Positions 1 to 52,879 of a stretch of 52,879 bases of DNA are shown piece by piece; the first letter of the stretch is position 1, and every line of letters starts with the position of its first letter. The position numbers and the translations under genes are program-made. The notes beneath the pieces were generated by a model. It worked only from the letters and a program-made list of their open reading frames with translations. It had not been told where the DNA came from and searched no databases. Where the stretch lies: positions 1-52,879 of the IMG/VR virus record IMGVR_UViG_3300010222_000005. The stretch is one strand, 5' to 3'. This DNA comes from a virus. Lineage: Duplodnaviria > Caudoviricetes.

Positions 1-55
1 TCTCGTGTCCCGTGGTCGACTAGGACGAGCGTACCAGGAGCCTGTTCAGTACCGG
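1..55. repeat. 55-bp exact direct repeat, copy 1 (copy 2 at 47188-47242)
   Basis: TCTCGTGTCC...GTTCAGTACCGG is identical at both places; the sequences diverge immediately afterwards (TCGCG vs AGGTC). Confidence 0.97.
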
Positions 56-281
56 TCGCGCAGTGACCGCCGTCGGTCATCGCCACCGGCGGCGAGCGCG
101 GGTCGTGGTCGGGGTCGTCGAAGCATTCGGAACAGCACTGCATCGCTGTCCGCCTGGAGCGGTACCGGGTGCCGCAGAGAGCGCATTTGAACCACTCTTG
201 ATCTTGGTCTCGGTCCTGCTCGTCGTCGGAGTCGATACATCGGTCTGTGGGGCGCTGGCCCCCGCAGTCGTGGTCGTGCAT
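1..281 (-). CDS. Zn-finger protein fused in frame to a cassette domain (3' end runs off the window)
   Basis: Hand translation from ATG 281: MHDHDCGG...WFKCALCGTRYRSRRTAMQCC...AMTDGGHCATGTEQAPGTLVLVDHGTR. The last part is identical to the ORF at 46989-47261. Not in the supplied ORF track. Confidence 0.75.
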   Translation of the reverse strand, partial: MHDHDCGGQRPTDRCIDSDDEQDRDQDQEWFKCALCGTRYRSRRTAMQCCSECFDDPDHDPRSPPVAMTDGGHCATGTEQAPGTLVLVDHGTR

Positions 282-315
282 GGTAGGTTCGGGGTTGCTG
301 TCTGTTGCTGCTCTG

Positions 316-552
316 TCAGTCCTCGCGAGGATCACTGATAAGTCGGTACTCGCCGGTCGGCGCGTACCGTTGTTCGGCATGCTCAGCGGCCATCAGCTGC
401 TTGAGGTTATTCCGAACAGTCTCGCGGGAGTAGTCAATTTCTGCGGCGACGTGGCCAATCGTAGCACATGAGCAGGGCTGTTCGTTAAACCAGTCCAACA
501 CGTCTTCCATTGATTCAGTCCGCTGAATCGCCACACTCACTGGGTAGTTCAC
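316..552 (-). CDS. Small winged-HTH DNA-binding protein
   Basis: TIGHVAAEIDYSRETVRNNLKQL HTH followed by a wing-like segment (TGEYRL). Confidence 0.75.
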   Translation of the reverse strand: MNYPVSVAIQRTESMEDVLDWFNEQPCSCATIGHVAAEIDYSRETVRNNLKQLMAAEHAEQRYAPTGEYRLISDPRED

Positions 553-584
553 CCAGGCAGTAGTACTTTCCGTAGCGCCAAGTA

Positions 585-637
585 TTTTGCGATTACGCCA
601 GCCGTACTAACTTGGCGTACTGCAAAAGATTTATTAC
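585..637. promoter_or_regulatory. Divergent promoter region with imperfect inverted repeat
   Basis: TTTTGCGATTACGCCA...TGGCGTACTGCAAAA dyad (585-627) abutting BRE/TATA-like AAAAGATTTATTA about 25 nt upstream of ATG 660. Confidence 0.55.
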
Positions 638-659
638 CGTGGGGCAGTATGTGTCTAAT

Positions 660-1085
660 ATGAGCGCGAGTCCGCGACCCGAGGCTGACGCTGCTGAGGG
701 TCAGAAGGCGGCCCGGTGTACTCGCACCGGACCTGAGCGCTCTGCCCAACGTATGAGTCAGAGCACATCTACCTCCGCGTCCGCGGAGCAAGAAAGCATC
801 GACATCGCGGCCGACGTCACGCAGCTTGGCGTCTTCGGCGTCGACTGCGACGGCGACCTGCACCGATACCACCAGGCGACCGGCACGGTGGTCGTCACCG
901 ACCAGCACAATGAGATCATCCAGACCCAGCCAGGTCTCGACCGCGACAAGGTCACCGACAAGTGGCTCCCCTACGTCGGCGACGAGCGCGGCTGGGTCGA
1001 CCACTGGTTCAACGCCGAGAGCGCCGTCGACGTCGCCGGGCGCCTGGCGCGAGCGCTGGATGTCGTCCACGAGGGTGACCGATGA
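660..1085 (+). CDS. Hypothetical protein
   Basis: Acidic ORF just downstream of a TATA box; ATGA overlap with the next gene. Confidence 0.7.
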   Translation: MSASPRPEADAAEGQKAARCTRTGPERSAQRMSQSTSTSASAEQESIDIAADVTQLGVFGVDCDGDLHRYHQATGTVVVTDQHNEIIQTQPGLDRDKVTDKWLPYVGDERGWVDHWFNAESAVDVAGRLARALDVVHEGDR

Positions 1086-1702
1086 CGCTGACCGACCGCG
1101 TCACGCGCGCCCTCGAGGAACCGCTGCTGTGTGAGGTCCGCGCGCCGGGGCTCTACCAGGTCGTCCCGGTCGACGGCGGCGCCCACGACGACGAGCTGGG
1201 CTACACGGTCGACGTCCGCGAGGGCCGCTGCTCCTGTCCCGACCAGCAGTACGGCGACGCGCCAGCGTGCAAGCACGAGATTCGAGCCCGTGCGATGCAC
1301 GAGGCTCGCCGCGTCCGGGACGAGCCGCGGTTCGGTCGCGGCATCGCGCTTCAGGACGACAGCCCGGCCGTCGCGACCGACGGCGGGACTACCGCTGCAG
1401 CCGACGGCGACGGGCAACGCGACGACACGCCTGATGACATGGCCGCCTACACGCTGTTCGAGCTCAAGGGATATCTCGAGGAGTTCGCCGCCGGCGAGTT
1501 CGGCGAGCTGCGTGTCCACCGCGAGGATGGCGACGCGTACGCCGCCCGCGTCGAGGTCGACGACCAACGCCTGCGTTTTGAACTTGAAGGCGCCGGCTTC
1601 CGAACCGTTCGGGTTGACGAGGTCGACACCGAGTTCTACGTGCAGGCCAGAGACGAGCCCTTCGAGCACAGCTATGTCGACAGCGTGGAGGGCGAACGAT
1701 GA
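1082..1702 (+). CDS. SWIM Zn-finger domain protein
   Basis: YTVDVREGRCSCPD...ACKH fits the SWIM CxCx(n)CxH motif; a second domain follows a TDGG linker. Confidence 0.8.
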   Translation: MTLTDRVTRALEEPLLCEVRAPGLYQVVPVDGGAHDDELGYTVDVREGRCSCPDQQYGDAPACKHEIRARAMHEARRVRDEPRFGRGIALQDDSPAVATDGGTTAAADGDGQRDDTPDDMAAYTLFELKGYLEEFAAGEFGELRVHREDGDAYAARVEVDDQRLRFELEGAGFRTVRVDEVDTEFYVQARDEPFEHSYVDSVEGER

Positions 1703-1977
1703 GCCTCCAGCAGCACCGCGAGTCGCTCGTCGGCGTCGCAGACCGGCACCGGCAGCTGACCAACGACCTTGTCGGGCTTGACGGCGTCTTCGACGCCGCG
1801 ACCGTCGTTGACGGGCCGAACGCCACCGGCTCGACGCCCGAGTTCCGGACGGAGATCGTCGTCGCGCCCGAGCTCGACGCCGTCCCGCCGGCGGTGCTTG
1901 AGCATGTCGCCGCCTACGGTCTCGGCCTCAAGCCCCAGCCCGACCAGGGCGACCACGTTGTTGTGTGGGCGCGATAA
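1699..1977 (+). CDS. Hypothetical protein
   Basis: ATGA-coupled to the previous gene; GGAGG upstream. Confidence 0.7.
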   Translation: MSLQQHRESLVGVADRHRQLTNDLVGLDGVFDAATVVDGPNATGSTPEFRTEIVVAPELDAVPPAVLEHVAAYGLGLKPQPDQGDHVVVWAR

Positions 1978-1978
1978 C

Positions 1979-2833
1979 CTATTCTTCGATTTCGACGGTG
2001 TAATTGCCGTCGGCGACCACCTCGAGGAAGAACAGTCCACTAAGTCGGACGCTCGTCTCGCCGTCAAATGTTCCAATCTCGTTGAATATCACATCGTCCG
2101 GGATCCCGCGTCGGTTGGCTTCGTCCCACGCTAACACTTGGAAGTTGCTGTCGCCGTCGTGCTGGCCGCTGACGGTGACACGGCCGTCGATTTCGATCCA
2201 TCCGTACACGTCCGACTGCCCGCCGCTCAGGCGGCCCGGCGGGATGCCGTAGTTATCATCGTCCGGGCTGGGTTCACCGAGTTCGATGCTCCAGTCGCCA
2301 TCAGCATTAATATCCAAAAAGTACTCGCGGTCGGGGAGCCCGATGCCGACCGCTCCGCTCACGGCCCCGATCTTGTTGACGAGGACATCGACAAGGTCAC
2401 CGCTCTCCTCGTCGATCAGCTTGACGATGAAGTTGCTCGATCCATCATGTTGGTAGACGAACGTTGTGTACCGGCTCGCTGGGAACGTGTCGGTCACGGT
2501 CTGACCATTGCCTTGGACTGTGGTGGCGTTGAGGAGCCAGTCGGTGTTCGCTGAGACCGCGGCCATCTCACCGATTGAGTCCGGTTCGGTCGGCGTCTCG
2601 GACTCCGTCTCCGTGGCCGTCTCGGCGTCAGCGGTATCGGTCGGCGTCGAATCCTCCGTGTTATCGGCGGGCGTCTGGGTCTCTCCCTGCCCGGTGCCGC
2701 CGTCTTCGTCCGGATTAGCGGATAAGGCCCCGATCCCGACACAGCCTGCAAGTGCATAGATGCCCCCAACCGCCACGTTCCGCCGCGTCGTCTGCGAGTC
2801 GTCAATCCCCGGTAACCGATCAAACCGACCCAT
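1979..2833 (-). CDS. Predicted Tat-exported lipoprotein / surface protein
   Basis: TRRN...ALAGC (twin arginine plus lipobox-like), a Thr/Glu/Pro-rich linker and two repeated beta domains (HDGSSNFIV / HDGDSNFQV). Confidence 0.75.
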   Translation of the reverse strand: MGRFDRLPGIDDSQTTRRNVAVGGIYALAGCVGIGALSANPDEDGGTGQGETQTPADNTEDSTPTDTADAETATETESETPTEPDSIGEMAAVSANTDWLLNATTVQGNGQTVTDTFPASRYTTFVYQHDGSSNFIVKLIDEESGDLVDVLVNKIGAVSGAVGIGLPDREYFLDINADGDWSIELGEPSPDDDNYGIPPGRLSGGQSDVYGWIEIDGRVTVSGQHDGDSNFQVLAWDEANRRGIPDDVIFNEIGTFDGETSVRLSGLFFLEVVADGNYTVEIEE

Positions 2834-3070
2834 GGTCAGGCGTCAGGTGCCATCGGTAAAGTAGTAGGGGAGGTGTGAAACAACGCCAGAATTCAGTTTC
2901 GAGAGGTATTAACCAACAGGCGCGGTCGTAAACGCCACGCTGTTGGTTAAGTTCTACATTCACCTACAGAATCTGCCTGAAAGATTCGCCCGCAGGCGAT
3001 TCTCGCGTGTTCACTTTCACCATACCGGATAATTTCGTTTACAAATGTCCACCTCTTGATTCGGTCCCGT

Positions 3071-3331
3071 ATGGTGGGGCAAACGCTCCAGTCGGACGGG
3101 AGTGCTGAAGCTGACGCCGGCGAACGCGTCGTGATCGACCGTGAGAGCACACAGGATCGGTGGCGATATCGGTGCCCGAATAACCACACGCGCTGGGCAC
3201 CGACGAACAGCCATGTCTACTGCGCGAGCTGTGCCTCGGTAGCCGACTCGGGTGAGGGCCCCGAGTATTGGGCACTGCTCGACACGAAGACCGGCGAACG
3301 GATTCCGTGGTCGCGGGTGGTGTTCCGGTGA
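3071..3331 (+). CDS. Small Cys/His Zn-binding protein
   Basis: RYRCPNNH...VYCASC motif. Confidence 0.7.
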   Translation: MVGQTLQSDGSAEADAGERVVIDRESTQDRWRYRCPNNHTRWAPTNSHVYCASCASVADSGEGPEYWALLDTKTGERIPWSRVVFR

Positions 3332-3605
3332 TGGTAGCGTCAATCGGAGTCGTCGCTGACCTCCACCTCAGTCGATCCCTGCTCGAGTGCGTCCGGCGAC
3401 GGTGGCCGGGTGGAAGCCACCTTTCGGTCGTCGGTAAGAACGGTAATCAGGGTGCTCGTATGAGATCCAGTGACACCAATCAAAACGTCGCGGGTCAAGC
3501 AAGCGCGGATGCGCACCGTGGGGAATCAGTTAGCCACCGTCGGCATCGTTCTGCGGCTTCTCTTGTCCAACAGCTACTGAACGAGATTGCCACGCCCCGC
3601 CAGCG

Positions 3606-3782
3606 TCACTCCTCATTATCGCCGTCAGCCATTTCACGCTCAAGATACTCCTCCAGCGCCTCGCGGACGACTTCGGACTGGGTCGGCTCAAAGCGGTGTT
3701 GGTCTCGGAATTCCTCAAGCCGCTCGGCTAAGTCGTCGTTGACGCGAATGGACAGCTGCGATGCCATTGTGGTGACGGACAT
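3606..3782 (-). CDS. Ribbon-helix-helix (CopG-like) regulator
   Basis: QLSIRVNDDLAERLEE...QSEVVREALEEYL is a typical RHH pattern. Confidence 0.85.
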   Translation of the reverse strand: MSVTTMASQLSIRVNDDLAERLEEFRDQHRFEPTQSEVVREALEEYLEREMADGDNEE

Positions 3783-3907
3783 GTTCAGTATGCTCCGTAA
3801 TGAAATGTTGCGGTGCAACACTTATAATTCTCACGGTTTATATAAAGCCGTATATGTGTTGGGTGTAACATAATGCTTAAGTGCATGGCGTATGTTGCGT
3901 GTATTAC
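3783..3907. promoter_or_regulatory. Divergent promoters with three operator-like sites
   Basis: AT-rich gap containing TTTATATAAA, CTTATAAT and CTTAAG; related sites TGTTGCGGTGCAACA (3806-3820), TGTTGGGTGTAACA (3857-3870), TGTTGCGTGTATTACA (3893-3908). Confidence 0.65.
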
Positions 3908-4096
3908 ATGGAGGACGATAGCGTGACCTCGGAGTCCTCTGAGGCTGACGCGGATGAGCGGATTCATGTCCGCGTGCCGCCGGAACTCAAACAGCAGGTC
4001 AGAGTCGAGGCGGCCAAAGCCGGCCAGTCAATCTCGGAGTATGTCCGAGAGGGGCTTCGAGCAGACCTCGAAGGCAACACGACCGATGATGAGTAA
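3908..4096 (+). CDS. Ribbon-helix-helix regulator
   Basis: RIHVRVPPELKQQVRVEAAKAGQSISEYVREGL. Confidence 0.85.
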   Translation: MEDDSVTSESSEADADERIHVRVPPELKQQVRVEAAKAGQSISEYVREGLRADLEGNTTDDE

Positions 4097-4572
4097 CGCC
4101 ACTACCACGCCGCCAGCAGGTGCCTCGGTATTGTCCACGTTCGAGTCGTGGATGGCGGCCTTCGGACCATCGCGACGACTGTCCCGCACGTCCCGTACGG
4201 GGCCGCGGGCCGCCGTCGCAGGGGCCGTCCAGCCCCACCCCTGTATCGCTCATCAACCATCCATCGCAGACGACACCTGCATTGTGGGTTCCACCACCGA
4301 ACTCGCTCCTCTGTCCATGTGGCAGCTATCGGAGGCGGTCGAACCGGTCACATCATCCATGGACGACCGTCGCGATGGTCCGGCCGACCCAGGTGGCACG
4401 CCACCCGGCGCTGTCCAAGACGGCGTCGCGCGTGCGGCGGTTCGACTCCGCCGGTCGGCACTTAGAGGCACAGCTCGCTAACTAATCAGCGGTCGCAGTG
4501 CACCGGGAGCAGCCCCCGAACCTACCAAAGTCAGACGGCTGCTCGCCGGTGGGACGGATCAGCCCAAACACG

Positions 4573-4863
4573 ATGTCAATGGATGACCCGTCCGGTCGGG
4601 GGGAAGGACCGACCGGACAAAAGAGCAACGACGACGGCTCGCGGCCCAATGGTGGGCCCATCGAGCCAAGCGCATCGACACCGACGCCAACTGGAATTGC
4701 TCGCGAGGCCCGCAGCAACCTCCGCGAGCTCCGCGACCGGCTAGCCGCGGTGGAGGGGGCGAACAGCACCCGGGCGCTGACCGAGACTGAGGAGGCGCTG
4801 GAGGCGACCGGCTGTGCAATCGCGTTCATGACCGAGGCCGAGGCTAGAAGAGGTGGCAAATGA
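4573..4863 (+). CDS. Hypothetical protein (helical C-terminus)
   Basis: ATGA-coupled to 4860 with GAGGTG upstream of that start; own start codon uncertain. Confidence 0.55.
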   Translation: MSMDDPSGRGEGPTGQKSNDDGSRPNGGPIEPSASTPTPTGIAREARSNLRELRDRLAAVEGANSTRALTETEEALEATGCAIAFMTEAEARRGGK

Positions 4864-5606
4864 TGCAGGCGGCCATCCTGTACGCCCTCGAAGGCTCGCC
4901 GGACGGGGACATTATCGAATCGAAGCTGGACGGCCAACTGCCGGCGGTCGAAGCCCACGCGACGGAGTACCTCGACGGCCTGCGGCTCAGCCACGGGCAG
5001 GCCGCCGCTCGGATTCACGACGAGCGCACGCTCCCAATGCCGACCTCCAGCGGTATCGAGACCGAACAGATGGAGGTAACGCGGAAGGCCCTGGTCGACT
5101 TCTATGTCGACCTCGAGGGTGGCTGGGCCGGGATCTCCTCGTCGGACGGCGAGTGGTTCGTTGAGGAGTGGCTGCTCACGCAGCACAGCGTCGCGGGCCA
5201 CGAGATGATGCTGGACATGGAGGCATGGATTAGCGACTTCCTTGAGGAGTCCTCGCCCAAGGTGTGGGGCGTCAGCTACTCGGTCGAGGGGGACGACGAG
5301 ACCACCCGCGCCGGCGCGGACTTCCACCGCGACGCCGATCTCGACCAGCTGGAGCGGGACGATGAGCACATCTCGGGCGTCGGCTTCCGTTACGACTGGT
5401 CGGGCAACATCGTCCGCGGCGTCATCTACGAGTCCGGCTACGTCGCTCTCTACAACCACTTCACCGAGGAAGCCTTCGGCCGCTGGCTCGCCGACCATGT
5501 CATCCCGTACAGCTATTCGGATGTCGAGGCGGCCGCCGAGACCCACCAGACCACGCTCGGCGAGACGGCCGACGTCGAAGAATCGGGGGAAGAAGCCGAT
5601 GTCTGA
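4860..5606 (+). CDS. Hypothetical protein
   Basis: 248-aa acidic ORF with halophile-like composition. Confidence 0.8.
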   Translation: MMQAAILYALEGSPDGDIIESKLDGQLPAVEAHATEYLDGLRLSHGQAAARIHDERTLPMPTSSGIETEQMEVTRKALVDFYVDLEGGWAGISSSDGEWFVEEWLLTQHSVAGHEMMLDMEAWISDFLEESSPKVWGVSYSVEGDDETTRAGADFHRDADLDQLERDDEHISGVGFRYDWSGNIVRGVIYESGYVALYNHFTEEAFGRWLADHVIPYSYSDVEAAAETHQTTLGETADVEESGEEADV

Positions 5607-5742
5607 GGAGGCCGCCGAGAAAATCCAAGACGCGCTGAACCTGGCGGCCGTCGGCGAGGCCGACATCGAGACGCTGAAAACGGAGTTCGAGAAGGGCCTG
5701 GAGAAGCTCGAATACCTCGAGGAGATGCGGGGGGAGACCTGA
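5599..5742 (+). CDS. Small helical protein
   Basis: MSEEAAEKIQDALNL...; overlaps both neighbours. Confidence 0.65.
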   Translation: MSEEAAEKIQDALNLAAVGEADIETLKTEFEKGLEKLEYLEEMRGET

Positions 5743-5900
5743 TGCGACGCCGTCGAATAGTCAAGAGCGTCCGGCAGTACGCCGGCGTCGGCGACCAGTC
5801 CGACGCGTGCCGCAACGGGACGGTCGGCTGCCCCGGTGAGACGGTCGGCGACGAGTTGCCCTGCTCGGCGTGCTTCCTCAACGGGGCTGGTGACCAGTGA
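5742..5900 (+). CDS. Cys-rich microprotein (52 aa)
   Basis: Hand translation MRRRRIVKSVRQYAG...ACRNGTVGCPG...LPCSACF; fills the gap exactly with TGATG/GTGA overlaps. Confidence 0.65.
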   Translation: MRRRRIVKSVRQYAGVGDQSDACRNGTVGCPGETVGDELPCSACFLNGAGDQ

Positions 5901-6394
5901 CCGAGCAGTCCTCAGACGTATATACTGAGGCCACGTTCCACGGCTACGACAGCGTCAGCAGCGCGCTGGAGGCCGCCGGCGCCACGAAGAACCCGGCCAG
6001 CGTCCATTCGGCGCTGAAGCGGGTGTACCACGAGGCTATTGGCGAGCCCGCCGAGCCCGCAGCCTCGGACTACCTCGCAGCCATCAGCGCCACCGACGGC
6101 GCCCTCTGCGTCGAGCTGGACCGCGAGCAGCCCATCATCTTCCGGGGCGGCAAGGCGGTCCCGGACGGCGCCGATACCGACTACCAGCGCTACGACGAGG
6201 CCGTCGAGGAGCCCGTCGTCGTGGACGTCCCGTCGGCGGTCATCTCTAACTGGGTCGCCCAGTGGGGTGGGTCGCTACGGCTCTACGACGACCGCGTCGC
6301 TGGGTGGTTCGGCAATGCCGACCCGTTTGGCGGCGACAGCGATGTTGACCTGGAGATGCAGGCAGCGCGAACCCGCTCTTACAGGGGGCCCTGA
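5897..6394 (+). CDS. Hypothetical protein
   Basis: Acidic ORF within the operon. Confidence 0.75.
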   Translation: MTEQSSDVYTEATFHGYDSVSSALEAAGATKNPASVHSALKRVYHEAIGEPAEPAASDYLAAISATDGALCVELDREQPIIFRGGKAVPDGADTDYQRYDEAVEEPVVVDVPSAVISNWVAQWGGSLRLYDDRVAGWFGNADPFGGDSDVDLEMQAARTRSYRGP

Positions 6395-6396
6395 CG

Positions 6397-7353
6397 ATGG
6401 GCTGGGATACAGTCACGCCGGGCGATGTCGGGAGCCACGAACCGTTGCTTATCATCTACCGCGGGCTGTCCTCGCGAATCAACGCAGCCGCCGACGAGCA
6501 GTTTTTCACCGACGCCGAGGCGGTCCGTCTGCACGTCGACACCGACCGCAAGCTGCTGTGGCTGGAGCCGGTCGTCGAACCGGCGCCGGACGCCTACACG
6601 ATCTCCCGAGACAACACCAATGGCGGCACGCTGTCATCGCGACGAGCGCTCGAACGTGTTGGTCTCGAACAGTTCGACCTCGAGGGGAGCACCAGCCTTG
6701 AGCTCGTCGAGCGGGACGGCCGTATCATTGCCGACCTCTCGGTACTGCCGCCGGTGGGCGACGGGACGAGCGCGGATTCGGGCGATCCGTCAGCGGGCAG
6801 GGCCAACAACGAGGCCGCGGACAGCGGCGACGAGTCCGCGAACGATACCGGCGCTGCCGACAAAGGCGGCGAGCTACCGCCGCCGTCGGTCGCCGTTGAC
6901 ACCGCCTTCGATGCCGACCATACCGACCGCCAGACCATCCTTGACTACCTGACCGGCGTCGTCTCGGTCGATGGAGAGATTGCGGTCCGCGCGTCGGCCA
7001 TCGCCGGCGTATTCGAGCGATTTTCGAGCCGCGTGGTCGGGCAGCACCTCAGTGTCCTCGCAGATCACGCCGACGATCTCGACATCAAGGTTCGTCGCGA
7101 GGAACAGACCAGCGGCGCCGCGATATGGCACATCGCTCCGGCGGTCGACAAGCCCGGCGAGATAGCCGGCGGCGGGGCGCTGGAGGAGGTCCGCAATACT
7201 GCCCGTGCCGACTATGTCGGGTCTATCGACGCCCTCGCCGAGCACCTTGACGTGACACCGGATCGGGCTCGGCGGTTGGCACTAGACGCCAACGTGTACG
7301 CCGACCTGACCGATTCGCCGCCCGAGGGTGGCTACGGGAGGGGCAACGCATGA
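6397..7353 (+). CDS. Multidomain hypothetical protein, probably DNA-binding
   Basis: wHTH-like segment (RASAIAG...SSRVVGQHLSVL) and a C-terminal HTH-like segment (SIDALAEHLDVTPDRARRL). Confidence 0.65.
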   Translation: MGWDTVTPGDVGSHEPLLIIYRGLSSRINAAADEQFFTDAEAVRLHVDTDRKLLWLEPVVEPAPDAYTISRDNTNGGTLSSRRALERVGLEQFDLEGSTSLELVERDGRIIADLSVLPPVGDGTSADSGDPSAGRANNEAADSGDESANDTGAADKGGELPPPSVAVDTAFDADHTDRQTILDYLTGVVSVDGEIAVRASAIAGVFERFSSRVVGQHLSVLADHADDLDIKVRREEQTSGAAIWHIAPAVDKPGEIAGGGALEEVRNTARADYVGSIDALAEHLDVTPDRARRLALDANVYADLTDSPPEGGYGRGNA

Positions 7354-7484
7354 GCGGCGTCGACTGTCCAGTCTGTGGCGCCGTCGTCGAGTGTGAATGG
7401 AAGTGTCAGGCCTGCGGTAAGCCGCGGCCGTTCGGAACCCGCGACGGCGTCGGGGCCGGTGCACAGGATGGGGGAGGACGATGA
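7350..7484 (+). CDS. CPxCG-type Zn-finger microprotein (44 aa)
   Basis: Hand translation MSGVDCPVCGAVVECEWKCQACGKP...; ATGA overlaps at both ends. Confidence 0.75.
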   Translation: MSGVDCPVCGAVVECEWKCQACGKPRPFGTRDGVGAGAQDGGGR

Positions 7485-7900
7485 GCGTTCGCGCAGGCTA
7501 TCACGAGCAAGACTATGCGACACCGTCGAAGCCTATTCGCGAGACACTAACCTACCATCCATCGGCAGCCCTTGAGCTGCCCGAGCCCGACCAGACCATT
7601 CGTCGGTCGGAGTTACTCGAGCAGCCCCACTGGAATCACTCGCTGGCCTCAATCGCGACGACACACGGGATTCTCAAAAAAGAGGTTCACAGGAAGACCA
7701 CTGGGCATCTCTGGTCGGTTGACGCGGACGTGTACGCCTGGGTGGTCGATACGATTGACCCGCCGGATTTGACCCCCTGCGGGCACCAGGGCGTCCGCTG
7801 CGTCGAGGCCGGCGAAACCTACACTTGCTCGCTCCCCGACACGGAGTGCGACGAACAGTTCGGACGCGAGGCTGCCGAAGCGGTGATTGGCGATGACTGA
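7481..7900 (+). CDS. Hypothetical protein with C-terminal Cys cluster
   Basis: PCGH...YTC...EC. Confidence 0.75.
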   Translation: MSVRAGYHEQDYATPSKPIRETLTYHPSAALELPEPDQTIRRSELLEQPHWNHSLASIATTHGILKKEVHRKTTGHLWSVDADVYAWVVDTIDPPDLTPCGHQGVRCVEAGETYTCSLPDTECDEQFGREAAEAVIGDD

Positions 7901-8660
7901 CGCGTACGCGCATACGCTGTCGGTCGGCGACCTCGTCGTAGACCGCGATCTCCCGATGGAGGAGCGATCCTTCGCGGTCGTCGTGAACACGCCGCCGAAG
8001 ACCGCCGCGGAGTGGACACTCGCCGATGGCGGGACGGTCTCGACAGACAATCCCAGCTATCGCGACGACGAACCCGTGGCCATCGCCGTTCACGTCGACG
8101 ACTTCCGGCGAGCCATTCCGTACTGGTCGCCGGTCGGCGCCATGCCGATGGACATGCTCAACGACCGCGGGGTCAGCTGGTACGCCTTCCCCGACGCGCG
8201 ACTCTATCGCTGCGGCTGGGTCGGCCCGCATACGGTCCCGGTCGAGTGTCTCGGGCCGTCGCCGTACCACAACCGCGAGTTCGACATCGCCGACAACCGG
8301 CGATTCCTCGCTGAGATCCAGGACCGCGGGTATCCGGACCCGACGCCGCTGGCGCGAGTCATCGACAACGGGACCGCTCATCTGGGCGGTGACGAGCTGC
8401 CGACGCTGGAGCTCATCAACGGCCATCGGCGCGTGTGGGCCGCTCGCGAGCTCGGCTTCGAGTCCATCCCGGTCCGGGGCGTCTACCTCGGTGACGAACG
8501 GGCTGCCCGCTGGTTCGCCCGCCATCATCTCCCCGACTATTCATCGCCGCAGACGAGAGACGCCGCTCGAGAGCTGATCGACCGCCTCGGCGACGCCGGC
8601 GAGCGCATCATAAGTGAGCACGTCGCGACCGACGCCGTCGCAGGAGGTGCGTCATCGTGA
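7893..8660 (+). CDS. ParB/Srx-like N-terminal-domain protein with an extra N-terminal domain
   Basis: ELINGHRRVWAARELGFESIPV matches the ParB box motif (GxxRxxA); PSPYHNR precedes it. Confidence 0.8.
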   Translation: MTDAYAHTLSVGDLVVDRDLPMEERSFAVVVNTPPKTAAEWTLADGGTVSTDNPSYRDDEPVAIAVHVDDFRRAIPYWSPVGAMPMDMLNDRGVSWYAFPDARLYRCGWVGPHTVPVECLGPSPYHNREFDIADNRRFLAEIQDRGYPDPTPLARVIDNGTAHLGGDELPTLELINGHRRVWAARELGFESIPVRGVYLGDERAARWFARHHLPDYSSPQTRDAARELIDRLGDAGERIISEHVATDAVAGGASS

Positions 8661-8878
8661 GCCACCGTACCTGTGTCAACTGCGGCAAGTCCCTCGACAA
8701 CACCCCCTACGAACTGTGGCTGTTCTACACCTGCCGAGGCTGCGCTGCTGAGACGCACACTCGCGACTGGGACGAACGGATTGGGTCCGAGCGGAAATGG
8801 GCTTACACACCGGACTGGCACTTCAAGCAAACGACGCTCCCGCTGCTCGGTGGGCTTTCAGGGGGTACAGTGTCGTGA
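8657..8878 (+). CDS. CxxC microprotein
   Basis: CVNCG...CRGC; GGAGGTG upstream. Confidence 0.7.
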   Translation: MSHRTCVNCGKSLDNTPYELWLFYTCRGCAAETHTRDWDERIGSERKWAYTPDWHFKQTTLPLLGGLSGGTVS

Positions 8879-9129
8879 GCCTGGCGTTGGGCGGGAAGCT
8901 GGCCGACCGAAATGCCGAAGCAGCCCTTGAGGATGTTGACCCGCGCGAGGTCGACTGCCCGAACCCAGAGTGTGACGGTACCGTCGACGCCCAGCGGGTG
9001 ATCACCGGCGGCTTCGAGTCGGCGTGCTGCGGCAGTACGTACGCCGAGCTTCGGGACGCCGCCACAGCCGATCAGGAGGAGGAACGGGAGCCGATGGAAG
9101 ACGCCTATCAGTTCGAGGTTGAATCATGA
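8875..9129 (+). CDS. Cys-containing small protein
   Basis: CPNPEC...CCG; GTGA overlap with the previous gene. Confidence 0.7.
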   Translation: MSLALGGKLADRNAEAALEDVDPREVDCPNPECDGTVDAQRVITGGFESACCGSTYAELRDAATADQEEEREPMEDAYQFEVES

Positions 9130-9490
9130 CCGTCAGTCACACGTCAGACAGAGCAGAGCGACCGCACAGGCTTTTGGGTGCGTCCGCCGCAGACTATATA
9201 ACGCTACGTTTCGACTCGAAATGCAACAGGACAGGAGAACCCAGCAGACGCTCACCGGTTGAGTGGCAGGCGGGGGCGTGGCGGCCCCCTAAGAGCTCAC
9301 CCTTGCTCCCTGCTTCTCCCCGGGTAGGTATAAGCCTAACGCCCAGTGGTAGCCGTGGCTTTGCGGTTCGTCGCGACGGCCGCGGTCGCCGCGGGGGTAG
9401 GCGCAGCTGGTCTCACGTCCGAGACCCCATGCTCGCCAACTCGACGACTCCGCGGTCCCAGCACCCCGTCGTTCGTGGGGGTAGCGCCCG

Positions 9491-12019
9491 GTGACCGACG
9501 AACTCAACACCGGACCCACCCTCACCGCGACCGACGAGCCGCCGCTGTCGGCCATCAATATCGGCGCCGATCAGCCACCCAGCGCCTTCTGGGCGGCGCT
9601 GCTCGACGACGACCGTGTTCGAGATTTGTTCGCACGGGCGGCGCGGGCCTTCGCGAGTGGGCGGACGGTCCCGCAGCTGTACGACTCTCTTGAGGAGCGC
9701 GACGTGCCGTTCTGGTTACACTCCTGGATTCGCGATGTCGCCCGTGGCGACAAGACAGCCGCACTGCTGCTGGCCGGCCGCCTGCTTCCTGGCCTCGGCC
9801 ACGGCCACTCTAGCCTCGACGACATTTCACCCGTCATCGGCTTACTGGAGGCCGTCGAGAGCCCAGCCCCAACCATCGCCGTTCACGTCGACGACAGCTT
9901 TCGGGACCGGTTGCGCCAGCAGCGCGAGGCCGTCCTAGAGCTGGTCGTCCAGCTCTCCCAGCATCTCGACGTCCAGCTGGTCGCAACGCAGGTGACCGGC
10001 CGGTGGCTCCTACAGCAGCACCGCGAGACGCTGCCCCGCGTTAGCGACTGGTCGATTGCTCCCCCCGACGCCCCACCGACCGAGGCGGCTGTTGCTGAGG
10101 CCTGTGACGCACTCAATTCCGACGGCCGCTCGGTCGCCATCCTCCGCCGACTGGCCGCGTGTCCGTCCGGGAGCCAGACCTACGGCGAGGCCTACGCTGC
10201 GGCGACCGTCAACGAGAGCCGCGTGCGCCAGTGTTTCGACACTCTCGCCGAGGTCGGCCTCGTTGAACGCTTCGGGCCCGACCAAGACCGACGCGTCGAG
10301 ATTCTCGTGGCGGGCTACGAGTTTCTTGAGAAGCTGGACGCCGAGGTCGGCCGCCAGCAGTCGCTTGAGGAGTGCGTTAGCGACCCCCCAAAATCTCACC
10401 CACAGGCCGTGTTATCCCGCGCAAGCTCGGGAGGGGGGGATGGACGGGGACTGCCGTACCGGACCGCCTGGTGCAGCCGTTCCGAGCAGTGTCTTATCGG
10501 CGGAGCCGCCGACAGCGGGGCGGTGACGCTGGCCGAGACCGCCGAACCAGCCGATGCGGACGGCGAAGCGCGGCGGGAGCGGCGGATCTCCTACGATGCG
10601 GACCGCGATGAGGTCCAGGTCAGCGTCGGCGTCGCCGGAGGCCTCCAGTACATAGTGAGTACTGCCGTGGCGTTAGCGTCTGCGCCGCTGTTGGAGCGAG
10701 CGCTCCCCGATGACCGCCTTGAGGCTATCGACGAGGAACACGAGTGGCTGCGGGGTGCCCGAAACATCGGATACCTATCTAACGAGGACCTCAAGTCCCC
10801 CGACGACATCCGGCAGGCGTTCGTCGACGCCGGCGAGGAGCTCGAGGACCTGACGCGGGACCTCTTTCGCGGCGAGTACGATGACCGCGACCGGTTCCGG
10901 GCCGACATAATGCGGTTCGCTCACGGCCTGGCAGGGTCCATCGTTCACCTATTCGATGCTGCTGGCGTGACGGTCCAGCGCCGACTTCGCCTCGCCGATG
11001 GCCTTGGGGCCGACAAGCTCCGGGAGATCGCGAAGACGGTCGGCATCAGCAGTGCCATCCAGTCCCGATACGGCTCCTTTGCGGTCTATCGACAGCTCTA
11101 CGAGACCGACGCCGGACAGCCCGCCCTCTCTCCGACGGTTGACGCCGTCGACCCGGTCGGCCACGTCATCGGGAGCACCGTGATCACGGGCCCCGACGTC
11201 GCCCGGCTCCGGGACTCGTTGACTTCACGACTCCGACAGCCCGGCACGCCCATGGAGGATACCGAGGAGTTCGTCGTCCGGATGGCCGTTCGACGGCTCG
11301 GTCGCGACGGTTTCCGGGCGGTCCTCGGCCGGGTCCTTCAGCACAAAAACCTGCATCCGACGGCCGACACCGTCGACCTGCTGTGGGGGCTGGCGCCCTG
11401 CCCAGCGGCGGTTGCCGAGGCGGCGATGCGCCGGCTACAGCGCGACGAGCCACGGGACGTCCGGGTCGACGAGGCGCGTCAGATACTCCGCGGTGTCGAC
11501 CCGGTGGCGCTGCTGCCGGACCTGCCGTCGACGGTCGGGGCGGTCGTGGCGGCGCTGCTGGATGTTGACGACCATGTCTCCCAGCGGGCCCTCGCCGACG
11601 GCGCCGGCGTCTCGACGCAGTCCGTTCGCAACAACCGCGAGTTCCTCGAGGCGCTGGACGTCGTCGACATCAGCGCCGACGGCTGGCGGCTGGCCGTTGC
11701 GCACAACAGTCGCGAGGAGCGACGCGACCCCCGGCTCCCGGCGCCGGTCGGGACGGCACTCCCCGAGGCCCTTGACCTGCTCGTCGCGACGGTGCTACCG
11801 CCCGACCGGTACGGCGACTCCGACGACCCGGTCGGGAGCGTCCTCCACTGGCCGCCGGATCCGTGGCGGTTGCTCGATGGTGACCACGAGCTGGGCCCGT
11901 GGCTGGCGCTGGCGGCCCGCTTCACCGGTGCCGACCGGCCCGAGAAGCCGTCGACGGTCGAGATGGGGCCGACCATCGCCCAGGCGCCCATTGCCGACGA
12001 CGGGAGGCCCGCGGCATGA
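9491..12019 (+). CDS. repH: RepH-like plasmid replication initiator
   Basis: 842 aa. Motifs recalled from haloarchaeal RepH proteins (AHGLAGSIVHL, YRQLYE, PTVDAVDPVG..IGS.VI.GP), an internal wHTH and a C-terminal HTH (SQRALADGAGVSTQSVRNN). Confidence 0.75.
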   Translation: MTDELNTGPTLTATDEPPLSAINIGADQPPSAFWAALLDDDRVRDLFARAARAFASGRTVPQLYDSLEERDVPFWLHSWIRDVARGDKTAALLLAGRLLPGLGHGHSSLDDISPVIGLLEAVESPAPTIAVHVDDSFRDRLRQQREAVLELVVQLSQHLDVQLVATQVTGRWLLQQHRETLPRVSDWSIAPPDAPPTEAAVAEACDALNSDGRSVAILRRLAACPSGSQTYGEAYAAATVNESRVRQCFDTLAEVGLVERFGPDQDRRVEILVAGYEFLEKLDAEVGRQQSLEECVSDPPKSHPQAVLSRASSGGGDGRGLPYRTAWCSRSEQCLIGGAADSGAVTLAETAEPADADGEARRERRISYDADRDEVQVSVGVAGGLQYIVSTAVALASAPLLERALPDDRLEAIDEEHEWLRGARNIGYLSNEDLKSPDDIRQAFVDAGEELEDLTRDLFRGEYDDRDRFRADIMRFAHGLAGSIVHLFDAAGVTVQRRLRLADGLGADKLREIAKTVGISSAIQSRYGSFAVYRQLYETDAGQPALSPTVDAVDPVGHVIGSTVITGPDVARLRDSLTSRLRQPGTPMEDTEEFVVRMAVRRLGRDGFRAVLGRVLQHKNLHPTADTVDLLWGLAPCPAAVAEAAMRRLQRDEPRDVRVDEARQILRGVDPVALLPDLPSTVGAVVAALLDVDDHVSQRALADGAGVSTQSVRNNREFLEALDVVDISADGWRLAVAHNSREERRDPRLPAPVGTALPEALDLLVATVLPPDRYGDSDDPVGSVLHWPPDPWRLLDGDHELGPWLALAARFTGADRPEKPSTVEMGPTIAQAPIADDGRPAA

Positions 12020-12732
12020 CCGACGAGCAGTCGTCGGGCAGCATGGAACGTTCTCCAGAGGCTATTGCCCGCCGCGCAGAGCAGCTTCGTCGCGACGAAT
12101 TCGAGAAGGTAGAGGTCGCCGACGTCGACTATACCTGCTGGCGCTGGAAGGTCGGCGGCAAGGAGCCGAATGGGAAGCCCACGCGCATTGGGAAGTGGAC
12201 CTTCGCGACGAAGATGGTCCGCGACATTGTTCTGGACCATATTGACGGCCGGGTGTTGAATGCCTGCGCCGGGGAGACGAAGCTACGGAAGCGCGGCTGT
12301 GACATCGTTCGGAACGACATCGACGAGGACATTGACGCCGATCTGCACGTCGACGTTCGGGAAGTTCATGGACACTTCCCCGACGAGTCGTTCGATTCGG
12401 TGATTCTTGACCCGCCGTTTGACCCTGGCCGCGCGGCGAAATTGTACGAAGGCTGGCACGGACAGGAATACAGCCACGCCCGCGATGCTGTCGGACAGCT
12501 CGTCAAGCCTGGCGGGACAGTCGTTGAACTCGGCTGGAACTCCTACGGTCTACACGACGTGAACGACGACGACCGGCCCCCGTGGGCGCGACAGGCGTGG
12601 TACGTCTATCCGCAGGCGTCGTTCAAGGGAGACATCAACCTGAAAGTCGACCAGAAGGTCAACCAGCAGCGCCTCGTTGCGACGAACGGCCAGCGGTCTC
12701 TCGCGCCGGAGAACGAGCAGGAGGACGACTAG
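12016..12732 (+). CDS. Putative amino (N6A/N4C) DNA methyltransferase
   Basis: SAM-binding-like VLNACAG followed by catalytic VILDPPF; LVKPGG. Confidence 0.7.
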   Translation: MTDEQSSGSMERSPEAIARRAEQLRRDEFEKVEVADVDYTCWRWKVGGKEPNGKPTRIGKWTFATKMVRDIVLDHIDGRVLNACAGETKLRKRGCDIVRNDIDEDIDADLHVDVREVHGHFPDESFDSVILDPPFDPGRAAKLYEGWHGQEYSHARDAVGQLVKPGGTVVELGWNSYGLHDVNDDDRPPWARQAWYVYPQASFKGDINLKVDQKVNQQRLVATNGQRSLAPENEQEDD

Positions 12733-13169
12733 TGACCGAAACCGACCTCTTCAAGGAGTCATCCTACGACCCCGTCGGCGCCACCGAGCACGTCCTCCAG
12801 GCGCTCAAGCAGAACACCGGCACCTCGGAGGACGACCTGTCACCGTCGTTCTCGGAGCGCGGCCTCCGGACGGTCTGCTGTGCTGACGGCTCGCTCACCG
12901 CGGAGCAACTCGACTACTGCGTCAAGCGGGCCATCGACCAAAACGACATCCTGTCGTACCGGACCGACCGCCAGTATCAGTTTGTCCTTCGCGATGCAGC
13001 TCACCTCACCGCCCTCGCCGAGCAGTGGGGCGACGCCCGACACCACCGGTCGGCTCGTGACCGCCTCCGGCAGCTAATTAGGACGGTCTCCGAGGCCGAC
13101 GACCTCGACGATGAAGCGACCCAGCAGATCGTCGCGGCCGCTAACCAAGCACTTCAGGAACTCTCATGA
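12732..13169 (+). CDS. Hypothetical protein
   Basis: GTG overlaps the stop of the MTase; GGAGG upstream. Confidence 0.7.
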   Translation: MTETDLFKESSYDPVGATEHVLQALKQNTGTSEDDLSPSFSERGLRTVCCADGSLTAEQLDYCVKRAIDQNDILSYRTDRQYQFVLRDAAHLTALAEQWGDARHHRSARDRLRQLIRTVSEADDLDDEATQQIVAAANQALQELS

Positions 13170-13426
13170 CGACGACCAGCCTCCGAGACGGCCCCAAGTC
13201 GGTCCGCGAGGAACTGCCGCCGTCGTGCAAACTAACGTACCTCGTCCTGCAGGCCAACGGCCGGCTGACACAACAGGAGCTCGTCGAGAAGACGGCACTC
13301 TCTCCGCGGACAGTCCGGTATGCGGTCGACCGGCTTGAGGAGGCCGACGTGATTGCTTCGGAGTGGTCGGTGAAGGACGCCCGCCAGCGGCAGTATCGAA
13401 TACCGGCACCGAATTCCGATAGATAA
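13166..13426 (+). CDS. MarR-like winged-HTH regulator
   Basis: LPPSCKL...LTQQELVEKTALSPRTVRYAVDRLEE...DARQRQY. Confidence 0.88.
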   Translation: MTTTSLRDGPKSVREELPPSCKLTYLVLQANGRLTQQELVEKTALSPRTVRYAVDRLEEADVIASEWSVKDARQRQYRIPAPNSDR

Positions 13427-13427
13427 C

Positions 13428-13440
13428 GACCTTTTATAGA
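13428..13440 (+). promoter_or_regulatory. TATA-like element ahead of the putative late region
   Basis: CTTTTATAG immediately after the stop codon of the MarR-like gene. Confidence 0.45.
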
Positions 13441-13594
13441 GCGGCGTGAATAGCCGACAACCAGACCCCCGTCGACCGCATGCTGCGAACGCCACTGCGG
13501 AGGGGGCAATAGCGGGCCCGTGATTTTCAACAGCGATCCGTCTCTTCTGCACCGTTCACCGACCATCAGCACCTGCGGCACCCGAACCTACCAC

Positions 13595-14206
13595 ATGTCA
13601 ACAACATCCGAGACAGCTGACGGCCCGACACGAGAGTGCAAGCACCCGAACTGCTCGACAATCGGCCGCGTCTGGGAGTTTCACCACGGAAAGTTCTGCT
13701 CCAACGAGTGCGAAACGCGGCAGAACGCTCGGGAGGCAGTACTCGCAAGCATCGAATATGACCACACGGTCTGCTACACCTGCTTCCGAACGCTGAAACG
13801 GCTCATCGAACCGAAGCCTGATTTCGAGTTCACCGAGCGGGGCCACGGCTGGACGCTCGACGAGGACGGCGAGCCGACGCTGGTGTTCTACTCTCAAGAG
13901 ATTACTCGGCAGGCCGCCGAGGGACGGCAGTACCTCACCCCCCCGGCCGGCAAGGGAGAAAAACAGCGCCGGGCGAACGTCGGTCAGGGCCTCACCGACG
14001 AGGTTGTGACCGGCACGATCTGTGAGGCCTGCGGGCAGACCGACCACCGCGAGCACCACGCGCTACTCGCGGGTCGAAAGGCCATCGGCCGGCTGGTCAC
14101 CCGAATCCAGACCCTCAAGGACACGAGCGTCGACCCTCATCGCCTCCATCGAGAGCACGCCACACACGGCGACGTCGAACTGGCGGTCGGGCGGGCGCTG
14201 GAATAA
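13595..14206 (+). CDS. Multi-CxxC Zn-binding protein
   Basis: CKHPNC, FCSNEC, CYTC, CEACG. Confidence 0.8.
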   Translation: MSTTSETADGPTRECKHPNCSTIGRVWEFHHGKFCSNECETRQNAREAVLASIEYDHTVCYTCFRTLKRLIEPKPDFEFTERGHGWTLDEDGEPTLVFYSQEITRQAAEGRQYLTPPAGKGEKQRRANVGQGLTDEVVTGTICEACGQTDHREHHALLAGRKAIGRLVTRIQTLKDTSVDPHRLHREHATHGDVELAVGRALE

Positions 14207-14212
14207 CCGCCC

Positions 14213-14248
14213 TGTACAGACCGTACGGGGCGTACGGCACGTACGGCA
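14213..14248. repeat. Four 9-bp-period units (CGTACGG[GC][GA]-like)
   Basis: TGTACAGAC CGTACGGGG CGTACGGCA CGTACGGCA, intergenic. Confidence 0.8.
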
Positions 14249-14257
14249 CATTAAGAG

Positions 14258-14494
14258 ATGCAACCGATGTCGATCAACGCACAGCAGCCTCCAGAGCGAG
14301 TCGCTTACGAAACGCTTGAAGGCACAATCGAGACGCGTGCGGTCGTGGACGAGCGGCTGCACATCGAAAACTGTCAGCCGAGGCAACTGCTCAAGGTCGA
14401 GGCGGGCGACGCCGGCCGCTGGCTGCACCGCGAGGAGGTCATCGCGACCAATCCCGAACTGCAACTTGAGAACTCCACAGATGAGAGACCATGA
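14258..14494 (+). CDS. Hypothetical protein
   Basis: Acidic 78-aa ORF. Confidence 0.6.
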   Translation: MQPMSINAQQPPERVAYETLEGTIETRAVVDERLHIENCQPRQLLKVEAGDAGRWLHREEVIATNPELQLENSTDERP

Positions 14495-14497
14495 ACG

Positions 14498-14767
14498 ATG
14501 AAAAGAGCACGACGAGTCGGCGGACTGCTGGCGCTGGGGACATTGCTGGCCCTGGTCAGCGCACATACCGTTCACCCGGAGATTGTCCTCCAGAGCGAAG
14601 ACAAACTGCTGCTGACGGCTATCGTGTCGGCGCTGTTGGGCGTCGACATCCTCTCAAAGCGCTCCAACGTGATTCGCGGCGCATTGTCCGGCGCTGTCGC
14701 CGGCGCCCTCGAAGAAACTGGGCGCGAACGCGGCGACCAGGGAGGCGACGATGACGGCGGGGACTGA
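14498..14767 (+). CDS. Small 2-TM membrane protein (holin-like candidate)
   Basis: Basic N-terminus, two hydrophobic segments, charged tail. Confidence 0.65.
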   Translation: MKRARRVGGLLALGTLLALVSAHTVHPEIVLQSEDKLLLTAIVSALLGVDILSKRSNVIRGALSGAVAGALEETGRERGDQGGDDDGGD

Positions 14768-15122
14768 GCTGGTCGACACGATCGGCCTCATCGCGGGGTC
14801 GTTGTGGCTCGGCGGCGCCGTGTGGTGGCAGGTGATTGCGACCCGGCGCTGTCCTGTCCGGTACTCGCTGGCCATGACGATCGTCGGTATCTCGCTGATG
14901 TTCGGGAGCTCGGCGCTGGTGCTGCGGTCGGTCTCGAAGGCGACTGTCGCGTTGGGCGTCCTCGCAAACGTGCTGATGCTCGTGTTGGCGGTCGCCGTTC
15001 ATGTCCATCTCTCGCGAACTCTCTCCGGCGACGGGCGCGACGATGAGGACGACGAGAACGACGATACCCCGGGAAACGGTCGCGGGGAGGTGGGCCATAC
15101 GCTCGACTCCAATCGGCGATGA
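14751..15122 (+). CDS. 3-TM membrane protein (holin-like candidate)
   Basis: Three hydrophobic segments and an acidic C-terminal tail. Confidence 0.65.
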   Translation: MTAGTELVDTIGLIAGSLWLGGAVWWQVIATRRCPVRYSLAMTIVGISLMFGSSALVLRSVSKATVALGVLANVLMLVLAVAVHVHLSRTLSGDGRDDEDDENDDTPGNGRGEVGHTLDSNRR

Positions 15123-15319
15123 CCGAGCCCGGCGACGGGAACGACAAGAGCGACTCGCTGCCGGATGATTTTGACTCCGACCCCGAAGGCCCCGACGGCC
15201 GCGATTATCCCGGCCCCGACCCCGACCGCTCGGACGTCACGACCGCCATTGAAGACGGCGACCTCTACGTCTACGCCGAGGAGGACCTCGAGGACATCGC
15301 CGCCGAGGTGTTCGCTTAG
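15119..15319 (+). CDS. Small acidic protein
   Basis: ATGA-coupled; GGAGGTG upstream. Confidence 0.55.
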   Translation: MTEPGDGNDKSDSLPDDFDSDPEGPDGRDYPGPDPDRSDVTTAIEDGDLYVYAEEDLEDIAAEVFA

Positions 15320-15410
15320 GTCCGACATCTTGAGGGAGTTGACGACGCGCAAGCGAGCGAAATCGCGGACATGATCTACGATCTGCACACCGGCGACTGG
15401 CTCCACACCG

Positions 15411-16895
15411 ATGAATGATACCTCCGACACCCCTGATCTCACGGACCGGCAGCGCGAGATACTCGCGGCGCTCCCTCAAGACTCGCTCCGAACATGGGGC
15501 GAGGCGGTTGGTATCGAAAAGAGCGGGGCGGAGTCAGCAAAGTCTCGGCTCAACGGTCATGACGGCATCGATGTCAAGTACGCCGACGGTGAGTGGCGAA
15601 ATACAGGACCGCTCGATCTGGCCGACGGCCCATCCCGGGAGAGTGCGGACAGTGACACGGACACGACGCTGCCGGACCCTGAGGATGGACCCGACAAAAG
15701 CGGTGACGACGAGGACGGTGATAGAGCAGACGCGACGGAGCTCCCAGAGCTCGGGAAGCCGGAGTACGAGGCCATCCGGGCACTCCCCGCAACAGTTGCC
15801 GAACTCGACGGCGCGGTCGATCAGGACCCACATGCGGCCCTAGAGTTACTTCGCGACGATGGCGTCGAAATCGGCTACGACCCCGACGCCGAGAAGTACT
15901 ACCTCGAGGACGAGCGGTCCAAGCAACTCCGGTCGAAATCGCACCTCTCGCTGACCGCGAAGACGAAGCGGGCGAAAAGGCACCTCCGCGAGGAGCAAGC
16001 CATCCTCGCCCGGCGCCCAGACACGACGCCACTCTCCATCACAGGGTTTAACCCGGCGCCAGACGCCGAGACGATGGTCGCAGCGTTTGGCGACCTCCAC
16101 TTCGGCGACGAGGTCACCGACGACCGTGGCCGCGTTGAGTACGATCGGGAGGTGGCCCACGAGGCGGCCGACCGATTCGCCCGTGAGGTCATCCGGCACA
16201 AGCAGCAGTGGGCGCCGACCTTCGACGAGTGCGTCGTCCCGATTTTGGGCGACGTTGCGACCGGAACGCAGATCTACGATACGCAGCAGACAGAAATCGG
16301 AGACTTACTCGCCCAGCAGATTACGGATGGCTCTCAGGCGCTGACCCGCATCATCTCGACGCTCCGAGAGTACTTCGAGGCCGTCCGCGTGTACTGCGTC
16401 GTCGGGAACCACGGCTTCCAGTCCCCGTCGGCGGCCCGCGGGTCCAACACCGACCTCATCTGCTATAAGTGGATGGACGACGCGCTCCGACGCGAGGGAT
16501 ACGACGACGTTGAGGTCACCATCGCTGACTCGACGCACCACCTCAACTTTGAGGTCCGAGGCTGGCGGTTCCACATTCGTCACGGGCAGGACTCCCAGAC
16601 CCAGGTGGACGAGACGGCTCGGTCGGAGGCCGACTGGCGCGGCTGGCGCGACAAGCACCGATTCGACGTCGGGATTCGCGGCCATCATCACGTCCCGAGC
16701 CTGCACTGGGTACTGAACCGGTACCCGGTCGTCACGACGCCGTCGCCGAAGCCCGGTGGCGAGTTTGCCGACCGTATCGGCGACCCCGACGCCTCAACGC
16801 CGGCCGACCGGGCGACCGAGCGGAAGCTGGGCTACTGCTTCGGCGTTTCCGACGACCGGCGCATCACTGACTCGCGGATGACCGACGCCGGATGA
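15411..16895 (+). CDS. HTH-fused calcineurin-like metallophosphoesterase
   Basis: All five motifs present: GDLHFG, LGD, GNHG, RHG, GHHH; N-terminal HTH-like segments (LTDRQREIL). Confidence 0.88.
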   Translation: MNDTSDTPDLTDRQREILAALPQDSLRTWGEAVGIEKSGAESAKSRLNGHDGIDVKYADGEWRNTGPLDLADGPSRESADSDTDTTLPDPEDGPDKSGDDEDGDRADATELPELGKPEYEAIRALPATVAELDGAVDQDPHAALELLRDDGVEIGYDPDAEKYYLEDERSKQLRSKSHLSLTAKTKRAKRHLREEQAILARRPDTTPLSITGFNPAPDAETMVAAFGDLHFGDEVTDDRGRVEYDREVAHEAADRFAREVIRHKQQWAPTFDECVVPILGDVATGTQIYDTQQTEIGDLLAQQITDGSQALTRIISTLREYFEAVRVYCVVGNHGFQSPSAARGSNTDLICYKWMDDALRREGYDDVEVTIADSTHHLNFEVRGWRFHIRHGQDSQTQVDETARSEADWRGWRDKHRFDVGIRGHHHVPSLHWVLNRYPVVTTPSPKPGGEFADRIGDPDASTPADRATERKLGYCFGVSDDRRITDSRMTDAG

Positions 16896-17190
16896 CCGTC
16901 TTCCCGTTCGCCCGTCTCATCGCGGCCGGGCTTCTGACTATTCGCCGGCACCGATATCGGGCGCTCCTCCGAGACGGCGTTCGGAACGCCCGAGCCGTCG
17001 TCCGCGAGTCCGACGCCGTGTGGCTCCAGCGGAGTGCCTGCCAAGGCTACTGACCGATGATGCTCTCCGGACGGCTGCTCCTCTGGACGGTCCTCGCCGC
17101 CGGCGCCGTCTGGCACTTGCTCATCATCGTCTACGCCTACTGGCTCTCGCCGACGCTCTCAGTTGACCTCGACGAGGAGGACCGCCATCC

Positions 17191-17406
17191 ATGACCAACC
17201 GAACGACGATCTCCTGTTCACGAGAGACGAAAGCCCTCCTCGACGAGCTGCGCGACGGACGGCCGTGGGACGAGTTCCTCCAGGACCTCGCTGAGGGCGA
17301 CGAGAATTCAAATGAATTCGACGGGCAGCCGCTCACGGCTGATGACGTCTCGCTGATTGCCGGCGAAGTAGCGGACGAGGTAGAAAACCGCATGACGACG
17401 CGCTGA
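17191..17406 (+). CDS. Small RHH/antitoxin-like DNA-binding protein
   Basis: RTTISCSRETKALLDELR...WDEFLQDL; GAGGAGG upstream. Confidence 0.7.
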   Translation: MTNRTTISCSRETKALLDELRDGRPWDEFLQDLAEGDENSNEFDGQPLTADDVSLIAGEVADEVENRMTTR

Positions 17407-17424
17407 ATTCAATTCAATTCGCCA

Positions 17425-17628
17425 GTGAGCGAGTGCGAGCGCTGCGGCGCCGGCCTTAAGGAGAAGGACAACCGCGGCTGGTACCGCGACTACTGCCGCG
17501 AGTGCATCAACGAACTGGGCCAGACCGACCGCCACATCGACACTTGTGACTGCGAGTACTGTCCGGTCTGCTACTCGCACCCTGATGGCACCGCGACGCA
17601 CGTCGAGTACGAGCACTTAGACCTATGA
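17425..17628 (+). CDS. Zn-finger microprotein
   Basis: CERCG...CREC...CDCEYCPVC. Confidence 0.7.
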   Translation: MSECERCGAGLKEKDNRGWYRDYCRECINELGQTDRHIDTCDCEYCPVCYSHPDGTATHVEYEHLDL

Positions 17629-18167
17629 CTGACGACGAGATCTGTGGAGCGGCAACGGTGGATGATAAACCGTGCCAAAACCCGGCTGACGAGAACGGCT
17701 GCTGTTGGATTCCTTCACACCAGCCCGGCTCGGGAGACGATGTCGAGAATCCCGGCCGCCCGTCCAAGTTTACCTACAAGCGCGGCCACTTGGCCCTCAA
17801 GGCGGCCCGCGAAGGGAAGTCGAAGAGCGGGTGCGCGCGAGCCGCTGGCGTCCATCGGTCAACTCTTGATGAGTGGTCCGACTGGGATGGTGGCAAACTA
17901 TTCGGGCCGCTGTACTTTCCCGCAGCCTTCGCGCAGGCGCGCGGCTACGGCGAGGACGAGTGGGTAGAGGAAGGCCGCGGCGACGACGGCGACTCATCGT
18001 TTGCGAAGTTCATGCTCGCAACCTCCTACGAGTACGAGAAGACCGAGAAACGCGAGGTTGACGCCAGCCACGAACACACCGGTGAGGGTGGCGGGCCAAT
18101 CCGGGTTGAGTTCAACGAAACGACTGTTGAGACGGACTGGTCGCCGCCCGAGGAAGACAATGAGTAG
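17625..18167 (+). CDS. terS: Terminase small subunit (putative)
   Basis: N-terminal CGA..C..CxxxH finger, GRPSKF, HTH (CARAAGVHRSTLDEW), EHTGEGGGPI tail; directly upstream of TerL. Confidence 0.8.
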   Translation: MTDDEICGAATVDDKPCQNPADENGCCWIPSHQPGSGDDVENPGRPSKFTYKRGHLALKAAREGKSKSGCARAAGVHRSTLDEWSDWDGGKLFGPLYFPAAFAQARGYGEDEWVEEGRGDDGDSSFAKFMLATSYEYEKTEKREVDASHEHTGEGGGPIRVEFNETTVETDWSPPEEDNE

Positions 18168-19503
18168 GGCATCAACCGCCGACCGGCCGACGGCGTCGGT
18201 CTATTATAAGTGGACTGACTACCAGGCCCACGTCCGGGATGCGCTGGAGAGCGGCGAGTACGATCTCGTCGTCCTTCGGATCGGCTACGGAGGTGGAAAG
18301 TCACGGTGTGGTGCGCAGTGGATTCATCGCGGCGCGATGGACGACGGGGAGGGCGCCGGCGAGTCGGTCGTGATGGCGCAGGACTACGAGAAGGGCAAGT
18401 CGACGACGTACAGCGTCTTCTTCAAAACGCTACCTGGCGAGGACACTAACCCGTTCAAGGACGGCGACCCGGAGAACAGCCCGCTGGTCGCGACGTACAA
18501 CAAGGTCGACAAGCGGCTGGTGTACGTCACCGGCCACGTCACATGGCTCGGTGGGGCGGACAATTGGAGTCGATTTGCAGGCGGGGAGTACTGCCGGATC
18601 TGGTGCGACGAGGTCGCCCACTATCCGGACGCCCAGAACACCGACCTGTACGACCTCCACGAGATGCTGACGACGCGGCAGCGGACGGGCGTCGGTCCGA
18701 ACTCAACGCTGTGGACGTCGACGGGCAACGGCTTCAATCAGTACTACGATATCACGGAACGGCAGGTCCAGCCCGACGGTGATGGCGGCGAGGAGGAGCT
18801 TCCGTGGGCCGATCGGATGAAGGTCGTGATCGCCAGCACGGAGCACAACACGCTGCTCCCGAAACACGGTCTTGAGAAGATTAAGCGGCAGTTCAAGGAC
18901 ACGCCGCGAGAGAAGCAGGGCCTTCACGGCAGGTTCGCCGCTGCAGAGGGCCTCGTCTACAGCGACTTTTCCCGTGCGAAGCACGTCCATCCCTGCTCCG
19001 AGATCAGCATCGTGTCTGACTGGCGAGTGTATGGATACGACTATGGGTGGAAGGACCCCCGCGTCATCATTGAGTTCGCGAAGACGCAAGCTGACCAGTA
19101 CGTCGCCTGGGACTGCTACTACCGTGCGGGGAAGCCCGTCGAGGACGCAATCGCGTGGCTGCGGCAGAACGATAAACCCGCTGGCCAGATGTACTGCGAT
19201 CACGACCCTGAGCATATTGACAAGTTCCGGCAGGCGGGCTACGACGCGGCGGCCGCCGAGAAGAACCTCGATGAAGGTATCAGCGAAGTGCAGGACGTTC
19301 TTGAGGTGGACGCCAACATCGGCCCGGGCCTGCTGGTCGTTGACGAACTGACCGAGCTGATCCAAGAGTTCCAGTCCTACAAGGAGGACGACGTCGGGAC
19401 TGCCCGGGCCGATGATCACTGTCTTGACGTGACGCGGTACGCCATCATGGGTGACCGCTATGTCGAGGAGGATAGCGGCCCTAGCGGCTCGGGTACGTGG
19501 TGA
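18160..19503 (+). CDS. terL: Terminase large subunit
   Basis: Walker A GYGGGKS, Walker B WCDE, coupling motif TST, nuclease motifs GYDYG and DDHCLDVTRY. Confidence 0.95.
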   Translation: MSRASTADRPTASVYYKWTDYQAHVRDALESGEYDLVVLRIGYGGGKSRCGAQWIHRGAMDDGEGAGESVVMAQDYEKGKSTTYSVFFKTLPGEDTNPFKDGDPENSPLVATYNKVDKRLVYVTGHVTWLGGADNWSRFAGGEYCRIWCDEVAHYPDAQNTDLYDLHEMLTTRQRTGVGPNSTLWTSTGNGFNQYYDITERQVQPDGDGGEEELPWADRMKVVIASTEHNTLLPKHGLEKIKRQFKDTPREKQGLHGRFAAAEGLVYSDFSRAKHVHPCSEISIVSDWRVYGYDYGWKDPRVIIEFAKTQADQYVAWDCYYRAGKPVEDAIAWLRQNDKPAGQMYCDHDPEHIDKFRQAGYDAAAAEKNLDEGISEVQDVLEVDANIGPGLLVVDELTELIQEFQSYKEDDVGTARADDHCLDVTRYAIMGDRYVEEDSGPSGSGTW

Positions 19504-20930
19504 TCTACATGAGTACGATAGACGATGCCGACGATGAGCCGCCTGAGGAGTTGCTCGGAAGCGACGGGCTTGCGACCCGCCAAGAGTACCAGATGCGGTT
19601 CGCCCTGGCGCAGGCGCTGGGCGAGAATCTACCGGGCGACGATGACTACTACGAGGTCTTCAACTGGAATAAAGACCCCAGCGTTGAGGACTTCTATGCG
19701 CTGGCGCTGCGAAACCCCTACGCCTACGCCGTTACGTTTCTCCCCCCGAAGACTGGCTGGCGAGAACCGCCCATCATCAAAGATACCGCAGAGACAGAGA
19801 ATAGCACCGACTTCGAAACCGACCTCGAGGACATCGTCGACGAACACAAGCTTTGGCACTACTGTCTTCGGGCTGACAAGCTCGCCGGCATTGGGAAATT
19901 CGGCGTCCTCGTCATCCAGTTCGACGATATCGAGGGTGCCGACGGTCTCCAAGAGCCAGTCGGCAATCCTGATGGAATCAACGGCTTCCGGCCGTTCTCG
20001 GAGGCCTCGGTCGAAGATGTCAAAGTCGGAGGTCCAGGTAGCGACCGCTGGGGTGAGCCGATCCGCTACAGACTCGACCTCAGTGACGAGAACGAGGAAG
20101 AAAGCGGCGTGATGAGCCGACAGGGGCCGGACGAAATCTGGGTCCACTGGACGCGCGTCATCCACATCTCGTCCGACGAGCTGCTCGACGATGAAATTCG
20201 AGGCGTTGAACGACAACGCCCTGTTCATAACAATCTCATCGATATTGAGAAAGCGCTGGGGTCGGCCGGCGAACTCGCTTATCGGGCCTCGGCGTGGGGC
20301 ATCAACGTCAACATCGACAAGGACTTCCAGCTCGACGACGACGGCAACGAGTTGTCAGAGCACCTCCAGCGTTGGCAGCACGGCCTCGAGAACGTGCTGA
20401 AGACGCACGGCGCTGACGAGGTCAAGAGCCTCGGGGGCGAGGAGATCGACCCGTCGCTTATCACGGACCCGAATATTGAGGCAATCTCCGCACAGACTGG
20501 CATCCCACAGTCGATTCTGAAGGGCAACGAGACGGGTGAGCGAGCGACGACGCAGGACCTTAAGGAGTGGTACGGCAAGATCGGTGAGCGACGGGCCGGG
20601 TTCCAAGAGCCGATGATTGCCCGGCCCATAATCGACCGCCTTCGGACGTACGACATCATCACCGATCCGCAGGGCGGCGGGTATCTCACTGAGTGGCCAC
20701 CGCTGGCGGAAATGGACGAGTCGGACAGGGCCGACATCCGGAAAACACGAGCCGAGGCGCTCAAGACCTGGCCGTTTGCCGAGGACCTGCTCACCCCAGA
20801 GCAGCAGCGGGCGTTCGTCAAGACCGGCGAGCTGCCGACGGAACTGGAGGGCGTCGAACTGCCGGCGCTCGACGAGAGCAGCGACGCGGTCGCACAGTTC
20901 GAGGTGCTCTCCACGCCGTCCGATGACTGA
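19497..20930 (+). CDS. Portal protein (DUF1073-like)
   Basis: Follows TerL; ISAQTGIPQSILKGNETGERATTQDLKEWY and EWPPL motifs. Start may be ATG 19509. Confidence 0.9.
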   Translation: MVIYMSTIDDADDEPPEELLGSDGLATRQEYQMRFALAQALGENLPGDDDYYEVFNWNKDPSVEDFYALALRNPYAYAVTFLPPKTGWREPPIIKDTAETENSTDFETDLEDIVDEHKLWHYCLRADKLAGIGKFGVLVIQFDDIEGADGLQEPVGNPDGINGFRPFSEASVEDVKVGGPGSDRWGEPIRYRLDLSDENEEESGVMSRQGPDEIWVHWTRVIHISSDELLDDEIRGVERQRPVHNNLIDIEKALGSAGELAYRASAWGINVNIDKDFQLDDDGNELSEHLQRWQHGLENVLKTHGADEVKSLGGEEIDPSLITDPNIEAISAQTGIPQSILKGNETGERATTQDLKEWYGKIGERRAGFQEPMIARPIIDRLRTYDIITDPQGGGYLTEWPPLAEMDESDRADIRKTRAEALKTWPFAEDLLTPEQQRAFVKTGELPTELEGVELPALDESSDAVAQFEVLSTPSDD

Positions 20931-20932
20931 CC

Positions 20933-21943
20933 ATGGCGGAGCACTTGCACGCGAACCGCCACCGGAGCGGTGACCCGACCCGGACGACGACAATCCGGCG
21001 GACGTACGCGCAGCGGCTGCGGGGTGCCTTCGGACGGATCAACACGGCAATTCGCCAGGCCGTCCGCGACGAGGACATCTTCGGACTCTCGGATGCCAAT
21101 CCAGCCGACGCCCCTGACGGTCTTGAGGTGTTCGCCGACATCGACGGACCGGGCGACCTCGCGTCACTGTCACCGGGCGAGCAGACCCGCCGCTTCGAGG
21201 ACTGGCTCGACGATGTCCAAGACTCGGACGTGCTGGCGGTGATTGCTCGCGACGAGAACCGCTTTATCCAGCGGGCCTACGAACGCGGCCTCGAGGATGG
21301 CGAGGTGAATCTGCGGCGAGCGGGCATCGACACATCGGATGCGCTGGCGGTTCAAGGGGCGCTGAACTTACCGGTCCACGAAGACACGCTGCAACGGCTG
21401 TTCGCCCGCAACTTTGCGGAACTCGATGGTATTACCGACGAGGTCGCCCGGCAGGCCACACGCGAGCTGGCCGACGGGATGGCCGAGGGGGTCAACCCTA
21501 ACGAGATGGCCCGCCGGATCACGGACCGCGTCGATGCAGTCGGGAAAACGCGGGCGACGGTACTGGCGCGGACCGAGACGATCAACGCCTATACCGAGTC
21601 GACGCTCAACCGCTACGAGCGGTTCGGCGCCGACGGCGTGACGGTCCAGGCTGAGTTCACGACCGCCGGCGACAGCGATGTCTGCGCGGTGTGCCAGGCG
21701 CTTGAGGGGACGACCCGGACCATCGAAGATGTCCGGTCGGAGTCGTTCACCGTCGACGGATCGGAGTTCCCGGTCAAGCCGCCAGTACACCCGCAGTGCC
21801 GGTGTGCGCTGCTGCCGGTGACGAGCACGACCGCTGCAGCGGCGGTCGAAGCTCATCCGGCGGCCTTCCAGACGCTGTTCGCGACCGGCGCGTTCGCCGG
21901 GTCGGACGCCGAGCAGCGCTACGCGGCCTTGGCCGCGGCGTAA
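20933..21943 (+). CDS. SPP1 gp7 / MuF-like minor head protein
   Basis: DPTRT, RATVLARTE, VCAVC, PPVHPQCRC. Confidence 0.92.
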   Translation: MAEHLHANRHRSGDPTRTTTIRRTYAQRLRGAFGRINTAIRQAVRDEDIFGLSDANPADAPDGLEVFADIDGPGDLASLSPGEQTRRFEDWLDDVQDSDVLAVIARDENRFIQRAYERGLEDGEVNLRRAGIDTSDALAVQGALNLPVHEDTLQRLFARNFAELDGITDEVARQATRELADGMAEGVNPNEMARRITDRVDAVGKTRATVLARTETINAYTESTLNRYERFGADGVTVQAEFTTAGDSDVCAVCQALEGTTRTIEDVRSESFTVDGSEFPVKPPVHPQCRCALLPVTSTTAAAAVEAHPAAFQTLFATGAFAGSDAEQRYAALAAA

Positions 21944-22040
21944 CCTGACTCAGGTAAATCGAACTGGTCTGTGGCCGATGACCCCCGCACGACACCCTCC
22001 ATGAGCATGGAGAAGGGCGAGGACCTGGGCCGGAGTCACT

Positions 22041-23369
22041 ATGGAAAATCACGATCTTCGCGTCTCGGCGCGAACGGCGCGCCTGCTCGCCAGCGACGGC
22101 GATGACGACGGCCCACCGTGGCGGTTTTCGGGTCTCGCCGTCGCTGCGGGCGACATCCTTCACATGGAGGACGGGACACCGGTCCTGTTCACCGCGGAGG
22201 AGCTCCGAAACGCAGCCGAGACTCAGGCAGAGGAACCGCTTACGACCGACCATCCGACGGACGACAACGGCACCCCGCAGTATCCGCCGCCGACTGACGA
22301 AACGGTCGGCAAGGTCCAGCGCGCCGGCTGGCTCGAAAGTCAGCAGGCCGTCGGGTACGACGCCACGACGCACGACGAGGACGTCGCCGAGGGTGTTCGG
22401 GCCGGCACGTTCGACGTGTCCGTCCACCCGACGTTCACGCTCGGCTCGGAGGACCCAGAGACGGGCGCCAGGATTGCCGAGAACATCGAGTTCCGCGATC
22501 TGTCAGTCGTCTCGAAGGGTGACTCTCCGTCGAACACGGCCGAGTGGGGGCCCTCGCAGGCGCTGGCGTCCTACACGGCGACCCACGACATCGGCGCCGA
22601 GCTGACGGCCGACGACTCGGATACAGCCGATGCCGGCGCCGATAAGAAGGGCCTCGTCCAGAGCGCTGTTCACGGCACGCTCCAGGCGGTTGGCCTCAAG
22701 CCATCGGCTGTCGACGACCCGGCCGCGGACGCTGACAGCGGGATGGGCGATGCCGACCCCGGCGGGTCGGATGGTAGCGGCTCGGACAGCGACATAACCG
22801 ACGATTCTGACACAGACATGCACGACGACACTCGAGAGCAGCACGTCGAGTTCCTGACCGCCAACGCGGGCTTCGAGGAGGAGTCCGTCGAGGCGATGGA
22901 CGACGACGTGCTCGAACGGACGTACGAACTCGCCGCCGAAAACGCCGGCTCCACGGACGGTGCTGGCGACGGCGGTAGCACCGACAGCGATCCGGACGAC
23001 GACCCGGACGACGACGTGACCACGCTCGCCGACATGACCGTCGACGAGCTGGGCGAGGCCCTCGAAGAGCAGGGCTTCGTCACGCAGGACAACGCCGACG
23101 ATCTCGTCGCGTCGGTCCAGGAGCAGCGGAGCAAGGCTGAGATGATCGACGAAATCATCGCCGCCTCCGCGGACTACGACGAGGACGACCGCGAGGCGCT
23201 GATGGCGTCGGCCGACAAGGTCGTCGACCGAGAGCACGACCGCGTCACCGGGACGCAGTCATCGCAGCTGCCGGGCAACGCCGGCCTGACGGCCGAGATG
23301 ACGCCAGGGACCGACTCGGAGGCCGACGAGGACCTCGACGAGTACGGGACCGGGGCCGCGGACTACTGA
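22041..23369 (+). CDS. Prohead protease/scaffold (DUF2213-like)
   Basis: Position between gp7 and capsid; DHP, DVS and DLSVVSKG motifs; long acidic scaffold-like C-terminus. Confidence 0.75.
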   Translation: MENHDLRVSARTARLLASDGDDDGPPWRFSGLAVAAGDILHMEDGTPVLFTAEELRNAAETQAEEPLTTDHPTDDNGTPQYPPPTDETVGKVQRAGWLESQQAVGYDATTHDEDVAEGVRAGTFDVSVHPTFTLGSEDPETGARIAENIEFRDLSVVSKGDSPSNTAEWGPSQALASYTATHDIGAELTADDSDTADAGADKKGLVQSAVHGTLQAVGLKPSAVDDPAADADSGMGDADPGGSDGSGSDSDITDDSDTDMHDDTREQHVEFLTANAGFEEESVEAMDDDVLERTYELAAENAGSTDGAGDGGSTDSDPDDDPDDDVTTLADMTVDELGEALEEQGFVTQDNADDLVASVQEQRSKAEMIDEIIAASADYDEDDREALMASADKVVDREHDRVTGTQSSQLPGNAGLTAEMTPGTDSEADEDLDEYGTGAADY

Positions 23370-23380
23370 GGTGAGCACGA

Positions 23381-23872
23381 ATGGCACCCCTTTCTACTGA
23401 GAACTCGGTCGTTGCACAGACCAACGATGCCGAGGACTACGACGAAGGCAGCGCGAACGAAGTCCTCGAGCCCGGACAGGGCGTCGAACGCGGCCAGGGC
23501 GGCTTCGATGCTGCCGGCTTGGACGCCAAGACCAAGCGCGTCGTCCGCGAGCAGCGCAACCCCGGCAGTCGGGGCATCGAGGACGACCAGAGCCCGCTCG
23601 CCAAGACCTACGCGAGCGGCGAGAACGCCGAGACGGTCGGCTTCCAGAGCCACGACCAGGCGCGGTGTCTCCTGGCCTACGCCGACGTCGACGCCGACGG
23701 GACCGACGATACGTACAACGAGGGCGATGAGCTCGGCTGGAACGCTGACGGGTACCTCGAGACCACCGATGGCGGCGCCCCGACCGAGGCGGTCGCCGTC
23801 ATCGCGCAGGAAGACAGCGTCACGATGAGCCAGGGCGACGACCCGGTTCACGTGACCGTGGAGTTCCTCTAG
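23381..23872 (+). CDS. Capsid decoration/cement protein (putative)
   Basis: Size and position directly before the MCP; GAGGTGA Shine-Dalgarno. Confidence 0.65.
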   Translation: MAPLSTENSVVAQTNDAEDYDEGSANEVLEPGQGVERGQGGFDAAGLDAKTKRVVREQRNPGSRGIEDDQSPLAKTYASGENAETVGFQSHDQARCLLAYADVDADGTDDTYNEGDELGWNADGYLETTDGGAPTEAVAVIAQEDSVTMSQGDDPVHVTVEFL

Positions 23873-23876
23873 AACC

Positions 23877-25022
23877 ATGCAGGGCAACATCACGACGCAC
23901 GGGGGTACGCAGGCCGACAGCTTCGACACACCGTCGCAGCTGCACGCGGCCGCGCTGTTCAACCCCGTCAAGAAGACGCGGGAACAGGCACTCAAGCAGA
24001 TTCGGGCGAACTCGCCGTTCTCACCCGAGCAGTGGGAACAGCTCGACCAGGAGGTCGGAATCGAGGGTCCCGAGGCGGAGCTGACGGCCGACTCGGCTAT
24101 CACGGTCGACTCCTGGCAGGAGTACGCCGACATGATCCTCGACGACCAGTTCGTCGAGTCCACAATCATCGACCAGCTGCTCGGGTCGGGCTTCGGCGTC
24201 TCGACATCGCTGTTCCGGTACGCCTACTTCGACCGGCTCCGGAGCGAGCGGCTCGACGCGAACGTCAGCATGAACGCCCGGTCGCGGAGCACGCAGGAGA
24301 TGCCCGCCCATGGGCTACACGGCGTCCCGCTGTGGATCCACCACGTCGACTACGAGTTCGACGCTCGGGAGTACCAGAATGCCCAGCAGTTCGGTGACGA
24401 CCTCGACGGCTCGATCGGACGGGAGGCCCGGCGGGCGCTCAACCGCTCCGAGCACAACATGCTCTGGAATGGCGAGGGCCGCACCATCAACACCGACCGT
24501 GGCACACTGCAGGTCACGGGGATGGACACTGACGACGACCTCGTGCTCCAGGGGGCCTCCTCGAACGGCTGGGACGGAACGCCGAACGAGGTGCTCGCGG
24601 ACTTCAAGGAGATTCACGACACGGTTGAGGAGCAGACCGATGTCCAGGATACCGACGACGTCCCGCTGGTTTCGGAGGTCGGCGGCTGGGTCTTCGTCCC
24701 GCGCAAGCAGTGGGGCATCGTTGACCGCGAGGACTACGAGACCCAGGCCGCGGACGAGCCGATCTGGGATCGCATCGAGCGGAAGTATCCCTACCTGAAC
24801 GTCGTGCCGGCACCGCGGCTGGACAGCGACTCGCTGCTCCTGCTGCTCAACGACACGCGGTACTTCCAGATCGTCAACGCGCAGGGCGTCACCAACACCA
24901 ACTGGGAGGTCGACGGCGGCTTCGGCCTCCGGAACAAGACGCTCTCCAGTCGGACGCCGTTCGTTCGCCGCACGCCGGACGGCATCCGCGGCATCGCCCG
25001 GATCACCGGCATCGACTCGTAA
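23877..25022 (+). CDS. Major capsid protein (HK97 fold inferred)
   Basis: 381 aa in the canonical position; GVPLWIHHVDYEFDARE and GIARITGI resemble haloviral capsid proteins. Confidence 0.85.
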   Translation: MQGNITTHGGTQADSFDTPSQLHAAALFNPVKKTREQALKQIRANSPFSPEQWEQLDQEVGIEGPEAELTADSAITVDSWQEYADMILDDQFVESTIIDQLLGSGFGVSTSLFRYAYFDRLRSERLDANVSMNARSRSTQEMPAHGLHGVPLWIHHVDYEFDAREYQNAQQFGDDLDGSIGREARRALNRSEHNMLWNGEGRTINTDRGTLQVTGMDTDDDLVLQGASSNGWDGTPNEVLADFKEIHDTVEEQTDVQDTDDVPLVSEVGGWVFVPRKQWGIVDREDYETQAADEPIWDRIERKYPYLNVVPAPRLDSDSLLLLLNDTRYFQIVNAQGVTNTNWEVDGGFGLRNKTLSSRTPFVRRTPDGIRGIARITGIDS

Positions 25023-25024
25023 CA

Positions 25025-25444
25025 ATGTCTGACGACATCCGGGTCCGGGTCGACCGACCGCAGTTCCGGTACGATAAAGAGCAGTACACCGAGGGTGACG
25101 AACTCGACGTGGAACCGCGGGTTCTGGAGCGACATCCGAACTCGCTGGCTCGCGTCGACGAGACCGGCCCCGACACCGAGGAGTCTGCCTCCGCCGACGA
25201 GCCAGCTGATGACTCGTCAGACGGTGATAAGCCGGCGGATGGGGGCGAACCTGATGGCGACGAGAAACCCGACGCTGATCCGCACCCGTCGGAGCTCACG
25301 GTCAGCGAGCTACGAAATCGTGTCGACGACGTCGACGACCCGGCGCTCTTGGAGGCGATTCTTGGGGCCGAGCAGGAGGGCGACAGTCGGACGACCGCGG
25401 TTGAGGCCATCGAGGCCCGGCTCGACGCAGTCCAAGAGGAGTAA
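25025..25444 (+). CDS. Small head-associated protein
   Basis: YTEGDELDV N-domain plus ELTVSELR...E...RTTAVEAI helical domain, often seen after an MCP. Confidence 0.7.
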   Translation: MSDDIRVRVDRPQFRYDKEQYTEGDELDVEPRVLERHPNSLARVDETGPDTEESASADEPADDSSDGDKPADGGEPDGDEKPDADPHPSELTVSELRNRVDDVDDPALLEAILGAEQEGDSRTTAVEAIEARLDAVQEE

Positions 25445-25453
25445 CGTGACCCC

Positions 25454-25819
25454 ATGCCACGAACCACCCGCCCGGAAGTGCAGGACATCTTCGACACGAC
25501 GCTGGATAAACAGGCGCTCGAATCGTGGATCGAGATCGCCACCGAGTTCGTTGACGACATCGCGGCCGCCGACAGTTCGGTTAGCGACACACGCCTCGAG
25601 AAGATCGAGAAACTGGTGGCGGCCCATCTGGCAGCGACGCAAGACCCGCGTGTCGAGAAAGAAAGCCGAGACAGCGCCAGTGCAAGCTACGAGGGTGAGA
25701 CGGGTATGCGAATCAACGCATCGACTTACGGTCAGCAGGCGGCCATGCTGGACCCGACTGGAACGCTCGTTGATGCGGGTCGCCAGACAGCCTTGATTAC
25801 CGTTCCGAGGACGCGATAA
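25454..25819 (+). CDS. Head-tail adaptor
   Basis: IEKLVAAHL...STYGQQAAMLDPTGTL. Confidence 0.8.
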   Translation: MPRTTRPEVQDIFDTTLDKQALESWIEIATEFVDDIAAADSSVSDTRLEKIEKLVAAHLAATQDPRVEKESRDSASASYEGETGMRINASTYGQQAAMLDPTGTLVDAGRQTALITVPRTR

Positions 25820-25822
25820 CCG

Positions 25823-26215
25823 ATGGCGACCTCGCTTGCACAGCTGGCCGGCTTCTCCAGACTCCTCTCAGACCTTGACGATCTCCGCGATCTGATCAAG
25901 GCGTCCGGTGGCTGGGTCGTCGGCACGAATACTGAGTATGGCTTCTGGCTCGAGGTCGGAACGCGGGATATGCCGGCATATCCGTGGCTGCGGCCTGCGG
26001 TCCGCGATGTCGTTGAGAACGAAGCCGACCAACTCGCTGACGAAGCAGCGTCGACGGAAGGATTTGTCAAAAAGTTGGCTCTCGCTATCGAGCGACAGGC
26101 CAAAGAGAACGTGTCCGCTGACCGGGGCAACGACCGGTCACCGGGGACACATCCCGATCACCCCACGCGACAGTCGTCAACGCTGGTGAACTCCATCAAG
26201 GCGGTGCAGCTATGA
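25823..26215 (+). CDS. HK97 gp10-like neck protein
   Basis: VGTNTEYGFWLEVGTRDMPAYPWLRPA. Confidence 0.85.
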   Translation: MATSLAQLAGFSRLLSDLDDLRDLIKASGGWVVGTNTEYGFWLEVGTRDMPAYPWLRPAVRDVVENEADQLADEAASTEGFVKKLALAIERQAKENVSADRGNDRSPGTHPDHPTRQSSTLVNSIKAVQL

Positions 26216-26601
26216 GTCGGTTTGACGCTACCTCGAAGCGGATGCTGCGCCGGCTAGGGCGGGAGATAACGCTCCAAAACCAATCTGCCCGGACCGACGC
26301 CAACGGCAGCGTCGAACGCGACGACCACGGCAACGTGGTCTGGACAGACCCTGTTGAGACGACGGCCATGGCTGAGGTCATTCAGCGCGGGACCCCGTCT
26401 TATCGGCGACGCGTCGAAGGCATCGATAGTAATGCTGATGTAATCGTCTGGGCCGACGCGGACACCACGCTCACGGACGGTGTGGGCGACGAGGCGACGC
26501 GAGCGACGCGTATCAAAGACAGTGGTGACACCTTCGTCGTCCGAGACACATTCCACGAAAACAACGGACTCGTTCGGGCCCACGCAGTCAAGGAGGCCTA
26601 A
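26212..26601 (+). CDS. Head closure/stopper protein (putative)
   Basis: Size, beta-rich sequence and position. Confidence 0.6.
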   Translation: MSRFDATSKRMLRRLGREITLQNQSARTDANGSVERDDHGNVVWTDPVETTAMAEVIQRGTPSYRRRVEGIDSNADVIVWADADTTLTDGVGDEATRATRIKDSGDTFVVRDTFHENNGLVRAHAVKEA

Positions 26602-26604
26602 CCG

Positions 26605-27096
26605 ATGCCACTGCTGGACCGTGAGGCGAGTCTCATCCTGCGGGATCTCCTGCAGACTGACTGGAAGACGTCCAACGTCGATGAAGAGTTCAACCCTGTT
26701 TGGATTTCGACCGGCCGGTACGATAACGATACCGACTACCCAGAGGTGACGCTGTCGAGTTTCGACGAAGACACGTCGCCGACAGGCATCGACCCCGGTG
26801 GCAAAGGGCTCACGTCGTGGATTGACGGCACCGGGAATATCGGTGTCTGGGTGCCGTACACGGACGACTATCGGTCGGCTGGGCCAGCGAAGTCATTCCG
26901 GTATCAACTGGCTCGAGAGGTCCACCGCATCATGCAGAACAACGCGGAGGGGACGACGACCGATGCCGGCGAGCCGGAGCTCACGCGGATTGAGACTGGG
27001 ACTGTTCAACAGTTCGTTGAAGAGAACGAAGACGAACCGCCCATCTTCCGAGCGATTGTCCCAGTTGGCTACGGGTACCACTCTCGGCCAGAGTGA
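26605..27096 (+). CDS. Tail terminator/completion protein (putative)
   Basis: Size and position before the tail tube. Confidence 0.6.
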   Translation: MPLLDREASLILRDLLQTDWKTSNVDEEFNPVWISTGRYDNDTDYPEVTLSSFDEDTSPTGIDPGGKGLTSWIDGTGNIGVWVPYTDDYRSAGPAKSFRYQLAREVHRIMQNNAEGTTTDAGEPELTRIETGTVQQFVEENEDEPPIFRAIVPVGYGYHSRPE

Positions 27097-27232
27097 TACC
27101 CCGACAGCGCAGCGCGCACTGATGAGGGCCTTGGCCTGGGCCTGACATCCGAATACAGGCTGGACCCGTGGCGACGGAACGTCGCTGCGACTCTTCATAC
27201 TTGGCGCTCGGTGCTGACGGGCGCCGCTCACG

Positions 27233-27415
27233 ATGTGGATCAAAAACACCAACCCCGCCTCAAGGCAGGTCTACGACGCTGAGTTGATGGACGAGCCGGT
27301 CTCGTTCAGCGAGAACGGGACGGCTCAAGTGCCGAGCGATGTCGGGGAGGCGCTCATCGCCCATTACGAGGCGATTGAACCACACAGCGACAACAATAGC
27401 GACGATCAGACATGA
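27233..27415 (+). CDS. Small tail-region protein
   Basis: 60 aa, ATGA-coupled to the tail tube gene. Confidence 0.7.
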   Translation: MWIKNTNPASRQVYDAELMDEPVSFSENGTAQVPSDVGEALIAHYEAIEPHSDNNSDDQT

Positions 27416-28650
27416 GTACTCGACAGACGCCCGAAAGCGGGCTTCGATTCGACCGTGTTGGCTTCCTCAGAGAAGACACCACTGGCCAGATTCAGTCGGA
27501 CCCGGACTGGCAGTATCACAGTGATGACTACATCTCCTTCACGTGGTCGCCGTCGCCCGGATCAACGCGCCGGGACGGCCTTGGAACGCCGGATCCGACC
27601 GGTCACGATGTCGGTAACGAAGAGCACGAACTGACGACCGCCTACCGGCTGCAGCAAGCGCTCGTGGACGGAAATGGCGACCCGCTCGACGCCGCCGGCG
27701 ACGCGTTTGTCCGGAACGCCGACAACCAGATTCCGAACACGCACGGTATTCTGGCTCGCGAGCAGCGGACGACTAAAAGCCCGGACGACCCCAGCGATGT
27801 CCGGGGGGCCCGCGTCTACACGGTGGCGAAGGGTGGCTATCCGAACCTCAGTGTTGAGGCTGACCCTGAGAATGACGAGCCGATCCCGGCCGAGCTGACT
27901 TACCAGTTCGAGAAGATTCGCTCATATGAAATCCTTCAGCCGGCCAGCGAGTCAGAGCTGGCGGTCGTCTCGACGGACGACTCGGACACGATGGACATCG
28001 TCATCGAGGACGAGGGCGCCAGCAAGACCGAGAGGCTGACGCTCAACGGGACGACGGAGGTCACGACGACTGACACCGACTGGACCGACATCGACGCTGT
28101 CGAGCTCGTCTCGGAGGCTACTGGTGACGTCACGCTGAAGATTAGCGGTGGGTCGGACCTCATGACGATTCGCGGCGCCAGCCATTACTCTAGCGACGAC
28201 CAGGATCTCGAGGGCGACCTAGGTGTGCCGGTGCTTGGATCCGGCAGCCACCCGAGCACGACTGGGTCGTCGTTCGAACACTTCCAGGGCGATTCGGTGC
28301 AGCGAAACAGCGCCGACATCGCCTACGACCTGAACAATATCGTCCTTGAGGTGACGAACAACTACGATATGACGTCACGGCACGGCTCCGTTCGAATGCG
28401 GATCAACGAGGGCAACCGTGATGTCCTGTTCACTTCAGATGTCATCGGCGAGGCCGAGTCCCACGACTACATCATGGAGTCGCTGACGGCCGGTGACGAG
28501 GACATCACCTGGACGCTTTCGAACACCATCTTCAACCTGAACTCAAGTGCGGTGTCAGACTCGCCTGAGCGGACGCGAGAAAGCGATGGGGCCGCGGCGG
28601 CAATCAGTGTCGAGTTCCGCAGCGAAGACCCCAACGTGGCGCCAGCCTGA
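27412..28650 (+). CDS. Major tail tube protein
   Basis: 412 aa, directly upstream of the chaperone and tape measure genes. Confidence 0.75.
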   Translation: MSTRQTPESGLRFDRVGFLREDTTGQIQSDPDWQYHSDDYISFTWSPSPGSTRRDGLGTPDPTGHDVGNEEHELTTAYRLQQALVDGNGDPLDAAGDAFVRNADNQIPNTHGILAREQRTTKSPDDPSDVRGARVYTVAKGGYPNLSVEADPENDEPIPAELTYQFEKIRSYEILQPASESELAVVSTDDSDTMDIVIEDEGASKTERLTLNGTTEVTTTDTDWTDIDAVELVSEATGDVTLKISGGSDLMTIRGASHYSSDDQDLEGDLGVPVLGSGSHPSTTGSSFEHFQGDSVQRNSADIAYDLNNIVLEVTNNYDMTSRHGSVRMRINEGNRDVLFTSDVIGEAESHDYIMESLTAGDEDITWTLSNTIFNLNSSAVSDSPERTRESDGAAAAISVEFRSEDPNVAPA

Positions 28651-28655
28651 TTACG

Positions 28656-29024
28656 ATGCCTGAACTCACATCCGATGTTGCGACCATCGATCGCGACGAA
28701 GAGGGCGAAATCCTGGCTGAAGAGGTTACCGTCGATTACGCCGGCACTGAGTACGACGCCGCCGTCGTCCCGATGGCGACCGGCGAATGGAAGAAACACC
28801 AACGGCACGGCGCCGACTTCGAGCAGATGAACCTAGAGGCGATTCGAATTATCTTCAATGAGTACATCGAAACGCCTGATGTCGAGACAGTCGAGGACGT
28901 TCGGTTCGGGATAGCCGTGCAGCTCGTTGAGAAAGTGGTCAAGCGGTCGGGACTGTCGATGGGGGGCGACTTGCAGGAAGCCCTCGAAGAGCGGATTGAA
29001 GAGGCCCAGCAGTCGGGAAACTGA
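28656..29024 (+). CDS. Tail assembly chaperone (gpG-like)
   Basis: Between tube and TMP; ends at the slippery site GGGAAAC-TGA. Confidence 0.85.
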   Translation: MPELTSDVATIDRDEEGEILAEEVTVDYAGTEYDAAVVPMATGEWKKHQRHGADFEQMNLEAIRIIFNEYIETPDVETVEDVRFGIAVQLVEKVVKRSGLSMGGDLQEALEERIEEAQQSGN

Positions 29025-29266
29025 GCCCGGTCGAGCGCCAGTCGAAATGGAAGGCTTGGCTCCTCAAGAAGGGTATCGACCCGACTCAGGTCGGTAAGTA
29101 CACAGAACGCGAGTTAGCGGAGCTGCAACTCGGCTGGCTCGTCCTTAAAGAGGAGCGCCAACAGCAGCACGACAACGCCCGCCGTGGACGGAAGTACTCG
29201 AATCCTGGTCGGTCGACCGACGAGGCGATGCAAGAGTTCGCGAACCGACAGCACAGGCAGGAGTAG
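29015..29266 (+). CDS. -1 frameshift extension of the tail chaperone (gpGT-like)
   Basis: G GGA AAC at 29015-29021; the -1 frame stays open (KLSPVERQSKWKAWLLKKG...HRQE) to TAG 29266, 6 nt before the TMP start. Confidence 0.85.
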   Translation, partial: GKLSPVERQSKWKAWLLKKGIDPTQVGKYTERELAELQLGWLVLKEERQQQHDNARRGRKYSNPGRSTDEAMQEFANRQHRQE

Positions 29267-29272
29267 ATGTAG

Positions 29273-31462
29273 ATGGCATTCTTCGAAGAAGGCCTTGAGG
29301 TACAGATTGACAGCGACGTCTCCAATGGCCTCAGCGGGATTGACCGTTTAGAGAGCAGCCTGATGGACGCTCGCGGCGCCGTTCTCGGCGTGGGGGCCGC
29401 GATGGCGGGGCTATCAGCGGCTGGCCTCTGGCGCGCTGCCGATGCCGCAACTGAGTTTGAGGACGCCATCACTGAAGTCGAGAAGCGGACTGGCGAAGAG
29501 GTCGCTGGCGAGATGCGCGGGGAAATCCTCGATATGGCGAACGAAATTCCGCTCGCCCAAGAGGAACTCGCGGGGCTCGTCGACGACGCCGCTCGGTTCG
29601 GTATTGAGGGGTCGGAAAACCTGCGGTCGTTCACCGAGTCGACGGCGCGGATGGCGACTGCGACGACGCTGAATACCGACAAGGCGGCCGAAGCGTTCGC
29701 AAAGCTCTCGGAGCTGACCGACACGCCTATCGAGGACGTCGAGAATCTAGGCTCGTCGATCAATACGCTGTCGAACAACTTCGCAACCTCAAGTCAGGAG
29801 ATCGTCGACGCGTCGCTCCGGTCGGCGGGCGCCCTCACCCAGATGGGACTTGAGCAGACCGAAATCTTTGGCCTGACGGCCGCGTTGAACGAGGTCAGCG
29901 AATCCTCACAGCGTGCTGGGACGCGGATTCGCCGGATGGCGCAGACGCTGATGGACCCCAGTAAGATCGAGGGTATCGCCGACGCGCTCGGCATGTCCGT
30001 CGAGGAGTTCAAGCAGATGCGCGAGGAGGACCCGACGGCCGTCATCATGCAGATGGTTGAGGCCTTCGACGAAGGTGGTGAGAAGGCCGACGCCCTCCGA
30101 GACACGCTTGATAGCCGGACACGGCAGGCGGTGGCTGGTCTCGCACAGAATTCGGAAGGGCTTGAGGAGGCGCTCAACACCTCCAGCGAAGCGTTCAAGG
30201 AAGGCGAATCGCTGCAGAAAGAGTTCAACACTGAGATGGAGAAGACGTCGGCGCAAGTCCAAGTCCTCAAGAACCAGCTCCGCGGGATTGCCATTGAGAC
30301 CGGAGAGAACCTACTCCCGGCCATCTCGACACTACTGGAGTACGCTTCGGCCGCAGTTGAGCGCTTTCGCGAGTGGAACAACCGATCTGATGGCCTCGCC
30401 GCGACAGCTGTACTCTTGGGTGGTCTCACGACCGGCCTTATTATGGTCATCGGGGCACTGGCCTCCCTCGCTCCGGTCGCCGGCGCGGCAGCTGGGGCGG
30501 TCGGCGCCCTCGGGACCGCCGTCGGCATACTGCTGGGTCCGGTCGGACTCATTATCGCCGCTGTGGCGGCGCTCGGCGTCGCCTGGCAGCGCAACCTCTT
30601 TGGAATCCAAGACAAGACGGGTCAGGCCGTCAGTGGTATTCGGTCGATTTTCAACGACTTCCTCGCCTGGTTCGGCCCACTTTGGGATGAACACTTCTCC
30701 GAGACGGCAGCACAGGTCAGGCAGACGGCGGCCGCGTGGCAGTCGGCGATTTCGGGCTTCGTCGAGTGGGCGACGCCGTTTCTGGAGGCGTGGTTTGCGC
30801 TCCTGCAGGCGACATGGGAGCTGTTCGGTGACGATGTCATCGCGGTCGCAACGTATCTCTTCGACGCTCTCCGCGGGATCGTTGAGTTCGGCCTTGACGC
30901 GATAGCAACCCAAATCCAGATTGTTTTGGCGCTGCTCCGCGGCGACTGGGAAGAGGCTTGGACCCTGCTGGCCGAGTTCTCCAAGGACACACTCGACGGT
31001 CTCATCAACTTCGTCGGCAAGTGGGGCGGTCGACTCGTCACCCGAATCGTCGAGATTATTAAGGGTGCTGGTACCGCAGCGGCGTCGGCGTTCAAGGACG
31101 CTTTCAACGAGGGGATTCCAGACACAGTTGACATCCCTGGTGCGGAGGTCGCGGGCCAGTCGTTCGGTGGCGGCTCCATTGAGTTGCCGAGTCTTGATAC
31201 CGGTGGGATGATCAGCGAGAGTGGGGTCGCGGAGGTTCACGCCGGCGAGCGCGTTGTCCCCGCCGAGCAGGTCGGACAGGGCGGTGGGATGGCGCGAGAG
31301 CTCGCTGACGCCCTCAGCGGCCTGGGCGACCAGCAGGTCCGGGTCATCTTCGAGGGCGGCGACGCAATCACCGAGGCCGTCCAACGCGAGGCGCGAGTCG
31401 TCGTTGAGCGCAATAACGAGCAGACGCGCCGGAAAATTCGGCGCCTCCAGGAGCGTGGCTGA
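29273..31462 (+). CDS. Tape measure protein (TP901-like core)
   Basis: 729 aa, Ala-rich and helical; AGTRIRR, a hydrophobic stretch and periodic W/F repeats; LDTGG..VHAGERVVP near the C-terminus. Confidence 0.93.
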   Translation: MAFFEEGLEVQIDSDVSNGLSGIDRLESSLMDARGAVLGVGAAMAGLSAAGLWRAADAATEFEDAITEVEKRTGEEVAGEMRGEILDMANEIPLAQEELAGLVDDAARFGIEGSENLRSFTESTARMATATTLNTDKAAEAFAKLSELTDTPIEDVENLGSSINTLSNNFATSSQEIVDASLRSAGALTQMGLEQTEIFGLTAALNEVSESSQRAGTRIRRMAQTLMDPSKIEGIADALGMSVEEFKQMREEDPTAVIMQMVEAFDEGGEKADALRDTLDSRTRQAVAGLAQNSEGLEEALNTSSEAFKEGESLQKEFNTEMEKTSAQVQVLKNQLRGIAIETGENLLPAISTLLEYASAAVERFREWNNRSDGLAATAVLLGGLTTGLIMVIGALASLAPVAGAAAGAVGALGTAVGILLGPVGLIIAAVAALGVAWQRNLFGIQDKTGQAVSGIRSIFNDFLAWFGPLWDEHFSETAAQVRQTAAAWQSAISGFVEWATPFLEAWFALLQATWELFGDDVIAVATYLFDALRGIVEFGLDAIATQIQIVLALLRGDWEEAWTLLAEFSKDTLDGLINFVGKWGGRLVTRIVEIIKGAGTAAASAFKDAFNEGIPDTVDIPGAEVAGQSFGGGSIELPSLDTGGMISESGVAEVHAGERVVPAEQVGQGGGMARELADALSGLGDQQVRVIFEGGDAITEAVQREARVVVERNNEQTRRKIRRLQERG

Positions 31463-31492
31463 TCGCGACCGCGGTCGCGGAGCGTGACTGCT

Positions 31493-32071
31493 ATGCCGGA
31501 CACAACTTGGACGATCACGCAGAAGAACCGGCCAAATATTGTCGCGGGGGCGAGTGTCGATAGCCCGCCCCCGACGCCCACTCGCGGCGAGACCGTCACA
31601 CTCGAATTCGATTTCTTCGAGGCAGGCGGGCAGCAGACGCTGTACGTTCCGGCTGGCGAGACGTACACCGTCGAGTCGGGCACGACGGAGTACTGGGGCG
31701 ATACTGACGTCGACGGGACGCTCGTCGTCGACGGGACGCTCGTCCTAACCGGGGCAGAGCAATATACCGGGCTGCTGAACTACCTCGACTACGCCGATGC
31801 AGCCGCCTACGGAAAATCGCTTGTGAACGAACCGTGGTATCGCGAGCAGCTGCCCACAAGCGCACCTGTCGACTCGCTGGTTCTGCAACTCACACCCAGC
31901 AGTAAGCTCCAGGGCCTGGACATGCCGGGCATCTGGGGCCTTGTCGTCGGCGGGAGCGATACCAGGCTGCCGACGCTGTCGAACGAAGCCATCGAACTTG
32001 AGGTGTTCGTCCTTGCGGAGGCTGCCGACTACGCCGATCACGACGCGATTGAAACGGACCTGAGCGCATAA
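31493..32071 (+). CDS. Tail tip / distal tail protein (putative)
   Basis: Follows the TMP; contains an exact 18-bp tandem duplication (31709-31744, VDGTLV x2). Confidence 0.65.
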   Translation: MPDTTWTITQKNRPNIVAGASVDSPPPTPTRGETVTLEFDFFEAGGQQTLYVPAGETYTVESGTTEYWGDTDVDGTLVVDGTLVLTGAEQYTGLLNYLDYADAAAYGKSLVNEPWYREQLPTSAPVDSLVLQLTPSSKLQGLDMPGIWGLVVGGSDTRLPTLSNEAIELEVFVLAEAADYADHDAIETDLSA

Positions 32072-32073
32072 GA

Positions 32074-32406
32074 ATGCGAGAAATCGACCTCAACAATTAC
32101 ACGATTGAGGAGAATAGCAACGGCGACTTCGTCGTCACGCACGACCCAAGCGGAGCGGAGTTTCGGTACGATAGTGATAGTGATCAGTGGATTCTAGGAT
32201 TACTCAGTGTTTGGCCGAATCAGGCGGCTATTGAACCGGCCGCGCAGGACCTGAGCAACCTCACACTGGGCAGCACAGAGGACGGGCGACTCTACCACCA
32301 CGATGGGAATAGCAGTATCGACGCCGACGGCGGCACCACGAGTAGCCCCGGATATTACGTCTGGAGCAACGGAGACAGCGAGTTTAAATCCGCCGCGCAG
32401 TATTAA
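32074..32406 (+). CDS. Minor tail protein (putative)
   Basis: Acidic, beta-rich ORF in the tail operon. Confidence 0.6.
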   Translation: MREIDLNNYTIEENSNGDFVVTHDPSGAEFRYDSDSDQWILGLLSVWPNQAAIEPAAQDLSNLTLGSTEDGRLYHHDGNSSIDADGGTTSSPGYYVWSNGDSEFKSAAQY

Positions 32407-32447
32407 AGGCGAGTACACCGCTCCGGCGCTTAACAATATAATCTGAT

Positions 32448-34364
32448 ATGTCTTACACGCTTACGCTCATCGATACTGATGGTGCCACCAAAGAGTTCCG
32501 CGAGGGTCGCCTTGACGACGTCAACTTCGCCCGCGAGCACACCGCGATGGGCGACTGGTCAGTGACGCTCCCATACGACCCGTCGATTGAGGACTGGATT
32601 CTCTCCGAGATTGAGCTGGAGCGTAACGGTAGTTTACTCTTCTGTGGGTATCTTGAGTCCATCACCCTCAACGAGGAGCGCGGGACTACCCGGCTGAAGG
32701 GCCTCGGTATCGCCCGCGATCTCACTAACGGCGAGACGACCGAGCAGTACACGAGTATCTCTGCTCATGAGGCCATCGCCGACTACTGGTCGACGAACAC
32801 GTCTTTCGATGCTACCGTCGTCGATCCGTCGCCGAACACGATAGTCTCGGACCGGACGGTCCAAGATGCGCCGGCCTCGGACGACTTCGGGGCAATCTCC
32901 GCGTGGGGTGACGACATCCCACTGTTCATCGAGAACAACCGGACCAAGGTCGCCCAGACTTGTTGGTGGCAGGAGGGCGAAGCAGCCAACGGGCTCCAGC
33001 AGGGTAGCTACTCCGGAGGCGAATACTCTGACGGGGAGGCAGCCGGCTTAATAACGAGCGCTGATGACGCGTTCAGGGATTTCACACCGAAGTACAAAAT
33101 CCCGGCTAACACGCTTCAAATCGGTGTCCGAATTGATGCCCGGGACGGCCACAATGGGTTCGAAATCTTGGTCAACGGAGACCAGGTGGATACTGTGCCG
33201 GCTGACGCACTCAGCAATGATCTTTCGTACTTCTCTTCGCGGGACTTTTCTGATAGCCTTGATGCCAATACCCAACATCAATTCGAAGTCAACTGTCTGA
33301 ATAGTACTGGCAGCGATGACCTGATTATCGACGGGTTCGCTGCCTACGACACGCGGTTCTCGTACAATTTCGACAACTCGACGGACTCAGACAGCTACCT
33401 TGCAGGGCCCGAGCTCTATCCAGACGAGACGGTCCCGCTGTTCCAGGAGGAGAGCACGCCGTGGAACATTACCGACGCGTCGATCACGACTCAGCTGGCG
33501 GATAGCGACGAGACGCCGGTCCGGCTGCAGGCTCGCCTCTCTCGCCAGACGTGGTTCCCGAACGACGGCACCGAGGAAGATACATTGTCGATCACGACCG
33601 ATTTCGGTGATGAGGCTGGCACGAACATCCAGGGCCGCGTGGCCATCGGTCGGCGCGATGTCACGCGGTCGACCGCGACGCCGACTGAGGGCTTCGAAGG
33701 ACAAGAGTTGACGAGCTGGGAGCTGAGTTACTCCGGCGACGACATTGCGATCATTGAGGACCAGACATTGGAGGGGACGCATCTGGCCAACCTGCAGCGG
33801 TTGCACGAGTTCGCTGGGATGCGGTTCTCGGTCGAACACACATCGGATAGCAAGCCGGTCGAGTCCTTCCGCGCCGGCGATGTCGAAAAGACCCTCGGCG
33901 ATATCGTTATCCGGAACCGTATCCGGAAGATTGACGCCGAACAATACGCTAACGAGGTGACTGTCAGGGGCAAACTCGACGACAACGGCAACCGACCAGT
34001 CCGGACGGCCTCGGACCCGGATGCGATTGCCAACCGGGGCACTGAGCACGTCGATATTAAAGACCCGTCGCTGACGACGCAGGCCGACGTGGACAGCGCA
34101 GCCCGCCAGGAGCTGGGCTCGCGGCTCAACGCGCTGGACCGGCGTGGTGAGCTTGTGATTGTCGCCGAGACCCAGCAGCCCGGCTACGTCTACGAAGTCG
34201 AGTGGGCCGACGGGTCGGCGTCGAAGGTTCCGTTGGAGACGCTAAAGTATCTTGAGCAGCAGGGCGAGGCTCGTGGCCGGCTCACGTTCGACCTGAACGC
34301 TGACCTCGCCGGCGAGATCTCAAGCATCCGTCGCGAACAGCGCCGGACGAAAGACGCGCTTTGA
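32448..34364 (+). CDS. Tail tip/baseplate hub protein
   Basis: 638 aa; YANEVTVRG...DPDAIANRG...DPSLTT hub-like C-terminus with inserted beta domains. Confidence 0.7.
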   Translation: MSYTLTLIDTDGATKEFREGRLDDVNFAREHTAMGDWSVTLPYDPSIEDWILSEIELERNGSLLFCGYLESITLNEERGTTRLKGLGIARDLTNGETTEQYTSISAHEAIADYWSTNTSFDATVVDPSPNTIVSDRTVQDAPASDDFGAISAWGDDIPLFIENNRTKVAQTCWWQEGEAANGLQQGSYSGGEYSDGEAAGLITSADDAFRDFTPKYKIPANTLQIGVRIDARDGHNGFEILVNGDQVDTVPADALSNDLSYFSSRDFSDSLDANTQHQFEVNCLNSTGSDDLIIDGFAAYDTRFSYNFDNSTDSDSYLAGPELYPDETVPLFQEESTPWNITDASITTQLADSDETPVRLQARLSRQTWFPNDGTEEDTLSITTDFGDEAGTNIQGRVAIGRRDVTRSTATPTEGFEGQELTSWELSYSGDDIAIIEDQTLEGTHLANLQRLHEFAGMRFSVEHTSDSKPVESFRAGDVEKTLGDIVIRNRIRKIDAEQYANEVTVRGKLDDNGNRPVRTASDPDAIANRGTEHVDIKDPSLTTQADVDSAARQELGSRLNALDRRGELVIVAETQQPGYVYEVEWADGSASKVPLETLKYLEQQGEARGRLTFDLNADLAGEISSIRREQRRTKDAL

Positions 34365-34509
34365 GCAGCTCCTTCGAATCTATCATGCTACCAGACATCT
34401 TTCCCGTGAGCATCGACGCCTGACAATCATTCTGTCATAATATCACGATGACCAGCAATAGCACCAGCTACCGACAGTCACGGAGAATCGATGCGGAGGT
34501 GAACGCAAC

Positions 34510-34836
34510 ATGAGCGACTTCGTGATCAAAGAAGGCGACCGCGACCCCGCCATTGAGGCGACGCTGGAGCGAGACGGGTCGCCCTACGATCTCTCGGACG
34601 CCCGGCGCGTCGACATCGTCATCGGGGCGCTGCGCGACCCGCCAATCGTCGACGCCCAGACCACGATTACCGACGCGGCCGACGGGACCGTCCGGTACAT
34701 CTGGCAGCTGGGCGACACAGACGAGCCTGGGACGTACCGAACAGAGTGGATTGTCACGACCCCCTCGGGCGCCGAGGCAACATTCCCCGATGCCGGCTAC
34801 GAGATAGTCACAATCCAGCCAGAGGTGAGTCGCTGA
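34510..34836 (+). CDS. BppU-like baseplate/fiber attachment domain protein
   Basis: IKEGDRDP...DAADGTVRYIWQLGDTDEPGTYRTEW...TFP; GGAGGTGA Shine-Dalgarno. Confidence 0.75.
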   Translation: MSDFVIKEGDRDPAIEATLERDGSPYDLSDARRVDIVIGALRDPPIVDAQTTITDAADGTVRYIWQLGDTDEPGTYRTEWIVTTPSGAEATFPDAGYEIVTIQPEVSR

Positions 34837-35039
34837 TGACGAACAGGGTGACGGTGACGGCGACAGCCTCAACGGTGACGATTTCGGCGGCGGGTATCGA
34901 CCGCTGTGCGACGCCGCTCGTCGTCCGGAGCGGGACGTTTCGAACCGTCGATGGGACCGAGCGGCGGGCACTAATTCGGCTGGAATCGGATGGGTCGCTG
35001 GCGCTGACAGCCGACAGCGAGTTCATCTTCGGGTGTTAA
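34836..35039 (+). CDS. Small tail-fiber-associated protein
   Basis: GAGGTGA Shine-Dalgarno and TGATG overlap. Confidence 0.55.
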   Translation: MTNRVTVTATASTVTISAAGIDRCATPLVVRSGTFRTVDGTERRALIRLESDGSLALTADSEFIFGC

Positions 35040-35042
35040 ACC

Positions 35043-35459
35043 ATGCCAAACGACAGCAAAATCAGGACCGATAGCGACGACAACATCATTATCGAACTCG
35101 CGTCGGGCGAGACGGTAACGGTGAAACCGAGTGCCGTCGAGTTTGGCCAGAATCCCGTCCCGGAGACGGACGGCGAGGAAGAGCTCGGCAGTCCCTCGAA
35201 ATCCTGGAGAGCGCTCTACGCAGACGAAATTACTGTTGCCGGAGGCAAGATCGGTCAAACGATAGATGGCCAGATTCCTGTCTCCCAGGTCGTGGCGGCA
35301 GACGAGACGCTCGAGATACCCGCCGGCTACGGCCTGACCGTCGCCGGACCCATGACCGTCGACGGCGACATCGAACTGAACGGCACGCTCACCGTCGCCC
35401 CCGGCCCGATCACCGGCGAGGGCTCCATTTCGGGCGACGGGCGGATACACATTCCCTAA
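35043..35459 (+). CDS. Tail-fiber-associated protein
   Basis: LGSPSKSWRALYA and TLEIPAG..TVDG motifs. Confidence 0.7.
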   Translation: MPNDSKIRTDSDDNIIIELASGETVTVKPSAVEFGQNPVPETDGEEELGSPSKSWRALYADEITVAGGKIGQTIDGQIPVSQVVAADETLEIPAGYGLTVAGPMTVDGDIELNGTLTVAPGPITGEGSISGDGRIHIP

Positions 35460-35463
35460 AACC

Positions 35464-37413
35464 ATGACACTCAACATCGATAGCGACGTCATCGAGACGG
35501 ATACGATCAAGGCGTACGAAGACAGCACCGGTACCGTCATCCTCGAGGATAAGGTCAACGACAACCAGATCAAGCTGAACGACGACGTGGCGATGGCCGA
35601 CATGGTCTCGCATCTCGTCGACGACACCAATCCACACACGACGACGCTTGAGCAGGCCCGCTCGGAAGACAACCAGCTCTCCGGGGCGGTCGACGCTGGG
35701 GGCAACGACCTGAAAAGCGTCGGGGCACTCGGTGTCGAAGAACTGAACAACACCGTTCATTGGGTCTCTGCCGGCAGCTCGGCCGCCGAGATTAATGCCG
35801 TGATTTCGGAGGCGTCGGACGGCGATATCGTCCGATTAGAACAGGGGACGTACACGATCTCCTCGCCGATCACGGACCAGGGCAAGAGCAACATCACGCT
35901 GGAGGCTGACGGGATGGGCAGCGCGGTAATCGAAGTCGCCACCGGGAGTCAAGAGACGGCGATTGAGTTATACGGCGTTGACGACTGGGAAATCCGGTAT
36001 TTAGAGATCGACGGACAGGGTTCAACTGAATCGGACGGCGGCGACAGCAGTAAGCAATGCGGCGTGTACGCGGAGGACTGTAACCGCCTGTGGGTCCATC
36101 ACAACTATATTCACGACACATTCTACGCGAATTTCCGCGCCGCCGCCCGGGGAAGTTCGTCGTCCGACGTTCTCGTCGCCCATAATATACTCGACACGAC
36201 TTACGGACCGGCTCCCGCGGACAGCATTTCATTCACCGCGAGCGACGGGCTCGAATACGCGGCCTGTAATGCCATCGCAAACCATTGCTTGAACAATGGC
36301 CATCAGTCTATTGAGTATTCCAGCAACGTCAATGACTCAATCGTCGCGAACAACATGGTCGTCGACTGTGAGAGTGTGGGGCTGTCCATCCACGACGGGA
36401 AGCGGATGACCGTCGTCGGGAACTCCGTCATCGGCTCCGCGACAGGAATCACGATTGTCGGCACGGATTACCTCGCCACCGGGAACTACGTCGCAGATGC
36501 AGGCGGCCAGGGGATAAGAATCGGGGACCCTGGACGCGGAGCGGGCCGCTGTGCCGCTGTTGGAAACTACGTCAACGGGTGTGGCGACCGCGGGCTGAAT
36601 CTTAGAGCCAAGAAGGCGGTGGCCGTCGGAAACGTGGTTCTGAACGCGGCCCAGACTACTACGACCGCCGACGGCATCCGCGCTGACGGGAACAAATGTG
36701 TCGTGATGGGGAACTTTGTCGACAACGTTGTTGGTCGAGACGGCATCCGCGTCGGCGGAGAAGACTGCATCGTCGCCAGCAACCTTGTTAACGAACCGTC
36801 TGAACTGGGGATAATCGCTCGGGACGCACGGACCCACGTTGACTCAAATAAGATTCTCAACCCCGGGCAGGATGACTCAACAAGCGAAGGCATCATTATT
36901 ACAGGCGCTCGATGCGACGTGAGCGGGAACTACGTAGAAGGGTCGCCGTCGCAGGGCATCCGCGTTCAGGCGCCGTTCACGAAAGTTGTCAACAACCGCG
37001 CGACCGGGAGCGGAAACGACAACATTGCAGTAGAGACAGACAGTAATCTAATCGCCTCAAACTGGCTTGAGAACGCCACGGCCCGAGGGGTGCTTCTGAC
37101 TGATGCGTCGGACAATCTCGTCACTACTAACTACTTCTATAATAATTCGACAGCGATTCAAACAGTCAACCCAAACAACGACTGCAAGGATAACCGTCTG
37201 GAGAAAAACCAGTTCGCCGCAAACGGTACAAAATACGACTTAGGCAACTCTTCGCGGACGGTTCAGAATGGCATCGGCCTGAACGACGGCGACCCGTCTA
37301 CGACGGGGGATTGGAACGGCAACGGATTCGAGGGGCTGCTGGTCCGGGACTACACGAACGACGACACCTACCTCTACAACGCCAGAGCATGGAGTCAAAT
37401 CGCATCCACGTGA
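35464..37413 (+). CDS. Tail spike/receptor-binding protein with right-handed parallel beta-helix
   Basis: INAVISEASDGDIVRLEQGTY start followed by many (V/I)xGNxV...GI repeats (pectate-lyase-like). Confidence 0.88.
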   Translation: MTLNIDSDVIETDTIKAYEDSTGTVILEDKVNDNQIKLNDDVAMADMVSHLVDDTNPHTTTLEQARSEDNQLSGAVDAGGNDLKSVGALGVEELNNTVHWVSAGSSAAEINAVISEASDGDIVRLEQGTYTISSPITDQGKSNITLEADGMGSAVIEVATGSQETAIELYGVDDWEIRYLEIDGQGSTESDGGDSSKQCGVYAEDCNRLWVHHNYIHDTFYANFRAAARGSSSSDVLVAHNILDTTYGPAPADSISFTASDGLEYAACNAIANHCLNNGHQSIEYSSNVNDSIVANNMVVDCESVGLSIHDGKRMTVVGNSVIGSATGITIVGTDYLATGNYVADAGGQGIRIGDPGRGAGRCAAVGNYVNGCGDRGLNLRAKKAVAVGNVVLNAAQTTTTADGIRADGNKCVVMGNFVDNVVGRDGIRVGGEDCIVASNLVNEPSELGIIARDARTHVDSNKILNPGQDDSTSEGIIITGARCDVSGNYVEGSPSQGIRVQAPFTKVVNNRATGSGNDNIAVETDSNLIASNWLENATARGVLLTDASDNLVTTNYFYNNSTAIQTVNPNNDCKDNRLEKNQFAANGTKYDLGNSSRTVQNGIGLNDGDPSTTGDWNGNGFEGLLVRDYTNDDTYLYNARAWSQIAST

Positions 37414-37482
37414 CCGCTCGCCGTTGAGGGCAACTGACCGCCCCGGCGTCTGACGACCACTTCGTTCTGACAGGTTTAATCG

Positions 37483-38532
37483 ATGATTAGAACCATCTGG
37501 CAAAGACTTCTCCAGCTGCTCTGCTCCTTGCTCGGGCGGGGCGGCAGTGACGAGGGCGACCAAGCCGAACAGAATACCGAACAGGACACTACCCAATCCG
37601 ACGCCAAGTCCAGGCGCGACGACGGCGCCGAGCACGACGACCGACCCGACGACATCAAGGACGACAGCGGCGACGATCAGGGCGATGACCAAGGCGACGA
37701 CGGTAACGACGGCGATGACGACCAAGACGGCAACGGCGGCGGGGCCGGCGGTGCCGAGGCCGACGTTGACGCGGAGGCCGATGCGGAAGCCGACGTTGAC
37801 GTCAATGCCGAGGCTGACGGCGGCGCCGAGCATGGCGACCAAGACGGTAGCGAGGACGTGTCGATAAACCACTCCAGCAACGAGGAAATCGGGCTCTCGT
37901 GGCCGCCAAGAGACCCCGTCGCGTGGCCTAACCGTCCCGACGAACCCGGGGGCACCATCGAAGTGCGGCTGTTTCACACCGACTCAGAGCTGGGGCTTCA
38001 GGCCTGCCGGCAGACTGCTCCGTTCCTTGAGTGGGCGCTTCTCGACGCCTGGGCGGAACGCTTCAACTTAGATGTCGACGTGAGCATACGGACCGAGCCG
38101 GTGCCCGACGAGCACGCGACACCCGAGGACTTCGACAACTGGATCTGGACCGACGACTGCGAGATGGCAAAGGATGCGAACATTCTCGTTGCCGAGTCAG
38201 CCACCGGGGCCGCCGGAGGATACAGCGGCCATGTTAGCGGCCCAGACCACTTTGAGGGATGGGGCTTCAACCCCGACAACACCGACGACGAGGGCCGGCC
38301 GAAGGTCGTTCCGTACGGCGGTGGCGAGTCCCGCCGAGGAACCAACCTGATAATTCACGAGACGCTGCATTGTCTTGGACTCAGCCATAACGGCCGCTTC
38401 GACGAGTTCAGCCTCGTTTCTTGGTACGGTCAGGATTATCTCCCGCCGCTGTGGACTTCCTATCGGGAACACACCCGATTTACTGCCCAACTGTGTGAGG
38501 CCAACCGCCGGGTTCGACCATCGGTACAGTGA
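37483..38532 (+). CDS. Metzincin-like Zn metallopeptidase with acidic linker
   Basis: HETLHCLGLSH fits HExxHxxGxxH; N-terminal amphipathic helix and a D/G-rich disordered linker. Confidence 0.8.
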   Translation: MIRTIWQRLLQLLCSLLGRGGSDEGDQAEQNTEQDTTQSDAKSRRDDGAEHDDRPDDIKDDSGDDQGDDQGDDGNDGDDDQDGNGGGAGGAEADVDAEADAEADVDVNAEADGGAEHGDQDGSEDVSINHSSNEEIGLSWPPRDPVAWPNRPDEPGGTIEVRLFHTDSELGLQACRQTAPFLEWALLDAWAERFNLDVDVSIRTEPVPDEHATPEDFDNWIWTDDCEMAKDANILVAESATGAAGGYSGHVSGPDHFEGWGFNPDNTDDEGRPKVVPYGGGESRRGTNLIIHETLHCLGLSHNGRFDEFSLVSWYGQDYLPPLWTSYREHTRFTAQLCEANRRVRPSVQ

Positions 38533-38796
38533 CGTCTGACGACGCTCGCTTCGAGCCCGGCGACCGCTGGCGCCGCGTAGCTGCTTCTGCAGAGTCGTAA
38601 CTGACGCTCCCTGTTGGTCAACCCATTCCTTACGGAGATGGATTAGTTCGCCAGCCCGGAGGCCGAGCCGCCCGGCTAGGAGGATGGCGAAGACAGCCTC
38701 GCGACGCTGGCGGGGCTTCTCAATCCGCCGCGCACCCTCCAATAAGAGTTCGTACTCTCGTGGGGTGAGCGCCCGCTCCTTGCTGTTCTGGACCAT
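38525..38796 (-). pseudogene. Internally deleted tyrosine integrase/recombinase remnant
   Basis: ERALTPREYELL...LAGRLGLRAGELIHLRKEWVD (box I with catalytic Arg) jumps straight to a degenerate C-terminal-like segment; no HxLR box; the frame runs antisense into the peptidase gene. Confidence 0.75.
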
Positions 38797-39211
38797 CAGA
38801 CGCCCTCCTGGCTGACCGTCCGTCCGTGTCTCGCAGCGATGCATCTATTCGTGGTGGGGTTGTAGTGTCCCATGGCTTTCGTGCTCCGAAAGCCCGTGGT
38901 CAGGGGCCCAGACCCCTGGCCTCGCTTCAGATTCTCACGAGGGCTCGGGCTTCCACCTAGATATTGGCCGATTTGTACTTAAGCTGGTCGGCACCGGGGT
39001 GAAAGTAAAACGGCGGGCTGTGCAGTCTCGTCGATACTGTTGTTTATCTCGCTATCTGATTCATATTAGGTTTCGAGCTGCTCGGCCGCGCCTCGAGGCC
39101 GGTTTCGGCACTTCGAGGCCGGGGTCCAGGCCGACAAAGGCAGACCGATACCGCCGAATTCTGTTCGTCGCGGCTGAGATAAACCGTATGTCGCTATATC
39201 AATTTCGAGGC

Positions 39212-39658
39212 TTAGTCCTCAGCTGGCTCGGGGAGATTGAGCAACTCTTGGAGTTCGTCCATGTCGCGCTCGTCGACATCGCCGACCACCGCCAGCCCGA
39301 GCACGAGCAGCCGGTTGTACCAGTGTGGATGCTTGTTGAGACGGCGTCCCACCTCGGTCTGGTACCGGAGGTTCAGCCGGTCGAACGTGAGGTCGAGTTC
39401 CTCGAGGAGTTCGGGGGGCATGTAGAACTCGCGGTCGGCACCGTCGCGGACGTTCGCCTCGTCGATATCGGTCATCTCGAAGCCGCCAGGCGTACTGTAC
39501 GTGCTGGACGTACCGTACGGGGCGTCCGTCACGCCCGGGGCGTTCGGGGCGTCCTCGTCGTTCCGGTCTGGGTCGGGCTCCTCCGCTTTCTCCTCGCCGG
39601 CGTCGTCGAAGCGCTCGCTCAGCCGGTCGGCGACGTCCTCTCGGTCGCCGTCAGGCAT
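39212..39658 (-). CDS. ParA partner protein (putative centromere-binding)
   Basis: Overlaps the parA stop; disordered N-terminus, then FYMPPELLEELDLTFDRL...KHPHWY. Confidence 0.7.
   Translation of the reverse strand: MPDGDREDVADRLSERFDDAGEEKAEEPDPDRNDEDAPNAPGVTDAPYGTSSTYSTPGGFEMTDIDEANVRDGADREFYMPPELLEELDLTFDRLNLRYQTEVGRRLNKHPHWYNRLLVLGLAVVGDVDERDMDELQELLNLPEPAED
39491..39549. repeat. 9-bp-period CGTAC-type repeats inside the ParA partner gene
   Basis: CGTACTGTA CGTGCTGGA .. CGTACGGGG CGTCCGTCA CGCCCGGGG CGTTCGGGG. Confidence 0.65.
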
Positions 39659-40430
39659 CGGCAGTCACCTCCTCAAGCAGCACCGCGATGTCTTCGTACA
39701 CCGCCTTCATATCGGTGTCCTCGGCGTCGGGCCCGAACACCGATCCGTCGTTAGTGAGCGAGCGTTTGATAGCCGCCCGATTCCGCACCTCAAAGACGGG
39801 GCACCGCCCCTCGAAAGTATCCTCAAACCACTCAATAGCCTCCTGTTGTTCGTTGTCGAGCGGATGCTCGACGTTGGAGACGATGATGGCCTGCTCGTGC
39901 AGCTCGACGTCGTAGTCACGCTCCAGAGACTCAATCTGGTTGAGGAGGTGGTCTAGTGCCAAGACTGACGAGTCTTCGGCCTCGACGGGCACTAGGAGGT
40001 TCCGGCACGCCAGCAGGACGTTGTCGTTGATGGGCCCCAGTGATGGTGGCGCGTCGACGAGGACGTGGTCGTACTGCCCAAGCGAGCCCATGATGTCGCC
40101 GAGACGCTGTCGGGGTTTTCGGCCAGCGGCGATGAGGTCCTGCTCAAGCCTGAACATGTCGACGTTCGCCGGGAGGACATCCATCTCGTCGTGGCTGACG
40201 ATGAACTCCGTAGCGTCGTACTCGGCAGGGCTCTTGAACAGGTCGTACAGCGAGGGTGGGCTATCGGTGTAGACATCTTTGAACCCGAGCGTGTGGGTTA
40301 GATAGCCCTGTGGATCAGCGTCAATAGCGAGGACATCGTGACCGCGATCTGCCAGCGCCCCAGCGATGTTGATGCTGTTCGTGGTCTTCGCGACTCCGCC
40401 CTTCTGGTTCGCCACCGCGAACGATTGCAT
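39651..40430 (-). CDS. parA: ParA/Soj family ATPase
   Basis: NQKGGVAKTT deviant Walker A, IDADPQG, VDAPPSLG. Confidence 0.96.
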   Translation of the reverse strand: MQSFAVANQKGGVAKTTNSINIAGALADRGHDVLAIDADPQGYLTHTLGFKDVYTDSPPSLYDLFKSPAEYDATEFIVSHDEMDVLPANVDMFRLEQDLIAAGRKPRQRLGDIMGSLGQYDHVLVDAPPSLGPINDNVLLACRNLLVPVEAEDSSVLALDHLLNQIESLERDYDVELHEQAIIVSNVEHPLDNEQQEAIEWFEDTFEGRCPVFEVRNRAAIKRSLTNDGSVFGPDAEDTDMKAVYEDIAVLLEEVTADA

Positions 40431-40459
40431 GGAAGGGGGTGTGTGCCCCCCGACTTAGC

Positions 40460-40518
40460 CGTTCGGGACGGAACGCACGGGACGTACGCCCCGTGCAGCA
40501 CGTACGGTACGTACGGGA
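40460..40518. repeat. 9-bp-period CGTAC-type repeats upstream of parA
   Basis: CGTTCGGGA CGGAACGCA CGGGACGTA .. CGTGCAGCA CGTACGGTA CGTACGGGA. Confidence 0.7.
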
Positions 40519-40620
40519 CGCCGCCACGCCCTGCCCGGCGGCCGCCCACGCCTCGCGGCCGCCATCCTAGAGTCTGTCCGCGGCTTAGAACAGCAACTCG
40601 TACGCCTTGCACATGGCCCC

Positions 40621-41100
40621 TCAGTCCTCAATGCCGCCCGGGTCGTCGAACACGAGCTCAAAGTCTATCTTCTGGTGGAGCTTCTGGACCGCCTCTTCGA
40701 GCTCGTCGAGTCGGCTCTCAAGATTGGCAATCCGCTCTGCCGTGGCCACGTCTTTCGGGTGGTGGTCACCGAACCCGTGCTTTGCGAGGGCGTCCTTGAG
40801 ATGGCGGTCGCCACGGTGGGTTAGTTCAACCGCCTTCGGACCGAACCCGCTCTCGGTGATTGGCGGGTCGTAAATCTCGATGAGCCCAACCTCCTCGCCG
40901 GCAATGTCTGACTTCTCATGGAGCCGGTGCTTGATTTCCTGCCGCGTTAGCGACGTCGCCTCCCGAAGCGTCGTCGTATTCGCTGGCCTCTCTCCATCCG
41001 CCGCGCCAGCGTAGTTATCTGGGTTGTTATTGATGTCGCGAACAGCTTTCAGAAACTCGATATCTTTCAATGAGAGGTCGGGGTCGGACTCATCAATCAT
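40621..41100 (-). CDS. Winged-helix protein with C-terminal coiled coil
   Basis: ANTTTLREATSLTRQEIKHRL...VELTHRG; RIANLESRLDELEEAVQKL. Confidence 0.75.
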   Translation of the reverse strand: MIDESDPDLSLKDIEFLKAVRDINNNPDNYAGAADGERPANTTTLREATSLTRQEIKHRLHEKSDIAGEEVGLIEIYDPPITESGFGPKAVELTHRGDRHLKDALAKHGFGDHHPKDVATAERIANLESRLDELEEAVQKLHQKIDFELVFDDPGGIED

Positions 41101-41184
41101 GGGTTCATACCCCGCCTGAATGCTGCCAGCATGGTTCGCCTGAACTGTGTTCGTGCGATGTTCAAATAGCTCGGGGATGGCTGC

Positions 41185-41375
41185 GACCCAGTACTGAACG
41201 GGTACGTGTTCCTACCCCCACAGTCATGAACCAGTCCAGAACAGGGGTGTAATTCCCCAACCCGGTTGCTGTGAACCAGTACTGAAGGGGTAGGGTTTCT
41301 TACCTCCCCCACTATGAATCAGTCTGGAATGGGGGTGTGATCGCCCAACCCCCTGACTATGAACTGGGGTTGAAC
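41185..41375. repeat. Degenerate tandem array, five units spaced 43/45/43/45 bp (iteron-like)
   Basis: GA[AC][CT][CT][AG]G...GAA units start at 41185, 41228, 41273, 41316 and 41361; units 1/3 and 2/4 are most alike (88-bp dimer). Confidence 0.75.
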
Positions 41376-41656
41376 CGGGATAATTTCACCCGCTCAGCAG
41401 CCCGCCACAGTATATACTGGGTTTGCCCCCCGCTGATGAGATTGACGCCGGACCAACGAGCGTGGGTGTCGCCCAGGGTTGGGTGTCGGGCAGAGCGCAT
41501 CGCTGGACTTCTCGGCTGCCGGGCGCCGAGCAAGCGCGCCTCAACTCGGGAGTTGAAGCCGCGAATCGAGCCACTTCAGAAGTAGTCTTGATGCTGATAT
41601 GTGAGCGCGTTCCGGACCCTGTAACACACCAGCTTTCGATGGAGTCGTCAGCCGCG

Positions 41657-43639
41657 CTACTGTGCGGTGGTGTCCCAATCCGACTTCGTGATATCAATAC
41701 CCTTCTCGGCGAGGAACTGCGTCGATTCGCGGCCCCAGTCGGCCTCGCCAGAGCCCTTCGTCAGCAGGATGTAGACCTGCGAGGAGCCGCTGGGCCGCAT
41801 CGTCCGGCCGGCCCGCTGGCCAGTCTGCGAACGGCTCGAGCCCATCGTTGACGCCAAGATGGCTACCTCGGCGTCCGGGAGGTCGATTCCCTCGTCACCG
41901 ACGCGGGAGATGAACAGCGTGTCGAGGTTGTCCGTCTCATCACGAAACCGCTCGTACAACGCGTCTCGGTCGCTGTGGCTGGTCTTCCCGTAGATGAACG
42001 GTAGGTCCAGCGCGTCGGCAAACGTCTTACCCTGCTTGATCCAGTCGACGAACACTAACGTCTTCGCGTCCGGGTGCTGGTTCCGGAGCTCACGAATCGC
42101 CTCGATTTTCGCGGGATTCTTCGCCGCCTCAATTAGCCGCCGGTTCCCGCTGGTCTGTTGGTACTGCTCGCGATGGTCGTCGGAGGCCCACGGCACCATC
42201 ACTAGCTCGACGTCAGGCTTCTCGACGTAACCATCGGCGAACAGTCGTCCCCAGTCGGACCCGACCGGCGGGCCGATGAGCGTGTAAATCTCCTTGGCGT
42301 CGCCACTCTCCCGGACGGGCGTTGCTGACAAGCCGAGGCGAGCCGTCGACTGAATCTCCCGGAAGCGCTTCCAGGTGTCGGCAACGGCGTGGTGGCACTC
42401 GTCGGCGATGACCAGCCCCCAGTCGCGCTCGTTGAAGAGCTTGCGGTGACGGGACATCGCCGCCGTGTCATAGGTGGCGATGGTAATCGGACGAATTTCC
42501 TTTGATCCGCCGTGGTACTCGCCGATATTGTTGACATTCGAGAGGATTTCGCCGTCGTCGATCTCCAGCTTGTCCTGAATCTCGTCGCGCCACTGGCTGG
42601 CGAGCTCGCGGCTCGGGACGAGGATGAGCGTCTCGCCGGAGATGGCAGCCATCGCACCGAGCGCGGCGACGGTCTTCCCCGATCCCGAGGGCCCGACGAA
42701 CACGCCGGCCTTCCGGGCGACGAAGTGGTCCACCCACTCCTGCTGGTAATCGCGCAACTCAATCTCTGGCTGCAACTGGAGCGGTAGGTCTGCGCCCTCC
42801 TTGAGACGCCGCTCGTCAACGACTGGATAGCCCTCTTCGTAGAGGACCTCCTTGACCTCAGCCTCGACGCCGCGCTTCAGCCGCATTCCGGTGTCGCCGG
42901 CGTACTGAGTATAGTGATCGTTGTGCTCAAGCTGGCGCTTGGCGACGTTCTCGAAGGCGTCACGATCCGCGGCCTCTAGAACGGTGTAGCTATTGCTGCT
43001 GCTGTCGGTGGCGGTCCGCAAGTGGAACTGGTGGGCTCGCGTCCAGTCGTCCTGCAGCCGCGACTCGAGGCCGTCGTCCCACTGGTCGCCGGCCAGGTCT
43101 GCGAGGTCGTCGCGTAGCGTCTCGAAGTCATCGTACGCCGAGTTCCAGACGTCGGCTTCAGAGACTTTGTAGAGTCGCCCCTCACCCGAAGAGTCGACTA
43201 GGTGAGCAGTCTGTGAGAGGATGCGTTTGGTCTCGTCGCTGCCCTCGTGGACGGCGAACTCCCGCCGGGATGGGAAGCACATGACTCGCTCGTCATCCGA
43301 TTGTGCCGGCGCAACCCCTCTGCTCCCTTCTTGCGATTGTGCCGGCGCAACTGCCGAATCGTCCGAATCGGCGTCCGCTTGCGCCGCCGCAACTCGGTAC
43401 TTTTCGGCTGATTTGAGGTCGTCCTCTGGAGGCAGATACACGACCGCCCCACCACCGACTCGGTCTCGGTCGAGGTTGTCCTGTTCGTGCTGTCCGACGA
43501 GGTACTGGCGGGCCAGCTCTCGCGAACAGCCGACCTGGTCAGCGACTCGACGAGAGGTCACCAGCTCGCCGGCGACTAGAGTCTCTTCGACAGCGGCCGG
43601 GAAGTCTTCGGGGTCGTACTCGTGTTGTGTTGTCGTCAT
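41657..43639 (-). CDS. XPB/Rad25-like SF2 helicase with N-terminal HTH
   Basis: LRDYQ, GPSGSGKT, DECHH, GLSATP, EGIDLP, QRAGR. Confidence 0.93.
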   Translation of the reverse strand: MTTTQHEYDPEDFPAAVEETLVAGELVTSRRVADQVGCSRELARQYLVGQHEQDNLDRDRVGGGAVVYLPPEDDLKSAEKYRVAAAQADADSDDSAVAPAQSQEGSRGVAPAQSDDERVMCFPSRREFAVHEGSDETKRILSQTAHLVDSSGEGRLYKVSEADVWNSAYDDFETLRDDLADLAGDQWDDGLESRLQDDWTRAHQFHLRTATDSSSNSYTVLEAADRDAFENVAKRQLEHNDHYTQYAGDTGMRLKRGVEAEVKEVLYEEGYPVVDERRLKEGADLPLQLQPEIELRDYQQEWVDHFVARKAGVFVGPSGSGKTVAALGAMAAISGETLILVPSRELASQWRDEIQDKLEIDDGEILSNVNNIGEYHGGSKEIRPITIATYDTAAMSRHRKLFNERDWGLVIADECHHAVADTWKRFREIQSTARLGLSATPVRESGDAKEIYTLIGPPVGSDWGRLFADGYVEKPDVELVMVPWASDDHREQYQQTSGNRRLIEAAKNPAKIEAIRELRNQHPDAKTLVFVDWIKQGKTFADALDLPFIYGKTSHSDRDALYERFRDETDNLDTLFISRVGDEGIDLPDAEVAILASTMGSSRSQTGQRAGRTMRPSGSSQVYILLTKGSGEADWGRESTQFLAEKGIDITKSDWDTTAQ

Positions 43640-44433
43640 TACTTAACCACCTGTTCGCCGAGGTCAGGCCGTGTGTCGCTTAGCTCGTCCGGGAGCGGCG
43701 GGAGTTCCCGCAGCACCGTCCGAGTCATATTCTCCTCAACGAGTGCTTTCCCGCGCTCGTTGTGCCGGTTCGCGCTCTGCTTGAAGAATACCGGCAGCCC
43801 TTCTTCGCGTGCGGCGTCTCGGATCTCACGGGCCCACGCATGGGGCATCTCTCGGTGATTCGGCCCGGATTCGCCACCGATCACGACCCAGTCCATGCCC
43901 TGGAGGTCGGGCGAGCCGACGCGATCAACGAGCGGCTCGAAGCTGACCCACTTCGTCGCGGCGGCGGTCGCCCGGAGATGCTCGATGCGATAGGAACGCC
44001 GGGCGGTTTCGACGCTGACGCCCATCCAGAGGTTGTCGGGCCACCGACCGCCGGTTTCGCGGTCCCACTCTAGCATCCGGTTGTTCTCGGTGCCGTGCTT
44101 CGTCAGTGCTTGAAAGGCGTGTTGGGGGTTCCGTTCGATCACGTCGAAGATCTCGTGAACGTAGCTGAACGGGACGTTTTCGTGGAACAGGTCAGACATC
44201 GAATTGACGAAGATGCGAAGCGGGTCCTTGTCGTCGGGGTACTCGAGATGGTGGCCCTGCAGCTGCACGTTCTCGTCGGCGTTGGCGACCGTCCACGCCT
44301 CGGTCGTGTGATCGTACTGCTGAGACTGCCGAGCGGCGTAGCAATTCCGACAGCCCTCGCTGATCTTGTGGCAGCCGTGGACGGGGTTCCAGGTGTCGTC
44401 GCACCAGCCGATGTTGGTGTCTTTCGTGGGCAT
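43639..44433 (-). CDS. DUF5131 / phage Gp37-Gp68 family protein (radical-SAM-like three-Cys motif)
   Basis: TWNPVHGCHKISEGCRNCYA, IFVNSMSDLFH, SFEPL, WVVIGGESG, FFKQ. Confidence 0.93.
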   Translation of the reverse strand: MPTKDTNIGWCDDTWNPVHGCHKISEGCRNCYAARQSQQYDHTTEAWTVANADENVQLQGHHLEYPDDKDPLRIFVNSMSDLFHENVPFSYVHEIFDVIERNPQHAFQALTKHGTENNRMLEWDRETGGRWPDNLWMGVSVETARRSYRIEHLRATAAATKWVSFEPLVDRVGSPDLQGMDWVVIGGESGPNHREMPHAWAREIRDAAREEGLPVFFKQSANRHNERGKALVEENMTRTVLRELPPLPDELSDTRPDLGEQVVK

Positions 44434-45074
44434 CAGGTATCACGCTCCTCGCGCTCAATTGGGAACCACCACTGCCGGCCGCCCTCAATCAGCAGCCCGA
44501 CCCGCGGTGGCCGGTCCTCGGTCGGCAGACACTCCTCGTTGCGGAGCTGGGCCGTCCGACCGACGCCGTCCAAGTAGTCGGGACCCCAGTGGCTGGCTCG
44601 GACGCTCCCGAAGACAGCGTCGCGGGCGTTATCGCCGGGGCAGTGTGAGTCGACGGTCGCCGTCGGCGCGCGGATGATGAGCCGGTCGGCTGCCCGGAAG
44701 CGTTCGGGTAACCAGAGGCCGTCCTCGGAGGCCCGTAGCGGCTCATCCTCGAGGCCGACCAGCCGGTGCAGGAGCCGCCGCTGGCGGTCGTGCTCAAACT
44801 CAAGCTTACGCCATAGCTGCCGCGAGGTCGCCTCGATTAGTCGCTTCGCCCCGTCGTGGATGGTGACCGGGTCGTGCTGGCGGTCGTGGGTGGCGCAGAG
44901 GTCCATCCCTGGTTTCACGGACCGCGCGGCGGCGCAACGCTGGCCGTCCGTGGTGATGGCCGTACACCGACCGTTCGGATATGAGCGCCTGCTATCTTGT
45001 CCGCCCTGGCTTGGGGTGTCGCTGGTGTGGTCGGGATTCTCAACACCGGCACCAAACTGCGAGAGGTCGCTCAC
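44433..45074 (-). CDS. Hypothetical protein with C-C-C-H finger
   Basis: RCTAITTDGQRC...LCATH. Confidence 0.75.
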   Translation of the reverse strand: MSDLSQFGAGVENPDHTSDTPSQGGQDSRRSYPNGRCTAITTDGQRCAAARSVKPGMDLCATHDRQHDPVTIHDGAKRLIEATSRQLWRKLEFEHDRQRRLLHRLVGLEDEPLRASEDGLWLPERFRAADRLIIRAPTATVDSHCPGDNARDAVFGSVRASHWGPDYLDGVGRTAQLRNEECLPTEDRPPRVGLLIEGGRQWWFPIEREERDT

Positions 45075-45460
45075 GCCACCACCGCCAGGGGCTCGTGCAG
45101 CCGCCGGTCGTTGTGCTCGGCGAACCGGCGCCGCTTCTGGTAGACCCGCTTGGCCTGCCGGCCCTCAAGGGCGACGTGCTCGTCGGCGGGGAGGACTCCG
45201 CAGTCAGGACACTCGCGGGTCCGCGTCCCGGCGTCGCGGTTGACGACGACCTGCATCCGGACGACGGCGCCGCACTCGGGACAGTGCCGTGTCGGGTAGT
45301 GGATGTCGACGTATCTCTCCTCGTACCCCAGCGCCGCCATTCCGTGGCTCTCGGTCAGGGCGGCGGCGATGTCGGCCAGCAGGTCATCGGGTGTCTCGAG
45401 GCGGTTCAGCGGTCGCTCCTCAATGTACGACGCGATGGCCCGCGGGTAGCCCTTAGGCAT
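45071..45460 (-). CDS. CPxCG Zn-ribbon protein
   Basis: CPECG...CPDCG; ATG 45460 preferred. Confidence 0.7.
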   Translation of the reverse strand: MPKGYPRAIASYIEERPLNRLETPDDLLADIAAALTESHGMAALGYEERYVDIHYPTRHCPECGAVVRMQVVVNRDAGTRTRECPDCGVLPADEHVALEGRQAKRVYQKRRRFAEHNDRRLHEPLAVVA

Positions 45461-45737
45461 GCAACCACCGCCAGAGTCGGCTGAGCAGTCCGGGATCGCG
45501 TGGCCGCGTTCGCTCACTGCAGGTGGAGCCCTCAAAGACCTCGCCGTCGCGGACGATAATATGGGTGTAGTAACTGTGTGCTCGCTCGTGTGTGCGGGCC
45601 ACCTCACCGCGCCAGCCGCAGACCGGGCAGCCGCGGGCCGAGTCCGCACTTTGGATAGGACTCGTGTCTCGCCCGGCGCCGCCCTCTTCGGTCGGGATAT
45701 AGCCAGCGCCGTCGTCGGGCGTCCAGCCGTCACGCAT
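45453..45737 (-). CDS. CPxCG-containing small protein
   Basis: GCPVCG; GAGGTGA upstream; overlaps both neighbours. Confidence 0.6.
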   Translation of the reverse strand: MRDGWTPDDGAGYIPTEEGGAGRDTSPIQSADSARGCPVCGWRGEVARTHERAHSYYTHIIVRDGEVFEGSTCSERTRPRDPGLLSRLWRWLHA

Positions 45738-46035
45738 CTTTCAGGTCACCTCTTGCTCGCCAGTCGCGGATGTGCAGCGTCCCGCCGTTGACGCGAATGT
45801 AGCCACCGTGGTCAGCGACCAGCTCCAGCAGGTCGCTCGGCAAGTGGAAGGACCCTCTGTCCACGACGTCCAAGAGTACCTCGTAGATGGGCTCATCGTT
45901 CAGGTAGCCGGGCTGGCGGACGCGGGCCAGGCGGAACTCGGCCGCCGGGGTGCCGCTCTGGCCGTCGGTCGGGCCCCTGACGTAGTTCGCGTCGTTGAGC
46001 TGGGCGCGGAGTGCCGCTGCGTCGTCGTGGTTCAT
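45730..46035 (-). CDS. Hypothetical protein
   Basis: GGAGG Shine-Dalgarno; ATGA coupling. Confidence 0.7.
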   Translation of the reverse strand: MNHDDAAALRAQLNDANYVRGPTDGQSGTPAAEFRLARVRQPGYLNDEPIYEVLLDVVDRGSFHLPSDLLELVADHGGYIRVNGGTLHIRDWRARGDLKDA

Positions 46036-46364
46036 CGGTTGCCCTCCTGCGATGGCAGGTGAATATACAACGTTCTTTTCGACGCAAGCGCGGATGTCTG
46101 ACAGATCCTCGCATCACCCCGAACATCGGGACGCTGGCTGGTTGCGCGACGCTCAAGTTTGTTTGCGTACTGTTGGCCGCAGATTGGGCACTCTTGGTCG
46201 TCGGCGCTATCAGCGACCGCTGAGCTTTCATTTGCAACCTGCCGAAGCGCCGCCGCCGCGTGGTCAATAGCCGCAAGTTCGTCGTCGGAGAGTGCTGGGT
46301 CGGCTCCATCCCCCACGCCGATCAAGCGGTCAGCCAGCGTCGCGTAGTCGTACTGCTCGCTCAT
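46032..46364 (-). CDS. CPxCG-containing protein
   Basis: ECPICGQ. Confidence 0.7.
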   Translation of the reverse strand: MSEQYDYATLADRLIGVGDGADPALSDDELAAIDHAAAALRQVANESSAVADSADDQECPICGQQYANKLERRATSQRPDVRGDARICQTSALASKRTLYIHLPSQEGNR

Positions 46365-46651
46365 TGGTCGGCCTCCTGGTCAGTATCCGGCTCTACTGAT
46401 CGGTCGGTTCCGCCGTCGGAAAGTAACGGTGGGTCGCCATTACCGAGACTGAACGCGCGGTTACAACATCGGCAAAAGTGGATTTTCCACGCTCTCTTAC
46501 CACCGTCCGGATGTTCAAGCGCCTGCACACGTTCGCCAGCCGCCTCTCGGGGACAGGTGGCGCAATCCGTCTCGTCCCCTAGAGTCCCGTAAATGTCCTG
46601 TTCAGTGCCGTCCTCAGACACCTCGATCACCTCTGGTCGTATGATCGTCAC
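46361..46651 (-). CDS. CxxC cassette protein
   Basis: CATC...CRCC; ends SDGGTDRSVEPDTDQEADQ (junction motif). Confidence 0.7.
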   Translation of the reverse strand: MTIIRPEVIEVSEDGTEQDIYGTLGDETDCATCPREAAGERVQALEHPDGGKRAWKIHFCRCCNRAFSLGNGDPPLLSDGGTDRSVEPDTDQEADQ

Positions 46652-46754
46652 AGATACCTTTCGCTCTCGGCACCTCGTTGAGACACTCCGGCACCTCGCA
46701 CTCCTGCCAGTGTTTCAGATGGTCAGTCCTGCCTGAGACTTGACTGTTAACCAC
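46614..46754 (-). CDS. Cys/His microprotein (46 aa)
   Basis: Hand translation from GTG after GGAGGTGA: MVNSQVSGRTDHLKHWQECEVPECLNEVPRAKGICDDH... Confidence 0.55.
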   Translation of the reverse strand: MVNSQVSGRTDHLKHWQECEVPECLNEVPRAKGICDDHTTRGDRGV

Positions 46755-46787
46755 TGTCGCTCACCTCCTCGGACCGCTCATTATCCG
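46731..46787. repeat. 57-bp gene-junction repeat J1, copy 1
   Basis: 56/57 identical to 48185-48241. Confidence 0.95.
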
Positions 46788-46992
46788 GTGCGAGTGATCG
46801 GTCGCACTCCTCGCTCGCCGCCGGCGTCGCGCCGGGGGAGGCGGACATCGCGCGGATAACGCTTTTATAGTTTGTATCTGAGGTAAGCACGCAGTCAACG
46901 CACAGGTAGTCATTGTCGCTTGTGGGGACGACAACCAGGTCGCCGCACTCTTCGCAAATCCGGTCAACACCGTCTAAGTCGGGGCCGGTCAT
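46747..46992 (-). CDS. CxxC cassette protein
   Basis: CEECG...CVDC; ends DRSLAPDNERSEEVSDSG. Confidence 0.7.
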   Translation of the reverse strand: MTGPDLDGVDRICEECGDLVVVPTSDNDYLCVDCVLTSDTNYKSVIRAMSASPGATPAASEECDRSLAPDNERSEEVSDSG

Positions 46993-47261
46993 CGCTTTTC
47001 CTCCTGCTCGTTGTTCGTTGCGAGTGAACGGACCGAACCAGCGCACTCGTCACAACAGCGGCGCGTCTCGAGGTCAAACCACTCCGAAATATCCATTCGG
47101 ACCTCGTCGGTCGCACCGCAACCAACACCCTGTCCGCAGGCCGTTGCGTGTTCGTCCCCATCGAAGGATATCGAGTGGTGCCACGTCTCTCGTGTCCCGT
47201 GGTCGACTAGGACGAGCGTACCAGGAGCCTGTTCAGTACCGGAGGTCAACCCATCGGTCAT
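46989..47261 (-). CDS. Cys/His cassette protein
   Basis: Starts MTDGLTSGTEQ; WHH..TACG..CCDEC; ends RSLATNNEQEEKR. Confidence 0.75.
   Translation of the reverse strand: MTDGLTSGTEQAPGTLVLVDHGTRETWHHSISFDGDEHATACGQGVGCGATDEVRMDISEWFDLETRRCCDECAGSVRSLATNNEQEEKR
47188..47242. repeat. 55-bp exact direct repeat, copy 2
   Basis: Identical to 1-55. Confidence 0.97.
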
Positions 47262-47506
47262 TGGAAAGCACCGTCCATGGTACCCGTGTTCATCAATCGC
47301 GCAATGTCTTCTGCGTAGCCTCCGGCCATGCGATAGTAGCCGCGGGCCAGCTCAGGATCGTGATCCTCGTGCCCTGCTGCAACATCGATGATGTCCAACA
47401 ATGTCCAGACGGCTCTCTCACCCCCGTCTTCGGGATCATGTGTAATGGTTGCTGGTTGCTCAATACCGCTGCTGTCGTGATCAGTTGGGCTGTCGTTAGA
47501 TGTCAT
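47258..47506 (-). CDS. Cassette protein
   Basis: Starts MTSNDSPTDHDSSGIEQ. Confidence 0.7.
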   Translation of the reverse strand: MTSNDSPTDHDSSGIEQPATITHDPEDGGERAVWTLLDIIDVAAGHEDHDPELARGYYRMAGGYAEDIARLMNTGTMDGAFQ

Positions 47507-47546
47507 ATTAGGCGTCCTCCCGCTTGTTATCTGTGTCTAATGACTG
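47456..47546. repeat. 91-bp degenerate gene-junction repeat J2, copy 1
   Basis: Ungapped match to 49389-49479, 66/91 by hand count. Confidence 0.85.
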
Positions 47547-47780
47547 TTTTATTTGCAAGGAAACAGCGTAAGCTCGTTCGACGGCAGCTGGAAGTTTGGC
47601 GATATCTCTGTCGGAGTGCTGTGATGTTCCGCATTCCGGACAAGTCCAAGGGTCTCCCGGCGTCGATTGCTCTGAGCCACAATTCATACAGATTCGGGGA
47701 GCAGGGTTTATTGTCCCATAGCGAAGATGCACTGGCTCCCCGTACTGTCGTTTAGCACCGCCTGAGGACTGCTCGCTCAT
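47508..47780 (-). CDS. CPxCG cassette protein
   Basis: Starts MSEQSSGGAKR; CMNCG...CPECG; ends QSLDTDNKREDA. Confidence 0.75.
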   Translation of the reverse strand: MSEQSSGGAKRQYGEPVHLRYGTINPAPRICMNCGSEQSTPGDPWTCPECGTSQHSDRDIAKLPAAVERAYAVSLQIKQSLDTDNKREDA

Positions 47781-47986
47781 CCGTTGACCACCTCGCACTT
47801 ACGCCCGGCGGTCCCGTTCAGGTTGAGCCACATCTCCGTGTGCTCGTCACAGTAACTCATTTTGATCATCGTCGTTTCGATTTCGCCAGTTACACTTTTG
47901 TAATGAGATTCCATGTGGAGTGTCGTGGTTGAGTCGTCGTGACATTTGACTGTGGCGCACTCCTCCCGTTCAGTATTGTCACTCAT
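47777..47986 (-). CDS. Cys/His cassette protein
   Basis: MSDNTER; CATVKC...YCDEH. Confidence 0.7.
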   Translation of the reverse strand: MSDNTEREECATVKCHDDSTTTLHMESHYKSVTGEIETTMIKMSYCDEHTEMWLNLNGTAGRKCEVVNG

Positions 47987-48158
47987 CCGAGCGGTCACCT
48001 TCCTTCTGAATTATATATTCGGCAATCCCCTCTAACTCCTCTTTAGTAAAAAATCCGGGCTTCTCCATTGACTGACCAATTTTAGCAATCCGGTTTATAT
48101 TGTCTCTGATCTCTTGGACTGTCTGTTCAGCCTTATCCATGGATTTATCACCTGACAT
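47979..48158 (-). CDS. AT-rich 59-aa cassette protein
   Basis: Hand translation MSGDKSMDKAEQTVQEIRDNINRIAK...FTKEELEGIAEYI...GDRSDE. Confidence 0.6.
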   Translation of the reverse strand: MSGDKSMDKAEQTVQEIRDNINRIAKIGQSMEKPGFFTKEELEGIAEYIIQKEGDRSDE

Positions 48159-48184
48159 CAGTAGATCACCGCCCAGTCACTATC

Positions 48185-48241
48185 GCCTGAGACTTGACTG
48201 TTAAACACTGTCGCTCACCTCCTCGGACCGCTCATTATCCG
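48185..48241. repeat. 57-bp gene-junction repeat J1, copy 2
   Basis: 56/57 identical to 46731-46787. Confidence 0.95.
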
Positions 48242-48449
48242 TGTCAACAGAACGGTCGTATCGCCCTGCTTCCCCGTCGGAAGTATATTCAGGCTTCCCG
48301 ACGTTCTGAACGTTCCGCACGCCGAACGCCTGGCCGTCGCGACCGTATCCGCAGCGATTACACTCCGAGGCGTTCTGGTGGTTCTTCGCGCCACAGTCTG
48401 CGCACCACATGTGCCATTTATTGGCGATGTGGTGGCGTTTCGTCGTCAT
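48201..48449 (-). CDS. Zn-ribbon cassette protein
   Basis: CADCGAKN...CNRCGY; ends DRSVDTDNERSEEVSDSV. Confidence 0.75.
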   Translation of the reverse strand: MTTKRHHIANKWHMWCADCGAKNHQNASECNRCGYGRDGQAFGVRNVQNVGKPEYTSDGEAGRYDRSVDTDNERSEEVSDSV

Positions 48450-49114
48450 GCTATCACCGCCCCGCACCGCCCGCAGCAGTGCCCGTGATCGAGAGTTACC
48501 ACTGCCTCGTTACAGTCGCACTCGGAATAGGCCCAGACCGTCACGTCGCGGCGTCGGTCGTCACGGCCACGGTTGATGATGGCCGCCTCACCGACCGCCT
48601 CGTGGCGAGTCTCGAAGGCCTGCGAGTGGTCGATGCCGTAGTACCATTTGACCTGTCCGCCGCGGTCAGTACCGGCTGAGCACCTACCGCCGTCGGTCAC
48701 GAAACCACGGTCAAGGTCGAGGTCGCCCCGCTCAAACGCGCGCCAGTGGTGGATGCAGAGGTAGTCGTACGGATCATTTGGACCGCCGTACGTCCCGAGG
48801 AGCCCGGGCCGACCAAGGTCTGGCTCCTCGCCACAGTAGTTGCAGGTCCGTTCGGTCTCCGCGTCTACAGAACGGCTCTTTCGGTCATTGGTTGCTTCAA
48901 GTAAGGTTAGCTGGGTGGTGGACTCATCAGCCTCGCGTTTTGCGATTGGTCCATTACTGTTCCAAATCTCGACTCCGCGAACATGTGGATCAACTGCTTT
49001 GTGATCTCCTTCGTGTCCCGACCGCCGGACGCATTTATTCCCGTTTTCGTTCTCTTCAAGACAGGTTGGTGGCACTTCTGACAGCGTCTCAACAAACTTA
49101 TTTTCAATCGTCAT
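48446..49114 (-). CDS. Three-domain fusion of Cys/His cassettes
   Basis: Domains separated by internal junction peptides RSVDAETER and TDGGRCSAGTDR. Confidence 0.75.
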   Translation of the reverse strand: MTIENKFVETLSEVPPTCLEENENGNKCVRRSGHEGDHKAVDPHVRGVEIWNSNGPIAKREADESTTQLTLLEATNDRKSRSVDAETERTCNYCGEEPDLGRPGLLGTYGGPNDPYDYLCIHHWRAFERGDLDLDRGFVTDGGRCSAGTDRGGQVKWYYGIDHSQAFETRHEAVGEAAIINRGRDDRRRDVTVWAYSECDCNEAVVTLDHGHCCGRCGAVIA

Positions 49115-49260
49115 TTGAATGTCGACCTCCCCACCAGCTTCGATGTTGTCTCGAGGCAGTCCTCGCAGGTCAACACAAGCCGTCCATTACTGACGCTGTA
49201 CGAGACATCCCCACTATCGCATTCAGGGCAGGTCAAAAATCGTTCTACACTATCTGTCAT
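49111..49260 (-). CDS. CPxC microprotein
   Basis: MTDSVER; CPEC...CEDC. Confidence 0.7.
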   Translation of the reverse strand: MTDSVERFLTCPECDSGDVSYSVSNGRLVLTCEDCLETTSKLVGRSTFK

Positions 49261-49439
49261 TCTATCAACACCCCACATTCGGGGCAAAGCCATTGCATCT
49301 CTCCGACCGAGTTCTCAACAGACTCCATCGGCGTCGGCTTGTGCGGCTGTCTGCTGCCATCGAAGTCCACATCCACCCCGTGGCAGATTCGTTCATTACC
49401 GCTACTGTCATGACCGGTTGGGCCATTGCTAGCTGTCAT
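49257..49439 (-). CDS. CPxCG microprotein
   Basis: Starts MTASNGPTGHDSSGNER; WLCPECG. Confidence 0.7.
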   Translation of the reverse strand: MTASNGPTGHDSSGNERICHGVDVDFDGSRQPHKPTPMESVENSVGEMQWLCPECGVLIE

Positions 49440-49479
49440 GTTAGACAACGTCTTGATGGTTAGCTGTGCCTACTGATTG
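49389..49479. repeat. 91-bp degenerate gene-junction repeat J2, copy 2
   Basis: Matches 47456-47546. Confidence 0.85.
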
Positions 49480-49833
49480 AGCGAGTCGATCCGCGTGCTC
49501 GGCGATCACCTCTGCGTGGCAGGCTGGGTCATCATTGTCGAGCGACTGGCACCAGCACCCGAGAGTCGTCCCTGAGAGGTTACGGACGGCCTCTCTAAAC
49601 TCGTCGTCACCTCGGAGACGAGATTCGAAGTCGTCGCGGAACAAGTCGATAGACTCGGATCTGGTGTATCCGTCGTCGAGCGGATGTGGGTTCCCAAGCC
49701 ACCCGCGAGAACCTATCTCTGTGTTACTCATCGACCGACCACCAGTACCGCGACCGACGTACACATGCGTTTCGTCTCGCTTGCAGTGACCGATTCGGGT
49801 CCGTTCAGTACCGCTTGTGGATTGTTCAGTCAC
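49441..49833 (-). CDS. DUF4326 domain protein (first cassette of the array)
   Basis: VYVGRG...LGNP...LSGTTLGCWC...ACHAEVI; starts MTEQSTSGTER. Confidence 0.88.
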   Translation of the reverse strand: MTEQSTSGTERTRIGHCKRDETHVYVGRGTGGRSMSNTEIGSRGWLGNPHPLDDGYTRSESIDLFRDDFESRLRGDDEFREAVRNLSGTTLGCWCQSLDNDDPACHAEVIAEHADRLAQSVGTANHQDVV

Positions 49834-49871
49834 AATAGTTCACACTCTTTTGCGTGGATAAGCATGCCTCG

Positions 49872-49885
49872 AATATATAAATAGG
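49872..49885 (-). promoter_or_regulatory. TATA box for the leftward cassette operon
   Basis: TTTATATA on the minus strand about 40 nt upstream of GTG 49833. Confidence 0.6.
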
Positions 49886-50683
49886 GGAGGATCATCACTT
49901 ATTATTCGGTGTCATTGAGGTATCCTTCTCCGAGGTCATGGATTGAAACAGGCCTGAGTCACGACTCTCCTATGAGAAAAATGCCGTCGCCGATGTCGGA
50001 CTGTAGTGAACCAACCCCTACCTGCTCAGCAAGGCCGCCAATAAGGAAGAGCCGCGTGAGCGGCCCCAACCAACCCGAATGGGTCTTTAGGAGGGTCCCC
50101 GAGGATGCGCCATGGTCTTCGGTTTGGCCGTAATATTGGGTCCAGTAACCAGCTTTTCCCTTGTGGCCAAACGTTGAATCATAGCGCAGATGGGGCTAAG
50201 GCCCGGTGGGCATATTAATGTTTGAGTGCTGAGGTGAAAGTCCAAAATCGAGATATTGAGCCGGTATTTGTCTTATCAAATTTTTTCTATATGTGCGGAT
50301 AGAATGTTAGCAAATGTTAGTTAATCGGTGGCTCGGAATGGTCAGACCGTGCATCGAGCCCGGTTTGAGAGCCAAGTGCTGATTTAGCAGGTGAACTAGA
50401 TGGTGAGTCGGAGCCACAGACGTATTTTATCCGCTGTTGATACCTATGGACACGGTCGAGGGCGTCCGAAGCGAGAGTAGAGACGCCATTCATCGGTTAT
50501 GTACACCGTCGGGTCTTTAGCCGGGTCTGGTTCGTAGATACGAGAGCGTCGCGGCTCACGCTGAGAAATGCCGCAGTCTTATGCGTGACAAAAGACAGTA
50601 TCTCATCTGTCGACCCGCATGCAGTTGATGGCGTTACTCATTCAGAGCTGCGAAAGAAATCAGTCCAAACTAATTCCTATAGA

Positions 50684-50744
50684 TGTTGCACTAATAACTA
50701 CAACAAGATTTAAGTGGGTTGGTGTTGTATTACTAAGTACAACA
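50684..50744 (+). promoter_or_regulatory. Promoter flanked by two 22-bp palindromic operators
   Basis: TGTTGCA-N8-TACAACA (50684-50705) and TGTTGTA-N8-TACAACA (50723-50744) either side of TTTAAG. Confidence 0.75.
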
Positions 50745-50756
50745 GAGGATATCATA

Positions 50757-52133
50757 ATGGTTGCACCCAACGTCACTCTGAATGGCGACGACGACAGTAA
50801 GTACCCAAGTCCGGACGATGACGACAGCGAGTATCTAAAGGCGATGACCGACGGCGGCGTCAACGAATTCTCAACCGAGATTCACATCGATTATCTTGCA
50901 GCGTTCTCCGATGAAGTTGACGAACAAACGGTTGATGCGACAGTCACTCGCGACGACGAACTGGTCAAAATCGAAACGCCAGAAAATGAACTCCGTCTCC
51001 GGCCGAACGAAGAACACGGCATCGTCCATCTGTACTCGGAATATGATCGTGAGGAATTTACCCACAGCCAGCTTGCACACCTTCGATACCGTGGTAACGA
51101 GAACCGTATCTCCGTCAGCTGGAAACACGCCGACCAGAATGTTGACTCGATTACCCTCTGTGATAGTGCCTACCAGTTGGTATTGAATGTTCTCGACGAT
51201 GTCCGGCAGGCACAGAACCACTTGACGGTCGAGCAAGTTCATAACGTGACCAGCGTCGAAATTCCCGCGCTCCCATTAGTCGTGACTGAAACACCGGTCA
51301 CACGTGGAACTGGGACTGGTCGTCAGACTAGCACGGAACTGGTTGTCGAACCCGATTCTGCTGCGGATGTCGATAGTGAGGAATGGAAGCAATGGCGAAC
51401 GATTGTGCAGCGAGCCGGACACCATCAATTTACACATTTTAAAGACCACATGTGGCCCCCAGAGGGAGAGGGCTATGAGGAGGGTGATCGGCTGACTCTC
51501 CACGAGTACATCAATGAATGGCACGCCATCGACGCCGGCGATGTGGCGAGCGAAGCTGAACTCGCTGAGCTGGAACTTGAGACTGACCTCTCAGTCGGAG
51601 ATTTTGTGACGGTTGCCAACGGCCGTCATCGTGATGACCTAACCGAGCGCCAAGGCGTTATTCGTGACGTTGAGGAATCTCGCGCAGAGATCACATGGGA
51701 CGGACATAGTTGGTCAACACTCAGACGCGACGACGACGGCCAGCTCCGAGTGGGCCGGGCGGGGGGTTACTCCCCGGTCCGCGACCTAGAAGTTCATCCC
51801 GACCCCGCAGAGATTGCCGACGAACTCTCCGACGTCAGAGAGAATGTCATGGAGTCTATGGAGGTCGACCAACAGGCGAACACCTACGATGTAGCAGTCG
51901 AGCGAACGTGGGAAACTAGTGGTGCTGTCGAAGCAGACCGGGCGAGCGACCTCCATGCAGAGGTTACTGTTGACGGACCAGGGCTCACTGATCCGGTAAC
52001 CGTCCACTGTCGCAACGCATTCGATTTCGGCTGGACGGCGAATATCAAGGGCGACCTCGACGAAGACACAGCGGCGGCCGTGAAACGAGCGGTTCGTAAT
52101 AACAGCCCGATCCCGACCGGGGTACGGTTATGA
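50757..52133 (+). CDS. Multidomain hypothetical protein
   Basis: Acidic, 458 aa from ATG 50757; KOW/SH3-like segment (LSVGDFVTVANG). Confidence 0.8.
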   Translation: MVAPNVTLNGDDDSKYPSPDDDDSEYLKAMTDGGVNEFSTEIHIDYLAAFSDEVDEQTVDATVTRDDELVKIETPENELRLRPNEEHGIVHLYSEYDREEFTHSQLAHLRYRGNENRISVSWKHADQNVDSITLCDSAYQLVLNVLDDVRQAQNHLTVEQVHNVTSVEIPALPLVVTETPVTRGTGTGRQTSTELVVEPDSAADVDSEEWKQWRTIVQRAGHHQFTHFKDHMWPPEGEGYEEGDRLTLHEYINEWHAIDAGDVASEAELAELELETDLSVGDFVTVANGRHRDDLTERQGVIRDVEESRAEITWDGHSWSTLRRDDDGQLRVGRAGGYSPVRDLEVHPDPAEIADELSDVRENVMESMEVDQQANTYDVAVERTWETSGAVEADRASDLHAEVTVDGPGLTDPVTVHCRNAFDFGWTANIKGDLDEDTAAAVKRAVRNNSPIPTGVRL

Positions 52134-52393
52134 ATGATGAGACTACGTTTCGAGTCGAATTTATCACCGGCGAGACAGTCGACATGGGATTTGAGGATGA
52201 GGCTGCGGAGTCACTTCGAACCCTGCTTCCACAGGCAACAACAATACTTGGCTGTCCCGACTGCGGTGATCTCGCCCCCGTGACTGGCGGCATCCCAAAG
52301 CGAGAGATGCCTCAGTGCGCGCGCTGTGAAGACGAGTTGACTGGCGTCACGGAGGTCCACGAGCTTGATTTGGAGGAGGACACTGATGAGTGA
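52130..52393 (+). CDS. CPxCG Zn-ribbon protein
   Basis: CPDCG...CARC. Confidence 0.75.
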   Translation: MNDETTFRVEFITGETVDMGFEDEAAESLRTLLPQATTILGCPDCGDLAPVTGGIPKREMPQCARCEDELTGVTEVHELDLEEDTDE

Positions 52394-52631
52394 GACGGAA
52401 CCTGAGGACTGGCGCGAGCGGGCGGCACAGCTCCGTGAGCACGGTGTTCCAGACCAGCGGGCCAACGTTGCCGCGCTCCGAGAACAGGGGCGTTCTTACA
52501 GCGAGATTGCATCAGAACTCGGGTTTGGGGCGGACAACGACGACCGTTCTCAGGTCAAATACCACATCGATGCGTATCGAAGCCACCGAGAAGACGCTGA
52601 ATGGCTCGTCGAACACGGACCGACGCTATGA
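52386..52631 (+). CDS. HTH DNA-binding protein
   Basis: ALREQGRSYSEIASELG...RSQVKYHI; GGAGGA upstream. Confidence 0.8.
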   Translation: MSETEPEDWRERAAQLREHGVPDQRANVAALREQGRSYSEIASELGFGADNDDRSQVKYHIDAYRSHREDAEWLVEHGPTL

Positions 52632-52879
52632 CACCCTCTGCGCCGTGAACGGCGATACTCTCTCCCTAAATTAGGTAGCAATTTTGGACCGATTTATGCA
52701 GTTGCATGAGTTTAACCCCGATCGATAGTGGGACGTAAGCGCCGCATCGATGAAGACGAAGTCCCCCTGGGACGCCGGCGCGCACCCTCGAAGCCGGTCA
52801 ACGCTGCGAAGGGCCCGATGAGCAAAACGGCTGGGAAAGAACCGGGGGCTCGGTTGGTGGTGAGGGCATGCTTCATTCC

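What the first reader, a model, noticed from the sequence alone, without database searches (positions are those of the whole stretch)
1..281. Same cassette, two upstream partners: breakpoint exactly at the junction core
Seen: bases 1-55 equal 47188-47242. On the minus strand both encode GTEQAPGTLVLVDHGTR. At 47.2 kb it is a stand-alone gene (MTDGLTS-GTEQ); at the window start it is fused in frame behind a Zn finger (...AMTDGGHCAT-GTEQ). Identity stops at CCGGTACTGAAC, the core shared by the array junctions. Inference: this captures a recombination event at a junction site. 55 is also a common assembler k-mer length, so the repeat length is probably an assembly overlap, but the two alternative junctions would still both have to exist in the reads.
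Basis: partly seen in the sequence, partly recalled or inferred. Interest (0 to 1): 0.85.

Follow-up and report, generated by a model that had tools for sequence, protein, structure and literature searches.

The report
Assembly-graph branch at a halovirus module boundary
The 55-base repeat at the start of this haloarchaeal virus contig is an assembler overlap that marks a fork where two co-occurring viruses share one small gene but differ upstream of it, at a short linker motif where small genes in this region are often re-joined.

Summary
Bases 1-55 equal 47188-47242 exactly. On the minus strand the same small gene stands alone at 47.2 kb and sits in frame behind a zinc finger at the contig start.

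The window is a whole 52,879-base IMG/VR contig. One copy of the repeat begins at its first base and is exactly 55 nt long, the size of a common de Bruijn k. I read it as a graph vertex, not a repeat in a genome.

Contigs from the likely source run show three things:
- one 40x unitig ends at 46456;
- only short 77-145x unitigs follow it;
- a 145x unitig ends exactly at 47242.

The tail 47243-52879 is a compositional outlier. Two other samples hold it without most of the 40-46 kb stretch laid. Bases 56-47187 carry a full virus gene set, and the four nearest isolates are 42-46 kb.

The contig is therefore most likely a 47,187-base cycle plus 5.6 kb from a more abundant relative.

The biology is still real. 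The breakpoint is where the zinc-finger family ends and the cassette family begins. A GT[ED][QR] linker motif is enriched in this gene array, and alternative in-frame joins at it occur in three samples.

Interest is moderate.

The parts
1..55 (.). Copy of the 55-nt repeat at the first base of the contig. I read it as the k=55 vertex of the assembly graph.
47188..47242 (.). Internal copy of the same 55 nt. A 485-nt, 145x unitig of run X1 (46758-47242) ends exactly at its last base.
3..281 (-). B form: zinc-finger module followed in frame by the first 17 residues of the cassette. The ORF runs off the contig start.
   Evidence: Zinc-finger family P0020-P0023 and P0030.
46989..47261 (-). A form: stand-alone 90-aa cassette gene. 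The family has 14 near-length and 5 longer homologues, and its conserved core starts at TEQAPGT.
47258..47506 (-). Upstream partner gene of the A form (82 aa). Its stop overlaps the cassette's ATG.
46457..47242 (.). Stretch covered only by high-depth X1 unitigs (145-162x). I infer it is shared by the 40x genome and a more abundant relative.
   Evidence: tables 2, 3, 8
47243..52879 (.). Tail (A branch). GC is 0.546 against 0.634 for the body. It is a tetranucleotide outlier, is covered by 77-118x unitigs, and is present in X2 and X4 without most of the 40-46 kb stretch laid.
48664..48675 (-). Core copy (1 mismatch) at the internal junction of the fused ORF 48446-49114, coding AGTD. It is an end of X1 joint 48665->49805 and of X2 joint 48674->46971.
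49803..49814 (-). Core copy (1 mismatch) in the leader of the DUF4326 gene 49441-49833, coding SGTE. It is an end of X1 joints 46403->49808 and 48665->49805.
48446..49114 (-). Three-module fused ORF (222 aa). Each module occurs as a stand-alone protein elsewhere, and the module borders lie at ETER and GTDR.
46731..46787 (.). 57-nt repeat, 56 of 57 identical to 48185-48241. It covers the shared C-terminal tail of two unrelated small genes plus the start of the next gene, and is a second kind of junction.
   Evidence: (D4)

Best explanation
The 55-nt repeat is not a repeat within a genome. It is the k=55 vertex at which a de Bruijn assembler started this contig.

In the source sample at least two related haloarchaeal tailed viruses share a stretch of about 0.8 kb (46457-47242) that contains the cassette gene. 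Upstream of the cassette (on the minus strand) they diverge:
- The 40x virus, which makes up the body of the contig, continues into base 56. There the cassette is fused in frame behind a zinc-finger module.
- A relative about 2.6 times more abundant continues into 47243. There the cassette is a separate gene.

The contig is a walk that closes a 47,187-base cycle, which is probably the complete, circularly permuted or plasmid-like genome of the 40x virus. It then runs on for 5.6 kb into the other virus.

The fork sits at a true module boundary: the zinc-finger family ends there and the cassette family begins there. This array of small early genes is built from modules separated by short, similar linker-coding sequences. 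One is a leader ending in GT[ED][QR]; the other is a tail of the form RS[LV]..D[NT]E[RQ]. These are the only similar stretches between otherwise unrelated neighbours, so they serve as crossover points. Exchanges there re-join modules in frame, either as separate genes or as fusions.

What is shown and what is inferred:
- Shown: the repeat, the branch, the depth step, the odd composition of the tail, the module families and the alternative joins.
- Inferred: the assembler and its k, the assignment of the two junctions to two genomes, closure of the cycle, and recombination at the linker as the cause.
For: k-mer vertex:
- The repeat is exact, 55 nt long, begins at base 1 of a whole contig and has its second copy inside the contig.
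- Passages read in PMC5481147 say that SPAdes picked k21-55 by default and that SPAdes assembly leaves overlapping sequence at contig ends.

Branch and depth in run X1, which holds 0.95 of the sampled words:
- One 11,049-nt unitig at 40.1x covers 40000-46456 and stops there.
- After that come only unitigs of 463-894 nt at 77-145x.
- The 485-nt, 145.3x unitig 46758-47242 ends on the last base of the repeat.
- The listed unitigs beyond it lie at 76.9-117.8x, and 145 minus about 105 leaves about 40, the depth of the body.

The tail is foreign in composition:
- GC is 0.546, below the minimum (0.590) of 408 body windows of the same length.
- Tetranucleotide distance to the body profile is 0.354, against a maximum of 0.192 in 41 body windows.

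Other samples: X2 and X4 cover 46.4-52.9 kb at 4-7x. In 40.0-46.0 kb they have little or nothing, apart from part of the helicase gene (table 2).

The cycle is plausible as a genome:
- Bases 56-47187 hold a replication protein, exonuclease, large terminase, portal, head morphogenesis protein, capsid, tape measure, ParA-like protein and helicase.
- The four nearest isolates by portal protein or by the 412-aa protein are 46,173, 46,474, 42,293 and 45,142 bases long.

Module boundary:
- In 19 cassette homologues the conserved part begins at TEQAPGT and the residues in front of it differ.
- In zinc-finger homologues P0020-P0023 and P0030, conservation runs up to TDGG plus a few residues. A different C-terminal partner then follows.

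Linker motif:
- GT[ED][QR] occurs 0 times in 13,223 body residues and 6 times in 2,070 array residues. The tail motif occurs 0 and 4 times. Hardycor1 has 3 and 0 in 13,901 residues.
- The core uses the minority codons GGT, ACT and GAA.

Alternative joins:
- 7 of the 8 joints I ran through a script are in frame.
- 5 of the 10 joints I examined have an end in a core copy.
- The X2 join that I read by hand is confirmed by the N-terminus of P0001 and the C-terminus of P0035.
- P0015-P0017 are cassette-DUF4326 fusions joined at the tail/leader motif.
Against: - CheckV rates the contig 76% complete. That implies an expected genome of about 70 kb, larger than the 47.2-kb cycle.
- Depth cannot separate 'cycle plus foreign tail' from 'two copies in one genome plus other strains', because flow through a vertex is conserved either way.
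- I could not lay contigs on the window start (read laying allows one call). The depth of 56 onwards and the 55/56 junction are therefore unverified, and I did not see which letter follows 47242 on the second branch in X1.
- The assembler and its k are not on record.
- Metagenome graphs contain spurious cycles (PMC9104695, abstract start in the listing).
- Early-gene regions can have odd composition without being foreign.
- One joint at a core (48665->49805) has only 21 letters on its shorter side. The tool warns that joints laid below 95% likeness (I used 88) or with a side under 30 often come from other organisms or repeats.
- An aligner will tend to break split alignments at similar short sequences, which inflates the count of joints at cores.
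- One scripted joint is out of frame, and one is internal to the cassette.
- No related locus with flanks could be fetched from any contig collection, so context in relatives rests on proteins and Logan contigs only.
Confidence: 0.6

Rival explanations
1. Both junctions lie in one virus genome larger than 52.9 kb. That genome carries two identical copies, each at least 485 nt long, of the cassette region: one stand-alone and one fused behind the zinc finger. The assembler could not resolve the repeat, so it cut the contig at it.
For: CheckV gives 76% completeness, so more sequence is expected. The depths fit equally well if the 40x genome holds both copies and other strains add about 65x to the tail. 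Short paralogous repeats do exist inside the array (57 nt).
Against: The tail differs in GC and tetranucleotide use from every part of the body. X2 and X4 hold the tail but not most of 40-46 kb. The four nearest isolates are 42-46 kb. Bases 56-47187 already hold a full gene set with a single divergent and a single convergent switch of strand.
Confidence: 0.17
2. One reading: the array is a cassette system with a dedicated junction site, and the contig has caught one site-specific recombination event at that site.
For: The core is enriched in the array. Several alternative joins end in it. The core uses minority codons, which suggests conservation at the DNA level.
Against: No integrase or other site-specific recombinase appeared among the 30 window proteins I scanned against Pfam or PHROGs; not every ORF was scanned. 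The exact repeat length and position are those of an assembler overlap. The two junctions differ in depth class and composition. The core is coding and varies, since many homologues have other residues there. Other joints use other short similarities, such as the 57-nt tail repeat and 4-6 nt overlaps.
Confidence: 0.08
3. The linker motifs are conserved for the proteins and not for recombination. They might be a processing or recognition site that flanks every module, or a Shine-Dalgarno sequence encoded in the acidic tails. On this view, crossovers at them are a by-product, or breakpoints there simply survive selection.
For: The motif sits in front of unrelated domains in proteins from many samples: 15 of 19 cassette homologues and 9 of 11 anchored Y-module homologues, by a loose pattern. 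The tails encode GGAGG-like sequences just before the next start codon. That these match the 16S rRNA 3' end is recalled, not tested.
Against: The same minority codons recur at the core, and stretches of 10-14 identical nt are shared between otherwise unrelated junctions. Neither is needed for a peptide motif. No protease was identified.
Confidence: 0.15

Closest known systems
k-mer overlaps at contig ends in de Bruijn assemblies (SPAdes-type), including the end-to-end overlap of circular contigs
   Same: An exact repeat whose length equals a default k (55) and which starts at a contig's first base. SPAdes chose k21-55 by default and leaves overlaps at contig ends (PMC5481147, passages read).
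   Different: The second copy is not at the other end of the contig. It lies 5.6 kb before it, so this is a closed cycle with an extra branch appended. IMG/VR accordingly classes the record as linear.
The 'short conserved boundary sequences' model of phage mosaicism, set against illegitimate recombination followed by selection
   Same: Junctions between mosaic modules lie at short similar sequences at gene borders (PMC3029335, passages read). That paper also describes an inserted gene whose C-terminal 18 residues repeat those of the upstream gene, much like the 57-nt tail repeat here.
   Different: Here the similar sequences are coding and keep the frame. The same joint can therefore separate two genes or link two domains of one protein. 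The evidence comes from metagenome contigs, not from isolates.
PeSL cassettes in the hyperplastic regions of T4-type phages
   Same: Arrays of small, mostly unknown genes are shuffled by recombination between short repeated motifs that flank them (PMC2839356, abstract read; PMC4122927, listing only).
   Different: PeSLs are intergenic promoter plus stem-loop units. In this array genes overlap by ATGA, the motif lies inside the reading frames, and no promoter or terminator role is evident.
Integron gene cassettes (attC sites plus IntI integrase); recalled, not looked up
   Same: A one-directional array of small genes with a recurring junction sequence.
   Different: No integrase was found among the 30 proteins scanned. 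The junction is a coding linker, not an imperfect inverted repeat, and fusions are in frame.
Haloarchaeal tailed viruses HJTV-4, Humcor1, Hardycor1 and HATV-3
   Same: The head genes are nearest HJTV-4 and Humcor1 (capsid 75% and 60% aa). The tail genes are nearest Hardycor1 (tape measure 42% aa). Genome sizes are 42-46 kb, and Hardycor1 also has many small CxxC proteins (PMC7911831, passages read).
   Different: None of the array genes or tail-region genes has a match in these three genomes. The cassette gene and the 504-aa protein, the two queried, have no match in the phage collection either, nor has the DNA of 44000-52879.

Membership tests
De Bruijn k-mer overlap at a contig end (assembly artefact) | Exact repeat whose length equals an assembler k | tested here: met
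   55 of 55 identical. 55 is the largest default k of SPAdes in the passage read. The assembler used for this contig is not on record.
De Bruijn k-mer overlap at a contig end (assembly artefact) | One copy lies flush with a contig end | tested here: met
   The window is the whole contig and the repeat starts at base 1.
De Bruijn k-mer overlap at a contig end (assembly artefact) | An independent assembly of the reads branches at the same place | tested here: met
   The Logan unitig of X1 covering 46758-47242 ends at 47242. I did not see the second branch itself.
Direct terminal repeat of a complete circular or permuted virus contig | The same sequence at both ends of the contig | tested here: not met
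   The last 55 nt have no second copy. The partner of bases 1-55 is internal, at 47188. IMG/VR classes the record as linear.
Integron-like site-specific cassette array | A tyrosine or serine recombinase encoded beside the array | tested here: not met
   No recombinase family among the 30 window proteins scanned with Pfam or PHROGs. Smaller ORFs were not all scanned.
Integron-like site-specific cassette array | A structured (inverted-repeat) recombination site at each cassette border | tested here: inconclusive
   The repeat finder listed no inverted repeat at the junctions among the 25 pairs shown. No folding was done.
PeSL-type modular shuffling | Intergenic promoter plus stem-loop motif flanking each ORF | tested here: not met
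   Neighbouring array genes overlap or abut (ATGA overlaps at 47258-47261 and 46989-46992). The recurring motif lies inside the ORFs.
Cassette protein family (unnamed; core TEQAPGT ... WHHS ... CCDECAGSVRSL) | Full-length alignment with conserved core residues | tested here: met
   14 homologues of similar length and 5 longer ones. The identities given for the 14 plus the window's own fragment are 56-83%. There are 15 invariant columns in alignment A2. No Pfam family matches. The AlphaFold model is poor (pLDDT 48.4).
Pfam DUF4326 (ORF 49441-49833) | Score above the curated cut-off | tested here: met
   62.9 bits against a cut-off of 25, over residues 13-112. The leader lies outside the domain.
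Graaviviridae-like haloarchaeal tailed virus | Shared core structural genes with family members | tested here: inconclusive
   Portal 59% and 34% aa, and capsid 60% and 23% aa, to Humcor1 and Hardycor1. No genome-wide or tree-based test was done.

The most novel reading that the evidence does not exclude
The GT[ED][RQ]-coding core and the matching C-terminal tail motif are a dedicated in-frame joint: a coding-sequence counterpart of PeSL or attC sites. At this joint haloarchaeal viruses swap, delete and fuse small zinc-finger and other early-gene modules. A population would then hold a combinatorial library of separate and fused small proteins, perhaps directed against host defences.
Probability: 0.22. 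Interest if true: 0.7.

Novelty: new variant of a known kind. Interest (0 to 1): 0.4.

Why it matters
There are two practical points. First, this IMG/VR record is probably a chimera of a complete virus genome of about 47.2 kb and 5.6 kb of a relative. Anyone using it for genome size, completeness, gene content or host linkage should cut it at 47242. An internal copy of a contig's first k bases is a simple flag for the same problem elsewhere.

Second, there is a biological point. Whether phage mosaic joints arise at short conserved boundary sequences or at random with later selection is an old question. This array offers unusually clear material for it:
- unrelated modules carry recurring coding linkers;
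- several alternative in-frame joins occur in natural populations;
- the same modules are found both split and fused.

The idea can be tested with long reads and with a recombination assay in a haloarchaeal host.

Tried and rejected
Searches for relatives with flanking DNA:
- An exact 22-nt pattern in viral contigs gave 0 hits.
- The protein and the alignment A1 in viral contigs and metagenome contigs gave no confirmed locus.
- Genome contigs gave one 12-residue match in a Holophagales MAG, which I treat as spurious (L004).

Phage collection: there was no match for the DNA of 44000-52879, for the cassette protein or for the 504-aa tail-region protein.

The idea that the head of the window (56-8000) and the tail (47243 onwards) are alternative versions of one locus is rejected. 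They share no similarity beyond the 55-mer and short motifs.

The AlphaFold model of the cassette has mean pLDDT 48.4, too poor for a fold search, so none was run.

tblastx of the window against three isolate genomes gave hundreds of tiny linked hits and was discarded. A per-ORF tblastn replaced it.

I hoped synteny with isolates would test closure of the cycle. It could not, because only head and tail genes are shared.

Rfam gave no match in the window.

Parts of the laid stretch without cover in X2-X4 are used only as a hint, since the tool warns that a hole proves nothing.

The small shares of words in X2-X6 (0.08-0.15) are not used to name a habitat.

I asked for no paper supplements. They are closed, and none bears on a claim here.

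I found no paper describing in-frame linker joints in haloviruses. That rests only, which were listings of the top 15 and 12 papers.

Full report
**The observation**

The window is a complete IMG/VR virus contig of 52,879 bases. IMG/VR classes it as linear, and CheckV estimates 76% completeness.

Bases 1-55 are identical to 47188-47242. This is the longest exact repeat in the window. Of the 54 repeated 21-mers, 35 belong to it.

On the minus strand both copies encode the same 17 residues.
- At 46989-47261 they belong to a 90-aa ORF. Its ATG overlaps the stop codon of ORF 47258-47506.
- At the contig start they follow a Cys-rich ORF in frame, and that ORF runs off the contig.

Identity ends inside GTTCAGTACCGG.

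**Why the repeat is an assembly feature**

A repeat that is exact, 55 nt long and flush with the first base of a contig is what a de Bruijn assembler leaves at a graph vertex. Passages read in PMC5481147 say that SPAdes chose k21-55 by default and that SPAdes assembly creates overlapping sequence at contig ends. The assembler used for this record is not known to me, so this step is an inference.

Because the partner copy is internal, the contig describes a cycle of 47,187 bases (from the vertex through base 56 and back to 47187) followed by a second exit from the same vertex (47243-52879).

**What public runs show**

One run, X1 (a rock metagenome), holds 0.95 of the sampled words of 42880-52879 and is probably the source sample. 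Five halite runs hold 0.08-0.15.

I laid Logan contigs of X1-X4 on 40000-52879 at 88% likeness. In X1:
- A single 11,049-nt unitig at 40.1x covers 40000-46456 and stops there.
- Beyond it the listed pieces are 463-894 nt long, at 76.9-145.3x.
- The 485-nt unitig 46758-47242 (145.3x, no differences from the window) ends exactly on the last base of the repeat. An independent k=31 assembly therefore branches at the same place.
- The listed pieces after it lie at 76.9-117.8x. 145 minus about 105 leaves about 40, the depth of the body.

A contig of X4, from another study, spans 47148-47350. The stand-alone junction therefore exists in an independent sample.

The zinc-finger junction at 55/56, and the depth of 56 onwards, rest on the contig alone.

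**One genome or two**

Depth cannot decide this, because flow through a vertex is conserved in either case. Four other lines favour two genomes.
1. The tail 47243-52879 has GC 0.546. The body has 0.634, and the lowest of 408 equally long body windows is 0.590. The tail's tetranucleotide distance to the body profile is 0.354, against a maximum of 0.192 for 41 body windows.
2. X2 and X4 cover 46.4-52.9 kb at 4-7x. They have little or nothing on 40.0-46.0 kb apart from part of the helicase gene. The tool warns that holes prove nothing, so this is only a hint.
3. Bases 56-47187 hold a full set of genes: a RepH-like replication protein, exonuclease, large terminase, portal, head morphogenesis protein, capsid, tape measure, ParA-like protein and helicase. 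The strand switches once by divergence (552/612) and once by convergence (about 38.5-39.2 kb).
4. The nearest isolates are HJTV-4 (46,173 bases), Humcor1 (46,474), Hardycor1 (45,142) and HATV-3 (42,293). Hardycor1 also assembled as a circle and is thought to be circularly permuted (PMC7911831, passages read).

Against this stand CheckV's 76% and the known problem of spurious cycles in metagenome graphs (PMC9104695, abstract start in a listing).

My estimates are:
- about 0.6 that the contig is a complete cycle plus 5.6 kb of a more abundant relative;
- about 0.17 that one larger genome holds two copies.

**The breakpoint is a module boundary**

The cassette has 14 homologues of similar length and 5 longer ones. 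In all 19 the conserved part starts at the residues aligned with TEQAPGT, and what lies in front differs.
- Most have short leaders of various sequence.
- P0004 has another zinc finger in front.
- P0007 has an unrelated N-terminal domain.
- P0015-P0017 carry the cassette fused in front of DUF4326.

The zinc-finger part of the window-start ORF also forms a family. P0020 (77% identical), P0021, P0022, P0023 and P0030 are conserved up to TDGG and a few residues beyond. Each then continues with a different C-terminal partner.

The place where the two window copies stop being identical is therefore the end of one module family and the start of another.

**A recurring linker**

Within the array of small minus-strand genes (about 45.7-49.8 kb, plus the window start):
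- GT[ED][QR] occurs 6 times in 2,070 residues and 0 times in 13,223 residues of the body.
- A C-terminal tail motif, RS[LV]..[DNG][TN][ED], occurs 4 times in the array and 0 times in the body.
- Hardycor1 has 3 and 0 in 13,901 residues.

On the + strand the octamer TCAGTACC occurs only at 46, 47233, 48666 and 49805. The core uses GGT, ACT and GAA, which are minority codons even within the array (0.34, 0.19 and 0.34).

A 34-nt stretch (46-79) is 82% identical to 48666-48699, although the sequences on both sides of it are unrelated.

ORF 48446-49114 is a three-module fusion. The search returned 19 shorter proteins:
- 6 match only its first module;
- 1 matches only its second module;
- 12 match only its third module.

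The borders fall at ETER and GTDR.

A second kind of junction is a 57-nt repeat (46731-46787 and 48185-48241, 56 of 57 identical). It covers a shared C-terminal tail and the start of the next gene.

**Alternative joins in natural populations**

Table 5 lists 11 joints. I ran 8 through a script, read 2 that carry inserted letters by hand, and left 1 (44545->44674) unexamined.

By codon phase, 7 of the 8 scripted joints are in frame and 1 is not. One of the 7 is a 72-nt deletion inside the cassette. Another is only an overlap of two alignments within the 57-nt repeat.

Among the 10 joints examined, 5 have an end in or abutting a core copy:
- X1 46403->49808
- X1 48665->49805
- X2 47241->48852
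- X2 48674->46971
- X3 49401->45744

The X2 join gives the cassette a third leader, and gives the first module of ORF 48446-49114 its own stop codon. Both products exist as stored proteins: the N-terminus of P0001 and the C-terminus of P0035. Each is recorded on a longest contig of 5,337 nt.

Two X1 variants join a gene's first few codons directly, and in frame, to another gene's last codons.

Several caveats apply.
- I laid the contigs at 88% likeness.
- One core joint has a shorter side of only 21 letters.
- The tool warns that such joints can come from other organisms or repeats.
- Aligners tend to break split alignments at similar short sequences.

**Mechanism**

I infer that these short coding similarities, the only likeness between otherwise unrelated neighbours, act as crossover points. 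Exchanges there keep the reading frame, so modules can be passed around as separate genes or as fusions.

No integrase or other site-specific recombinase was found among the 30 window proteins scanned, and 9-14 nt is short for ordinary homologous recombination. The enzymology is therefore open.

The motifs may equally be kept for the proteins, or for ribosome binding of the next gene, with crossovers there as a by-product.

**Comparison with what is known**

The closest known ideas are these.
- The boundary-sequence model of phage mosaicism and its rival, illegitimate recombination followed by selection (PMC3029335, passages read). That paper also reports an inserted gene that shares its C-terminal 18 residues with its upstream neighbour.
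- PeSL-mediated modular shuffling in T4-type phages (PMC2839356, abstract read).

The difference here is that the junction lies inside reading frames and keeps the frame.

The 55-nt repeat itself is an artefact. The underlying mosaic joint is a new variant of a known kind. I did not find it described for haloviruses in two literature searches, of which I read only the listings.

**Verdict**

The record is probably chimeric at 47242/47243.

Interest is 0.4. It is ordinary as an assembly feature, and moderately interesting as a natural example of in-frame module shuffling at recurring linkers.

Noticed in passing
window 41150-41420: Two degenerate direct repeat units of about 88 nt. Each contains the finding's core on the opposite strand (CCAGTACTGAAC and CCAGTACTGAAG, at 41188 and 41276). 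They lie in a non-coding gap of about 550 nt between ORF 40621-41100(-) and the helicase gene 41657-43639(-). They could be iterons or another regulatory element.
   Followed up: partly
window 4383-4461: A tRNA-Leu (anticodon CAA) gene lies on the + strand of the virus body.
   Followed up: no
window 48446-49114 (-): This 222-aa ORF is a fusion of three modules. Each is found as a stand-alone protein of 76-98 aa in other metagenomes.
   Followed up: yes
window 46731-46787 and 48185-48241: A 57-nt repeat (56 of 57 identical) covers the shared C-terminal tail (DNERSEEVSDS) of two otherwise unrelated small genes and the start of the next gene. Two joints (X2, X4) end inside a copy of it and a third (X2) ends 11 nt before one.
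   Followed up: partly
window 46403/49808 and 48000/49253 (variants in run X1): Contig variants join the first 2-9 codons of one gene in frame to the last 7-14 codons of another. This leaves mini-ORFs with a leader and a tail but no domain, at 11.3x and 7.0x.
   Followed up: partly
window 47099-47172: A low-depth (5.1x) X1 variant has an in-frame 72-nt deletion inside the cassette gene, removing residues 31-54.
   Followed up: no
window 18001-34364: The body is itself mosaic. The head genes are nearest HJTV-4 and Humcor1 (capsid 75% and 60% aa). The tail genes are nearest Hardycor1 (tape measure 42% aa).
   Followed up: partly
window 9491-12019 and 39651-40430: A RepH-like replication protein (31.5% aa to ChaoS9 RepH) and a ParA-like protein suggest plasmid-type maintenance. 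No integrase appeared among the proteins scanned.
   Followed up: no
window 46472: The only X1 contig laid there (161.7x) has A where the window has G. The shared stretch therefore differs by at least one base between the contig and that unitig (table 3).
   Followed up: no
P0015-P0017 (proteins from other metagenomes): In these proteins the cassette is fused in front of DUF4326. The join lies where the cassette's tail motif meets the leader motif seen in the window's DUF4326 gene 49441-49833.
   Followed up: partly

What the first reader, a model, noticed from the sequence alone, without database searches (positions are those of the whole stretch)
46032..49885. Putative integron-like microprotein cassette array with frame-preserving junction repeats encoded inside the ORFs
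Seen: about 13 short co-oriented genes under one TATA box, with unrelated bodies and stereotyped ends. N-termini: MTEQSTSGTER, HDSSGNER, HDSSGIEQ, MSEQSSGGAKR, MTDGLTSGTEQ, MSDNTER. C-termini: RSLAPDNER, RSVDTDNER, RSVEPDTDQ, RSLATNNEQ, QSLDTDNKR. The minus-strand DNA core is roughly CGG(A)TA[CA]TGA[ACG]C, always in the same frame; the copy at 48663-48674 is a dyad, CGGT-CAGT-ACCG. Whole linkers recur between different gene pairs (J1, J2, J3). Inference: cargo segments and linkers alternate and are exchanged at the cores, giving a combinatorial library of mostly Zn-finger effectors (host takeover or anti-defence). I do not know a description of this system, but could not search the literature.
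Basis: partly seen in the sequence, partly recalled or inferred. Interest (0 to 1): 0.92.

Follow-up and report, generated by a model that had tools for sequence, protein, structure and literature searches.

The report
In-frame shuffling junctions in halovirus genes
A salt-loving archaeal virus carries a row of tiny genes whose ends hold the same 12-letter in-frame sequence, and related viruses in salt-rock samples swap, delete and fuse these genes at that sequence.

Summary
Window 46032-49833 (minus strand) holds 14 tightly coupled small ORFs of a phiH/phiCh1-like halovirus. A 12-nt core, G[GA]T-A[CA]T-GA[ACG]-C[GA]G, occurs 13 times, always on one strand and in one reading frame. It lies 3-13 codons inside N-termini, 4-12 codons before stops, and twice inside the 222-aa ORF g4.

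The new evidence comes from other samples. Contigs from four public runs (three studies) join or break at these cores: 11 of 25 breakpoint clusters, against 8% expected. They do not break at start or stop codons. All 6 deletion joints keep the reading frame. The three parts of g4 occur elsewhere as 19 separate small proteins. The record's own left end repeats 55 nt that begin exactly at a core.

The core of the first gene aligns with the ATGACTGA stop/start overlap of phiH.

The "integron" reading fails on its defining features. I found no integrase or resolvase, no attC-like hairpins, cores inside ORFs, and no single crossover point.

Best reading: conserved in-frame adaptor sequences let short-homology recombination shuffle, delete and fuse modules. 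This resembles PeSL-mediated shuffling in T4-type phages, but moved into coding sequence. I rate it a new variant of a known kind.

The parts
49872..49883 (-). TATA-like box about 44 nt upstream of the g1 start codon
   Evidence: read; not tested by any tool
49441..49833 (-). g1, DUF4326 protein with a 7-codon head and an N-core at codons 8-11
   Evidence: aligned to phiH/phiCh1
49257..49439 (-). g2, 60 aa, N-core at codons 14-17; its head is paralogous to the g9 head
49111..49260 (-). g3, 49-aa zinc ribbon; weak core-like head
48446..49114 (-). g4, 222 aa: an in-frame fusion of three modules joined at two internal cores
   Evidence: 6 module-1-only, 1 module-2-only, 12 module-3-only short homologues
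48201..48449 (-). g5, 82-aa zinc ribbon with C-core and J1 tail
47979..48158 (-). g6, 59 aa, no Cys; ends in an ATGAGTGA overlap with g7
47777..47986 (-). g7, 69 aa, N-core at codons 4-7
47508..47780 (-). g8, 90-aa zinc ribbon, C-core at codons 84-87
47258..47506 (-). g9, 82 aa, N-core at codons 14-17
46989..47261 (-). g10, 90 aa, with N-core and C-core; a family of 14 homologues with variable heads and tails
46747..46992 (-). g11, 81-aa zinc ribbon, weak N-core, C-core and J1 tail
46614..46754 (-). g11b, 46 aa; GTG start behind GGAGGTGA; weak N-core
46361..46621 (-). g12, 86 aa; start reassigned to the GTGTCTGA overlap; N-core, pre-tail core and C-core
46032..46364 (-). g13, 110 aa; last ORF of the finding, no strong core
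49801..49812 (-). core (g1 N-terminus)
   Evidence: joints at 49805 and 49808
49389..49400 (-). core (g2 N-terminus)
   Evidence: joint at 49401
48848..48859 (-). core (g4 internal, module 1 / module 2)
   Evidence: joints at 48852 and 48858
48662..48673 (-). core (g4 internal, module 2 / module 3)
   Evidence: joints at 48665 and 48674 and a loose end at 48674
48228..48239 (-). core (g5 C-terminus)
   Evidence: 48224 and 48241
47966..47977 (-). core (g7 N-terminus)
   Evidence: X1 contig ends at 47976
47520..47531 (-). core (g8 C-terminus)
47456..47467 (-). core (g9 N-terminus)
47229..47240 (-). core (g10 N-terminus)
   Evidence: 47236, 47241 and 47242; start of the 55-nt duplicate
47004..47015 (-). 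core (g10 C-terminus)
   Evidence: loose ends at 47014 in X1 and X3
46774..46785 (-). core (g11 C-terminus)
   Evidence: joint at 46783
46598..46609 (-). core (g12 N-terminus)
46376..46387 (-). core (g12 C-terminus)
   Evidence: loose ends at 46376 and 46378
46960..46972 (-). weak core (g11 N-terminus, peptide DGVDR)
   Evidence: joints at 46962 and 46971
46400..46412 (-). weak core (g12, peptide GGTDR, ahead of the tail)
   Evidence: joint at 46403
46722..46804 (-). linker J1, copy 1: C-core, acidic tail, GGAGGTGA, GTG start, head, weak core
48176..48258 (-). linker J1, copy 2, followed by a 16-codon relic ORF instead of a cargo
1..55 (-). exact 55-nt duplicate of 47188-47242, beginning at the g10 core. 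Here it follows a different zinc-finger ORF (81-380) that is fused in frame.

Best explanation
This is the hyperplastic early-gene array of a phiH/phiCh1-like halovirus.

Anatomy. Each cargo module is mostly a 40-80-aa zinc-ribbon domain. It is bracketed by a co-oriented 12-nt core, G[GA]T A[CA]T GA[ACG] C[GA]G, always in the same frame. The core is read as [SD]-G-T-E-[RQ] near N-termini and as D-[NT]-[ED]-[RQ] after R-S-[LV]-x-x near C-termini. Between the 3' core of one module and the 5' core of the next lies a 40-75-nt junction. That junction carries the acidic tail, the Shine-Dalgarno GGAGG, the overlapping stop/start and a 3-13-codon head.

Consequence. Because all cores share strand and frame, any exchange at or near two cores keeps the reading frame and translational coupling. 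Exchange between co-infecting relatives replaces a module. Exchange between distant cores in one genome deletes or duplicates modules. Exchange across one junction fuses two genes.

Mechanism. The exchange itself is most likely short-homology recombination or template switching by general host or viral machinery, not a dedicated site-specific recombinase.

Origin. The core is the positional descendant of the family's ATGAsTGA stop/start overlap.

Shown: the cores, their frame, their excess, breakpoints on cores, frame-preserving products, and modules found both separate and fused. Inferred: the enzymology, the origin, and any selective value.
For: 1. Excess, single strand and single frame of the core.

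2. Core-specific wobble conservation.

3. Breakpoints. Contigs of runs X1-X4 (three studies) were laid on window 44000-51500.
- 10-11 of the 21 joint ends inside 46000-49900 lie within 0-4 nt of cores listed beforehand. So do 7-8 of the 17 loose ends.
- Merged, that is 11 of 25 breakpoint clusters, against 8.2% of positions (p=1.6e-6; conservative p=6e-5).
- Only 2-3 of 25 clusters lie at start or stop codons, which is not significant.
- 19 of 33 breakpoint positions have a PWM>=13 core within 14 nt. Among random positions, 10.5% have a core of PWM>=9.

4. Frame. 6 of 6 deletion joints in the array keep the frame. They include two cargo-less head+tail ORFs and the g1 head joined to module 3 of g4.

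5. The g4 fusion. 19 of 19 short homologues cover one module only (6, 1 and 12 for modules 1, 2 and 3). Each has its own head and tail. The fusion points are the two internal cores. P0019 reproduces the X4 joint product.

6. Cargo families. The g10 family (14 homologues) and the g12 family (4 homologues) keep the body and vary before the N-core and after the C-core. Three g10 homologues have extra modules fused upstream.

7. Left end. Window 1-55 equals 47188-47242. The identity starts at the core and the upstream context differs. An independent X1 contig ends at 47242.

8. Short homology. Shared letters at joints are 0, 4, 6 and 9. The windows lie at different core positions: about -2..2 in one event and 6-10 in another.

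9. Origin. The g1 core aligns column for column with the ATGACTGA of phiH PhiH1_375. In phiH versus phiCh1, 9 of 13 HSP ends lie within 25 nt of a gene start.

10. No recombinase. PF00589 and PF00239 are absent. No recombinase appears among 50 ORFs scanned with Pfam.
Against: - All relatives are short-read contigs (Logan, k=31) or database proteins. No raw reads were available, so I have no rates, no circles and no long-range phasing.
- One search shows only the best-supported rows. 31 loose ends and 81 contig pieces were not shown.
- 14 of 25 breakpoint clusters are not at a-priori cores. Some sit at weaker core-like sites that I recognised only afterwards. Others lie inside cargos (g10 codons 30-55, g11 codons 50-55, g13 codon 90).
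- X3 and X4 are 88-95% relatives, not direct parents. Crossover windows inferred from the window's own sequence may therefore be wrong.
- A 12-nt degenerate core is short for classical homologous recombination.
- Strong nucleotide conservation of the core is not explained by passive recombination alone.
- The record is 76% complete, so a recombinase could lie in the missing part or in the host.
- X1 depth varies between pieces: 40x for 44000-46456 against 77-145x inside the array. The window's gene order may therefore be one path through a mixed population.
Confidence: 0.58

Rival explanations
1. Dedicated site-specific cassette system. A virus- or host-encoded recombinase or nuclease recognises the 12-nt core and excises and inserts cassettes, in the manner of an integron or shufflon.
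For: - The cores are asymmetric, co-oriented, sharply delimited and conserved at wobble positions.
- Many breakpoints lie within a few nt of them.
- Cargo-less head+tail products resemble empty sites.
- In the same virus family, phiCh1 and phiH carry the Int1 recombinase between two repeat-containing tail-fibre genes in an invertible segment (annotation; passage in PMC3950731).
Against: - No PF00589 or PF00239 hit in the record.
- No recombinase among 50 ORFs scanned.
- The core has no dyad symmetry beyond 3-4 bp, and there are no attC-like hairpins. Ten folds gave z from -2.5 to +1.2; only one linker fell below -2, and its paralogue gave +0.3.
- Core sequences differ at 4-5 of 12 positions.
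- Crossover windows of different events do not overlap, and one deletion is off-register by 3 nt.
Confidence: 0.12
2. The cores are primarily peptide signals. They could be a processing or cleavage site or a targeting tag shared by all modules, comparable to the capsid-targeting leader of T4 internal proteins (recalled, not read here). Mosaic boundaries would then coincide with them only because heads and tails are dispensable.
For: - The motif persists at protein level in homologues of 56-68% identity.
- It also sits between fused modules, as a polyprotein cleavage site would (g4; multi-module ORFs with xDGG linkers in L088).
- R and S of the R-S-[LV] tail are kept through synonymous codons, CGA/CGT and TCA/TCT (read).
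- The g10 model has residues 1-12 and 86-90 below pLDDT 50 (mean 67; weak).
Against: - Within this genome the conservation is at nucleotide level. Wobble T stands in 17 of 22 peptide-defined cases against 4 of 12 in control ORFs.
- The peptide itself is loose: G/D/N, T/N/I, E/D/K, R/Q.
- The distance from the start codon varies from 3 to 14 codons.
- No protease was identified in the scans.
Confidence: 0.15
3. The cores are binding sites for a DNA-binding regulator, resembling the stoperators of Cluster A mycobacteriophages (recalled) or partition/replication iterons. Recombination at them would be secondary.
For: - Core-like copies stand on the other strand inside an 88-nt x2 tandem repeat at 41180-41351. 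This repeat lies between the helicase operon and the ParA operon.
- TAMTGAAC occurs 9 times against 1.0 expected.
- All array copies are co-oriented with transcription.
Against: - Only 1 exact and 1 near copy lie in the repeat region.
- 4 of the 9 TAMTGAAC matches are scattered elsewhere.
- A binding site has no need for a fixed reading frame.
- This reading does not predict breakpoints on the sites.
Confidence: 0.08
4. Assembly or alignment artefact: the contigs are chimeric at repeats, so the 'joints' are not real molecules.
For: - All runs were available only as k=31 contigs.
- The two 'goes back' joints near the 83-nt J1 repeat (48241->46767 and 47781->46767) could be repeat-induced.
Against: - The cores (12-14 nt) are shorter than the k-1=30 overlap needed to create a chimera.
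- The same boundaries appear in four runs of three studies.
- They also appear in the original assembly's contig end.
- They also appear in proteins from JGI, ENA and Logan sources.
Confidence: 0.03

Closest known systems
PeSL-mediated modular shuffling in T4-type phages (Arbiol et al. 2010, PMC2839356: abstract and section 16 read; Comeau et al. 2014, PMC4122927: search listing only). Also the PeSL-like motif before ORFs of halovirus HGTV-1 (passage in PMC3950731).
   Same: - Many small, mostly orphan early genes lie in a hyperplastic region.
- Each is flanked by a short conserved co-oriented motif.
- Insertions, deletions and replacements between close relatives end in the motifs.
- The motif carries the expression signals along, so recombinants stay viable.
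   Different: - PeSLs are about 100-bp intergenic promoter plus stem-loop terminator units.
- Here the boundary is a 12-nt core inside the coding sequence, in a fixed frame.
- The signals carried along are translational: Shine-Dalgarno plus a stop/start overlap.
- Exchanges here also create in-frame gene fusions and cargo-less ORFs.
- Mini-circles were not testable.
Conserved-motif shuffling inside a gene: glycine-rich motifs separating hypervariable segments in the T-even gp38 adhesin (Trojet et al. 2011, PMC3157838: abstract and passages read)
   Same: Short conserved in-frame motifs separate variable segments that are exchanged between phages.
   Different: In gp38 this is a single protein with a structural role for the motifs. 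Here the modules are unrelated, independent small genes, and the motif lies in probably disordered ends.
Integron (intI, attI, attC cassettes); features recalled from general knowledge
   Same: A co-oriented array of small cassettes lies downstream of a promoter-like element. Cassette content varies between relatives.
   Different: There is no integrase and no folded attC. The sites are inside ORFs and no fixed crossover point exists.
phiCh1/phiH Int1 invertible tail-fibre module (annotation; passage in PMC3950731)
   Same: It belongs to the same virus family. Repeats embedded in coding sequence let recombination produce alternative proteins in frame.
   Different: That system uses inverted repeat clusters and an adjacent tyrosine recombinase, and it gives inversion of one segment. 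Here all repeats are direct, no recombinase is present, and many unrelated cargos are involved.
Gene-boundary mosaicism of tailed phages, including lambdoid 'boundary sequences' (recalled), and of phiH versus phiCh1
   Same: Homology blocks end at gene junctions. The core is the positional homologue of the phiH stop/start overlap.
   Different: In this virus the boundary has moved 10-40 nt into the ORFs on both sides, leaving exchangeable heads and tails (no enrichment at start or stop codons).

Membership tests
Integron | Adjacent IntI-type tyrosine recombinase | tested here: not met
   PF00589 has no match at E<=0.1 in the whole record, while the control hits 14 of 14 genomes. The record is only 76% complete.
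Integron | attC sites: imperfect inverted repeats that fold as single-strand hairpins between cassettes | tested here: not met
   10 DNA folds of 7 linkers gave z-scores from -2.49 to +1.15. Only the two strands of J1 copy 1 fell below -2, and its paralogue gave +0.28. Cores are direct repeats.
Integron | Cassettes are whole promoterless ORFs with the recombination site outside the ORF | tested here: not met
   Cores lie 3-14 codons inside N-termini, 4-12 codons before stops, and inside g4.
Shufflon / invertible-segment systems (Rci, phiCh1 Int1) | Inverted repeats plus a dedicated recombinase that gives inversions | tested here: not met
   All 13 cores are on one strand. No PF00589 or PF00239 match. 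The joints seen are deletions, replacements and duplications, not strand changes.
PeSL-type modular shuffling | Short conserved motif flanks small orphan early genes in a hyperplastic region | tested here: met
PeSL-type modular shuffling | Indel and replacement endpoints between relatives fall in the motifs | tested here: met
   11 of 25 breakpoint clusters fall at a-priori cores, against 8.2% expected.
PeSL-type modular shuffling | The motif is an intergenic promoter plus stem-loop terminator | tested here: not met
   The cores are coding. The linkers carry a Shine-Dalgarno and a stop/start overlap, and show no consistent stem-loop.
PeSL-type modular shuffling | Excised mini-circles | not testable with these tools
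   Only contigs of the runs were available, not raw reads.
Stoperator-like repressor sites | A cognate DNA-binding repressor, and sites that also occur at the regulated promoter | tested here: inconclusive
   Core-like copies stand in the 41180-41351 tandem repeat. No binding protein was identified.
Myohalovirus-like (phiH/phiCh1) early region | Homologous genes and a tightly overlapping small-gene operon | tested here: met
   DUF4326, DUF5131 and ParA genes are 68-71% identical in nucleotides to phiH/phiCh1. Junction style was compared. Most other genes have no match.

The most novel reading that the evidence does not exclude
The cores are the recognition sites of a dedicated machinery not yet identified. 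It could be a recombinase or nuclease in the missing quarter of the genome or in the host, or a programmed copy-choice step like the body/leader signals of nidovirus transcription but acting on DNA. It would reassort, fuse and delete modules during infection. That would be an ORF-internal, frame-preserving cassette system in archaeal viruses that generates combinatorial libraries of small zinc-ribbon proteins.
Probability: 0.12. Interest if true: 0.9.

Novelty: new variant of a known kind. Interest (0 to 1): 0.68.

Why it matters
- It gives a concrete, sequence-level rule for how an archaeal virus diversifies its accessory early genes. A standard in-frame adaptor on both ends of each module makes almost every exchange viable, and lets genes fuse and split without introns.
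- It explains why the ends of unrelated halovirus microproteins look alike.
- It warns annotators that heads and tails are not part of the functional domain.
- It offers a handle for mining such arrays in hypersaline metagenomes for candidate host-takeover or anti-defence proteins: core pairs in one frame.
- It makes the old 'linker sequence' model of modular phage evolution directly testable in a natural population where many variants coexist.

Tried and rejected
Searches for relatives.
- Relatives in IMG/VR were sought with DUF5131 (3 loci), DUF4326 (3 loci), g10 (none), the g10 family alignment (none) and the J1 linker as a DNA pattern (none).
- PWM scans of L001-L005 and L088-L090 show no enrichment of the core. 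The core is therefore lineage-specific. L088 has one homologous tail and uses xDGG linkers in fused ORFs.
It returned 80 loci, none of them haloarchaeal (mostly bacterial), so it was useless for this question.
- Both metagenome-contig scans found nothing: g4 protein and J1 pattern.
- search_dna_similar against phages found only DUF4326, ParA and DUF5131 matches to phiH, phiCh1 and ChaoS9.

Readings considered and dropped.
- An overlapping ORF ending at the core's out-of-frame TGA. 10 of 13 cores carry that TGA, but the open frame upstream is only 0-19 codons.
- General AT-richness of translation-initiation regions as the cause of the wobble bias. Heads and tails are not AT3-rich.

Uninformative results.
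- Rfam found no family in the window.
- The AF2 model of g4 is poor (pLDDT 45.6) and that of g10 moderate (67.0). I did no fold search and I lean on neither model.
- Parts of the laid stretch without cover in X2-X4 are not evidence of absence.

Literature. Six searches and passages of PMC6471424, PMC3950731, PMC7230728 and PMC3157838 gave no description of an in-frame core in haloviruses. Supplements were not seen. The reference to T4 internal-protein leaders and the references to lambdoid boundary sequences, stoperators and nidovirus signals are recalled, not read.

Full report
What the window is.
The whole 'genome' held for this window is the window itself: a 52,879-bp IMG/VR virus record, linear, 76% complete by CheckV. 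It carries:
- a tailed-virus structural block: terminase, portal, Mu-F-like protein, HK97-like capsid, tape measure and a beta-helix fibre;
- a ParA gene;
- a long minus-strand operon that ends in DUF5131 and an SNF2/ERCC3-type helicase.

Its DUF4326, ParA and DUF5131 genes are 68-71% identical in nucleotides to Halobacterium phage phiH and Natrialba phage phiCh1. It is therefore a distant relative of the myohaloviruses. The runs that hold it are rock and halite metagenomes.

The observation.
Between 46032 and 49833 the minus strand carries 14 short ORFs (g1-g13 and g11b). After starts are reassigned to the start codon that overlaps the previous stop, most junctions are ATGA, ATGnnTGA or GTGnnTGA. 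The underlying nucleotide motif is a 12-nt core, G[GA]T A[CA]T GA[ACG] C[GA]G.
- It is far more frequent than chance: 3 exact consensus matches against 0.03 expected.
- With up to 2 mismatches there are 51 matches against 23.5 expected, and 13 of them lie on the minus strand of the array.
- It occurs 13 times codon-aligned in one frame.
- The corresponding peptide is 20-fold denser in the array than in 39 control ORFs.
- The conservation is at nucleotide level. T occupies the wobble position of the first two core codons in 20 of 26 cases, against 20% elsewhere. On a peptide-defined set the count is 17 of 22, against 4 of 12 in controls.
- The heads and tails beside the cores do not share this bias, so it is not a general property of translation-initiation regions.
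- One whole linker, J1, recurs: 83 nt at 86% identity. It runs from a C-terminal core through the acidic tail, GGAGGTGA and a GTG start to the next weak core. The second copy is followed only by a 16-codon relic.

Evidence from other samples.
No close relative exists in IMG/VR or in the JGI contig collection. Four public runs from three studies hold parts of the array. Their contigs were laid on 44000-51500, and they join or stop at the cores.
- I used only cores written down before that call (one search list, note).
- 10-11 of the 21 joint ends inside the array, and 7-8 of the 17 loose ends, lie within 0-4 nt of a core.
- After merging, that is 11 of 25 breakpoint clusters against 8.2% expected (p about 2e-6). 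Only 2-3 of 25 lie at a start or stop codon.
- I dropped the ends outside 46000-49900: one joint, one joint end and 7 loose ends.
- The tool showed only the best-supported rows. 31 loose ends and 81 pieces were not shown.
- Two breakpoint clusters lie at the two cores inside g4, 220-440 nt from any gene boundary.
- All six deletion joints inside the array keep the reading frame. Their products include the g1 head on module 3 of g4, module 1 of g4 on the J1-type tail, the g11 head on the g11b body, and two cargo-less head+tail ORFs.
- A seventh joint replaces a linker by 32 other letters. This gives g10 a different head (table 5c).

Evidence from proteins.
- Searching for short relatives of the 222-aa g4 gave 19 proteins. 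Each covers one module only: 6 cover module 1, 1 covers module 2 and 12 cover module 3. Each has its own head and tail, and a core-like peptide stands where g4 has its internal cores. g4 is therefore a three-module in-frame fusion.
- One of these proteins, P0019 (JGI source), has exactly the architecture of the X4 joint.
- The g10 family (14 homologues, 56-83% identical) keeps a block from the N-core to the R-S-L before the C-core, and varies outside it. Three members carry extra modules fused upstream.
- In the g12 family, a 99%-identical body carries a different tail from the C-core onward.

Evidence inside the record.
The last 55 nt at the left end (window 1-55) are identical to 47188-47242. 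The identity begins at the g10 core. Upstream of it there is a different zinc-finger ORF, fused in frame, instead of g9. An independent contig of X1 ends at 47242. A run of 55 nt is what an assembler's k-mer would give, so I infer a branch of the assembly graph at this core. Contig depths in X1 also differ between pieces: 40x for 44000-46456 and 77-145x within the array. This fits several co-resident arrangements. It also means the window's order may be one path through a mixture.

Where the core comes from.
In phiH and phiCh1 the same kind of operon has stereotyped junctions: the Shine-Dalgarno sits inside the upstream C-terminus and there is an 8-nt ATGAsTGA overlap. That alone explains M-[ST]-[ED] N-termini. 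Aligned with the DUF4326 genes of phiH and phiCh1, the g1 core stands column for column on phiH's ATGACTGA. The 7-codon g1 head is extra, and a third relative (L088) has the module fused to upstream modules at the same point. The core keeps a TGA at the offset of the old upstream stop in 10 of 13 copies, but no ORF ends there now. Between phiH and phiCh1, homology blocks end at gene starts: 9 of 13 HSP ends lie within 25 nt. I infer that the core is a former gene junction that now lies inside ORFs.

Mechanism.
The integron reading fails on the tests possible here.
- No tyrosine or serine recombinase is present (50 ORFs scanned with Pfam).
- There are no attC-like hairpins.
- The sites lie inside ORFs.
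- All copies are direct.
- The letters shared at joints number 0, 4, 6 and 9 and lie at different places in the core. One deletion is 3 nt off register. That pattern suits short-homology recombination or template switching better than exchange at one fixed bond.

The caveats are real. The relatives are not the actual parents, the record is incomplete, and passive recombination does not by itself explain why the core is so well kept. A peptide function (processing or targeting) or a DNA-binding function remains possible alongside. For the second, core-like copies stand in an 88-nt tandem repeat at 41180-41351.

Comparison with what is known.
The closest described system is PeSL-mediated modular shuffling in T4-type phages (PMC2839356, abstract and section 16), which has also been suggested for halovirus HGTV-1 (passage in PMC3950731). 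The logic is the same: conserved co-oriented motifs flank orphan early genes, endpoints fall in the motifs, and expression signals travel along. The difference is that those motifs are intergenic promoter-terminator units. Here the boundary is a 12-nt in-frame coding core, so exchanges also fuse and split genes. Conserved in-frame motifs between variable segments are known inside one protein, gp38 (PMC3157838). My six literature searches found no description of such cores in haloviruses. Supplements were closed.

Verdict.
The integron mechanism is not. I rate it a new variant of a known kind, of clear interest to phage and archaeal-virus genomics.

Noticed in passing
window 41180-41351: An 88-nt tandem repeat (2.0 copies, 77% matches) lies in the 550-nt gap between the helicase operon and the small-gene/ParA operon. 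It holds plus-strand copies of a core-like sequence (PWM 18.1 and 17.3) and G/C-flanked hairpin-like units. It may be a partition or replication site, or a non-coding RNA. No Rfam family matches.
   Followed up: partly
window 4383-4461 (+): A tRNA-Leu (anticodon CAA) gene, the only tRNA in the record.
   Followed up: no
window 1-380 (-), and record ends: The left end of the record stops inside a second, g10-like gene that is fused in frame to another zinc-finger ORF. The record therefore probably ends at an assembly-graph branch, not at a genome terminus.
   Followed up: partly
L088 9141-14720 (+); window 46420, 48697, 77 (-): A recurrent [TSPA]-D-G-G peptide, mostly coded GACGGCGG, stands at the ends of zinc-ribbon modules. 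In L088 it links many modules into ORFs of 399 and 500 aa. In the window it precedes three cores.
   Followed up: partly
window 48005-48012 and 46058-46068 (-): TATA-like boxes lie about 22-28 nt upstream of the g7 and g14 start codons. They could give leaderless internal transcripts, so the array need not be a single transcription unit.
   Followed up: no
window 44000-46456 versus 46758-51445: In run X1 the contig covering 44000-46456 has depth 40x, while the pieces to its right have 77-145x. This suggests that several related viruses share the right-hand part but differ on the left.
   Followed up: no
L001 / L002 (phiH, phiCh1 early regions): Most gene junctions there are 8- or 11-nt overlaps of the form ATGnnTGA, with GGAGGTGA-like sequences inside the upstream C-terminus. 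This produces stereotyped acidic ends (…DDE, …DDA) and M-[ST]-[ED] starts.
   Followed up: partly
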